A DNA stretch of 42,163 bases, from the NCBI GenBank assembly GCA_023246755.1, contig JAHFHU010000007.1, forward strand, positions 1 through 42,163, read 5' to 3'. The DNA comes from Candidatus Magasanikiibacteriota bacterium (GTDB lineage Bacteria > Patescibacteriota > Patescibacteriia > Magasanikbacterales > 2-02-FULL-50-9b). Positions 1-42,163 of the stretch are shown here, one piece after another. A program made the position numbers and the translations under genes. The notes under the pieces are model-generated. The model had not been told where the DNA came from. It did not search any database and was given only the letters and a program-made list of their open reading frames with translations. How positions within the stretch are numbered: the stretch's first letter is position 1; every line of letters begins with the position of its first letter.

Positions 1-1050
1 AGATGGTGACGCGCCGTGACGCATGCTGTAGAACGCGAGCATACAAAAAAGTGACGCGCCAATCGTAAACGCCCCAACGATCGCGATCATGCGGCGATTA
101 AATTTTTGTATGATGATTGCCGTTATTGATGCGATGAAGAGCGGCACGCCGATGAGCGGATGGGTGATGGTGGCAGCGAGCGAAAGAGCGGTGATCGCAG
201 CGCGACCATTTGTCGAACGCAACGCAAGCGGCAGCAGCAACACCCACCACATCGCATACAAAATTGTGAGATTGTGCGGAACCGTGAAGGTGAATTCTGC
301 GGCTGGATACATGAGTAAACACAGCGTCGCGAACATCGCGCGATCGCGTGGAATACGCCAACCGTGTACAAATCCGACGTATCCAAGAATTGGAATCGAA
401 ATGCTGGCGAGGATCGGTACGAGTAATCGGTCAACAAGCCACACCGGCGCACTGGTTACGAAATGGAAAAATGGCACGATCGCATATTGCCCAATGTAAA
501 ACGGCTGGAGCGGCAGAATTTTTCCGTGGAGCGCAACGTAATTTTCTGCAGCTTGGTGAATCACCGGATCATACGCATAGCCAAATCGAAACGCAAGTAG
601 TGCGATAGAGTAAAATAATCCGACGTGAGTGATCAGTGCACCGAGCGCAAGCAGGGAAAGATTTTTTTTCCACACGCCCGCGGCAAGCAGGGCGGTCACG
701 CACGCGTACATGACAAAAAACCATGGATGCACATGTTCCCATGGCGATTGCATGGCCGCGTCAGATCGTGTGAGCCACACGACAAACGCGAGAATAACGT
801 CGCTTGCAATTACGCTACAGAGCAAAATTTTATTTTCTCGTGCGAGCGGGATCGCGGGCAATTGATTCCTCAACATCGCACACGAAATGACAATGGTCGC
901 TATAGCAAGTGCGATCGAATCACCGCGATTAATGCCAACGGTTACATACAGCGCCGACGCCACGCACACGACGCTGCACCACAAAAATACAGCGGTCAGC
1001 GCCCAATGCTTATGGTTTTGGATACACGTCTTTGCAAAGATAGATGGCAT
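1..1050 (-). CDS. Multi-pass membrane protein, GT-C-like/hypothetical; runs off the window start
   Basis: Not in the ORF track because it has no stop in the window. Manual translation from ATG at 1050 reads MPSIFAKTCIQNHKHWALTAVFLW...FGYAYDPVIHQAAE...YIGQYA...FTVPHNL...THPLIGVP, with many hydrophobic segments. The start is uncertain and overlaps the upstream gene by 41 nt. Confidence 0.75.
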   Translation of the reverse strand, partial: MPSIFAKTCIQNHKHWALTAVFLWCSVVCVASALYVTVGINRGDSIALAIATIVISCAMLRNQLPAIPLARENKILLCSVIASDVILAFVVWLTRSDAAMQSPWEHVHPWFFVMYACVTALLAAGVWKKNLSLLALGALITHVGLFYSIALLAFRFGYAYDPVIHQAAENYVALHGKILPLQPFYIGQYAIVPFFHFVTSAPVWLVDRLLVPILASISIPILGYVGFVHGWRIPRDRAMFATLCLLMYPAAEFTFTVPHNLTILYAMWWVLLLPLALRSTNGRAAITALSLAATITHPLIGVPLFIASITAIIIQKFNRRMIAIVGAFTIGASLFCMLAFYSMRHGASPS

Positions 1051-1717
1051 CACTTTGTGTTTTCGGTATGTCAGCTTTTGAGACGCCCGCGGTTGTCAAA
1101 TACTTTGAGAGCGGTTGGCATGCTTTCTTTGCTTTTTGTGCTGCCGCGCAATCGTTTTCGTAGAGATAGAATGCGCTACAAACTGTTTGTGAAATTTTTG
1201 CGTTCCACACAGCGGATTTTAAAATCTTCACGCAGGTGACATATTGCTCTTTTGATTCTGCAGGCAGCGGATTGCCGTCAAGTTTTTTCTGAAGTGCGGC
1301 TGAACATTTTTTGACAACAAGCGCTTCATTGAAGTTGTATCCGGTTGGGCACGGCGGCAACAATTTTTGCCAATCTGGATTGAATGCGGTGCTTTGTAAA
1401 TTTGGTTGAGGAAATCGGTCAATGCTCCCAACGCTGTTTGCGGGTTGATATCCCGATCTCGTTGGTTGTTGGTATCCTGCATTTGACGGAGGAACTCCAT
1501 TGTTATATCCGGCTGCGCCATCCACACCCGACGCTTTCACGACTGCTTTTGCCGAAACGCAATACCACGGCGCGGTGTTGACGGGAACGAGCGTAAACGC
1601 CGCGCGGATTGGTTGCGCGGCGTTGAAAGAATCTTGCGCGAGCGAATAGCCGATCGCGCTCGTGCCGGTTGCGAACATGATGAGGGTCGCAATAAAAATA
1701 CCTGTTGGTTTGTGCAT
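1010..1717 (-). CDS. Exported hypothetical protein with Cys-rich C-terminal half
   Basis: ORF 1010..1747, likely start at 1717 (MHKPTGIFIATLIMFATGTSAIG, signal/TM segment). Several spaced Cys residues. Confidence 0.65.
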   Translation of the reverse strand: MHKPTGIFIATLIMFATGTSAIGYSLAQDSFNAAQPIRAAFTLVPVNTAPWYCVSAKAVVKASGVDGAAGYNNGVPPSNAGYQQPTRSGYQPANSVGSIDRFPQPNLQSTAFNPDWQKLLPPCPTGYNFNEALVVKKCSAALQKKLDGNPLPAESKEQYVTCVKILKSAVWNAKISQTVCSAFYLYENDCAAAQKAKKACQPLSKYLTTAGVSKADIPKTQSDAIYLCKDVYPKP

Positions 1718-1796
1718 ACAATAAAGTGCGTTTGCATAATTATGCACGTGATTTTGTCAAAACACAATAAACATGCTACAACACCTGTGCATAAAT

Positions 1797-2426
1797 ATGA
1801 TTGAAGCGCAGCGTGAACGGGCGAAAAAAATTTTGGCAGAGCTCGAACGGCTGTTTCCGGACGCGGGGATGATGCTGCGATTTTCGAATCATTGGGAATT
1901 AGTCGTCGCTGTTTCGTTGTCAGCACAATGCACGGATAAAAAAGTTAATGAGGTGACGGAAAAACTTTTTAAAAAATATCCAACGCTCGACGATTATCTG
2001 CGTGCGACGTTGCAAGAATTTGAACGCGACATTTTTCAGACCGGATTTTATCATCAGAAGGCGCGTAACACGTTGGCCGCAGCGCGCGTGCTGAGCGATC
2101 GGTTTGGGGGCGTCGTGCCGCGAACGATGGAAGAGTTGATGTCGTTGCCGGGCGTCGGGCGCAAAACTGCAAATGTTGTTTTGGGGAATGCGTTTGGCAT
2201 CGCCGTTGGAATTGCGGTCGACACGCACGTGCGGCGACTCGCGCGTGTTTTCGAACTGACGAATTTCGATGATCCAGAAAAAATCGAGCAGGATTTAATG
2301 AAAATAATTCCGCCGTCGCAGTGGTTTCGCGCGACATATTTATTTATCGAATACGGCCGCCGGTTTTGCACCGCACGGCCGCATGATCACGAAAATTGTC
2401 CCGTGACAAAACTATTTTACCATTGA
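1797..2426 (+). CDS. nth: Endonuclease III (HhH-GPD DNA glycosylase/AP lyase)
   Basis: LSAQCTDKKVN, HhH motif LPGVGRKTANVV and AVDTHV. Start taken at the second Met (1797). Confidence 0.95.
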   Translation: MIEAQRERAKKILAELERLFPDAGMMLRFSNHWELVVAVSLSAQCTDKKVNEVTEKLFKKYPTLDDYLRATLQEFERDIFQTGFYHQKARNTLAAARVLSDRFGGVVPRTMEELMSLPGVGRKTANVVLGNAFGIAVGIAVDTHVRRLARVFELTNFDDPEKIEQDLMKIIPPSQWFRATYLFIEYGRRFCTARPHDHENCPVTKLFYH

Positions 2427-2725
2427 TATCCCGCGCTGGTGTCCTGTGTCGCGTCGGCTGAAGGCGCTGGTTTTGGTGGTGGAGTTGGGGTGGGCAGTTT
2501 TTGTTTTATTACAGGTTTTTTTGGTGGTGGTACAATCTTTTTCGGAGGAACTATTTTTTTGACCACGGGCTTGGTCACAACTGGTTTTTTTGCGGGAACT
2601 ACTTTTGCGGGAACTATTTTTTTGACGACCGGTTTTTTCACAGGAGTTGCAGCAAATGCAACCTGTGTTGATAAAAATGATGCGGCGATCGAGAGCGTGA
2701 CGAATGCGTTTGTTAATTTTTTCAT
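2417..2725 (-). CDS. Small exported Lys/Pro/Val-rich low-complexity protein
   Basis: Signal peptide MKKLTNAFVTLSIAASFLSTQVAFA, then repeated KKPVV/KKIVP units. Confidence 0.7.
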   Translation of the reverse strand: MKKLTNAFVTLSIAASFLSTQVAFAATPVKKPVVKKIVPAKVVPAKKPVVTKPVVKKIVPPKKIVPPPKKPVIKQKLPTPTPPPKPAPSADATQDTSAGYQW

Positions 2726-2749
2726 AGAAGTGGTAAAAGTATAACATGG

Positions 2750-2778
2750 TTGTAAAATTCTGCATATTCCGCTACAAT
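2750..2778 (+). promoter_or_regulatory. Putative sigma70 promoter for prfB
   Basis: TTGTAA (2750-2755), 17 bp, TACAAT (2773-2778). The ATG is 8 nt downstream. Confidence 0.5.
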
Positions 2779-2786
2779 CCTGCAAT

Positions 2787-3932
2787 ATGATCGACGCGGG
2801 AAAACGGCTTGTCGAGCTGCTCGGGCAAATTCACGAGGCGCGAAAATTACTTGACCACGACCGCAAGGCCGTGGATGTTCGTGCGCTTGAGGTTGAGATG
2901 TCAAATTCGGATTTTTGGAAAGATCAAGAGACGGCGGCGCGCGTCTCAAAAAAACATGATGAGCTTGGCCGCGAGTTGGAATTGTGGGCGGCGATCCAAA
3001 CAGAAGTCGAGGGTCTCATCGCGCTCTGCGAAATGCCGGACGCTGAACACGATCTCGATGTGCGCGCCGAAGTTGAAACACGCGCGACGGAATTGCACGA
3101 AAAATATCAGAAGCTCGAGTTTTATTTGTTGTTCAGCGAACGTCACGATGAAAATTCGATTATCATGGCGATTCATGCGGGGACGGGCGGTGTTGAGGCG
3201 ATGGATTGGGCTGCGATGTTGCAACGTATGTACATTCGATATGCGGAGCGCAAAGGGTGGCGCGTGACGATCGACGATTATTCGCCGGGCGCGGAAGCGG
3301 GGCTCAAAAGTGTGGTGATGGAAATCGACGGGCGATTTGCGTATGGACATTTGAAAGGCGAGCACGGAACGCATCGGTTGGTGCGGATGTCGCCGTTTAA
3401 CGCGGATGGTTTGCGCCAAACATCGTTTGCGCTCGTTGAAATCATGCCGCAGATTGAACAGGATTCGGATTTGGTGATTGATCCGAAAGATGTGCGCATC
3501 GACACGATGACGTCGCAAGGTGCGGGTGGGCAATCGGTTAATACAACGTATAGTGCGATTCGTCTCGTGCACATTCCGACCGGAATTATTGTCAGCGTTC
3601 AAAATGAGCGCTCGCAATTGCAGAACAAAGAAACGGCGTTTAAAATTTTGAAAGCGCGGTTGCTGGCGATTCAATTGCAAGAGCAGAAAAAAGAACGCGA
3701 ACAATTGCGCGGTGAACACAAAAGCGCGGAGTGGGGAAATCAAATTCGGTCATACGTGTTGGCGCCGTATCGGATGGTGAAGGATATTCGAACGCGTTTT
3801 GAGACGAGCGACACGGGTGGTGTTTTGGATGGCGACCTCGATTCATTTGTCGAGGCATATCTGCGCTGGATAAAAATTAAAGGCAACGAAGCGCGGGCAG
3901 CGAGTGATGAACCGGATTATGAAGATGAGTAA
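2787..3932 (+). CDS. prfB: Peptide chain release factor 2
   Basis: SPF motif (RLVRMSPFN), GGQ motif (GAGGQSVN) and WGNQIRSYV, in a single uninterrupted frame. Confidence 0.97.
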   Translation: MIDAGKRLVELLGQIHEARKLLDHDRKAVDVRALEVEMSNSDFWKDQETAARVSKKHDELGRELELWAAIQTEVEGLIALCEMPDAEHDLDVRAEVETRATELHEKYQKLEFYLLFSERHDENSIIMAIHAGTGGVEAMDWAAMLQRMYIRYAERKGWRVTIDDYSPGAEAGLKSVVMEIDGRFAYGHLKGEHGTHRLVRMSPFNADGLRQTSFALVEIMPQIEQDSDLVIDPKDVRIDTMTSQGAGGQSVNTTYSAIRLVHIPTGIIVSVQNERSQLQNKETAFKILKARLLAIQLQEQKKEREQLRGEHKSAEWGNQIRSYVLAPYRMVKDIRTRFETSDTGGVLDGDLDSFVEAYLRWIKIKGNEARAASDEPDYEDE

Positions 3933-5124
3933 TCGCGCTGCAGAGCTCGAGAAAAATTTTTCGCGCATGTTTTGGATTCAGGCGCTCATGAGTACGAAAA
4001 TTTTGAATGTAGTAATTTCGATTTTTTATGTGCATCGTGGGCTGACGTTCAAGGAAATATTTTTGCTCGGTGTTGTGTTTGCGGTAACAAATTTGGTCTG
4101 TGAAATTCCGTCGAGCTACATGGCTGACAAGTGGGGGCGCAAAAAAACAGTGGCACTTGCGGTTGTTTTTCTTGCTATCAGCAGCATATTTGATTTTTTT
4201 AGTCACAATTTTTTTCTATTTATTATCGATATTGTTTTTTTGGGTGCCTCGTATGCGTTCATGACCGGAACGGACGATGCAGTCATTTATGACACGGCGC
4301 GAGAATTGGGTCGAGACAAAGACTCTCTGAAAAAACTCGGCAATTATTATGCCGCGCAGCGCGTGGTAAAAATTGTGACACCACTAATTGCGGTGCTCAT
4401 TGCGAAAGATTTGTTGGACTGGCAGTTTAGGGCGATTGTTAGTCTTGAATTTATAACAACGATATTTGCGTTGCCGCTCGTGTGGAAGCTTATCGAGCCA
4501 GCTCATAAAGTGGATGTTGAAAAGATTGAGGCAGGAATTTTGCTTGACGCGGGCAATTTAATCAAGCGTAATCCGGAGCTCATTAGAATGATTCTAAATC
4601 GCACGATAGTTTTTGTTGGAGCTTTTATCGTGTGGCGAGTACATCAGCAATATTTTTTGGAAAATAATATTTCATTATTTGCGATCGGTGCAATGTGGAC
4701 ATTAGTTAATTTATTTGGATATCTTGCAATTAATCGTATCGGCAGTATTTTTCCGCAACTTAGCGCTGCAGCGAAAATTAATTGGCTTAATTTTTTGATG
4801 ATTTTGAGTTTGATAGTATTCACGAGTAGTTCATACTTCAATCTTCCGTACACGCTACTGATTTCTTTTGGGTTACTCTGCATGTTCGAGAATATTCGAT
4901 GGCCGATTTTTTCTGATGTTATGAATAAACACAGCAAGTCGTTTAATCGAGCGACTACTTTATCGCTATCAAATCTTATTAAAAGCGTGGTCGATATTCC
5001 GCTCATGTTTATTGCGGCAATTATGGTAACGCATGATTTGCAATACGTATTTATATTTGGAACTGTACTTGCGATAACGGGGAGCGCACTATTTTATATG
5101 CGTACACGTGAGCGCTTGATGTAA
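3925..5124 (+). CDS. MFS transporter
   Basis: About 12 hydrophobic segments and an MFS motif A-like EIPSSYMADKWGRKK. ATG at 3925 overlaps the prfB stop. Confidence 0.85.
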   Translation: MSNRAAELEKNFSRMFWIQALMSTKILNVVISIFYVHRGLTFKEIFLLGVVFAVTNLVCEIPSSYMADKWGRKKTVALAVVFLAISSIFDFFSHNFFLFIIDIVFLGASYAFMTGTDDAVIYDTARELGRDKDSLKKLGNYYAAQRVVKIVTPLIAVLIAKDLLDWQFRAIVSLEFITTIFALPLVWKLIEPAHKVDVEKIEAGILLDAGNLIKRNPELIRMILNRTIVFVGAFIVWRVHQQYFLENNISLFAIGAMWTLVNLFGYLAINRIGSIFPQLSAAAKINWLNFLMILSLIVFTSSSYFNLPYTLLISFGLLCMFENIRWPIFSDVMNKHSKSFNRATTLSLSNLIKSVVDIPLMFIAAIMVTHDLQYVFIFGTVLAITGSALFYMRTRERLM

Positions 5125-5153
5125 ACGGAATTATCTGGTATGTTTTAGGTACT

Positions 5154-5342
5154 ATGAACGTAACATATCGAGCAATAATTGAGCCAGACGAAAAGGGATT
5201 CCATGGGTATGTACCTGCCTTGAAAGGGTGTCACACGTGGGGGCGCTCGCTTGCGGGAACTCGTAAAAATTTACAGGAGGCGATTCAGCTTTATTTGTCA
5301 GTTCTCGTTGAAGATGGCGGTTGTTACGGCTCATACAGGTGA
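5154..5342 (+). CDS. hicB: HicB-family antitoxin, short, C-terminus probably truncated
   Basis: YRAIIEPDEKGFHGYVPALKGCHTWGRSLAGTRKNLQEAIQLYL matches the HicB N-terminal partial RNase H fold pattern. Confidence 0.8.
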   Translation: MNVTYRAIIEPDEKGFHGYVPALKGCHTWGRSLAGTRKNLQEAIQLYLSVLVEDGGCYGSYR

Positions 5343-5418
5343 TTTGAAAATTGATACGCTCAAAGGAATTTTGGAAGATGCAAAAATTACGGATGAGCAG
5401 TTGAGAAAAATGTTGTGA
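5314..5418 (+). pseudogene. hicA: C-terminal remnant of a HicA toxin
   Basis: Manual translation MAVVTAHTGDLKIDTLKGILEDAKITDEQLRKML* resembles the HicA C-half (VVPxHxxDLxxGTLxxILxxA). The N-half with the catalytic GSH is absent. Confidence 0.7.
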
Positions 5419-5472
5419 AAAGAGCAGAAGAGCTTGATTTTTGCGTGTTGAAATGGTAGGGTGAGGGTACGT

Positions 5473-5778
5473 ATGAGTTCAAAACAAACACTTTCAATCG
5501 CTGCGCTTCGTCGTGCCGTGCGTCCGATATTGAAGAAATATCCGGTGCGCCGGACTTTTGTGTTTGGTTCGATGAGCCGCGGGGACGCGAACGCGAAAAG
5601 CGACGTTGATTTGCTGGTAGAATTTTCAAAAACAGTTTCATTGTTGACGCTCGTTGGTCTGCAAGATCAGCTGTGTCAAAAGTTACATCGACCGGTTGAT
5701 GTGGTGAGTCACCGAGGACTGCGGCCACGATTTAAAAAATATATTGCAGATGATTTGAAGTTGGTTTATGAAAGTTGA
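5473..5778 (+). CDS. Minimal nucleotidyltransferase (MntA-like antitoxin)
   Basis: GS-X10-DXD motif in FGSMSRGDANAKSDVDLLVEF. About 100 aa, directly upstream of a HEPN gene. Confidence 0.9.
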   Translation: MSSKQTLSIAALRRAVRPILKKYPVRRTFVFGSMSRGDANAKSDVDLLVEFSKTVSLLTLVGLQDQLCQKLHRPVDVVSHRGLRPRFKKYIADDLKLVYES

Positions 5779-6115
5779 TGATCGTGCACACCTCGATGAT
5801 ATTTTAACAAGCATTGAGGCGATTGAAACATACACGCGAGGTAAAAGTTTCGTACAATTTTCAAAAGATCAAAAAGATCAGGACGCAGTTTTACGGCGAT
5901 TTGGAATTATTGGCGAGGCAGCACATCGATTGTCGCGCGCACGGATGGCACAGATGACGGAAATTCGATGGAAAGAAATTGTGGGGATGCGTAATAAAAT
6001 TATTCATGATTATGGTGACGTTGATTTAAAAATGGTTTGGAAAACTATTCGCGAGGATTTGAAAGAGCTTAAAAAAGCGATTGAGCAGTCGTTAGTTAAA
6101 GATTGTGAAAAATAA
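5768..6115 (+). CDS. DUF86/HepT-like HEPN ribonuclease toxin
   Basis: R-X4-H-X-Y motif (GMRNKIIHDY) and IIGEAA. Overlaps the MNT gene. Confidence 0.9.
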   Translation: MKVDDRAHLDDILTSIEAIETYTRGKSFVQFSKDQKDQDAVLRRFGIIGEAAHRLSRARMAQMTEIRWKEIVGMRNKIIHDYGDVDLKMVWKTIREDLKELKKAIEQSLVKDCEK

Positions 6116-6671
6116 AGTTTTCGTCTATCCAACCGAAACGTCATACGCGATCGGCTGCGACGCACGCGATGCGGCTGCGGTTGCGCGAGTTTTTAAAATT
6201 AAGGGGCGCGATGCGAAAAAAACCGTGACGCTCATTGCGGCGAATAAAAAAATGGTGGAAAAATTTGTTGATGCCCGCACAGCACGAAGTCGAGAAGTCG
6301 CACGCGTGATGGCGGGGCTGTGGCCCGGGCCGCTTACGCTCGTGTTGCCGGCGAATGCACACGCGCGAAAAAAATTAGTGCCGCAAATTATTGCGCGAAA
6401 CGGCACAATCGCAATTCGCGTTTCTGAAAATAAAATTGCGCGCGAGATGAGTGAGCATCTGGGCGCGCCGATTGTTGCAACGTCGGCAAACAAATCCGGC
6501 GAGCCCGCATGTTATTCGGCAGCAGCTGTGCGGCGCATGTTTAAAAATAGCACAGAAAAACCGGACATCGTCATCGACGAGGGCGCACTTCCAAAACGCG
6601 CCGCATCAACAATTGCAGAATTTAAAAAAGGGAAGTGGATAATTCATCGGGTCGGACCGATCACGATATGA
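6105..6671 (+). CDS. tsaC: L-threonylcarbamoyladenylate synthase (YrdC/Sua5 family)
   Basis: YPTETSYAIG, KIKGR, WPGPLTLV and ATSANKSG motifs; GTG start. Confidence 0.92.
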   Translation: MKNKVFVYPTETSYAIGCDARDAAAVARVFKIKGRDAKKTVTLIAANKKMVEKFVDARTARSREVARVMAGLWPGPLTLVLPANAHARKKLVPQIIARNGTIAIRVSENKIAREMSEHLGAPIVATSANKSGEPACYSAAAVRRMFKNSTEKPDIVIDEGALPKRAASTIAEFKKGKWIIHRVGPITI

Positions 6672-7474
6672 TCAACAAATCATGGGTACAGGAAAAAATT
6701 AAAGCGCTCAAACTCGCGCCATCGCGTGGCAACGGTCAAAATTTTTTGATCAGCCCCGATCCGATCATCGCAATCATCAAAGCGGGTGAAATAACGGCGG
6801 GCGATCGCGTGCTCGAAATTGGACCCGGACTTGGCGCGCTCACCGAAGCGTTACTCGCGACGGGTGCAGACGTCACCGCAATCGAATTCGATAAAAAACT
6901 CGCCGAGTATCTCGAAAAAAATCTATCAAAAAAACTGCCGCACAAAATCATCCACGGTGATGTGCTTGAAATCGCAACCGAAAATTTTCTTGCTGACCTG
7001 CACCCATACAAACTCATCGCAAATATTCCGTATCATCTCACGAGTGATATCATCCGGCGCTTTACCGAAACAAAATTTAAACCGCAAACAATTTGTCTAC
7101 TCGTACAAAAAGAAGTTGCGGAGCGCATCACCGCTGAGCCGCCGCGCACCAACCAACTCGCACTCTTCACGCAATGGTTCGCGCGCGTCGAATACATCAC
7201 AACAATTCCGCGCACACTTTTTTCTCCAGCGCCCGAAGTCGATTCCGCAATTATTCGGATCGTGCCGCGCACACCCGATGAACAAGCGCGTGGCCTCTCG
7301 CCAAACGAACAAAAACAACTTTTTTCATTCATCAAACGCGGTTACGCACATCCACGCAAACAGCTTGCGAATAATCTCGGCGTAAAAATAACGGACGCAC
7401 CGCTCAATTTAACACGCCGTGCCGAAACACTTTCGCACGAAGAGTGGATAACATTGTTCAAAGCCTTGTCGTAA
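6668..7474 (+). CDS. rsmA: 16S rRNA m6,2A1518/1519 dimethyltransferase (KsgA)
   Basis: GQNFL, VLEIGPGLGALT, ANIPY, QKEVAERI and PAPEVDSA. ATGA overlap with tsaC. Confidence 0.95.
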   Translation: MINKSWVQEKIKALKLAPSRGNGQNFLISPDPIIAIIKAGEITAGDRVLEIGPGLGALTEALLATGADVTAIEFDKKLAEYLEKNLSKKLPHKIIHGDVLEIATENFLADLHPYKLIANIPYHLTSDIIRRFTETKFKPQTICLLVQKEVAERITAEPPRTNQLALFTQWFARVEYITTIPRTLFSPAPEVDSAIIRIVPRTPDEQARGLSPNEQKQLFSFIKRGYAHPRKQLANNLGVKITDAPLNLTRRAETLSHEEWITLFKALS

Positions 7475-7515
7475 CAAGTCGACAACCTGTATAATACATC
7501 TCGATCATTATATTT

Positions 7516-8175
7516 GTGATTGTGATGGAACAACCGGAGCTCCACCCACACAGCAAACTCGACACGGGCCAACGAATCGGAGTTGCCCTGCTTATTTGTA
7601 TAACGGCTCTCGTGATTCTGGTGACATTCCTTCAATTCAAATCGCACCTGTTTTCCTATGGCGTTCGGGGGAAATCTGATCCGCTTGCCGCGCTTGATCC
7701 AAGCGCAAAAGCAGAGAAACAGGAAGATGCGCTCAAGCACGTTGATACGGATGGCGACGGACTCACCGATTACGATGAGCTGTTTGTATATCACAGCAGT
7801 CCCTATTTGCGTGACACGGATTCAGACGGCGTCGCAGATGGTGACGAAGTGCGGCGCGGTTCAAGCCCGACCTGTCCTGAAGGAAAAGACTGTCTGTTCA
7901 ATCCGATCGTTGCGCAAGCAAATGCATCGTCAACGCCCGCAACCCTCACCACAAAGCCGACAAATTCAGGATCAAAACCATCGATGGACCTGAGCAAACT
8001 TTCACCGGAAGATCTGCGGACGGCACTCATCGAGAGCGGCGTGCCGGAAGCGCAGTTGGTAGGTGTCAGCAACGAGGATTTGATAAAAATAATTTTGCAG
8101 GCGCAGCAAGAGCAGCAAGTTCCGGCGGCGGCGACATCGCCAAATCCAGCGCAACCCGCATCTCCCACTCCTTAA
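7516..8175 (+). CDS. Membrane-anchored protein with bacterial TSP3-type Ca-binding repeats
   Basis: One N-terminal TM helix, then DTDGDGLTDYDE and DTDSDGVADGDE repeats and CPEGKDC. Confidence 0.8.
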   Translation: MIVMEQPELHPHSKLDTGQRIGVALLICITALVILVTFLQFKSHLFSYGVRGKSDPLAALDPSAKAEKQEDALKHVDTDGDGLTDYDELFVYHSSPYLRDTDSDGVADGDEVRRGSSPTCPEGKDCLFNPIVAQANASSTPATLTTKPTNSGSKPSMDLSKLSPEDLRTALIESGVPEAQLVGVSNEDLIKIILQAQQEQQVPAAATSPNPAQPASPTP

Positions 8176-8183
8176 CGTAACGT

Positions 8184-11100
8184 ATGCATAAGTTCGTTCA
8201 ACAATTCAGTCGCCAGATTGTCGCGGGCACGCTGATTTTTTCGTTGATCGTTCCAAATATCGCCAGTGCACAGTTGGCCGTGACCGCGCCGATCCTCGAA
8301 GGACAAACAATTCTCGATTATATTCAGCGCGCGCTCAAAGTTGTTTTTCGTAATGTTGTCGTGGTCGGCGCCGTGCAGGTGAGTCAGAAAGTTGCCAAAG
8401 AAGCAGCAGAAGGCGTTGCGAATTGGGTATGGGAAGGCGGAAGTGGGAAAAGCCCGCTTGCGTTTCTCGCAAACACGGGCGATTACGTCAAAGCGCAATC
8501 AGAAAAAGCACTCGGCGACACGCTCGACCAGATGTCAGAAGATTTTAAAAATGCGGACCTTCTTTGTATCGCAGATCCCGCGGCAGCGCTCGGTGTGCTC
8601 GGTGGTTTGTATGGAGCGCTTAATAAAGTTGCGAACACCCCGCCGTTTAAAAATGGAAGTTCCGCATACAAAAATGGTCAGAACGGTGAATTTTTGGCAA
8701 CGGGCTCGCTCGGAAAATGTGATGCGGGTTCTGTTATCGTTAATTACAAAAATTTAACCAACGATTTGTCGCCGGATCAATTGCTCAAGCGATTTAGTAC
8801 AGCGGCAACGAGCGGTGGCTCCGAAATTGATCAAATTGTTGCGTCGCAAATGCAGGCGATGTCAGCGCTCGTGCGTGAACAAAAAGCCGCGGAGCTCGAA
8901 CGACTCGCATCAAAATCATATAAAAATCAGACCGCGCCGATTTCGGGCGCTGTCACACAACCGAGCGAAGCAGTTGCTGAAGACGCAAAACTGAACACCG
9001 CGAAATTTCAAGCCGAACAAGAGCAGCGCCAGCTTTCTGGAATTTTAGCGTCCGGTGCCGAGGCAATTCCGGCGATTTTTGCAACGACGTTTGCAAATGC
9101 GTTGTCGAAAAAACTGATTGATAAGTTGAAGCGCGGGCAAGGAACGTTGCCATCAAACAAAACGGGTAATGGAAGCGGCGTTAACCTCGCAAATGTGTTT
9201 GGCGCGGGTAAAACCAATGGCAATTCAGCGGCGACATCATTATACTCAGACGTGAAAACCGTAACAATTTCCGAGGGTGGGCTTGATTTGCTCACCAGTT
9301 TTGTTGCATGCCCCGACAAATTTGCGGCGCCGGACAATTGTGTGATGGATGAGGCGTTTGCGTCTGCGGTTCGGGCGGCTGACTCGGGCAAAGGAATGAC
9401 GGTCAAAGAGGCGATTGAACAGGGGAAATTGGATCCAAAAAAAGAAATGGTTCCGCCGTCGCAAACTGCAAAAAATGAAGACCGTCTTTGCGCAAAAACC
9501 GCATATTGCACCAGCAATTTGAGTAAATTGCGCAAAGCGCGCGTGATTCCCATTGGATGGGAAATTGCAGCGGCGAGCGCAGACGGAACGGGAAAAACAA
9601 CGCTCGGCGACGTGGTCAAGGGGTTTAATGATTGTAAGTACAATGAAAAGACAGGAGTTGCCGAACGCGACGCGACGCATCCCTTTTGCCACTTGATCGA
9701 TCCAAATTGGGTTTTGAAAATGCCACAACATATTTGTAAGGCAAAAGTTTTCGGCCCACAATTACAAAGCGAGCTCGGGCCAAATCGTCAAGAAGTTTGT
9801 TCGGATCAGGTGTCTTGTTTGCAAGAAGACGCGAATGGACAATGCACCGGCGCGTTCGGGTATTGCTTGCGTGAGAAAAATACGTTTCGTTTTGACGCAG
9901 AGGAATGCCCCGCGCAATTTGCCGGTTGCCGAAATTATCAAAACACAACGTACGGCGCGATCAGTTTAGTTGACGCGACGATTGATGCAGGAACGTGCAC
10001 CGACAAAAACACCGGCTGTCGAGGATATTTCGTCGATTTTCTTCCGACCGGAGTTTTTGACACAAGTGCAAACGCGCAAAAAGTTTATCTTAACGCAAAA
10101 GCCGCAAGTTGTTCGGCGCAAAACATCGGATGTACGCAAGTGCAAGATCTTGCGGGTCAATCGAAATTTTTACGTTTGCCGCCTGCGGGGCTTGGGTGTA
10201 AAGGTCTTGATTCCGACCCGACTGCGTGTAATCAATATGCGAAAGCGTGTGGCGTTGAAGAAGTTGGCTGCGATTTATATCAACCGATCGGCAGCAGCGA
10301 TGACGCGGTTCCGGGCGTTGCGACCATGGCAACACGCGATGTAAACGGTGCGGTTGTTGCGTGGAATGACGAGTGTGCGAAAGAATGCGTTGGGTATACC
10401 TCGTTTTATCAGGCCCCGACCCAAACCGAACCGATCGCAGCCGCGGCAGCAGCGTTTATTCCGGCATCTGCAAAATCGTGTACGCAAGAAGTTGTTGGAT
10501 GTGAGGCATATCAAAATATTGATTCTGCGGCAAAGGGCGGCGGCACGGTTGGTTATTTTGCGAACGTACAAAAATGTAGCGACCCCGCGGTTGAAAAAAA
10601 CCACGCGGTGTTTTATTCGTGGGAAGGGTCGGATCAGTCCGGCTATCAATTACATCAACACGATTTGGTTACGACGGCAAATGACGGCGCGCCAAAATAT
10701 GATATCGCAAATCCGGCATTGCTCGCGGTTGCGATCGCCGAATGTACGCCGGAAAAATACAAAGCACGCATCGTCAACGGCAAACCGGATCCGTTTTTTA
10801 ACGTTGACTGTCGCGAGCTGTTTGATCAAAGTGGTAAGCCGTTTTATCGTTTGATTTCGAAAACAATTGTTTCGACGCCGGCGTGTGTCGCGTTTCGAAA
10901 AGATTCGTCTGACGCCGCGAATTGCGCGGGCAGCAATGGGAAATTCGATGCAACAAATGGTTCGTGTGAGTATGGATTTTTGCCATCGGGCTCAACGCAA
11001 TGTAAACCGCAAGAAGTTGGTTGTCGCGCGTACAACGGATCCGCGGCGTTAAGTCCAAAAATTATTTTGAACGAATCGTTTGATGCGCTTGGGACGTGGG

Positions 11101-14100
11101 CGGGCGGACAAATTTCAAAAGAAGGTATCACGGTCGGCGACACGGTTTTGAAATTAACGGACGCGACCGCCGATCATCAGATCAGCCTCGTGCAAAATAA
11201 AACGTACAACGTTGTGTTTTGGGCAAAAGGGCAGGGGACGTTTAATTTGAAATTCGCGAGCGCGACATACGTGCCGTCAGAACTCATGCTCAACAAAGAT
11301 CCGCTCGTCGCGGGTCCGGAATGGCGTCGATATGAAGTTTCGTCGCCGCCAACGCCGTGGGCCGACACCGCGGCAAAATTAGTGTTCCAAAAAGTGGCAA
11401 GCGCGGGGCTGTATATCGAAAATATCAAAGTTAAGGAGCAAGTTGCGGTCGTGACGGTTCTGCGCAATTCATGGACGACGCCGTTATCGTGTGATCCGGT
11501 TTTGGGAGATGGAATCGCGGGGCCGGCGCTCAATTGTCAGGCGTATAAACCAAAAAATAACAGCGCACTTCCCGCCGCATACCTTACCGGCTTTACCAGC
11601 TTGTGTCGCGCGCCAGCAGCCGGATGTCAGAAATTTGTAAACACGCAAAACACGCCGGAAATTACGGAAAAAGAATTTAAATTTGGCACGGCGACGCGAA
11701 CAGTTCCGGGTGACGAGTTTACGTATGTCATCGCAAATGCAGGCGCATCGTGTCCGGCGGATGCGCAAGGGTGCAGCGCGCTCGGTCTTGTCGTGTCGGC
11801 AGGCAAAACCGAGACAGTGACGAAAATTAATAATCCGGGCAATTATCAAGCGACGGCATGCGAAGTGAAAGATGAGTGGTGCTCGACGTTTCCGGGTTCC
11901 GGCGGCACACAGCGCTATTTCAAATATCCGGATGCGTCAAAACAGTGCGAATATCGCGAAAATGTTGAGGTCAAAGGCGCGCCGCGCTCGGGCTGGTTCA
12001 AGTCGGGCAGCGACGAGCCGTGCTACGACAGTTTTGTTGCGGGCGGAAATTTTTACGGCATCTACAAAAACAAGGACAAAAATTTTACGGGCATGGCCGG
12101 CATGTGCGAGCCAGAATTTGGCCAATGCACCGAATTTATCGACCATGCAGACGTTTCGTTCGATCATCCGGCCGGCCGTTCGTACTTTTTCATGGACGAC
12201 ACACACGTCGATGCGTCTTCGTGTAACGGAAAAGTTAGTTTGAAGGAAGGGTGTGTTGCGCTCGATAACACGACACTCGGAAATAAAACAATCGCGACGC
12301 TCGCGACGTATTGCAAATCGGATGCGACGACGAATAGTTTATGTGCAGCGATTTTATCGGCGCAATATGCGAATGTTTCTGCGGGCGACCAGCAAAAAGA
12401 TGGTGCGCTTGTTACACCGGCCGTTGGCCCAACAAGTTTAACGCAAAATCCAGACACAATAAAAATGTGTAGTCGGGCGAACACAAACGGATTATTTGTT
12501 GCAACGGATTGTGACGCGCAATTGACGAAACTCAAGGATGCTTTGGGTGCTGATCCAGCAGCGCAAGCGGCTGCCGCTTCGTTGAAATGTGATGTGCAAA
12601 TAAATCAACAGCTGGTTGCGGCATTTGTGGCGTTGGCACACGCAGGTTGCGGAATTTTGCCCGACGCGAACACGATCGTAAAAGTTCGTCGCGATCGAAC
12701 ATGTGGCGAGTGGCTTGCCTGTCAGGGTGCGGTTTCGGTTTACGACAAAGCGACGCAGAAGTTTAAACAGGTTTGTACGGATTTGGGCGTGTGCAACAAG
12801 CTGTCGAGCGATTCGGGCGCGGTCGGGCAGTGCGCGAATTGGGTGACGCCGCAACAATTATCGAGCGAAGAAAATCTCCAGCGCTCGCTTCCGCTCACAA
12901 CCGCGCGCTACGTTTCCCGCAACGTCGGCTGGTACGGACGCGAATTCAGCGGCTATTCATTGTGGCACAAATTTCAACCAGACACGATCGGGCGATTCAG
13001 CGAAACGCCAAATGGAGAGCTGAAGATTGGGGTTGGGTTTGCAAATAAAAATGAATGTGTAAAAAATGGTCAAAACGTGATCGGTGACAAATGTACGGCT
13101 GCTGTATTTTTACCAGACGCTGTTCAAAAGTCAATCACAGCAGAATTCGACGATGTCAGCTTCGAAGGAAAATGTTTTGAGCAAAAATGTTGGTATCCGA
13201 TTGAGGGATTTGTACCAAAGAAAAATGCCAACGCGTTTGCGTACACGGAATCGTCGTGTCGCGGTTATCCGGAGCAGGATGCGCCATTTCCACAGAGCGT
13301 TGTGCAAGACGCAAACATGTTTGGTGTGGTCACGGACAAAGTGAGCGGGTTTGACAACGCGAATGTGTGCGAGCGATTTCGTCTTGAAAAGCCGACGCGT
13401 TCGGCGGAGTCATGGAGCAGCTTTGAAGTTTACAAGGGCATCAAAGGGGGCGACGCACCATCCGTCTTCGTGATCAAGAATAGTTCGTGTGATTGCTCGT
13501 ATAAAAAAGTTGAGTATGGTTCGATGAACGAAAAACACTACTTTGGATTGGGCGAGTATGCGGGCACAAACCCGGTTGGAAAATCAGTTCTGGCGTTATT
13601 TAACGTCAAAGGTGGTGGATTTCGTTGGTACGATGCAACTGTTACTGGTTTTCATGACGGTGTCTACGATGTTAAATATGGTTCTGATAATGACAATAAA
13701 ATAGACAATGGCGTCTCACCGCAGTATGTAGTCTTCAAGGATCAAACAGACGCCGCGCCACTTCAAATTGGAGACAAGGTGATTGCTGATTTTGAAGCAT
13801 ACAATGCAAATGCAGGTGATAAAAAGTGGTACTACGAAGGAGCGGTGACGGGAACGGGTGACAGCTATTCGGTCATGTTTGATGCGGCATTTCCGTTTCA
13901 GGTTAATGGCGCGCCCGCAGGGATACCGAAGAAACATTTTTTAAAGTTTCAAAAAGATCAATTATTCGCAAAAAAGACGCTCACGAGCGCAGTGACGGCG
14001 GGCGTTCCAAAGGGTTTATGTGGTGGCGGTTGGTTTGTGATCGGCTCTAAACTTCCATTCAACGGAGAAGCAGTTGTTGAATCAAAGAAAGGGTTGAGTT

Positions 14101-16901
14101 GCTCGACTGATTTTGATTGTATCGATGAACGTGTAGTGAAACTTAAAAATCCAATATCAATCAGTCAAGACGGAATTGATGGAAAAAAAGATATCGAAGG
14201 ATACTCATATCAATATTCAAGCGACGACGGCAAATGTGAGTTTAAGAAAAAAGAAACCACCGTTTATGGTTGGAAAGGATATTGTCTTGAAAAAGATTTT
14301 AGCGCCCACCTCAACAACACGCTCGACGACTATCCTTGTTTGACATGGCTCCCCATCGACGTTGCAGGACTTGATGTGTACAACCAATTTTTTAGCGCGG
14401 GTTACTCGGTTGATCCGAGTGGTGCGGGGCAATTCTATTGCGTGCAAGCGCAAGGACGAGCGCATGACGACAATGTGATTGGCAAAATGTCGTATGCGTA
14501 CTATGCGAACGAACCTGACGGCACAGGGCTAAATTATTTAAATGTATCTGCAAGTGACTATGCAAACAGCAAAATCACAAAATCTCAAGCGGCTGGATGG
14601 GCGTACGCGGGCGGTGCAACAGCCGGAACGAATGGGGTTGGAGACAACGATCAACTAACAAATGATTGGGCGGGATTTAAAGATTATAAACAGGCTGGCT
14701 TGGGAGATTTTAATTCTAAAGAAATCGACTATATTGATGTTATTGCAAAAGAAGGAAATAAATTTTTTCCCAAGGACTACGCGATGAAAATAACTAACGA
14801 CGGTAAGGTTCGTGTCTACTACAATGCAGGATTAACATCGGCAGATGGTGTGGGCTCCGAAGGAATCAAATGTCCGGCGCGTGCCCCGATGGCAGGGAGC
14901 AAGATGGGCTTGTATAATTTCTTGGATCCAAATGTGTTGAATCAGAAGTTTGTGCTTTCAACGTTAAGTCAACAAGTTCGTTGTGGCTCAAACGCTGGTG
15001 GCTCGGAGACGTGCGATCACTATTCGGGATCAGGCAGTGTTGATCCCTACTTCGTGTGTTCTGCTGGAGAAACATCGGTTAAATCTGAAATACAGCCTTT
15101 TAACACTGATGATCAGGCAATTGCAATTACCGGTGTCGCTCGAACAGGTTCAATAAATGGAACGGAATATTCTGAACAGCTTGCGAATGGTTCACTTTCT
15201 CAAATTTGGTTTGTACGTGTTGACAACCAGGCGCACTATCCAGCAAGTGGCAACTCAGGAGGTAAAGATACGACATACTACGGAGAGTTTGGGGACGAAT
15301 TTAAACTACACGATATTGTTCGTGGTTATAACAAGGTTGGTCCAGCGAAATCACATACGGACAGTATCGGATATAATGCCTGTCCTAGTTTGGAAGATTA
15401 TGTAGATGCGGGCGATAACGATTATCGAATTTTTGAGTCAAACACACAAAAAGCGTATCAAGTTGGTTACGAGTTGCGGTTTGTATTTGGAGATAATGGA
15501 AAGTTTTTAGGAATTGATGCAGCCCATTGTACAAACGCAGGGAAACATACGATCGAAGCGGATTGGATTGTCAAAGTCCACATGCGCAACGCGTGTTTGA
15601 AAGTCGCACAAACGACGCAGGGCTTACAAAACGCTGCGGCAACGAATCGGTTATGGAGTACATATCCGGCCGGATTTAAAAAAGCGACCGATGATCTGAC
15701 AATCACGGACAAAGGTGCGCTTAAAGTTGGTGCGTCCGGCGTCGTTGCTCCAGGCCAGCGGTTCGGTTCGCTCGCGCTAAATGAAACAGGACTTGACCAG
15801 CATGCCCTTGTGTATTCCTACCTTGAGATGACGGATGGAACAAGTGATGGATTTAAGACGGCGTTCAGCACGGGCGCGCAGGCATACAGCTGCGAAAACG
15901 GTTCGTGTTTGGGCAAGGCAGACGGCAAGGCTTTCAAGCCGAGTTTATTCGACGGTGTTACGGCGCTGCAAAACTTGTTTGGACGAATTTACAATGTATA
16001 CAAAACTAACGTTGGATATCTTGCGAAGTATGCGGTGGGTACAGAGTCTGACTTGGGACCGGGAAATAAACTTGATGTGACGGCGAAGGGTGCTCAGCAG
16101 TGGCCCGTCGTATTCGCGTTCGACCCGACGACCTGCACGGGCGCGCGCGGCGGCTCATGCACGCTCGCGCGCAAGTACGGGATGACGATCAATGGCGCGT
16201 TTGCGGACGGTGCGGTTGTGTTTGGTAAGGGATCGGTCGCGGCGACGATGCAGTTTTATGGGTATGCGGACCAGAATCAGATGCCGCTCAAACGCGTTAA
16301 AGTTGAATGGGGTGATGGCTCAAATGTCAAAAAAGAAGGTACGTATCGTAACCATAAACCCGTGTGTTCAGATCAGAAGGCGCCGGTTGCCGTTTGTAAA
16401 TTTGGAGATGCGGTCGACTACAACCATGTGTGCGTGTCCAACAAAGATTGTGTCGATGCAAAAGGTGTTGTTGCGGGAACGTGCGAGACGGATCCGGGTG
16501 GTTTGAAATGGTCGTTCGGTTCGTGGGGCGGGAATGGAAGCACGGACGAAGGCGCGTGTGAGCCAAACTTCTTCCAGTTCACGCACGCATACGTGTTCAC
16601 CCCAAACTGTGCGTTGAACGTAGGCGATTCGGGTAAAGCCGTTGTCGCTGATGCTGCATCAATCACGCAATACAAACTCGAAGGCAAGGTTGGTATCGGC
16701 GAGCGATTCTGTGTGTTCAAGCCGCGGGTGCAGTTGCTCGATAATTGGGGGGCGTGTAATGGTGTCGTGAGCAAGACGGATAGCGCGGCGACAGGGTATG
16801 GTGGTGTTTCAAAGAATTATGATTTTTGTGATTTGACTAGTGATCCATTTGATCACACCTTGTTCACCCCATACCAAGGCTACATCATCGTTAAGGAATA
16901 A
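8184..16901 (+). CDS. Giant (2905 aa) Cys-rich exported/surface protein
   Basis: Uninterrupted 8.7-kb ORF with a signal-like N-terminus (…LIFSLIVPNIASA) and very many Cys. It includes a Cys-free beta-rich carbohydrate-binding-like segment (about aa 960-1085), a Tudor-like pair (about aa 1798-1900) and a PKD-like VEWGDG near the C-terminus. Confidence 0.9.
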   Translation: MHKFVQQFSRQIVAGTLIFSLIVPNIASAQLAVTAPILEGQTILDYIQRALKVVFRNVVVVGAVQVSQKVAKEAAEGVANWVWEGGSGKSPLAFLANTGDYVKAQSEKALGDTLDQMSEDFKNADLLCIADPAAALGVLGGLYGALNKVANTPPFKNGSSAYKNGQNGEFLATGSLGKCDAGSVIVNYKNLTNDLSPDQLLKRFSTAATSGGSEIDQIVASQMQAMSALVREQKAAELERLASKSYKNQTAPISGAVTQPSEAVAEDAKLNTAKFQAEQEQRQLSGILASGAEAIPAIFATTFANALSKKLIDKLKRGQGTLPSNKTGNGSGVNLANVFGAGKTNGNSAATSLYSDVKTVTISEGGLDLLTSFVACPDKFAAPDNCVMDEAFASAVRAADSGKGMTVKEAIEQGKLDPKKEMVPPSQTAKNEDRLCAKTAYCTSNLSKLRKARVIPIGWEIAAASADGTGKTTLGDVVKGFNDCKYNEKTGVAERDATHPFCHLIDPNWVLKMPQHICKAKVFGPQLQSELGPNRQEVCSDQVSCLQEDANGQCTGAFGYCLREKNTFRFDAEECPAQFAGCRNYQNTTYGAISLVDATIDAGTCTDKNTGCRGYFVDFLPTGVFDTSANAQKVYLNAKAASCSAQNIGCTQVQDLAGQSKFLRLPPAGLGCKGLDSDPTACNQYAKACGVEEVGCDLYQPIGSSDDAVPGVATMATRDVNGAVVAWNDECAKECVGYTSFYQAPTQTEPIAAAAAAFIPASAKSCTQEVVGCEAYQNIDSAAKGGGTVGYFANVQKCSDPAVEKNHAVFYSWEGSDQSGYQLHQHDLVTTANDGAPKYDIANPALLAVAIAECTPEKYKARIVNGKPDPFFNVDCRELFDQSGKPFYRLISKTIVSTPACVAFRKDSSDAANCAGSNGKFDATNGSCEYGFLPSGSTQCKPQEVGCRAYNGSAALSPKIILNESFDALGTWAGGQISKEGITVGDTVLKLTDATADHQISLVQNKTYNVVFWAKGQGTFNLKFASATYVPSELMLNKDPLVAGPEWRRYEVSSPPTPWADTAAKLVFQKVASAGLYIENIKVKEQVAVVTVLRNSWTTPLSCDPVLGDGIAGPALNCQAYKPKNNSALPAAYLTGFTSLCRAPAAGCQKFVNTQNTPEITEKEFKFGTATRTVPGDEFTYVIANAGASCPADAQGCSALGLVVSAGKTETVTKINNPGNYQATACEVKDEWCSTFPGSGGTQRYFKYPDASKQCEYRENVEVKGAPRSGWFKSGSDEPCYDSFVAGGNFYGIYKNKDKNFTGMAGMCEPEFGQCTEFIDHADVSFDHPAGRSYFFMDDTHVDASSCNGKVSLKEGCVALDNTTLGNKTIATLATYCKSDATTNSLCAAILSAQYANVSAGDQQKDGALVTPAVGPTSLTQNPDTIKMCSRANTNGLFVATDCDAQLTKLKDALGADPAAQAAAASLKCDVQINQQLVAAFVALAHAGCGILPDANTIVKVRRDRTCGEWLACQGAVSVYDKATQKFKQVCTDLGVCNKLSSDSGAVGQCANWVTPQQLSSEENLQRSLPLTTARYVSRNVGWYGREFSGYSLWHKFQPDTIGRFSETPNGELKIGVGFANKNECVKNGQNVIGDKCTAAVFLPDAVQKSITAEFDDVSFEGKCFEQKCWYPIEGFVPKKNANAFAYTESSCRGYPEQDAPFPQSVVQDANMFGVVTDKVSGFDNANVCERFRLEKPTRSAESWSSFEVYKGIKGGDAPSVFVIKNSSCDCSYKKVEYGSMNEKHYFGLGEYAGTNPVGKSVLALFNVKGGGFRWYDATVTGFHDGVYDVKYGSDNDNKIDNGVSPQYVVFKDQTDAAPLQIGDKVIADFEAYNANAGDKKWYYEGAVTGTGDSYSVMFDAAFPFQVNGAPAGIPKKHFLKFQKDQLFAKKTLTSAVTAGVPKGLCGGGWFVIGSKLPFNGEAVVESKKGLSCSTDFDCIDERVVKLKNPISISQDGIDGKKDIEGYSYQYSSDDGKCEFKKKETTVYGWKGYCLEKDFSAHLNNTLDDYPCLTWLPIDVAGLDVYNQFFSAGYSVDPSGAGQFYCVQAQGRAHDDNVIGKMSYAYYANEPDGTGLNYLNVSASDYANSKITKSQAAGWAYAGGATAGTNGVGDNDQLTNDWAGFKDYKQAGLGDFNSKEIDYIDVIAKEGNKFFPKDYAMKITNDGKVRVYYNAGLTSADGVGSEGIKCPARAPMAGSKMGLYNFLDPNVLNQKFVLSTLSQQVRCGSNAGGSETCDHYSGSGSVDPYFVCSAGETSVKSEIQPFNTDDQAIAITGVARTGSINGTEYSEQLANGSLSQIWFVRVDNQAHYPASGNSGGKDTTYYGEFGDEFKLHDIVRGYNKVGPAKSHTDSIGYNACPSLEDYVDAGDNDYRIFESNTQKAYQVGYELRFVFGDNGKFLGIDAAHCTNAGKHTIEADWIVKVHMRNACLKVAQTTQGLQNAAATNRLWSTYPAGFKKATDDLTITDKGALKVGASGVVAPGQRFGSLALNETGLDQHALVYSYLEMTDGTSDGFKTAFSTGAQAYSCENGSCLGKADGKAFKPSLFDGVTALQNLFGRIYNVYKTNVGYLAKYAVGTESDLGPGNKLDVTAKGAQQWPVVFAFDPTTCTGARGGSCTLARKYGMTINGAFADGAVVFGKGSVAATMQFYGYADQNQMPLKRVKVEWGDGSNVKKEGTYRNHKPVCSDQKAPVAVCKFGDAVDYNHVCVSNKDCVDAKGVVAGTCETDPGGLKWSFGSWGGNGSTDEGACEPNFFQFTHAYVFTPNCALNVGDSGKAVVADAASITQYKLEGKVGIGERFCVFKPRVQLLDNWGACNGVVSKTDSAATGYGGVSKNYDFCDLTSDPFDHTLFTPYQGYIIVKE

Positions 16902-16992
16902 AAAAACCGGACAGTGTTAATGTCGCGGCCTCTTGCAGGTTGGTTTCCCATGATTCTTCAACTACCTGTGTGAGTGAAGTGGGTGCGTTTGA

Positions 16993-17733
16993 CTACAAAT
17001 CAAGCTTGTACTTATCTCCCTTGCCGCCTGATCCCTTGTACATGAGTACAACGGTGACCTCTTTAGTTTTGACAGTGTAGGTCACCTTGAATTGGAACAT
17101 CTCGGCGTCAATGACGTCTTCGAATTGACAGACGCCGTTTGCGCACTCTTTGAATGCGACTTCAGCGGCACTATCCGGTTTTGAAGAATCCGGAAACTTT
17201 ATCACCAAGTACATTTTAACCTTGAACGGGACGGTTTGTTCGCCCCAGAACTTCGGCTTGTACCATGGTCCGTATGGCAGCGCAACGGGGAAACAATAAT
17301 CCGAGTCGTGGATCGTGTCGCATCCGCCCTCGCCCTTACTGTCGAGAGGCGCGGCCGGCATCATGTTCGCTTTCGGATGGCCGTAGCCACCCGGATCGAA
17401 CTTCGCGGCCAGGAAATCCTTGGCCATCTGAACCTCATCACCTTTTTTCAGGCACGCGGGGCCGTCGGTCAACGTGACCAACTCCTCGTCGCTCGCGCAC
17501 GTCGGAGCGGCGTCAACTTTTGCCGTCTCCGCGCTCGAGCTATCGGCAGCGTCACCCTGCGCCTCGGCCGATTGGTCCGCCGAGCCTGTGTCGGCGCCAT
17601 CTTTCCCCGACAGCGATCCGGAATCGTCCGCGCCGGACTGGGCGTCAACTGCGCTGGAACTGTTGGTGTTACCAGCGTCCGCCGCGCAGCCGCCGAGAAT
17701 CGCCAACGTGGCGATCAAAAACAACTTTTCCAT
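16993..17733 (-). CDS. Putative lipoprotein
   Basis: MEKLFLIATLAILGG-C lipobox and an acidic D/S/A-rich linker. GAGGAGG lies 6 nt upstream of the ATG at 17733. Confidence 0.75.
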   Translation of the reverse strand: MEKLFLIATLAILGGCAADAGNTNSSSAVDAQSGADDSGSLSGKDGADTGSADQSAEAQGDAADSSSAETAKVDAAPTCASDEELVTLTDGPACLKKGDEVQMAKDFLAAKFDPGGYGHPKANMMPAAPLDSKGEGGCDTIHDSDYCFPVALPYGPWYKPKFWGEQTVPFKVKMYLVIKFPDSSKPDSAAEVAFKECANGVCQFEDVIDAEMFQFKVTYTVKTKEVTVVLMYKGSGGKGDKYKLDL

Positions 17734-17817
17734 TTCGATCCTCCTCGCGGAAACCCGCGATTTATCTGGTTGTAATGGCATTTTTCGGCTCACTCGAGAC
17801 GATGCGCCACTAAAACA

Positions 17818-17846
17818 ACCATAGCAGAAAAATCACGACTTGTCAA
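17818..17846 (-). promoter_or_regulatory. Putative sigma70 promoter for the lipoprotein gene
   Basis: Minus strand TTGACA, 17 bp, TATGGT with an extended -10 TG. Confidence 0.55.
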
Positions 17847-18002
17847 CCCCCTGTACAGCGACCGGCCTTGTGGGTAAGAGAGAAAAACACGTTAATGACC
17901 CGTGAGATTGCGATAGTTTATGCACCGGTTATTAACAGGTTGACAGATTCTATTCATGCGTGTTACTAATTAAAGTATAAATTATTTAATTCAAGGAAAT
18001 CT

Positions 18003-18437
18003 ATGGGGGGTAAAATTTTTACGCCAGAGGAAACGACGGAAATTTTGACGCACATCGCGCACAACATGATCACGAGGGACGATTTGGTTGGATTTGCGAC
18101 CAAGCAAGACTTGGAACGATTCGCAACCAAAGAGGATCTTAATGAAATCAAAATGGAAATGGGTACCATGCGAGAAGATCTGAATACGATGAGAGCTGAC
18201 GTGAACACCGTGCGAGAAGATATGAAGGGTTTCGCCACCAAAGAAGACATGGCGAAGATGAAATATGATATTTTGGATCATGTGGATCGAAAAAATCATG
18301 AATATCGGGGTGATATTGTGCTGATGATTCAAAATCTTGGCCGAAAGATTGACGCGCTTATCGAAATTTTAGTTGAAAAAAGAGTGATCAGTGTTCGGTC
18401 GGGAACAATGCTTGGCGCGATCGGGAGAGGGCTCTAA
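18003..18437 (+). CDS. Small coiled-coil protein with FATKxD repeats
   Basis: FATKQDL/FATKEDL/FATKEDM, plus heptads MREDLNT/MRADVNT/VREDMKG. Confidence 0.75.
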   Translation: MGGKIFTPEETTEILTHIAHNMITRDDLVGFATKQDLERFATKEDLNEIKMEMGTMREDLNTMRADVNTVREDMKGFATKEDMAKMKYDILDHVDRKNHEYRGDIVLMIQNLGRKIDALIEILVEKRVISVRSGTMLGAIGRGL

Positions 18438-18439
18438 GG

Positions 18440-19447
18440 TCAGATTTTTTTCAGCGCATCGCGGTATAGTGCGATTTGTCCTCGGGCGCGCGCGAGATTT
18501 GCGGCGCGGCGTGTTGGATATTTTTTGGTATTCCAGCCAAAATAATTATCCTCGAAATAGTCGCGCAAAAAACGCGATGCCAAATTGAGCACGATCAGTT
18601 TTACGGCGCGGGGCAATATTTTTTTTTCGCGTGCGCTCAAAAACTTCGGCGCAGCATCAATGTAACCGGCGACTGCCGCGCGATAGAGTGCTGCGTTAAA
18701 TTTGTTGCGTGGGTCGTCTTCCGCACGCCCGCACCACGACCGAAGCGCATCGCCTAGTTCGAGTAACACCGAAAATCGCGCGCAGGTGTCCATATCAATA
18801 ATCCCACGCACATCGCGGCCCCGCTCGTCAAAAACAAAATTCGTGATTTTCAAATCGCCGTGAACAACGCGCGCGGGCAATCCGTCGGGCAGTAATAATT
18901 TTGGAAGCTCGGCCAACAAAAAATCAACGTCGCCCCGCACGGGAGCCATCAACGGATCATCCTTAAATTTTTTCGTGGTCGCCACAAACGCACGATAAAA
19001 TTTTGACACGTCATACGGATGAATGGGTAAGTGCGCGGCAAATCGATATTTTGAATCCGCGAGCGCTGCGTGAAATTTTGCAACGGCGGCCCCACACCCG
19101 CGCGCCTGCGACGCACGCGACAGTGTTTCGTGAACCACGCCCGGAATAAACGTCAGCAACCGCCAGACACGATCCGGAAATTCGTCATCAGCAACGGTAA
19201 GTTTACCACGCGTGTCGCGCACAACTTTCTGCGCGAGAATTTCGTGCGCCGCTAATTCCCGACACACCGCAGCATAATCCGCAGTGAACGCGGCGCCTGA
19301 CATGAGCGGATGCAACCGTTGCAACACGAATTCCGCGCCATCCGCGGCGTCAATTTTGAATGTTGCGTGCATGAGGCCAATCGAAATTGGTTTCACACGG
19401 CGCGGCGCACGGATTCCGTAGTGGATAAGTACCTGTTTTGGTGTCAT
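18440..19447 (-). CDS. APH/choline-kinase-like phosphotransferase
   Basis: Brenner motif HGDLKITNFVF, IIDMDT, FVLQRLH and ELGDALRSW. Confidence 0.85.
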   Translation of the reverse strand: MTPKQVLIHYGIRAPRRVKPISIGLMHATFKIDAADGAEFVLQRLHPLMSGAAFTADYAAVCRELAAHEILAQKVVRDTRGKLTVADDEFPDRVWRLLTFIPGVVHETLSRASQARGCGAAVAKFHAALADSKYRFAAHLPIHPYDVSKFYRAFVATTKKFKDDPLMAPVRGDVDFLLAELPKLLLPDGLPARVVHGDLKITNFVFDERGRDVRGIIDMDTCARFSVLLELGDALRSWCGRAEDDPRNKFNAALYRAAVAGYIDAAPKFLSAREKKILPRAVKLIVLNLASRFLRDYFEDNYFGWNTKKYPTRRAANLARARGQIALYRDALKKI

Positions 19448-19506
19448 AGATGTACATACGATCGCATAAATTGTGTTATACTGTCAACGTAATTGTTCGC
19501 TTTCAC

Positions 19507-22470
19507 ATGCGAGGATTCTTGAATAAATTTAAAACGGTACATTTCGATGCAAAAAGTCGCGTGGCAACTCTGATTGCTCGGTGGCGTTTTTTGTTTTATT
19601 CCGCGCCGGTGCTCGCGTTGTTTTTTCCGAACATCGCGCATGCGGGTATCGGTGCTACGGCTGGAAAATTTGCGGGCAAGGCCGGCAGCGCTATCACGGG
19701 TGCTGTTGGTAACATCATCGGAACCGGTGTGGAAACCGCGGGTTCACTCATGGTTTGGCTGTTTGTCGTCTATCAGCTCTCAAAAATTTTCGCTGATTTA
19801 TTTAGTGGAATCTTTTTATTTCTCATCAATTTTCTCATCGGCGTCAGTCAATACAACAGTTTTCTTGGCTCTCAAATTGTTACGATCGGCTGGACGGTAA
19901 CGCGCGACATCGCAAACATGTTTTTGGTTGTCGCTCTTCTTGTCATCGCATTCGCCACCATTCTTAACATCAACAGCTATCAGGCAAGCGCGCTTCTCAA
20001 AGATTTTTTCTTTGCGGCAATTCTGGTGAACTTTAGCAAAATGATTTGCGGCGTGTTGATTGACGCGGCGCAAGTGGTGATGATGACGTTTGTGAGCGGG
20101 TATTCCGAAACGGCTGCGGGAAATTTTGTTAAACTTTTTAAAATTGATCAGTGGTTGCAGCTGGCGCTTGGAACTGCGAGCTCACAGTTGGCAGGGGCGG
20201 GAATTCAAACGGAGACTGCGGGGGCAGGTGCGATTAAGCTCGCAGCAGGGGCTGCGGCTGCAATCGGATCGTCCGCGGCGAATTTTTTTTCAGGCATCGC
20301 AACGAATATTTTTACCTCGATAATTGGATTCATCGGAATACTTGCCGTATTGTCACTCGACATCATTCTCGTTGTTCGTATCGTGACACTCTGGTTTTTG
20401 ATCGTCGCGTCGCCGATCGCGTTCGTTGCAAAAGTTTTGCCGGTTACAAAAGGTTTTTCAAGTCAGTGGTGGAGCGCGTTCAACAAACAGTTAATCGCAG
20501 GTCCACTCGTCGCGTTTATCGTTTGGATTTCACTCGCGAGCATTGCAGTGAGCGACAACGCGTTTGATCTGACGAAAGAGGCGCAGCAAGGAAACAAGCT
20601 TTTTGCGGAAAGTAATGCGGCAACGCAAGAACAGGGTCAGGTTGCGGCAACAAAAATTTCACAATGGGAAAATCTCGCGCTCTACTTTATTCCAATTGTG
20701 ATTTTTATCATGGGTGCCAAGTGGGCGGTTGGCGTTGCGGGAGGTGCGGCAAAATCGATCACCGGATTTGCAAGTGGAAAATTAAGCGGGCTAGCGCGCA
20801 GCGGCTTGTCTACGCTCAAAAATCAAGCTGTCGGTAAAGGCCAGTTCTCGGTGTTGACACAAGCAAAAAAGGGATTTAGCGGTCAAGGCGGATTCACTTC
20901 GGGGCTTTTGGGTGGAACAGTTGGTGCGCTTGGAACGGCAGGTATGGCGAATCTTGGAAATAGATTTGGCGCTCTTAAAGAAGGAACGAAATTGGGCGAT
21001 GGAATTCGGACAGCGGGTAGTGCGCTGATCGGCGGAGCCGAGAGTCGCGCGCGTACGCGTGAGTTGCAGAAAGATGTTAAAAATGCGGCTTCTCATCTTG
21101 GAGTTGGTGAGTTGGGTAAAAAACGCGTAGACGTTGTGAATGCAGGTGCTGAAGCGGATATGTATCGTAAGCGAGCGTCAAAAGAGCGGGCAGCTGATAT
21201 GGCTGCTGCGAGGAGTATTGCTGATCCAGCAACGCGTGAGAAAGCTGAAAACGAGGCACAATCAAATTATGCAACTTTGCAAAAGAAAGCTGATGAAGCG
21301 ATTCATCACGCAGAAGAAGCACAGAAAGACATATTTAAGGCCGATGGCCGGATTGATGATGGTGTGCTGTTGGCGGACATGAAGAAGAAGGTTGAAAACG
21401 GAACGGTCAATGAGGTAGAGCTTGCAGCGGCGAAAAAGATGATTGGTGAATCAGTTGATAAGAAGGTTACCGATGAAATTGCAAAGAAGCGTCAGGCGTG
21501 GGCGAAAGATCGCAAGGCGCATGTTGATGCGGGCGGTGATCCAGAAGATTTTCGCAAGTTTGATGAGGCTGCGGTACGGGGTGAAGCAGAAAATGAGTTT
21601 GGCATCAAGAAAAAGAACGAAGGCGATCCAACAAATCCAGGCATCGAAGATTTATATAAAAGTTACAAACAGGCTCCACCGCGTAATATTACGGATGATA
21701 AAAGCAAAACTCCGACCAAGGTTGCGGCTGAAGCGGCAAAAACTGCGACAACTGCCGCGGGTAGTATTTTGGCAGCCGCAAATGTTTCGGTTGCGAATGG
21801 ATATGCTCGCGACATGGCAACGCCGGGTAATGCGGATGTTGCCCGAAATAACTTGGCCGCAAGCACGGGCGCAGCGCTGCAAGCCGCAAAAACAGGTGGT
21901 GCTTCGGACGCTGATCTGAAAGCTGCAGTTGGTCGGGCGATTAACATGGTTCCGTCTGCGGGCCGCGCTGCGTTCACGAATGATCTTACATCTGCTGCAG
22001 GCAGTTCGGCGGTTGGCGCAATTGTTGCCGCTGTACGCAGCGAATTGAGTTCAATCAGTCCAGCGACTGCGACCAATGAAATTTTGGATCGGTTGGGCAA
22101 GCGCGTTGAAGGTAAGCCGAGTGAAACAACGCAAATTACACTTAAAGATTTGGGGTCACGAACAAGTTCAGATGGTCGACAAACACTTTCACCTGATGCA
22201 GTTGGTAAGTTGGCAGCGGCAATTGCTGCGGATCCGAAGTTTGTCGCGCGGTTGAGTCCGCAAGCGCTCATGCATCCGGACATACAGCGCACAGTTGGAC
22301 ACAGTGTTCAGTCATCGGGCGATGCGCTTGATATCATGATGGAGATTGGAAGTACGCTTGAGAAGAGTGTTGGAAAAACGCTCGCACGAAATCTTGCTAC
22401 GGCGATCAAGAATTATCATCCAGACCCCGTGATGAAAGCGCAGGCAGACTCATTGCCTGGGCTGATTTAA
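19507..22470 (+). CDS. VirB6/TrbL-like polytopic membrane protein with long soluble C-terminal tail
   Basis: GWTVTRDIANM, LVNFSKMICGVLID and VRIVTLWFLIVASPIAF...WW in the hydrophobic N-half. It heads an operon with PrgI and VirB4-like genes. Start uncertain. Confidence 0.7.
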   Translation: MRGFLNKFKTVHFDAKSRVATLIARWRFLFYSAPVLALFFPNIAHAGIGATAGKFAGKAGSAITGAVGNIIGTGVETAGSLMVWLFVVYQLSKIFADLFSGIFLFLINFLIGVSQYNSFLGSQIVTIGWTVTRDIANMFLVVALLVIAFATILNINSYQASALLKDFFFAAILVNFSKMICGVLIDAAQVVMMTFVSGYSETAAGNFVKLFKIDQWLQLALGTASSQLAGAGIQTETAGAGAIKLAAGAAAAIGSSAANFFSGIATNIFTSIIGFIGILAVLSLDIILVVRIVTLWFLIVASPIAFVAKVLPVTKGFSSQWWSAFNKQLIAGPLVAFIVWISLASIAVSDNAFDLTKEAQQGNKLFAESNAATQEQGQVAATKISQWENLALYFIPIVIFIMGAKWAVGVAGGAAKSITGFASGKLSGLARSGLSTLKNQAVGKGQFSVLTQAKKGFSGQGGFTSGLLGGTVGALGTAGMANLGNRFGALKEGTKLGDGIRTAGSALIGGAESRARTRELQKDVKNAASHLGVGELGKKRVDVVNAGAEADMYRKRASKERAADMAAARSIADPATREKAENEAQSNYATLQKKADEAIHHAEEAQKDIFKADGRIDDGVLLADMKKKVENGTVNEVELAAAKKMIGESVDKKVTDEIAKKRQAWAKDRKAHVDAGGDPEDFRKFDEAAVRGEAENEFGIKKKNEGDPTNPGIEDLYKSYKQAPPRNITDDKSKTPTKVAAEAAKTATTAAGSILAAANVSVANGYARDMATPGNADVARNNLAASTGAALQAAKTGGASDADLKAAVGRAINMVPSAGRAAFTNDLTSAAGSSAVGAIVAAVRSELSSISPATATNEILDRLGKRVEGKPSETTQITLKDLGSRTSSDGRQTLSPDAVGKLAAAIAADPKFVARLSPQALMHPDIQRTVGHSVQSSGDALDIMMEIGSTLEKSVGKTLARNLATAIKNYHPDPVMKAQADSLPGLI

Positions 22471-22473
22471 TCT

Positions 22474-24321
22474 ATGAATACGGCTTTGAAATTTTCTTCA
22501 ATTCTCGATCTACCACGACTGCTGGTTGATTATTTATTGAGCAATCCGCTTGTTGCATTTAACAGTGGTCTGCTCGTGAATTATGGATTTGATGCGGACA
22601 AACGCGAGACGATTGTACGTATGCAGGGCGAGTTGGTTTTTCGTACGTTGCAGGTTGAGGATTTGCCGACCGCGATTCGTGAGCGGCTTGGTGTTGCGGA
22701 TGATCAAAAAATTCACAACATGGCACAGGATATTTTTAATGAATTTTGTGGGCCGATTCGATGGTATTTTCCGCAGTTGCGTGAGCGACTCGAAAAAATG
22801 GGTTTTGTGTTGAATGCGACGGATTTGTTTCCGATCCTGCAACCAAAAACGTCGCTTGCAGAAGCGATTGCGGCGGTGATGACGAAAATGGGTGATTTGC
22901 CGCGGTCGATAAAAGATCGGGTCGCTTCACTTGTCGAATTGACGTTACGTGCACAGGTGTACGATGAGGGTGGGTTGCGTGCGCAACTTTCGAAGTCAAT
23001 GAGCGACGGTGGTTTTGGATTGGGTGAAACAAATGTGCGCACGTTTATTTCGCAAATCAAGGAATATGTGACGTTGTATGCATTCAGCGATATACCGGAT
23101 GTAAACAGCGATGCGGCCGCGCCAGTTTTTTCAGAAGTAAAATTGACATCGTCGCCGCCGCCATCGACGATTGATCCGGCGACAATTCCACGTGACATGC
23201 TCGCGGCGCATGAAGCTTCTGAGGTGGATGATGCGGCTGCTGCGGCGCAAACGGTTGCATCATCAACGCCCTCGTCGCAACATCAGTCACTCGTTGAAGC
23301 GGTTCTCGCGGTTGATGCGCTGCATGATCGTTCCGAAGAAATTCAAAAACGGTGGCGCACGATTGTTGAGATGCGCGTTGGGGGCGCGCGCGATGCGACG
23401 AAGACGCGCGCGATGCTTGAAACACCGGAGGCGAACGGAGGTTTGGGTTTGAGCGCGGCAGAAGCGACGCGACTTGCAACGATGCTTGAACAAACAGCCG
23501 GAGGTTTTGAAAAGCGCGGCGAAGAGTTTTCAGTCATGGAAAAAATTGCGAGCGTGCAACAAGCGGCTGCGGGAATTATGGCAGGTCCAGAAGCGACAGC
23601 ACGCGAAACTCAGAAAAAATTGAACGAACGATTTATTTCGATGTTTGGTAAGGGCGCGGTTGAAGAGATGCGCCGCGAGACGCATCGAGAATTGCAAACT
23701 GCTGAAGCCGCACATCCGGGCGAAGAAGCGCGATCTCACATGGCACCGATCGCGATGGCTACCGCCGCCGCGACAGTTCAGCCAGCTGCAAAAACCGAGC
23801 TCCCGCCGCCGCCACCGTCGGCAGCACCACTGCAAGAGCCGAAATACATTCCACGCGTTCCGGAAAAATTGAAACAATTGATCGACACGGAAAGTTCGGC
23901 GTATTCTTTGAGCTCATTGAAACAAAAAAGTGGTCCGCCATCAGCGCCACCGCAGAAAAAAACAAGCGATATTCGTCCGAGCACGCGGTTAGTTGGTCCG
24001 ATGGACGAGCTGCAAACCATGTCACTCGTTGATTTTCGGCGTTTGTCGCCCGACGTGTCCGTGCGCATTCAGAAAATTCGGAGTAAAATTGAAGTAATCG
24101 GACAAGATGGTCCACACGAAAAAATTCGTGCGATCGCCGCGTTTGAGCAGAGTGATCCGGTGCGCGTGTATCGTGGGCTGCTCAAACGAAGTTTGATTGA
24201 AGGGCGCACGATCGACGAGCTTTCGGGCGAACTCAAAAAATCAGGTGGCGAATATCTTGACGCAGACGAGATCGCGGCGCTCCGACAATTTTTGTCACAA
24301 ATTCGTTATTCGAGCTTGTAA
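22474..24321 (+). CDS. Hypothetical cytoplasmic protein of the T4SS-like cluster
   Basis: 615-aa ORF tightly packed in the operon. Duplicated GG(F/L)GL segment, Pro-rich linker and C-terminal LVGPMDEL...DFRRL. Confidence 0.8.
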   Translation: MNTALKFSSILDLPRLLVDYLLSNPLVAFNSGLLVNYGFDADKRETIVRMQGELVFRTLQVEDLPTAIRERLGVADDQKIHNMAQDIFNEFCGPIRWYFPQLRERLEKMGFVLNATDLFPILQPKTSLAEAIAAVMTKMGDLPRSIKDRVASLVELTLRAQVYDEGGLRAQLSKSMSDGGFGLGETNVRTFISQIKEYVTLYAFSDIPDVNSDAAAPVFSEVKLTSSPPPSTIDPATIPRDMLAAHEASEVDDAAAAAQTVASSTPSSQHQSLVEAVLAVDALHDRSEEIQKRWRTIVEMRVGGARDATKTRAMLETPEANGGLGLSAAEATRLATMLEQTAGGFEKRGEEFSVMEKIASVQQAAAGIMAGPEATARETQKKLNERFISMFGKGAVEEMRRETHRELQTAEAAHPGEEARSHMAPIAMATAAATVQPAAKTELPPPPPSAAPLQEPKYIPRVPEKLKQLIDTESSAYSLSSLKQKSGPPSAPPQKKTSDIRPSTRLVGPMDELQTMSLVDFRRLSPDVSVRIQKIRSKIEVIGQDGPHEKIRAIAAFEQSDPVRVYRGLLKRSLIEGRTIDELSGELKKSGGEYLDADEIAALRQFLSQIRYSSL

Positions 24322-24323
24322 TT

Positions 24324-24770
24324 ATGTCCCAACAATTTGTTGTTCCACAATTCATCGACGCGGAACCAAAATTATTGGGACCGATCACGCCGCGACAATT
24401 CGCAATTTTATTTGTGACCATCATGCTCGGCGCTGTTCTTAAGTTGCTCGTGCCCTTTGGTTTTTTTATCGCGGGCTGCATTCCGCTTGCGGGCGTGGGG
24501 CTGACGGTCGCATTTGTAAAAATCAACGGACAAGCATTCCACTATTTTTTGTTGAACGTCATTCAAACAATGCGCAAAGCGAAGGTTCGTGTGTGGCAAA
24601 AAAAATTGACGGATGATTATCTTCGCCAGTTTGTTCATCGCGAAGAAAAAAAAGTAGAAGTGAAAATTGCGCATAAAGCATTTATCCAATCAAGTCGGCT
24701 CAATGAACTTTCGCTCATCGTCAACACCGGCGGCGCATATCGACCCGAAGCCGACGATGATAACGCATAA
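24324..24770 (+). CDS. PrgI-family (VirB3-like) membrane protein
   Basis: QFVVPQFIDAEPKLLGPITPRQF N-terminal signature, two TM helices, then KINGQ. Confidence 0.85.
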   Translation: MSQQFVVPQFIDAEPKLLGPITPRQFAILFVTIMLGAVLKLLVPFGFFIAGCIPLAGVGLTVAFVKINGQAFHYFLLNVIQTMRKAKVRVWQKKLTDDYLRQFVHREEKKVEVKIAHKAFIQSSRLNELSLIVNTGGAYRPEADDDNA

Positions 24771-24775
24771 TTTTT

Positions 24776-25483
24776 ATGGCAACTCCACACGTCGAAACCA
24801 TGCAAAGTAAAAAACTCGCGGGCGCAAAACCAGCGGCATCGACCGAGCAATATTTGGATATCGCTGAAATTCGCGACAACGTCGTGATCATGAAAGATGG
24901 AACACTGCGGGGCGTCGTCCTCGTATCATCGATAAATTTTGCGTTGAAATCGGATGATGAACAGACGGGCGTGATTCAGTCGTATGTTTCTTTTTTAAAT
25001 TCGATTGATTTTCCCGTGCAAGTTGTCATTCAATCACGCAAATTAAATGTTGATGCATATCTTGATCGCCTTAAAGAAGCAGAAAGAACACAGCGCAACG
25101 AATTATTGCGCGCGCAGATTGCGGACTATCGACAGTTTATTCGCGAGCTGATTGAGCTCGGGCAAATCATGAGCAAACGTTTTTTTGTTGTCGTTCCGTA
25201 TAATCCGGGGTCAAACAAAGCGAAGAGTTGGTGGGAACGCGCACAGGAAGTTTTGTCGCCGATCAAATCTGTGCGCGCAAAGGAAGCACAATTTTTGGAT
25301 CGCAAACGCGCGCTCGATTTACGCATGTCGCTCGTGCTTGGCGGGCTCGGTGGAATGAGTTTGCAGGTGACGCAACTCGACACGCAAGGGTTGGTTGAAC
25401 TTTATTACACCGTTTACAATCCGGACATCTTCTTAACTGAAAAACTTGCGTCAATTGATCAGATACAAGTTGAGCGCGAATAA
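24776..25483 (+). CDS. TraC/VirB4-N-terminal-like protein without Walker motifs
   Basis: VLVSSINFALKSDDEQ, FLNSIDFPVQVVIQSR and RFFVVVPY. Sits between PrgI and the VirB4 ATPase. Confidence 0.7.
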   Translation: MATPHVETMQSKKLAGAKPAASTEQYLDIAEIRDNVVIMKDGTLRGVVLVSSINFALKSDDEQTGVIQSYVSFLNSIDFPVQVVIQSRKLNVDAYLDRLKEAERTQRNELLRAQIADYRQFIRELIELGQIMSKRFFVVVPYNPGSNKAKSWWERAQEVLSPIKSVRAKEAQFLDRKRALDLRMSLVLGGLGGMSLQVTQLDTQGLVELYYTVYNPDIFLTEKLASIDQIQVERE

Positions 25484-25494
25484 TTGAGTTTTTT

Positions 25495-27507
25495 ATGGCA
25501 TTTCAACCAATTTCACCACCAACCGCGCGGCCCATCGGATCGCCGTCATCGTCGTCAAAAAAGCCGAGCAAACAAGATGAGCTCAAGCGCGCCGCCGAAG
25601 AAGAGCGACAGGCACTTGAATCAGAACGCATTTATCGCAGCGGTGTCATCAACATCCGCGACATCATCGCGCCGGCCGCATTTAAAGTTGAGTCTGCGTA
25701 TGTTTTGATTGGCGAAGTTTATGCACGCACATTGTTTGTCGTAACGTATCCGCGCTACATCGGCGTTGGTTGGTTTTCTCCGATCATTAATTTGCCGCTC
25801 ACGCTCGACATCGCCATGTTTTTTTATCCGGTTCCAAGCGAAATTATTTTGAAGCAACTCAAAGAGCGTGTGGGTTTCATGGAAGCGCAAATTGTTTCTG
25901 ATGCGGAAAAAGGCGCGCCACGTGATCCGATTTCAGAAACTGCACTCCGCGATATCGAAGCGTTGCGCGATTCACTTTCGCAAGGCACGGAAAAGTTTTT
26001 TCAATTTGCGTTGTACGTGACGATTTACACAAAAACAAAAGAAGAGCTCGACAAAACGACGGCGGATATCGAAGGCATGTTTGGGTCAAAATTAATTTAC
26101 ACCAAAAAAGTTTTGTATCAGGCCGAACAAGGTTTTAACTCAACCATTCCACTCGGCAACGATGAACTCATGATCACGGCGAACATGAATTCGTCGCCAA
26201 TCGCTGCGTCATTTCCATTTATGTCCGCGGAACTCACGAGTGACAATGGAATTTTGTATGGTATCAATCGCCACAACAATAGTTTGATTTTGTTTGATCG
26301 ATTTTCCATGCAAAACGCGAATTCAGTTGTGTTCGCAACATCGGGTGCGGGAAAATCATACGCGGTCAAACTTGAAATTCTTCGTTTGCTGATGGTGGGT
26401 GTGAGTGTGATCGTTATCGATCCGGAGTTTGAATACAAACAATTATCTGACGCGGTTGGCGGAACGTTCATCAATATTTCGCTGGCGTCGGAAGCAAAAG
26501 TTAATCCGTTCGATTTGCCGCGTCCCGTTGGTGAACAAATTTCAACGGAAGATATAATTCGGAGTGCGGTGATCACGCTTAAAGGATTGTTTCGCATCAT
26601 GTTTGGCACGATCTCAAATGAGGAAGATTCGGTTTTGGACCGTGCGCTTCTTGAAACATTTGCGAAAAAAGATATCACACCGGATTCGGATTTGACGAAA
26701 GTTGAAACGCCGGTGATGGCTGATTTTCAGTCCGTGCTTGAAGGCATGACGGGTGCGGAAAATATGCTCGTCAAGGTTAAAAAATTTACCGAAGGAACTT
26801 TTGCGGGGTTGCTTAACCAACCGACGAATGTTGATATGAATGGGCAGCTTGTCGTGTATTGCGTGCGTGATCTTGAAGATGAGTTGCGTCCAACTGCGAT
26901 TTATACTATCGTCAATTACATTTGGAATGTCGTTCGTTCGTCGAGAAAAAAACGTGCGTTGATTATTGATGAGGCGTGGTGGCTGATGCAGCACGAAGAT
27001 TCCGCGCGATTTATTTTTGCGCTCGTTAAGCGCGCACGTAAATATTTTCTTGGTGTGACAACAATTACGCAAGATGTGAATGACTTTTTGGGTTCACAAT
27101 ATGGACAAGCGATTGTGACGAATTCATCGATTCAGTTGCTGCTTAAACAATCGCCGGCATCCGTTAATAATTTGGTTAAGACATTCATGTTGACGGAAGG
27201 TGAAAAGTTTTTGCTGCTTGAGAGTGCGGTTGGTGAGGGGATTTTCTTTGCGGGGCAAAAGCATGCGGCAATCAAAATCGTTGCGTCGTATAACGAAGAT
27301 CAGATTGTAACAACGAACCCGCAACAGCTGCTCAAACTTGAAGAGGAGCGACGAAAAATGCGTGAGGAGCAAGAAAAACTTGATACCGAGCGAAATGAAA
27401 AAGATGGTGGAGCACAGGCGGCGCTTGACAGCGTTGTTCCGTTCGAGTTTAATCCAGATACGGAGGCTGATGCGGCTGCTGCCGTCGCTCCGGGAGGATC
27501 TGCATAA
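25495..27507 (+). CDS. VirB4/TraC-like type IV secretion ATPase
   Basis: Walker A ATSGAGKS, VIDPEFEY, Walker B IIDEAWW and RARKY...TITQD. Confidence 0.9.
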   Translation: MAFQPISPPTARPIGSPSSSSKKPSKQDELKRAAEEERQALESERIYRSGVINIRDIIAPAAFKVESAYVLIGEVYARTLFVVTYPRYIGVGWFSPIINLPLTLDIAMFFYPVPSEIILKQLKERVGFMEAQIVSDAEKGAPRDPISETALRDIEALRDSLSQGTEKFFQFALYVTIYTKTKEELDKTTADIEGMFGSKLIYTKKVLYQAEQGFNSTIPLGNDELMITANMNSSPIAASFPFMSAELTSDNGILYGINRHNNSLILFDRFSMQNANSVVFATSGAGKSYAVKLEILRLLMVGVSVIVIDPEFEYKQLSDAVGGTFINISLASEAKVNPFDLPRPVGEQISTEDIIRSAVITLKGLFRIMFGTISNEEDSVLDRALLETFAKKDITPDSDLTKVETPVMADFQSVLEGMTGAENMLVKVKKFTEGTFAGLLNQPTNVDMNGQLVVYCVRDLEDELRPTAIYTIVNYIWNVVRSSRKKRALIIDEAWWLMQHEDSARFIFALVKRARKYFLGVTTITQDVNDFLGSQYGQAIVTNSSIQLLLKQSPASVNNLVKTFMLTEGEKFLLLESAVGEGIFFAGQKHAAIKIVASYNEDQIVTTNPQQLLKLEEERRKMREEQEKLDTERNEKDGGAQAALDSVVPFEFNPDTEADAAAAVAPGGSA

Positions 27508-27518
27508 TTTTTATTTCT

Positions 27519-28118
27519 ATGGAAGAACAAACAAAACGCACAACGATTCTGGTTTTGGCTGCGCTCGGAGTAGTGATTGTGATTTTCGTTGGAATTTTTT
27601 ATTGGCTCAATAAACAAAAATCAGCGAGCTCGGTCGTGGTGACACCCGCGCAACCTGCTGCACAGATTGTTGCTGAGCGCGCAGAAGCGTTGCCCGAGAC
27701 GACAAAAACCGAAGTTGATCATTCGCGGGACCAGCAGCCACCCGACTCAAAAGATGCGCAACTGCGACGGTTTTGCGGCGATTTTATTGCGCGTTTCGGC
27801 ACGTATTCAACGGATGGTGGCGGATTAAATTTACAGCAAGTTTTGCCACTCATGACCGGAGATCTTAAAGCGTGGGCCGAAGGGCAGGCGGCGGTCAGCG
27901 CGCGCGTCGAGAAATTTTCTGGCGTTGTTACGAAAGCTTTGGCCGTTAAGATAATTTCGCAAACCGCGACCGATGCGATTGTCAAAGTTGGAACACAGCG
28001 AATTTATACAGAAGGCGATGGTCTGCACACTAAACTTGAGGACGCGACGATGAAGCTTGTGCATGATGCGACGGGCTGGCGCGTGAGCGGTGTGACGTGG
28101 GAAGTTCGGCCGAATTAA
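27519..28118 (+). CDS. Bitopic membrane protein, possibly VirB8/NTF2-like
   Basis: N-terminal TM helix, then a ~120-aa alpha/beta domain (FIARFGTYS...GWRV). The VirB8 label is inferred from position only. Confidence 0.6.
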   Translation: MEEQTKRTTILVLAALGVVIVIFVGIFYWLNKQKSASSVVVTPAQPAAQIVAERAEALPETTKTEVDHSRDQQPPDSKDAQLRRFCGDFIARFGTYSTDGGGLNLQQVLPLMTGDLKAWAEGQAAVSARVEKFSGVVTKALAVKIISQTATDAIVKVGTQRIYTEGDGLHTKLEDATMKLVHDATGWRVSGVTWEVRPN

Positions 28119-28129
28119 TTTTTTAACGT

Positions 28130-28801
28130 ATGCAAGGAGGAGGGTCGTTTTTGAATTTTTTATATCCAGCCCGATGCGTTGGCTGCGATTTGTGGTATGA
28201 CTATGGATCGCGATTGATGTGGTGTTCGGTTTGCGAAGTGCAGAGTTCGTCAAAGTCTGGTCGGATTCGATTGGTCGATGGTGTTAAGATTTTTTCGGCA
28301 CGCTGTTTTGACGTTCCTGTTGTTGCACGTTTCGTGCATGCGCTTAAATATGAGAGCATCGTCGATGTTGCGCTGATCGGAGCGCGTTGGATGCAATTGA
28401 ATTTTGAAACGATAACGCAACAAGCGAAATTTAAAAAAATAATTCTGATTCCCGTGCCGCTTCATAAACGCCGTTTGAATCATCGCGGATTTAATCAAGC
28501 AGAACTTATTGCGCACGCGTTGTGTGTCGCGCAGTCAGCATCCGAAATTTTTGTTGAGACGGATGTGCTTCTACGCACACGAAACACGGCGCCGCAAGCG
28601 GGAGCAACTGAAAAACAACGCACAAAACAGTTGAAAGGCGCGTTTCAAGTGGTGCGGAACGTTGATCCTGATGCAGTGTACGTTATTATCGATGACGTCA
28701 TCACCACGGGCAGCACCGTGGGCGAATGTGTTCGAGCGATGCGTCAAGCCGGAGCTCGAAATTTATGCGCGCTCACGATTGCGTCGACATCTGAAAACTA
28801 A
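28130..28801 (+). CDS. comF: ComF family protein (zinc ribbon plus PRTase-like domain)
   Basis: YPARCVGC/CSVC, IPVPLHKRR...RGFNQAE and IIDDVITTGST. Confidence 0.9.
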   Translation: MQGGGSFLNFLYPARCVGCDLWYDYGSRLMWCSVCEVQSSSKSGRIRLVDGVKIFSARCFDVPVVARFVHALKYESIVDVALIGARWMQLNFETITQQAKFKKIILIPVPLHKRRLNHRGFNQAELIAHALCVAQSASEIFVETDVLLRTRNTAPQAGATEKQRTKQLKGAFQVVRNVDPDAVYVIIDDVITTGSTVGECVRAMRQAGARNLCALTIASTSEN

Positions 28802-28832
28802 AAACCTAATCCGGAGATCAGGTTTTTAGTTT
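28795..28832. terminator. Bidirectional terminator-like hairpin
   Basis: AAACTAAAAACCT (28795-28807) pairs with AGGTTTTTAGTTT (28820-28832), between comF and the convergent tRNA-Ser unit. Confidence 0.7.
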
Positions 28833-28852
28833 GGCGAAGAGGGAGGGATTCG
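28830..28852 (-). repeat. 23-bp direct repeat of the tRNA-Ser 3' end
   Basis: TTTGGCGAAGAGGGAGGGATTCG at 28830-28852 is identical to 28996-29018. Confidence 0.92.
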
Positions 28853-28959
28853 CCCGCAGCGCAAAGCGCCTCGCGCTGCGGGCCTGCTCGCGCACTGCGC
28901 AACCTGCACACACTCGGTTGTGTGCGCTCGCTTCGAATCCCTGCACCCACCACACCATC

Positions 28960-28998
28960 AAAACTTTAAACCCCACGAAATGTGGGGTGTAAAGTTTT
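28960..28998 (-). terminator. Hairpin immediately 3' of tRNA-Ser
   Basis: AAAACTTTA-ACCCCAC pairs with GTGGGGT-TAAAGTTTT. Confidence 0.7.
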
Positions 28999-29085
28999 GG
29001 CGAAGAGGGAGGGATTCGAACCCTCGAGGGGTTTCCCCCTGCCACGTTAGCAGTGTGGTGCCTTCGACCACTCGGCCACCTCTTC
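28998..29085 (-). tRNA. tRNA-Ser(GCT)
   Basis: GAAGAGG/CCTCTTC acceptor stem, anticodon loop CTGCTAA, long variable arm, GTTCGAATC T-loop and encoded CCA. Confidence 0.95.
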
Positions 29086-29105
29086 ATGTAATTTTGAATG
29101 CACCG

Positions 29106-29134
29106 ATTATATCCAAATGCTGTTTTTCTGTCAA
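29106..29134 (-). promoter_or_regulatory. Consensus sigma70 promoter of tRNA-Ser
   Basis: Minus strand TTGACA, 17 bp, TATAAT, about 20 nt upstream of the tRNA. Confidence 0.85.
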
Positions 29135-29175
29135 TCGTTTTTCGTATAAGTTGCAGGTCTGCGCACATTAAAAAG

Positions 29176-29184
29176 TTATCCACA
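29176..29184 (+). promoter_or_regulatory. DnaA-box-like 9-mer
   Basis: TTATCCACA, 9 nt upstream of the -35 at 29194. Function not shown. Confidence 0.4.
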
Positions 29185-29193
29185 CATAACCAT

Positions 29194-29222
29194 TTGACAC
29201 GAATTTTTGATGCATGTATCAT
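29194..29222 (+). promoter_or_regulatory. Near-consensus sigma70 promoter, divergent from tRNA-Ser
   Basis: TTGACA (29194-29199), 17 bp, TATCAT (29217-29222). Confidence 0.8.
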
Positions 29223-29228
29223 TGTTAG

Positions 29229-29693
29229 CACGCTCGCAGAATAAGTTCGCAGTGAATACACAGACCTTAGGGAATGTGCTCAAGGCGAACGAATGTGAAC
29301 GGTTAACCATAAGAAGCAGCCAGCTCCGTAAGAAGAGCGTTGCGATGATGAATCGCGAGGACTTGATTGTCTTGGATGCAACAAAGTGGTGTATGTGCGG
29401 TGGATGAAACTTGTGGGCTTCGGCTTGCATGGATGAGTTCACGGGAACGAAACTTCAAACAGCTGCTCGAAAGGGTGGTGGAAAATTTCTGGAGAGATTC
29501 GACACTCGAATTTAATCAGGATGGTGAGAAGTTTAGGCAAAAATGATTGTTGGTAAGCAAATAAGCCACAATCAAACAGGTCCATCGTCTGGACTTGGCC
29601 TACAGGTCTAAAAGAGCTTGGTATAGGGTAACCTATCGGCCGAAAGCGATTAGAGCTGAAAATGTTCAAGAGGTCTCATTGCCATGAGAGACC
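29229..29693 (+). ncRNA. Candidate large structured non-coding RNA (~450 nt), family unassigned
   Basis: Follows a strong promoter and has no convincing ORF. It contains cUUCGg, GAAA and GUAA tetraloop hairpins with G-U pairs that work only on the + strand, plus nested and long-range helices (see findings). Ends are approximate. Confidence 0.7.
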
Positions 29694-29954
29694 AAAACAC
29701 ATATGCGGGGCAAACATCATTCAAACGTGGATGTAAGCCAATAAAACCGCTAACGGCATGGATGAAAATCCATGTGACACCTATGCCAAGTATTGCGCGC
29801 CAACCAGCGAGCAAAAAAAGCAAACGCAGCTGTACCAAAACAGCAGCGGCAATTAATGGAAGTGATGCGCCTTCGGGAACATCATAACTAAAAGTTGCGG
29901 TACACGTTCTTTTTTTTATAAAATTTGGTATACTGCTTCTGCTCTTTATTTTTT

Positions 29955-30452
29955 ATGTCACAGCGCATCACCACCGAATACGGACAAACGATTTATCACA
30001 TTTGGGACGTCCCGGAATACACAAAATATCCGCATTCGCGCACATGGTACATCGTTGCGGGGGTTTTATTAGTCGCGTGCATCGCATACTCAATTTTTTT
30101 TGAGGATAATTATTTATTTGCGTTCATTCTGCTTTTGGTTACCGTGATTTTTGCATTTCACGAAATGCGTGAGCCGAGTATTACCCAATTTGGTATCACT
30201 GAGCGGGGAGTGGTTTGGCGCGGTTTTCTGTTCTCATACAAAGAAATGCGAGCATTTTGGATAATTTATGAATCTGATGTAAAAAATCTGTACATCACGT
30301 TTAAGAATTCAATGACGCCGCGTTTGACCATTCCGCTTGATAGCATGAATCCGGTTGAGGTGCGCGACACATTGAAAAGATACGTTTTTGAAGATTTGTC
30401 GCACGACGAAGAGCCGTTGTCAGACACGTTTGGGCGGGTCTTGAAGTTTTGA
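29955..30452 (+). CDS. Two-TM membrane protein with small soluble C-terminal domain (hypothetical)
   Basis: WDVPEY...WY, two TM helices, ITERGV and EEPLSD. ATG at 29955 follows a T-rich leader. Confidence 0.75.
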   Translation: MSQRITTEYGQTIYHIWDVPEYTKYPHSRTWYIVAGVLLVACIAYSIFFEDNYLFAFILLLVTVIFAFHEMREPSITQFGITERGVVWRGFLFSYKEMRAFWIIYESDVKNLYITFKNSMTPRLTIPLDSMNPVEVRDTLKRYVFEDLSHDEEPLSDTFGRVLKF

Positions 30453-30483
30453 CGCATGTTTGTTATCATATCTCCACCAGCAC

Positions 30484-30557
30484 GCACTCGTAGCTCAGCT
30501 GGATAGAGCATCAGCTTGCGGAGCTGAGGGTCAGAGGTTCAAATCCTCTCGAGTGCA
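30484..30557 (+). tRNA. tRNA-Arg(GCG)
   Basis: GCACTCG/CGAGTGC acceptor stem, anticodon arm TCAGC-TTGCGGA-GCTGA and GGTTCAAATCC. CCA is not encoded. Confidence 0.95.
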
Positions 30558-30597
30558 AATTTAAAATCCTCACCCGTGTGGTGGGGATTTTAAATTT
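30557..30597 (+). terminator. Hairpin immediately 3' of tRNA-Arg
   Basis: AAATTTAAAATCCTCAC pairs with GTGGGGATTTTAAATTT. Confidence 0.7.
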
Positions 30598-30606
30598 ATA
30601 TTTGGA

Positions 30607-30705
30607 AGGATTTGAAGAGCGAGCGTGCATCCGAGCATGCGTAGGATGCGGTCGCGCGAAGCTCCGGTCCTGAAGCGGCACATGGTTGCCGCCGAAGGCA
30701 AATCC
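30607..30705 (+). repeat. tRNA-linked palindromic element
   Basis: AGGATTTGAA (reverse complement of the T-arm at 30538-30547) and CAAATCC enclose GCATCC/GGATGC and GCGGCA/TGCCGC hairpins. Confidence 0.65.
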
Positions 30706-30720
30706 GAGTAACATTGTTGT

Positions 30721-32754
30721 ATGCGCGCGGTTTTATCACACGAATTTTTGCGGGAGCCGGTTTTTAAGTTACCTCGTTGCGGGCCAGCAATTGCAGCGCG
30801 ACTCAAAAAAATTGGCATCGTGACCATCGATGATTTGCTGCATCATTTTCCGTCGCGCTACGAGGATCATTCGGTCGTGAGCGATGTATCAGCCGTGCAT
30901 GAGGGCGAGTACCCAACCGTGCGTGTGCGGGTTGCGCAGTTGCGTGCGCGACACGCGTTCCGGCGTGGGCGGGTGCATGTGACCGAGGGGCTTGTTGCTG
31001 ACGAAACGGGCTCGATGCGTGTCGTGTGGTTTCAGCAGCCGTACGTTGCAAAAACACTTGAGGTGGGCGATGAAATTTTTTTGACCGGAAAAATTAAGCG
31101 CGATGGATTTGGTTTACAATTTTCAGCGCCATCATTTGAAAAAACGTCGAAGAACGAAACGTTGCACACCGCATGCGTCGTTCCTATTTATGGATTGACC
31201 GAAGGTGTTGCGCAAAAACAGTATCGCACACTGGTCAAAGCCGCGATCGATCAGATGCGCGGTGTCGACGATTGGATTTCAACAGAAATTTGTTGTGAGT
31301 TTGGTTTGTTGTCGTACGATCGTGCGCTCCATGCAATTCATTTTCCTGAAGATCCAAGCGAAGCCGATGAAGCGCGGCGCCGATTTCAATTTGATCACGC
31401 ATTTTTGTATCAATTAAATCAGTCTGTTGTAAAAAAATATACCGCGTCGGTGCAGGGGTGTTCCTTGCCACTCGATGTGGCGGTTGTAAAAGATTTCATC
31501 AACGCGCTGCCATTTACGCTCACCGAGGATCAAAAAAAAACGGCGTACGCAATTTTAAAAGATATGGAGTCGGCACACCCGATGAATCGATTGGTTCAAG
31601 GAGATGTAGGATCCGGGAAAACGGTGGTTGCCGCGATTGCGATGCGCCACGCGGCTGCGCATGGGTGCACCTCAATCTTGCTCGCGCCCACGCAGATTTT
31701 GGCCGAACAGCACGCCAGAACACTTGAAAAAGTTTTGGCGCACGCAGAAATTCCTGTTGTGCTGATGACCGCGACAACTAAAACAAAATTACCGAAAGGC
31801 CCGTGCGTTGTTGTTGGAACCCACGCACTTTTGTATACACCCATTAAATTTCCGCAACTCGGACTTGTCGTCGTGGACGAGCAGCATCGATTTGGCGTTG
31901 CACAACGCAAAGCAATTAAAGAAAAAAACAAAGCAGGTTACACACCGCATTTTTTGTCCATGAGCGCAACGCCGATACCACGCTCGCTCGCACTTATTGT
32001 TTTTGGGTCGCTCGCGGTTTCTTCCATCAAGCAGATGCCGATTGGACGCAAACCAATTATCACTCGTGTCGTCGAGGCGAAACATCGTGAGCGCGCGGCG
32101 CAATTTGTGCGTGAACACGTTGCGCGCGGCGAGCAAGTTTTTGTGGTGACGTCGCTCATCGATCCGTCGGACATGCTGGGCGTCGAATCAGCGACGGAAA
32201 TTTTTGAACAGATGAAAAATGACACATTCAAAAATCTTCGTGTCGCACTCGTGCATGGTCGGCTTAAGCCAAAAGAGCGCGCGGCGGTGATGGACGCGAT
32301 GCGGCGAGGCGAAATCGATGTGCTCGTTGCGACCGCGGTGATTGAAGTTGGTGTTGATATTCCAAATGCGACGGTGATGTGGATTGAAGGCGCGGAACGA
32401 TTTGGACTTGCGCAACTGCATCAATTCCGTGGGCGTGTTGGGCGTGGTGTGACGCAATCATTCTGTTTTTTATTTTCAAATGCGCACGGCGAAAATGCAA
32501 AAAAGCGGCTACAACTCATGACGCAAACAACGGACGGGTTTGTTCTCGCGGAAAAAGATTTGGAAATGCGTGGGGGCGGCGAGATGTGGGGGAGGGTGCA
32601 GTCAGGTTTTTCCGATCTCGAATTTTTGCGTGAGATCTCGCTCGATGTTTGGGAGATGGCGAAAAAATCCGCGGAAAAAATAATGTCCGCGCCGCCTGAT
32701 CCCGCAATCAAATTACAGCTCGACCGATTTGAGCAAGAGTTGCATCGGGAATAA
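30721..32754 (+). CDS. recG: ATP-dependent DNA helicase RecG
   Basis: N-terminal wedge/OB region, RLVQGDVGSGKT, DEQHRFGV, SATPIPR, QFRGRVGRG and DGFVLAEKDL. Confidence 0.96.
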   Translation: MRAVLSHEFLREPVFKLPRCGPAIAARLKKIGIVTIDDLLHHFPSRYEDHSVVSDVSAVHEGEYPTVRVRVAQLRARHAFRRGRVHVTEGLVADETGSMRVVWFQQPYVAKTLEVGDEIFLTGKIKRDGFGLQFSAPSFEKTSKNETLHTACVVPIYGLTEGVAQKQYRTLVKAAIDQMRGVDDWISTEICCEFGLLSYDRALHAIHFPEDPSEADEARRRFQFDHAFLYQLNQSVVKKYTASVQGCSLPLDVAVVKDFINALPFTLTEDQKKTAYAILKDMESAHPMNRLVQGDVGSGKTVVAAIAMRHAAAHGCTSILLAPTQILAEQHARTLEKVLAHAEIPVVLMTATTKTKLPKGPCVVVGTHALLYTPIKFPQLGLVVVDEQHRFGVAQRKAIKEKNKAGYTPHFLSMSATPIPRSLALIVFGSLAVSSIKQMPIGRKPIITRVVEAKHRERAAQFVREHVARGEQVFVVTSLIDPSDMLGVESATEIFEQMKNDTFKNLRVALVHGRLKPKERAAVMDAMRRGEIDVLVATAVIEVGVDIPNATVMWIEGAERFGLAQLHQFRGRVGRGVTQSFCFLFSNAHGENAKKRLQLMTQTTDGFVLAEKDLEMRGGGEMWGRVQSGFSDLEFLREISLDVWEMAKKSAEKIMSAPPDPAIKLQLDRFEQELHRE

Positions 32755-34104
32755 TTATTTTTCAATTTTCTCAAGCACGGATTTAATATCTGAAATCGCA
32801 ACGACTTTCAAATTTTTCATCGCGGGTGCGTTTTTGACCGCAGGCACCAGCGCGAATTTAAAACCTTGCCGCTCCGCTTCTTTTAAGCGTTTGTCGGAAT
32901 TTTTTACGCGCCGAATTTCGCCACTCAACCCAACTTCGCCAAAGGCAAGAACTGTTTGTGGAATTGTTTTTTCAGCGATCGACGATGCAATCGCCATGCA
33001 GATTGCGAGATCAGCCGCGGGTTCGTTAGCCGAAATACCGCCAACCACATTTACAAACACGTCGTATTGATCAACGGGTAAACCCATGCGCCGACCCAAA
33101 ACAGCGAGTAAAATTTGCAGCCGCGCGTTGTCGACACCTTGTGCGCGGCGCTGAGGGAAACCGAACGTTGTTTTGGTGGTGAGCGCTTGAATTTCAACGA
33201 GCAACGGACGGTTGCCATCCATCAAACAAGTCACGACCGTTCCGGGAACAGGGAGTGAGCGTTCCTCGAGTAACAAACCGGATGGATCCGCAACCGGCTG
33301 TAAACCATTTTCGAGCATTTCTAAAACCGCAACTTCGTCGGTCGGGCCGAATCGATTTTTGAAACAACGCAAAAACCGCAAACGATCCGTGCGTTCACCT
33401 TCAAGCGACAACACCACGTCGACCAAATGTTCCAAAGTTTTCGGCCCCGCAACGGATCCGTCTTTGGTTACATGGCCGATTAAAATCACGGGCACGCCCG
33501 TTTGATTGGCGAGTTCCATCAATGCATTTGCAATCGCACGCACCTGCGCAACGCCGCCCGGTTCGCCCGCGACGTCGGGGTGGCGCATTGTTTGCACCGA
33601 GTCAATGATGGCAAGGCTCGGATGCTGCGCGTGAATCGCGTTGTGTACCACTTCATAATCTGTCGTGCCAACAAAAGCAACATTAGATTTTTTTGCGGTA
33701 TCGAGTCGCTGCAATCGAAGACCGACTTGCTCAGCAGATTCTTCGCCAGAAATGTATAAAACGCCGCGCGCTGCAACTGCGATTTGCATCACGATCGTCG
33801 ATTTGCCGATGCCCGGCTCGCCGGCGAGGAGGAGCAGCGATCCCGCGACGATGCCGCCACCCAAAATTTCGTTGACGTCGGCCATACCGACATCGAGACG
33901 CGGCGCGATTTTTGCACCACCGCCTGAATCAAGTCCGAGAGCATGCAACGCGATGGGTTCTGTTGTTGCTGAATTATTGCCCGTTGCACGCCGCCCCTTT
34001 TTTGGTTCGTCGGGTGCCTCAACAAGTGTGCTCCACGCACCACATTTTAAACATCGACCCGACCATTTTTGCGAAGTCGTCTCACACGAACTGCATCGAA
34101 ACAT
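32755..34104 (-). CDS. radA: DNA repair protein RadA/Sms
   Basis: C4 zinc finger CSSC...CLKC, GEPGIGKST, KNRFG motif and Lon-like C-terminus GEVGLSGEIR. Confidence 0.97.
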   Translation of the reverse strand: MFRCSSCETTSQKWSGRCLKCGAWSTLVEAPDEPKKGRRATGNNSATTEPIALHALGLDSGGGAKIAPRLDVGMADVNEILGGGIVAGSLLLLAGEPGIGKSTIVMQIAVAARGVLYISGEESAEQVGLRLQRLDTAKKSNVAFVGTTDYEVVHNAIHAQHPSLAIIDSVQTMRHPDVAGEPGGVAQVRAIANALMELANQTGVPVILIGHVTKDGSVAGPKTLEHLVDVVLSLEGERTDRLRFLRCFKNRFGPTDEVAVLEMLENGLQPVADPSGLLLEERSLPVPGTVVTCLMDGNRPLLVEIQALTTKTTFGFPQRRAQGVDNARLQILLAVLGRRMGLPVDQYDVFVNVVGGISANEPAADLAICMAIASSIAEKTIPQTVLAFGEVGLSGEIRRVKNSDKRLKEAERQGFKFALVPAVKNAPAMKNLKVVAISDIKSVLEKIEK

Positions 34105-34107
34105 ACA

Positions 34108-36342
34108 TCATTGTTTTTCAATCGTATACACGTTACCCATCTTTGCGTGGGTGATTTCTGTTGCGGGCAATTTTACCATACCATTGGTGCTTCCCACATC
34201 AAAAACGTCAAGCATCGATCCGTCAGCGCTGATTCCCGTAAAAATCATGAAGTGCGATTTGTATGTTTTTTCAGATCCGTCTTTTTTGAGTCCGACACAG
34301 CTATGGCACGAAAAAATTACGGGTTTTCCCTCTCGGATAATTTTGCTGAGCGAAGCGACGTTATCTCCCGGCAAGCTTTTACACGATATGCCGGGAAATT
34401 TTTTTCCAATATTATTACACAAAATTTGTGCATTCGTTCCTGCGCAACTTTCGTGTGCGCCAACACTCGCGCTCGCAATCGCAACCTCTTTTGGAGTCAC
34501 TTGTACTCCGTTGTACGCGAGAACATTTGCGAGTGCGGTGATGCCGCATCCACTTTTACAAACAGTGTCTGTTGAGAGTGATCCGTCAGGTACATTATGT
34601 TTGCTCGTACATTGCATGTCACCGGATTTATTTTGATAGGGTGCGTCGCGCCATTGCGAATCACATTGAACATATTTTGGCAATTGTCCCGGAACAATAT
34701 TAACCGCAGCGCCCGGAACGGTGATGCCGTCGCTGCCATCCGAATTTCCATCTTCCGGTGCCCAAAACGCTTCTTGTTTCGGTGCGAGAATATGCAACGC
34801 TTTAAGTTTGGGGAGATCTGGATTGATTACATATAAAACTGTGTATGCAGAAAAAAGTAGAAACAAACCGAGCGCTGAACTATAAACCGAAGTTTTTGCT
34901 GTTTCGATTGCTTTTGTATTTCCAAAGGAGGTCATCCAGCGAATGCCCGCATACATTAAAACAACGATCGCGATTATGACACCAAGACCAATTGCGTATT
35001 TGTAAACAGCCTCGATATATGTCGCAAGATAGGGAATAGAGAAGAATTTTGTTCCACCCGGACCATCTTGCGCAGATATTTCTTGAATAAAATTTAGATT
35101 GGGGATGTCAATTTGAAGTTTCGGTGCGTATTGTTTATACGTTTGTGCGGCGATTTCGGCTTTTATGTAGTCTGGTTTTTCGGCTGCTTGTGTGAGGCCT
35201 GAACTGAGCGCTTCGCCATTTCCAACAAAATTGATGCACACAGCTTTGGTTGGCTGATCAACATATTGAACACAAATGGATTCTTTACCACTCGGATCGC
35301 ATGCTTTTGTGCCGGGGAGCGCGCAGGGACATGGTTTGCCTCCGGCGCAAATTTCTTTGGGCAATTGGGACATGTCGGTAAAAATTGTTTGTTGCGAAAA
35401 GCATTGATTTTTTTTGGTGACAGGATTCGCGAGACAAAATTTTGCACCTGCCTGCGCTTTACAGTCGCTGTCACTTTTACATATTTGAGTTGAGGGTGCG
35501 TTAGCCCCACCGACCATGTAAATTGGATCAATACATCGTTTCGCGATTGCGCCGATACTCGTTAGCGTGTTCATGCATACACCTGGCGCACCATTTATCG
35601 TGCAGGGTCCGGCAACGGCAGGGCAGGCGTCAGTTGAAACAAGTGCTTTGTTGTAACACACATATGAGCTCAGTCCGCTGGGTTCATATGCATTTTGCAC
35701 ACACGTTTTATCGCTCGAACAATTTCCGTTGGTTCCACAACTTGCGGCGTTTGGGTCAAGGACGCTCGCCGGGAGTTTTTCAACGTCGATGCAGCGTTTT
35801 GCCGAGACGAATTCTCCTGTTGTGTTCGCGAGGTCATTTTTAAGCACATCATATCGGGTAACGCGCACGCATTGTCGGGTGCCAGTGCCAACGGTGCAGT
35901 CGGCATTTGTTGTACACCCATCGGCTGAACCTGACTTGCTCGGCAAGTCGCTGATGTTTAAACATGCGGGGCCAAATTTTTTTGAATCCGTCAGTGAATT
36001 AACGGTGGCGCAATTTTCATTTCCGCCTTTTTTTATCGCGCAATTACCTGCAGATCCACACGGAGAAAAATTGGTATGCGGAAGACATGCTTTTTCAAGT
36101 ATCGGCGAGCTGCCGATTGCGATACCGAATTTTTGAACCTCTGCACAATGAAGATTATCCACACATTTGTAACTCGTCGGATTTGCATTTCCAATTAAAC
36201 CAAATGATATGGCATCTGCAGCGCCGCTTAATGAAGAACCGAGTGATCCTCCGACGCCACAATCTTGAAATATGCCCGCGGCGCTCACCGCGGTTGGCGC
36301 AGCGAATAAAATTTGGAAAATGATCAAAAAAAATGTAATCAT
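34108..36342 (-). CDS. Cys-rich exported protein with VirB2/TrbC-like pilin hairpin and C-terminal C39-like peptidase domain
   Basis: Signal peptide, Cys-rich repeats and a two-TM segment YAGIRWMTSFGN...AK...YVINPDL. The tail has YVQCDSQW...GCGITA...SHFMIFTG...FD (Cys-His-Asp). Confidence 0.75.
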   Translation of the reverse strand: MITFFLIIFQILFAAPTAVSAAGIFQDCGVGGSLGSSLSGAADAISFGLIGNANPTSYKCVDNLHCAEVQKFGIAIGSSPILEKACLPHTNFSPCGSAGNCAIKKGGNENCATVNSLTDSKKFGPACLNISDLPSKSGSADGCTTNADCTVGTGTRQCVRVTRYDVLKNDLANTTGEFVSAKRCIDVEKLPASVLDPNAASCGTNGNCSSDKTCVQNAYEPSGLSSYVCYNKALVSTDACPAVAGPCTINGAPGVCMNTLTSIGAIAKRCIDPIYMVGGANAPSTQICKSDSDCKAQAGAKFCLANPVTKKNQCFSQQTIFTDMSQLPKEICAGGKPCPCALPGTKACDPSGKESICVQYVDQPTKAVCINFVGNGEALSSGLTQAAEKPDYIKAEIAAQTYKQYAPKLQIDIPNLNFIQEISAQDGPGGTKFFSIPYLATYIEAVYKYAIGLGVIIAIVVLMYAGIRWMTSFGNTKAIETAKTSVYSSALGLFLLFSAYTVLYVINPDLPKLKALHILAPKQEAFWAPEDGNSDGSDGITVPGAAVNIVPGQLPKYVQCDSQWRDAPYQNKSGDMQCTSKHNVPDGSLSTDTVCKSGCGITALANVLAYNGVQVTPKEVAIASASVGAHESCAGTNAQILCNNIGKKFPGISCKSLPGDNVASLSKIIREGKPVIFSCHSCVGLKKDGSEKTYKSHFMIFTGISADGSMLDVFDVGSTNGMVKLPATEITHAKMGNVYTIEKQ

Positions 36343-36350
36343 AGTTGTGT

Positions 36351-38639
36351 TTATGGTTGCACATTGCGCACACGATACCACCATCTGCCGGTTTTGCTTG
36401 AGCCGGGCATACCTTTGGTCATGTTTGCTTTGCTAAAATCCATTACCATTGCATTGAGTCCGGGTAAGTAACCATTCTGACCTTTCCAACGACCGGTGGA
36501 TTGGACAATTTGATTGTGTTTTCCATTTAAATCGCCAACAAATACGAGCACGTGTCCTTGTATTTCTTTGTCACTATCACCCAGCGGTAGATAGATCTTT
36601 GAATCGCTTGTTTGCCACCCAAAGATATCACCGGGCTGTAATTTGTATCCATCAACAATTGCGTTTTCATAGTCAATAGGATTAGCGCGTGTATTTTTTA
36701 ATGGCGATCCAGTTATTTCAGCAGAACCACCAAACGCATTAATTCCTGCGCAACCCATAATATAGGACGCGAGTCCCGAGCAGTCAAAACACATGAATCC
36801 CGATGGACATGAGGTGAGAATGTCCTTGTAACTTGGATTTTCAGCGATGAGCGCTTTATTTGCATCACTTCCGATGGAGTATTTAATATTTTGACTCTGA
36901 ATTTTTCCTCCCCAACGATAGACAACCTTGCCTTGAAGACTGCTGACTATTTTTGATATCGCGTCGCGGCCTCCTGATTTTGGACAATAAACATCCCCTG
37001 ATGGTTTATAGTCGGCCGGTAGAGCTCCGCCTGCAGCCGGTCCGCCATTTTTTGCTGCGTTTTCATCGTCACCACCAAAATCTTTTTCTATAAAAACTTC
37101 TTGTTTTGGAGCCAAGATATTGATTGCTTGTAGTTTTGGCAAATCAGGATTGATGACGTATAAAATGGTGAACACACCAAAAAGCAATGCGAGACCAAAT
37201 ACGGCGTTGCCGATCATATCACGTGCGCCGCCGATTGATTTTGCATTTCCAAACGAGGTCATCCAGCGAAATCCGGCGAACATGATAATGACAACGGCGA
37301 TGAGCACGCCGAGGCCAAGCGCGTATTTGTAAACCGCTTGGATGTATGTTGCAAGATAGGGAATTGAGAATTTTTTTAATCCATTCGCGCTGTCTTCGGC
37401 CGTGATGCTTCCGTCAAACGTAAGCCCCGGAATATCAACTTGCAGTTTTGGCGCGTACGCTTTGTATGTTTGTGCGGCAACATCAGGTTTAATATTTGCG
37501 GTTACGGTCGCGCCGCCCGTTCCGAGGTTGGTGTTATTGATGCATACGAGCGTCGTTTTTGTTCCATCTCCGATGTATGTTGTACAGATCGAATTTTCTC
37601 CGGCGCAGTTCGGGATCTCTGCGTGCGGGCATTCACACGATTGCGCTCCGGGGACACATTTTTTTGGATCCGTGAGGATCGATTTCATGTCATTAAAAAT
37701 CGCGGCTTGATTAAAACACTGATTTTTTTTTGTAACTGGACTCAAGATGCAAAAAGGATTTTGTGGATTTTTTATAGCGCAGTCCGCGTCATTTTTGCAG
37801 ACCTCGACGGACGGTGAAAATTTTCCGCCCGCAATTTTTGTCGTGTCAACACAGCGATAGCCGAATTTAAAATTTTTTGGCCCCTTGTAGCCTTTGATGG
37901 CGTACATGCACAAACTATCCGTTCCACTTTCTGAACAGGATATACCAACTTTAACTGAGGCGAGTTCGTTTTTGCCTGCAACGGGACATTTTGCTGACTC
38001 ACTGATTGCAGAATTTTTGACGCAACTAAACCCGAGTTTTTGCGGTTCATACGAATTCAGAATGCATGTTTCGTCGGCGGTGCAGGCAGCATTTGTTTGG
38101 CAGGTGCCGTCTTCGTCAATGACACTCGGAGGGAGCGCGTCTTTGTAGATACACCGTTTACGAGGCCACACATCGGTATTGTTGACGAGCACGAATACGC
38201 ACTGTTGATAGATTCCACACGTTGAACAATCCATGTCGACCGAGGTTTTTTCTTGTGGAACGAGATTTTTTGACAAACAAGCCATTCCAAAAAGCGATGG
38301 ATTTTTTACCGAGCTGACCACGACACATTGATCTGTGCCACCAGAATTTTCGCACACACCATCATCAAATTTTGAGCAGTTTGGGTAGGCGAGTCGCGGA
38401 AGACACATGTTGTCGGCGGGTGAACTCAAAATTTTGTAGGTCGCGCTTTTGAAATTTTTTATGTCCCAACAGTCAGCTTCGCCGGGACACGCGATCGTGA
38501 GCGCACCTGATTTACACGGACCCGTTGGCTGGCCGGGTGCGGGCGCGGCGTGAACAAAAGAGGGTTGTAAAAAAAACAACAAGAGTAGGATGGAAAAAGT
38601 TGTGATTTTTTTCTTTTGAAAAAAAGAAAATTTAAACAT
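36351..38639 (-). CDS. Cys-rich exported protein with VirB2/TrbC-like pilin hairpin and C-terminal NlpC/P60 domain
   Basis: Paralogue of the adjacent gene. The tail has YRWGGK...FDCSGLASY...LQPGDI...GHVLVFVG. Confidence 0.8.
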   Translation of the reverse strand: MFKFSFFQKKKITTFSILLLLFFLQPSFVHAAPAPGQPTGPCKSGALTIACPGEADCWDIKNFKSATYKILSSPADNMCLPRLAYPNCSKFDDGVCENSGGTDQCVVVSSVKNPSLFGMACLSKNLVPQEKTSVDMDCSTCGIYQQCVFVLVNNTDVWPRKRCIYKDALPPSVIDEDGTCQTNAACTADETCILNSYEPQKLGFSCVKNSAISESAKCPVAGKNELASVKVGISCSESGTDSLCMYAIKGYKGPKNFKFGYRCVDTTKIAGGKFSPSVEVCKNDADCAIKNPQNPFCILSPVTKKNQCFNQAAIFNDMKSILTDPKKCVPGAQSCECPHAEIPNCAGENSICTTYIGDGTKTTLVCINNTNLGTGGATVTANIKPDVAAQTYKAYAPKLQVDIPGLTFDGSITAEDSANGLKKFSIPYLATYIQAVYKYALGLGVLIAVVIIMFAGFRWMTSFGNAKSIGGARDMIGNAVFGLALLFGVFTILYVINPDLPKLQAINILAPKQEVFIEKDFGGDDENAAKNGGPAAGGALPADYKPSGDVYCPKSGGRDAISKIVSSLQGKVVYRWGGKIQSQNIKYSIGSDANKALIAENPSYKDILTSCPSGFMCFDCSGLASYIMGCAGINAFGGSAEITGSPLKNTRANPIDYENAIVDGYKLQPGDIFGWQTSDSKIYLPLGDSDKEIQGHVLVFVGDLNGKHNQIVQSTGRWKGQNGYLPGLNAMVMDFSKANMTKGMPGSSKTGRWWYRVRNVQP

Positions 38640-38641
38640 AC

Positions 38642-39319
38642 TTATTTTTTCGCTTCGATTCGCGCAAGTTCACTACGAATTGTTCCTGCAAATTCATAAT
38701 AGGGAAGTATACCTTCGATGCGCTGTGTTCCAAAGAAAAAAGTTGGCGTTGCGGTAACGTCGAGCGCGCGCGCTTCCTGTTCGTTTGCCTCGAGAGCTGA
38801 AATAATTCCATCGGAACGCATACAATTTTCGATCGTCGCGAGATCGAGTCCTGTTTCGGTAATTATTTTTTCGATCACCGGAAGTTTGACGTGTATTTCT
38901 TGAATGTGGGTGAAAGCGACGTGTTCAAAGTCCCAAAAATGTCCGGCAGCCGCCGCACATCGCCCGGCCTTGTGTAACTCAAAGCTGTCAGGAAAAATAT
39001 TTTTATGCGCGGGAAAATCTTTCCAAACAAATCGAATTTTTCCCGCGAGTTGTGGATCTTTGAGCAGCGCATCAATTTCGGGTGAGGCATTTGCGCAACT
39101 ATCACAACCAAAGTCAGAAAAATAAATAATGGAAAGTGGTGCGTCGGGTGATCCGCGTTGCGGGTCGGTAATTTTGATCGTCGGTTCGGTTATTTTTTTT
39201 TCGCGCGTGATCGGCGCGGGCGCGTTCGATGGAATTTTGATTTTAAGAATCAGCCCGATACAAATGAGCAGTGTGAGCGATCCGATAAATCCGATAATCC
39301 ACCGTCGCTGATCCAGCAT
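38642..39319 (-). CDS. Membrane-anchored DsbA/thioredoxin-fold protein
   Basis: N-terminal TM, FSDFGCDSC (CxxC), WKDFP and cis-Pro loop ATPTFF. Confidence 0.9.
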   Translation of the reverse strand: MLDQRRWIIGFIGSLTLLICIGLILKIKIPSNAPAPITREKKITEPTIKITDPQRGSPDAPLSIIYFSDFGCDSCANASPEIDALLKDPQLAGKIRFVWKDFPAHKNIFPDSFELHKAGRCAAAAGHFWDFEHVAFTHIQEIHVKLPVIEKIITETGLDLATIENCMRSDGIISALEANEQEARALDVTATPTFFFGTQRIEGILPYYEFAGTIRSELARIEAKK

Positions 39320-39320
39320 A

Positions 39321-40583
39321 TTACTTAAGTTGCATCTTGATGATTTGTCCGGTCGCGTGTTCTTTCATAAAAAGATTATTTCCATTTTTTGAAATGGAGA
39401 GCGAGTCAATCGTGTGTTCGCCGTCTGGTTTTCCAACGAGCGTTTGTAAACCACTGCGGATGTTGATTTTATAGATCGCATCATTCGTGTCAGTTGCAAG
39501 TTGTGGGGCAAAACCAATTCCGGGAATCAAACGATCAGGGTCAGGCACCGCGCATAAAACCTCATCATTGTTCATGAACGAGCACTTGCTTGCCCACGTG
39601 TTGACGTTGAGAAAATTTTTCGCTGCACCAACCGATGCGTCGTCACCACCATCGACCCACAATGATGGCTCAAGATTCGACGCGCCATTGTGTGCACTAT
39701 AGAGCACCCGATCGCCTTGCGGAGACCACGTCGGCTGAAAACCAAGACCTTCAACGGTCATCTGGCGAAAATTCTCACCATTTTTTCCGATGAGTAAAAC
39801 GCCTTGTCGATCTGCGCCGCCGCCGAGCCCCGGCGCTGTGCGAGAAAAGGCAATCACTTGATTATTCGGCGACCAGCTGACGATAACTTTGTTGCCATTT
39901 TCGCCGAGCGGCTCAATCGGCACCGCGTTTGTTCCATCGATATTTGACGTGAATAAAAAGCGCAAACTTGGATCAGGACTTTGTGTCATGCCCGCAACCT
40001 GTTTTGAGTCGGGAGAAAAATCGATGTCGGTCCAATGCGAAGGAATCGTGTACTGTTTTTTTGCGCTGAAATCATAAATAGCTTTCGTTCCATCCGGAAA
40101 ATCCATCACGGCAACATCTTTATTCGGTGCCCACTTTACATTTTGTACCGCGGGAAACGCATCAGTTGACATGAGAATTTTGTTGCCATCCTCATCAGCG
40201 CGATAAAATTTTCCATCGAGCCTGTCGTAATATTGGATCGTTCCACCATCGGGAGATAGCGTGAGTGCAGCCGTTGGATTGCTGATGACCGTCGTGACCG
40301 CAACATTGATTTGTCCGCCTGCGCTCGGCTGAACTTGGGCCGCTGTTTTGAGCGCGGGAGTTGGAAGTGCATTTTGACGATTTGCATTTGCATCATCTTC
40401 TGAACGATCGCGCGCGCCTGACGTCGTGAGTTGGTTTGCGGCAACGGACTGCTCGCTGTTCGTTTGAGCAGTTGAAGTTGTTTCTGAGGGAGCAAAATAA
40501 ACTTTGTAAACGATGTATCCAAAAAGCGTGGCGCAGAGGAGAATTCCGATTGCCGCGAGCATTTTCTTTTTTTCAAGTTCCAT
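39321..40583 (-). CDS. Membrane-anchored TolB-like beta-propeller protein
   Basis: N-terminal TM, then repeated LSPDG/WAPN/FSPDS/WSPN/WSPQG blades. Confidence 0.75.
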   Translation of the reverse strand: MELEKKKMLAAIGILLCATLFGYIVYKVYFAPSETTSTAQTNSEQSVAANQLTTSGARDRSEDDANANRQNALPTPALKTAAQVQPSAGGQINVAVTTVISNPTAALTLSPDGGTIQYYDRLDGKFYRADEDGNKILMSTDAFPAVQNVKWAPNKDVAVMDFPDGTKAIYDFSAKKQYTIPSHWTDIDFSPDSKQVAGMTQSPDPSLRFLFTSNIDGTNAVPIEPLGENGNKVIVSWSPNNQVIAFSRTAPGLGGGADRQGVLLIGKNGENFRQMTVEGLGFQPTWSPQGDRVLYSAHNGASNLEPSLWVDGGDDASVGAAKNFLNVNTWASKCSFMNNDEVLCAVPDPDRLIPGIGFAPQLATDTNDAIYKINIRSGLQTLVGKPDGEHTIDSLSISKNGNNLFMKEHATGQIIKMQLK

Positions 40584-40607
40584 AGAAGGTACAACTAAAA
40601 CGCGTTT

Positions 40608-40976
40608 TTATGATTCGATGTCATCGCGAAAAATCCATTGCATAAGTCCGGCTCCCGCACCGATTCCAACGCCAGTTCCGGGTGGTGAAAAAAAACCAAT
40701 CAGCGTGCTGATGATGCGTTCGCGAACAAAAGTTTTCACACCTCCCGTCGCGCTGTCGTATCCCTGTGCAAAATCAGAAGGGGAATCGTCGGAATCCTGC
40801 TCAGGTTCAGGAAAAGATGACGTGGTTGCATAATCATCACCGCTCGGCTGATAAGAACTTTCTGCACTGGCAGCTTCAACTTCAGCCTCGTGTCGCGCGG
40901 CTTGCCAATCGAGATTTGGCGGTGGCGACGGTGCGTAATTTCTTTGCGGTAAGGGTTTTCCCACGTCGGTTTCCAT
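40608..40976 (-). CDS. Small acidic hypothetical protein
   Basis: 122-aa ORF filling the gap before the propeller gene. It overlaps the clpC 3' end by 95 nt, so the start is uncertain. Confidence 0.5.
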   Translation of the reverse strand: METDVGKPLPQRNYAPSPPPNLDWQAARHEAEVEAASAESSYQPSGDDYATTSSFPEPEQDSDDSPSDFAQGYDSATGGVKTFVRERIISTLIGFFSPPGTGVGIGAGAGLMQWIFRDDIES

Positions 40977-42163
40977 AGGTTGGTTCGACGGTGATTATAC
41001 CATTTTTTATCGCAAGATGATATTCGCGTGTTTCAGTATTTTCCGAAAGATGCGCAACGAGCGGATGTTCAATCTGATTTTCGATGAGATGGCGAACTTT
41101 GCGAGCGCCCTGCTTGGCGTCCGCCGCATTTTGAGCAATGGTATGCGCGATATCTTCGCTCCAGTTTAAGAGAATCGATCGTTTGAGTAAGCGACCGGTA
41201 AAATCTGCAAGTTGTCGCGTCGTGATGCGAAGCAAGCTTTCGTTTTCAAGTGGACGAAACACGCAAATCGAGTCGATGCGATTTAACAATTCCGGTTTTA
41301 TGAGATTGAAAAGCGTTGCGCGAACCGCGTCGCTCGTGCGGGCGGGCGCGGCGTTGCTCGAGCCAAATCCAAAATTCGAGCCCGTGATTTCTTCCGGCGC
41401 GATTTGGTAGGTGAGGATGATAACCGCTTGTTTAACCGATGCCTCTTTGCCGCTTGCGTCGGTGATGCGGCCATCCTCGAGCATTTGAAGCAAAACGTTC
41501 AAAACATCGGGGTGCGCTTTGTCGATTTCATCGAATAACACGACACTCATCGGTTGGCGACGGAGACGATCAACGAGCGTCGTGCTTTCGCGATAGCCAA
41601 CGTATCCTGCGGGCGCGCCCATAATTTTTGACACACTAAAGCCTTCTGAAAATTCCGTCATGTCCAAACGGATCAGCGATTTTGCGTCGTCATACACACC
41701 GAGCGCAATCAATTTTGCGAGTTCGGTTTTGCCAACTCCAGATGGACCCGCGAACAAAAAAGATGCAAGCGGTCGATTTTCTTCGTGCAAACCAAGTTGC
41801 GCTTTGGTGATTGCGTGTGTGACCGCACTGATCGTTTCATTTTGTCCGAATACGCGCGATGATAAAAATTCGTGGAGCGAAGCGCGTGGCGCGTTGGTGA
41901 TCTGCTCGCTAATCGGTCGACGGAGCATGCGTTCGACAACGGCATAGATGTCGCGCGACGAAACAGTCCCGCGCGGTTCGGCAGTTCGTTGCGCGTTTGT
42001 AATTGCGGTGAGGCGCGCGCAAATTTTTTGCTCGCCGACTTTGATTCGTCCCGCTTCGTCGTAGTCCTCTTTGAGAACTGCCTTTTGTTTTTTTTGTTCA
42101 AGCTCGCGTAGTGTTTGACGCAATTCATTTTGTAATTCCGCAAGTGTTATATCCGCGGACGCA
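40882..42163 (-). CDS. clpC: Clp protease ATP-binding subunit, C-terminal part; runs off the window end
   Basis: UVR-like M domain (KAVLKEDYDEAGRIK), GPSGVGKTELAK, GAPAGYVGY, FDEIDKAHP and PELLNRID. The frame stays open to the window end. Confidence 0.9.
   Translation of the reverse strand, partial: ASADITLAELQNELRQTLRELEQKKQKAVLKEDYDEAGRIKVGEQKICARLTAITNAQRTAEPRGTVSSRDIYAVVERMLRRPISEQITNAPRASLHEFLSSRVFGQNETISAVTHAITKAQLGLHEENRPLASFLFAGPSGVGKTELAKLIALGVYDDAKSLIRLDMTEFSEGFSVSKIMGAPAGYVGYRESTTLVDRLRRQPMSVVLFDEIDKAHPDVLNVLLQMLEDGRITDASGKEASVKQAVIILTYQIAPEEITGSNFGFGSSNAAPARTSDAVRATLFNLIKPELLNRIDSICVFRPLENESLLRITTRQLADFTGRLLKRSILLNWSEDIAHTIAQNAADAKQGARKVRHLIENQIEHPLVAHLSENTETREYHLAIKNGIITVEPTYGNRRGKTLTAKKLRTVATAKSRLASRATRG

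Follow-up and report, generated by a model that had tools for sequence, protein, structure and literature searches.

The window, which is the whole stretch of 42,163 nucleotides that was analysed, belongs to a genome (G000) of 0.92 Mb and 98.8% completeness from a Candidatus Magasanikiibacteriota bacterium. A non-coding transcript of approximately 673 nt occupies positions 29229-29901, probably on the plus strand, with the following features around it:

28998-29085, minus strand: tRNA-Ser(GCU) gene, with its own promoter (12/12 consensus matches) at 29134 to 29106
29142-29925, no strand assigned: lineage-specific insertion of ~760-785 bp, absent from the corresponding sites of four relatives
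29194-29222, plus strand: sigma-70-type promoter, TTGACA-17-TATCAT, 11/12 consensus matches
29926-29934, plus strand: extended -10 box TGGTATACT, common to relative G001 in the alignment
to 30452, plus strand: downstream membrane-protein gene, neighbour of the RNA

An earlier note on this DNA had described a TTGACA-17-TATCAT promoter reading into an RNA placed back-to-back with tRNA-Ser; the promoter is present there and is credible, and the two promoters are divergent (29194-29222 on the plus strand, 29134 to 29106 on the minus strand). Sites with at least 11/12 matches number 85 in the whole genome, and several of them precede tRNA genes. The start predicted 7 nt past the -10 box is position 29229. 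The scan for promoters and terminators found no canonical intrinsic terminator at the 3' end of the RNA, and a run of eight T lies at 29910-29917, after the end of the transcript contig (29901). The true start of the membrane-protein gene is probably the ATG at 29955, which together with the next codons is conserved in five of five aligned sequences; the gene has only a weak match to Pfam DUF5673.

An insertion beside tRNA-Ser

The site was compared with those of four relatives (G001, G002, G003 and G005), in all of which the promoter elements of tRNA-Ser are conserved in the alignment. Two conserved elements enclose the insertion: the -35 box that belongs to the tRNA-Ser promoter and, on the other side, the extended -10 box of the membrane-protein gene. 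They are 14 nt apart in G001, and in G000 they are at 29129-29141 and 29926-29934. Between tRNA-Ser and the p175 match, the four relatives have ~60-230 nt versus 839 nt in G000, and a contig from a DNA sequencing run (X1 no. 4, 29054-30510, 0 mismatches) spans both insertion junctions. A flanking repeat, TATAAGTTGC / TAAAAGTTGC (29145 / 29889), is missing from the empty site of G001 and was not counted as evidence; short repeats of 11 families, this one included, occur within 1.2 kb. A 924-nt spacer beside tRNA-Ser in G003 was considered as a counterpart and rejected, as it contains a 228-aa ORF and not a similar RNA.

One possible explanation of such an insertion, although we consider it somewhat unlikely, is that the RNA is a transcribed passenger: a fragment of DNA, foreign or mobile in origin, with a strong promoter, whose well-folded, hairpin-ended RNA accumulates without benefit to the cell. 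Its restriction to one species, its absence at the site in G001, G002, G003 and G005, and the failure to find a homologue in the collections searched all agree with this explanation, as do the variable surroundings of tRNA-Ser, where G003 has its 228-aa ORF and an att-like, 23-nt copy of the tRNA 3' end lies nearby in G000. Both flanks of the insertion resemble the single tRNA-Ser -35 region of G001, and this duplicated resemblance could mark the insertion event. A genome of 0.92 Mb in which long spacers are scarce (350 nt or more in 18 gaps), however, would be expected to shed useless DNA, and neither the remnant of a protein gene in six frames nor a second copy of the RNA in its own genome was found.

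Transcript, coding potential and predicted fold

The stretch is present in four sequencing runs, all of groundwater and all from one study, two of which are metatranscriptomes; together with the size and completeness of the genome, these runs fit the reduced-genome CPR host that had been proposed. RNA run X2 contains a 693-nt contig of word depth 58 that matches 29229-29901 with 0 mismatches, RNA run X4 contains a 442-nt contig of depth 23.5 spanning 29270-29711, and a DNA run, nine times larger, has a contig of depth 4.6 at the same place, such contigs carrying no information on strand, level or true ends. Immediately 5' of base 29229, the X2 contig has 20 loose adapter-like letters; the predicted start, 29229, coincides exactly with the beginning of a contig from an RNA library, a 5' start that is given by one contig of one run in one study. 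The 3' limit of 29693 that had been claimed has to be moved, since the same contig extends to 29901 and makes the RNA ~200 nt longer. Position 29901 may be the true 3' end, protected by the terminal hairpin at 29849-29898. Contig joints with sides under 30 were left out of the read-out. Across 25000-35000, the two RNA runs give cover only at 28674-30009 and 30344-30677 (stretches uncovered by contigs are not evidence), and cover in the DNA runs is almost complete.

The earlier conclusion that no credible protein is encoded is borne out by searches of frames, families, codon usage and relatives. The largest ORF inside the region is not over 88 aa, and each plus-strand frame has 9-20 stops. No match to Pfam, PHROGs or NCBIfam was found in the six read-through frames, nor any family match for six short ORFs; a pseudogene was rejected, as none of the six frames, translated with X in place of stops, matched anything. 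Codon scores are 0.00-0.19 versus 0.31 +/- 0.14 in real genes. As an improbable alternative, the RNA could be translated into one or several small proteins, such as those of the 59-aa ORF at 29367-29546 or the 67-aa ORF at 29684-29887: both ORFs lie inside the transcript with GAGG 6 or 10 nt before their starts, and the rarity of GAGG-type sites in this genome (8% of long ORFs) makes their absence elsewhere uninformative, but the codon scores of the two ORFs (0.003 and 0.016) are ~2 sd below those of real genes, and neither has a family match or a protein relative. The search for relatives of the two ORFs covered 5.8 billion clustered proteins, and the whole +3 frame, which contains the 67-aa ORF, has no relative among 1.84 billion representatives. 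In addition, the 59-aa ORF begins with TTG in a region predicted to be strongly paired, and the start of the 67-aa ORF is inside the hairpin at 29672-29693, its product being basic and without a hydrophobic core.

Still less probable is an arrangement like a type I toxin-antitoxin system, in which the RNA would be antisense to a gene of the minus strand for a small hydrophobic peptide (62 aa, 29838 to 29650). The minus-strand ORF does read as two hydrophobic stretches, and an abundant plus-strand RNA would span the whole ORF, but no promoter-like site was found on the minus strand between 29134 and 30283, the ORF begins with TTG and it has no family match. Moreover, the plus strand is A-rich (AT skew 0.26-0.36), and therefore composition alone would make the reverse frame T-rich and hydrophobic-looking.

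Folding of 29229-29700 (plus strand) yields a z score of -4.43 versus dinucleotide shuffles, 0/100 of which are as good; 29229-29901 yields -4.35 (30 shuffles), and a further run of the RNA with 20 shuffles yields -6.32. The minus strand scores -2.62 and -2.77, and the tmRNA of the same genome -4.33. Among native random windows, one of 59 has a z score of -4.0 or below (-4.52), and after GC regression on native windows the z score of the RNA is only -1.36, with 14/281 windows at least as low. The fold signal is moderate: it belongs to the top few percent and is level with the tmRNA of the genome, and it is no unique outlier. A strong signal that is still inside the tail of native sequence is a point in favour of the passenger explanation.

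Hairpins capped by GNRA or UNCG loops on stems of at least five pairs number four on the plus strand and zero on the minus strand, and only 7/5370 windows of the genome reach four such hairpins, one of the seven being inside a 2905-aa ORF. The preference for the plus strand that had been noted is upheld in that this strand folds better and holds all of the tetraloop hairpins; the promoter, the fold asymmetry and the tetraloops together suggest that the transcript is of the plus strand. The one-strand enrichment of tetraloops and the intact promoter would be unexpected in decaying DNA, which argues against a passenger.

All 13 helices named in the earlier note (13/13) are at their given coordinates and are fully complementary when G-U pairs are counted. 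In the predicted ensemble of the 673-nt RNA, from which all pair probabilities are taken, seven of them, among which are 29245/29285, 29462/29473, 29495/29506, 29544/29568, 29672/29688 and 29450/29528, have mean pair probabilities of 0.88-1.00, and four (the UUCG hairpin at 29412, the GUAA hairpin at 29623, 29578/29590 and 29534/29598) have 0.33-0.44. The proposed multiloop helix GTGAAC/GTTCAC (29295/29437) is not confirmed, its pair probability being 0.01. The predicted elements, all on the plus strand, are:

29245-29290: 5' hairpin closed by GUUCGC/GCGAAC, probability 1.00
29412-29429: C-UUCG-G hairpin of 7 pairs (3 G-U), probability 0.35, with a competing alternative fold
29450-29534: three-way junction domain, closing helix AAACUUC/GAAGUUU, probability 0.90
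29462-29479: GAAA-capped hairpin in the three-way junction, probability 0.97
29495-29513: hairpin in the three-way junction, probability 0.95
29544-29574: hairpin, probability 0.88
29578-29596: hairpin, probability 0.44
29623-29636: GUAA-capped hairpin, probability 0.33
29672-29693: hairpin GGUCUC/GAGACC, probability 0.98
29756-29775: GAAA-capped hairpin of 8 pairs with one UGGAUGA copy inside, in the predicted fold
29849-29898: terminal hairpin, long and imperfect, with a C-UUCG-G loop; 3 nt beyond it the RNA contig stops

A 168-nt piece, 29445-29612, has a fold z score of -3.63, with one of 200 shuffles as good, and the global predicted fold shifts when 9 nt are added. The two pseudoknot pairings that had been put forward are exact 6-mers, but the sequence contains 23 long-range 6-mer pairs versus 22.3 +/- 5.8 in shuffles; the label 'ornate' is not supported, as its pseudoknots depend on 6-mers at chance level and its kink-turn is a putative reading of a motif.

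Known families, relatives and candidate partners

All 4227 families of Rfam 15 were searched with cmscan, at the gathering score and then at E up to 10. The region 29050-29960, whole and in pieces, yielded only noise, and no family reached E 0.4; neither ROOL nor GOLLD was listed at either threshold, and OLE, raiA, HEARO, 6S, and group I and group II introns, the models of which we take to be part of Rfam 15, were not listed at E up to 10. The stretch thus matches no Rfam family, RNase P RNA, tmRNA, ROOL, GOLLD, OLE, raiA, HEARO and the introns included, in line with the new or highly diverged RNA that the earlier note inferred.

That the RNA is a strongly diverged version of some housekeeping or mobile RNA already known (RNase P RNA, tmRNA, 6S, group I or II intron) is hardly tenable. 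It drew some plausibility from the genome's RNase P RNA, which initially seemed to be missing although the gene of the protein subunit (rnpA) is present, no match to RF00010 or RF00011 having been seen at first. The true gene, however, is split over contig ends (C7:6379-6585 and C3:1-83), and these pieces have 77-92% identity to the RNase P RNAs of relatives. An ordinary class A RNase P RNA is located elsewhere, not near tRNA-Ser, in 39/40 relatives; in G001-G005, none of ComF, p175, RecG, p199 or any tRNA gene was found within 3 kb of it, and the genes that flank it in G001, G002 and G004 match contigs C7 and C3 of G000. The genome's own tmRNA is at C20:42177-42580 (117.5 bits, RF00023), and ARAGORN finds none in the window. 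The identities as RNase P RNA and as tmRNA are refuted.

Searches for relatives of the RNA gave a uniform result. BLAST found homologues in 0/60 relatives, and 400 genomes of the phylum returned only noise of 18-43 nt. A covariance model of 29445-29612, run on 150 genomes of the order, gave a single weak match (in G474, E 0.032), which was rejected as chance, as was a genome-contig match in a Desulfobacteraceae MAG (L049) that has no nucleotide similarity beyond 15 nt. Phages, plasmids and viral contigs (four scans) and metagenome contigs (two scans) contained no homologue. Because no homologue was found, there is no covariation, no family and no sign of selection on structure. No description of an RNA of such a type in Patescibacteria was found in literature listings and the opening portions of abstracts.

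Short repeats in the RNA were considered as possible sites of interaction with a partner:

29373, 29401, 29430, 29728 and 29759 (starts), plus strand: UGGAUG, five copies, with 0.19 expected from the genome frequency
29518, plus strand: AGGAUG, one copy, within the UGGAUG cluster region 29373-29765

This enrichment was spotted after the fact, and no UGGAUG occurs on the minus strand of the stretch. The cluster is the densest in the genome, two other loci having 4 copies each. The repeat that had been reported to flank the UUCG hairpin is confirmed as two UGGAUGA copies, one on each side. GGA occurs 14 times versus 7.7 expected (P 0.025), and the predicted ensemble has most copies of UGGAUG or GGAUG in paired regions. 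A CsrA sponge of the CsrB/RsmZ type and an Hfq sponge were both rejected: no gene for CsrA (PF02599) or for Hfq was found in G000, which is 98.8% complete. Pairing of UGGAUG with tRNA 3' ends was rejected as well, a complementary end being present in 0/45 listed tRNA genes; one tRNA-Glu carries the hexamer internally. A role as antisense regulator was rejected too, the longest complement in the genome being 14 nt (E 1.9, chance level).

Interpretation and comparison with known systems

The reading that we prefer, and to which we give an even chance of being correct, is that 29229-29901 (plus strand) is a free-standing non-coding RNA of ~673 nt with its own near-consensus sigma-70 promoter, located on a lineage insertion of ~760-785 bp. 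This orphan RNA is real and expressed, it is probably structured, and its insertion is recent. It would work as a folded RNA and not through base pairing or translation. Conceivably, the RNA accumulates as a stable structured particle that would bind or sequester a protein, with the UGGAUG(A) motif, in its five copies, and the recurring CAAAC(A)G stretches as possible recognition sites. A more ambitious proposal seems doubtful to us, namely that the orphan RNA represents a new class of large self-folding RNA of the ROOL/GOLLD/OLE kind, which an ultra-small groundwater bacterium would have obtained as a self-contained RNA gene cassette complete with promoter, highly expressed in the environment and forming an RNA-only or RNA-protein particle, with relatives too rare or too diverged to appear in the collections that were searched.

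If the RNA is functional, reduced-genome groundwater bacteria, for which spare DNA is least affordable, can acquire and strongly express a whole RNA gene; the combination of promoter, fold and metatranscriptome evidence can find orphan RNAs that are hidden from comparative genomics dependent on homologues; and a concrete molecule of 673 nt is available for probing and cryo-EM. If the RNA is a passenger, it is a useful warning that an RNA can score strongly for folding and be abundant and yet have no function.

According to the passages of Weinberg et al. 2017 (PMC5737381) that were consulted, ROOL has a mean length of 581 nt and a consensus of six multistem junctions, three pseudoknots and 10 highly conserved nucleotides, and ROOL and GOLLD are often near tRNA genes and in prophages. 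ROOL and GOLLD form RNA-only complexes, according to an excerpt of a further report (10.1101/2024.12.08.627333), and raiA is present in more than 2700 species, according to an excerpt of another (PMC12968392). The likeness to GOLLD and ROOL drawn in the earlier note survives in size class (~673 nt versus 581 nt for ROOL) and in the adjoining tRNA gene, and extends to the non-coding character and the many predicted helices, but not to an Rfam match or to pseudoknots, which are at chance level. Members of the ROOL and GOLLD families occur in several phyla and share conserved junctions and pseudoknots, whereas no relative of the orphan RNA was found, no prophage genes were seen beside it and the stretch has no phage match. 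Like OLE and raiA, it is an abundant, free-standing transcript with a structure, predicted in this case; unlike them, widespread and conserved as they are, it has no Rfam match.

CsrB/RsmZ and CrcZ are protein-sponge RNAs. The orphan RNA is like them in its repeated GGA-containing motif (UGGAUG, five copies) and A-rich CAAAC(A)G stretches, and unlike them in that neither a CsrA nor an Hfq gene was found in the genome, most motif copies are predicted to be paired and there is no sequence relation. The tmRNA of the same genome equals it in fold z score (-4.33 versus -4.35), but the orphan RNA has neither a tRNA-like end nor an ARAGORN tag frame. Apart from rRNA, RNase P RNA, tmRNA and introns, bacteria rarely have large non-coding RNAs, and the few examples known, OLE, GOLLD, ROOL and raiA, turned out to form unusual particles.

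Transcription and limits of the candidate RNA

Four public sequencing runs, all from one groundwater study, contain the candidate stretch, and two of the four are metatranscriptomes. When run contigs are compared with window positions 25000-35000, one metatranscriptome (X2) yields a single 693-nt contig (word depth 58) that matches 29229-29901 without a difference. The 20 letters at its beginning match nothing in 25000-35000 and are presumably the tail of an Illumina adapter plus four C, a reading by which library fragments would end exactly at 29229. The other metatranscriptome (X4) yields a 442-nt contig with a depth of 23.5 over 29270-29711. Contig no. 4 of a DNA run nine times larger (X1) covers 29054-30510 at a depth of 4.6 and bridges the candidate stretch at both ends; within that sample, which may itself be the source of the window, an assembly chimera at the locus is thereby excluded. 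Position 29229 lies 7 nt beyond the -10 box of the plus-strand promoter-like site and is the very base at which the earlier note had predicted the start; because contigs show neither strand, level nor true ends and come from one study, it is taken as a good hint of the start rather than a mapped end.

Features of the locus, with window coordinates, strand and source
28998-29085, minus: tRNA-Ser(GCU) (Rfam and tRNA search)
29134 to 29106, minus: promoter-like site, 12/12, facing tRNA-Ser (promoter scan)
29194-29222, plus: promoter-like site TTGACA-17-TATCAT, 11/12 (promoter scan)
29849-29898, plus: long imperfect hairpin with a C-UUCG-G loop, 3 nt before the X2 contig stops (predicted folds)
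29926-29934, plus: extended -10 box of the p175 gene, TGGTATACT, common to the close relative G001 (alignment)

The 839 nt that separate tRNA-Ser(GCU) from the next protein gene contain no credible ORF, and the two promoter-like sites point away from each other. Counted over the full 0.92-Mb genome, 85 sites match TTGACA/TATAAT at 11 or more of 12 positions, several of them directly before tRNA genes, versus a chance expectation of about 10 by rough arithmetic with equal base frequencies. The genome thus uses consensus promoters, and the plus-strand site, present where it had been proposed, is probably real. These strongly consensus-like promoters contrast with the ribosome-binding sites of the genome, which seem little used: by a crude choice of start codon, a Shine-Dalgarno-like word lies 3-13 nt before the first ATG in 8% of 461 long ORFs.

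At the other end, the X2 contig stops after the hairpin at 29849-29898, a run of eight T occurs only beyond it at 29910-29917, and the promoter/terminator scan calls no canonical terminator near the transcript 3' end. Thus, the transcript unit is 29229-29901 (about 673 nt), and the 3' limit set in the earlier note, about 200 nt short of this, was wrong.

Coding potential, folding and known RNA families

The candidate stretch does not look like a protein gene. Its plus-strand frames contain 20, 9 and 11 stops and its minus-strand frames 7, 7 and 13; the six frames read through with X at stops have no Pfam, PHROGs or NCBIfam match at E up to 0.1, the six longest ORFs have no credible Pfam match, ORFs of 67 and 59 amino acids have no relative in a word-indexed protein collection, and 1.84 billion protein representatives include none for the complete +3 frame. 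A codon-usage score was trained on 461 long ORFs from the genome. Real genes score 0.31 +/- 0.14 when read in frame and -0.75 +/- 0.41 when read out of frame; the values for the transcript's ORFs, 0.00-0.19, fit neither a coding frame nor an out-of-frame reading clearly.

The statistical evidence suggests that the RNA is probably structured and read from the plus strand. The folding-energy comparison with dinucleotide shuffles that the earlier note had called for puts the first 472 nt (29229-29700) at z -4.43, with 0 of 100 shuffles as good; on the same strand, 682 nt give z -6.32 (20 shuffles) and 673 nt give -4.26 and -4.35 by our own script (12 and 30 shuffles), versus -2.62 and -2.77 for the minus strand. 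The tmRNA of the genome, located on its contig C20, scores -4.33 by the same test. Among 59 random 673-nt windows of the genome (mean z -0.73, sd 1.42), six are at -3 or below and a single one, which overlaps a tRNA gene, is at -4.0 or below (-4.52). A cruder control, in which raw energy is regressed on GC over 281 native windows, yields z -1.36 for the candidate, a level reached by 14 of the windows, because strand composition matters greatly. An independent count of GNRA- or UNCG-capped hairpins with stems of at least 5 pairs finds four on the plus strand and none on the minus strand, and only 7 of 5370 windows of the genome reach four. One of the seven, 10110-10783, lies inside a 2905-aa ORF (8184-16901) and equals the candidate with four such hairpins on the plus strand.

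All 13 helices named in the earlier note are present at their places; the ensemble predicts seven of them strongly (0.88-1.00) and four moderately (0.33-0.44), and fails to predict one (0.01). Both pseudoknots proposed there are exact 6-mers, but such pairs number 23 in the candidate versus 22 +/- 6 in shuffled versions. Small shifts of the transcript ends are enough to alter the global fold.

Rfam 15 at gathering scores matches the two tRNAs alone, and a search of the candidate stretch, whole and in three pieces, at E up to 10 returns sub-threshold noise alone, in line with the claim that it belongs to no known family. RNase P RNA was considered, as a gene for the RNase P protein is present but at first no match to the RNA, and 39 of 40 relatives carry an ordinary class A RNA. 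The RNase P RNAs of relatives match the last 207 nt of contig C7 (6379-6585) and the first 83 nt of contig C3 (1-83) with 77-92% identity, and the genes that flank them match these contigs as well; the real class A RNA is therefore merely split across an assembly gap, which rules the candidate out as RNase P RNA. Split in this way, with about 180 nt of its middle unassembled, the RNase P RNA escapes the Rfam genome search, and automatic annotation would wrongly report its absence.

Insertion beside tRNA-Ser

The order of the ComF-like gene, tRNA-Ser, the p175 membrane-protein gene and tRNA-Arg is kept in four close relatives (G001, G002, G003, G005), and G004 has no match. The spacer from tRNA-Ser to the p175 match is about 60-230 nt in the four, and BLAST of 28801-29930 against their loci finds the tRNA as the sole common part. 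By alignment, G001 has 14 nt between the tRNA-Ser promoter's -35 box and the p175 extended -10 box, which here lie at 29129-29141 and 29926-29934. The candidate RNA sits on a recent insertion. The single -35 region of G001 is resembled on both sides, at 29124-29141 (about 16/18 identities) and 29895-29909 (about 10/15); these copies may be a duplicated target of insertion, or chance. The p175 ORF as listed starts at TTG 29925 (175 aa); ATG 29955 and the next codons are conserved in all five genomes aligned, and the extended -10 box at 29926-29934 falls between the two start codons; the protein is probably 165 aa.

The surroundings of tRNA-Ser vary between close relatives. An exact 23-nt direct repeat (28830-28852 and 28996-29018, about 145 nt apart) comprises the tRNA-Ser(GCU) 3' end and 2 nt beyond; the duplicate at 28830-28852, 166 nt downstream of the tRNA gene and between it and the ComF-like gene, makes the pair look like the attL/attR scar of an element once integrated in the tRNA gene. 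In G003 (locus L044, contig C86, 1378-2300) 924 nt separate tRNA-Ser from the ComF-like gene and contain a 228-aa ORF, signal-peptide-like at its start and absent from the genome of the window.

It is possible, though less likely, that the candidate RNA has no function and is transcribed from a scrap of DNA that was inserted recently. A real, expressed, non-coding RNA is present at the locus and is probably structured, and to that extent the earlier interpretation stands, as do its hairpins, promoter, start and lack of a known family, without its 3' limit and long-range pairings.

Homologues, possible function and comparison with ROOL and GOLLD

No second copy exists within the genome, and no similar sequence was found in 60 relatives; 400 genomes across the phylum give scattered 18-43 nt matches alone (best E 4.6e-4 per genome), and a covariance model of 29445-29612 gives one match (E 0.032) in 150 genomes of the order. 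Phage and plasmid records, viral contigs and metagenome contigs gave no similar sequence, and contigs of species-representative genomes one chance match; the collection scans use back-translated 8-residue patterns, which detect fairly close relatives alone, and the conclusion is thus "not found in what was searched" rather than "absent".

The plus strand of the candidate contains five UGGAUG (three read UGGAUGA) versus 0.19 expected, and the minus strand none. This cluster, noticed after the fact, is the densest in the genome, where two other loci have four copies; most copies are predicted to be paired. CAAAC-type words also occur five times. The genome has no CsrA or Hfq gene that could be found, no complement of UGGAUG at tRNA ends and no stretch complementary to the candidate over more than 14 nt, so that neither a Csr-type sponge nor an antisense role against a particular target is supported. 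Our best guess is that the RNA would be a folded particle that binds some protein or self-assembles. Unusual and directly testable at the bench, it is known from one genome and one study.

The candidate resembles the large RNAs ROOL and GOLLD, as described in PMC5737381, in its size, in being non-coding, in its apparent abundance and in lying next to a tRNA gene, but differs in having no match to their models, the one testable criterion of membership, and no conservation across many genomes, the trait that defines them as classes. That it forms an "ornate" functional RNA class is unproven; given the likeness without model match or conservation, the candidate is placed as a new case, so far the only one of its sort, within the loose grouping "large bacterial non-coding RNA of unknown function".
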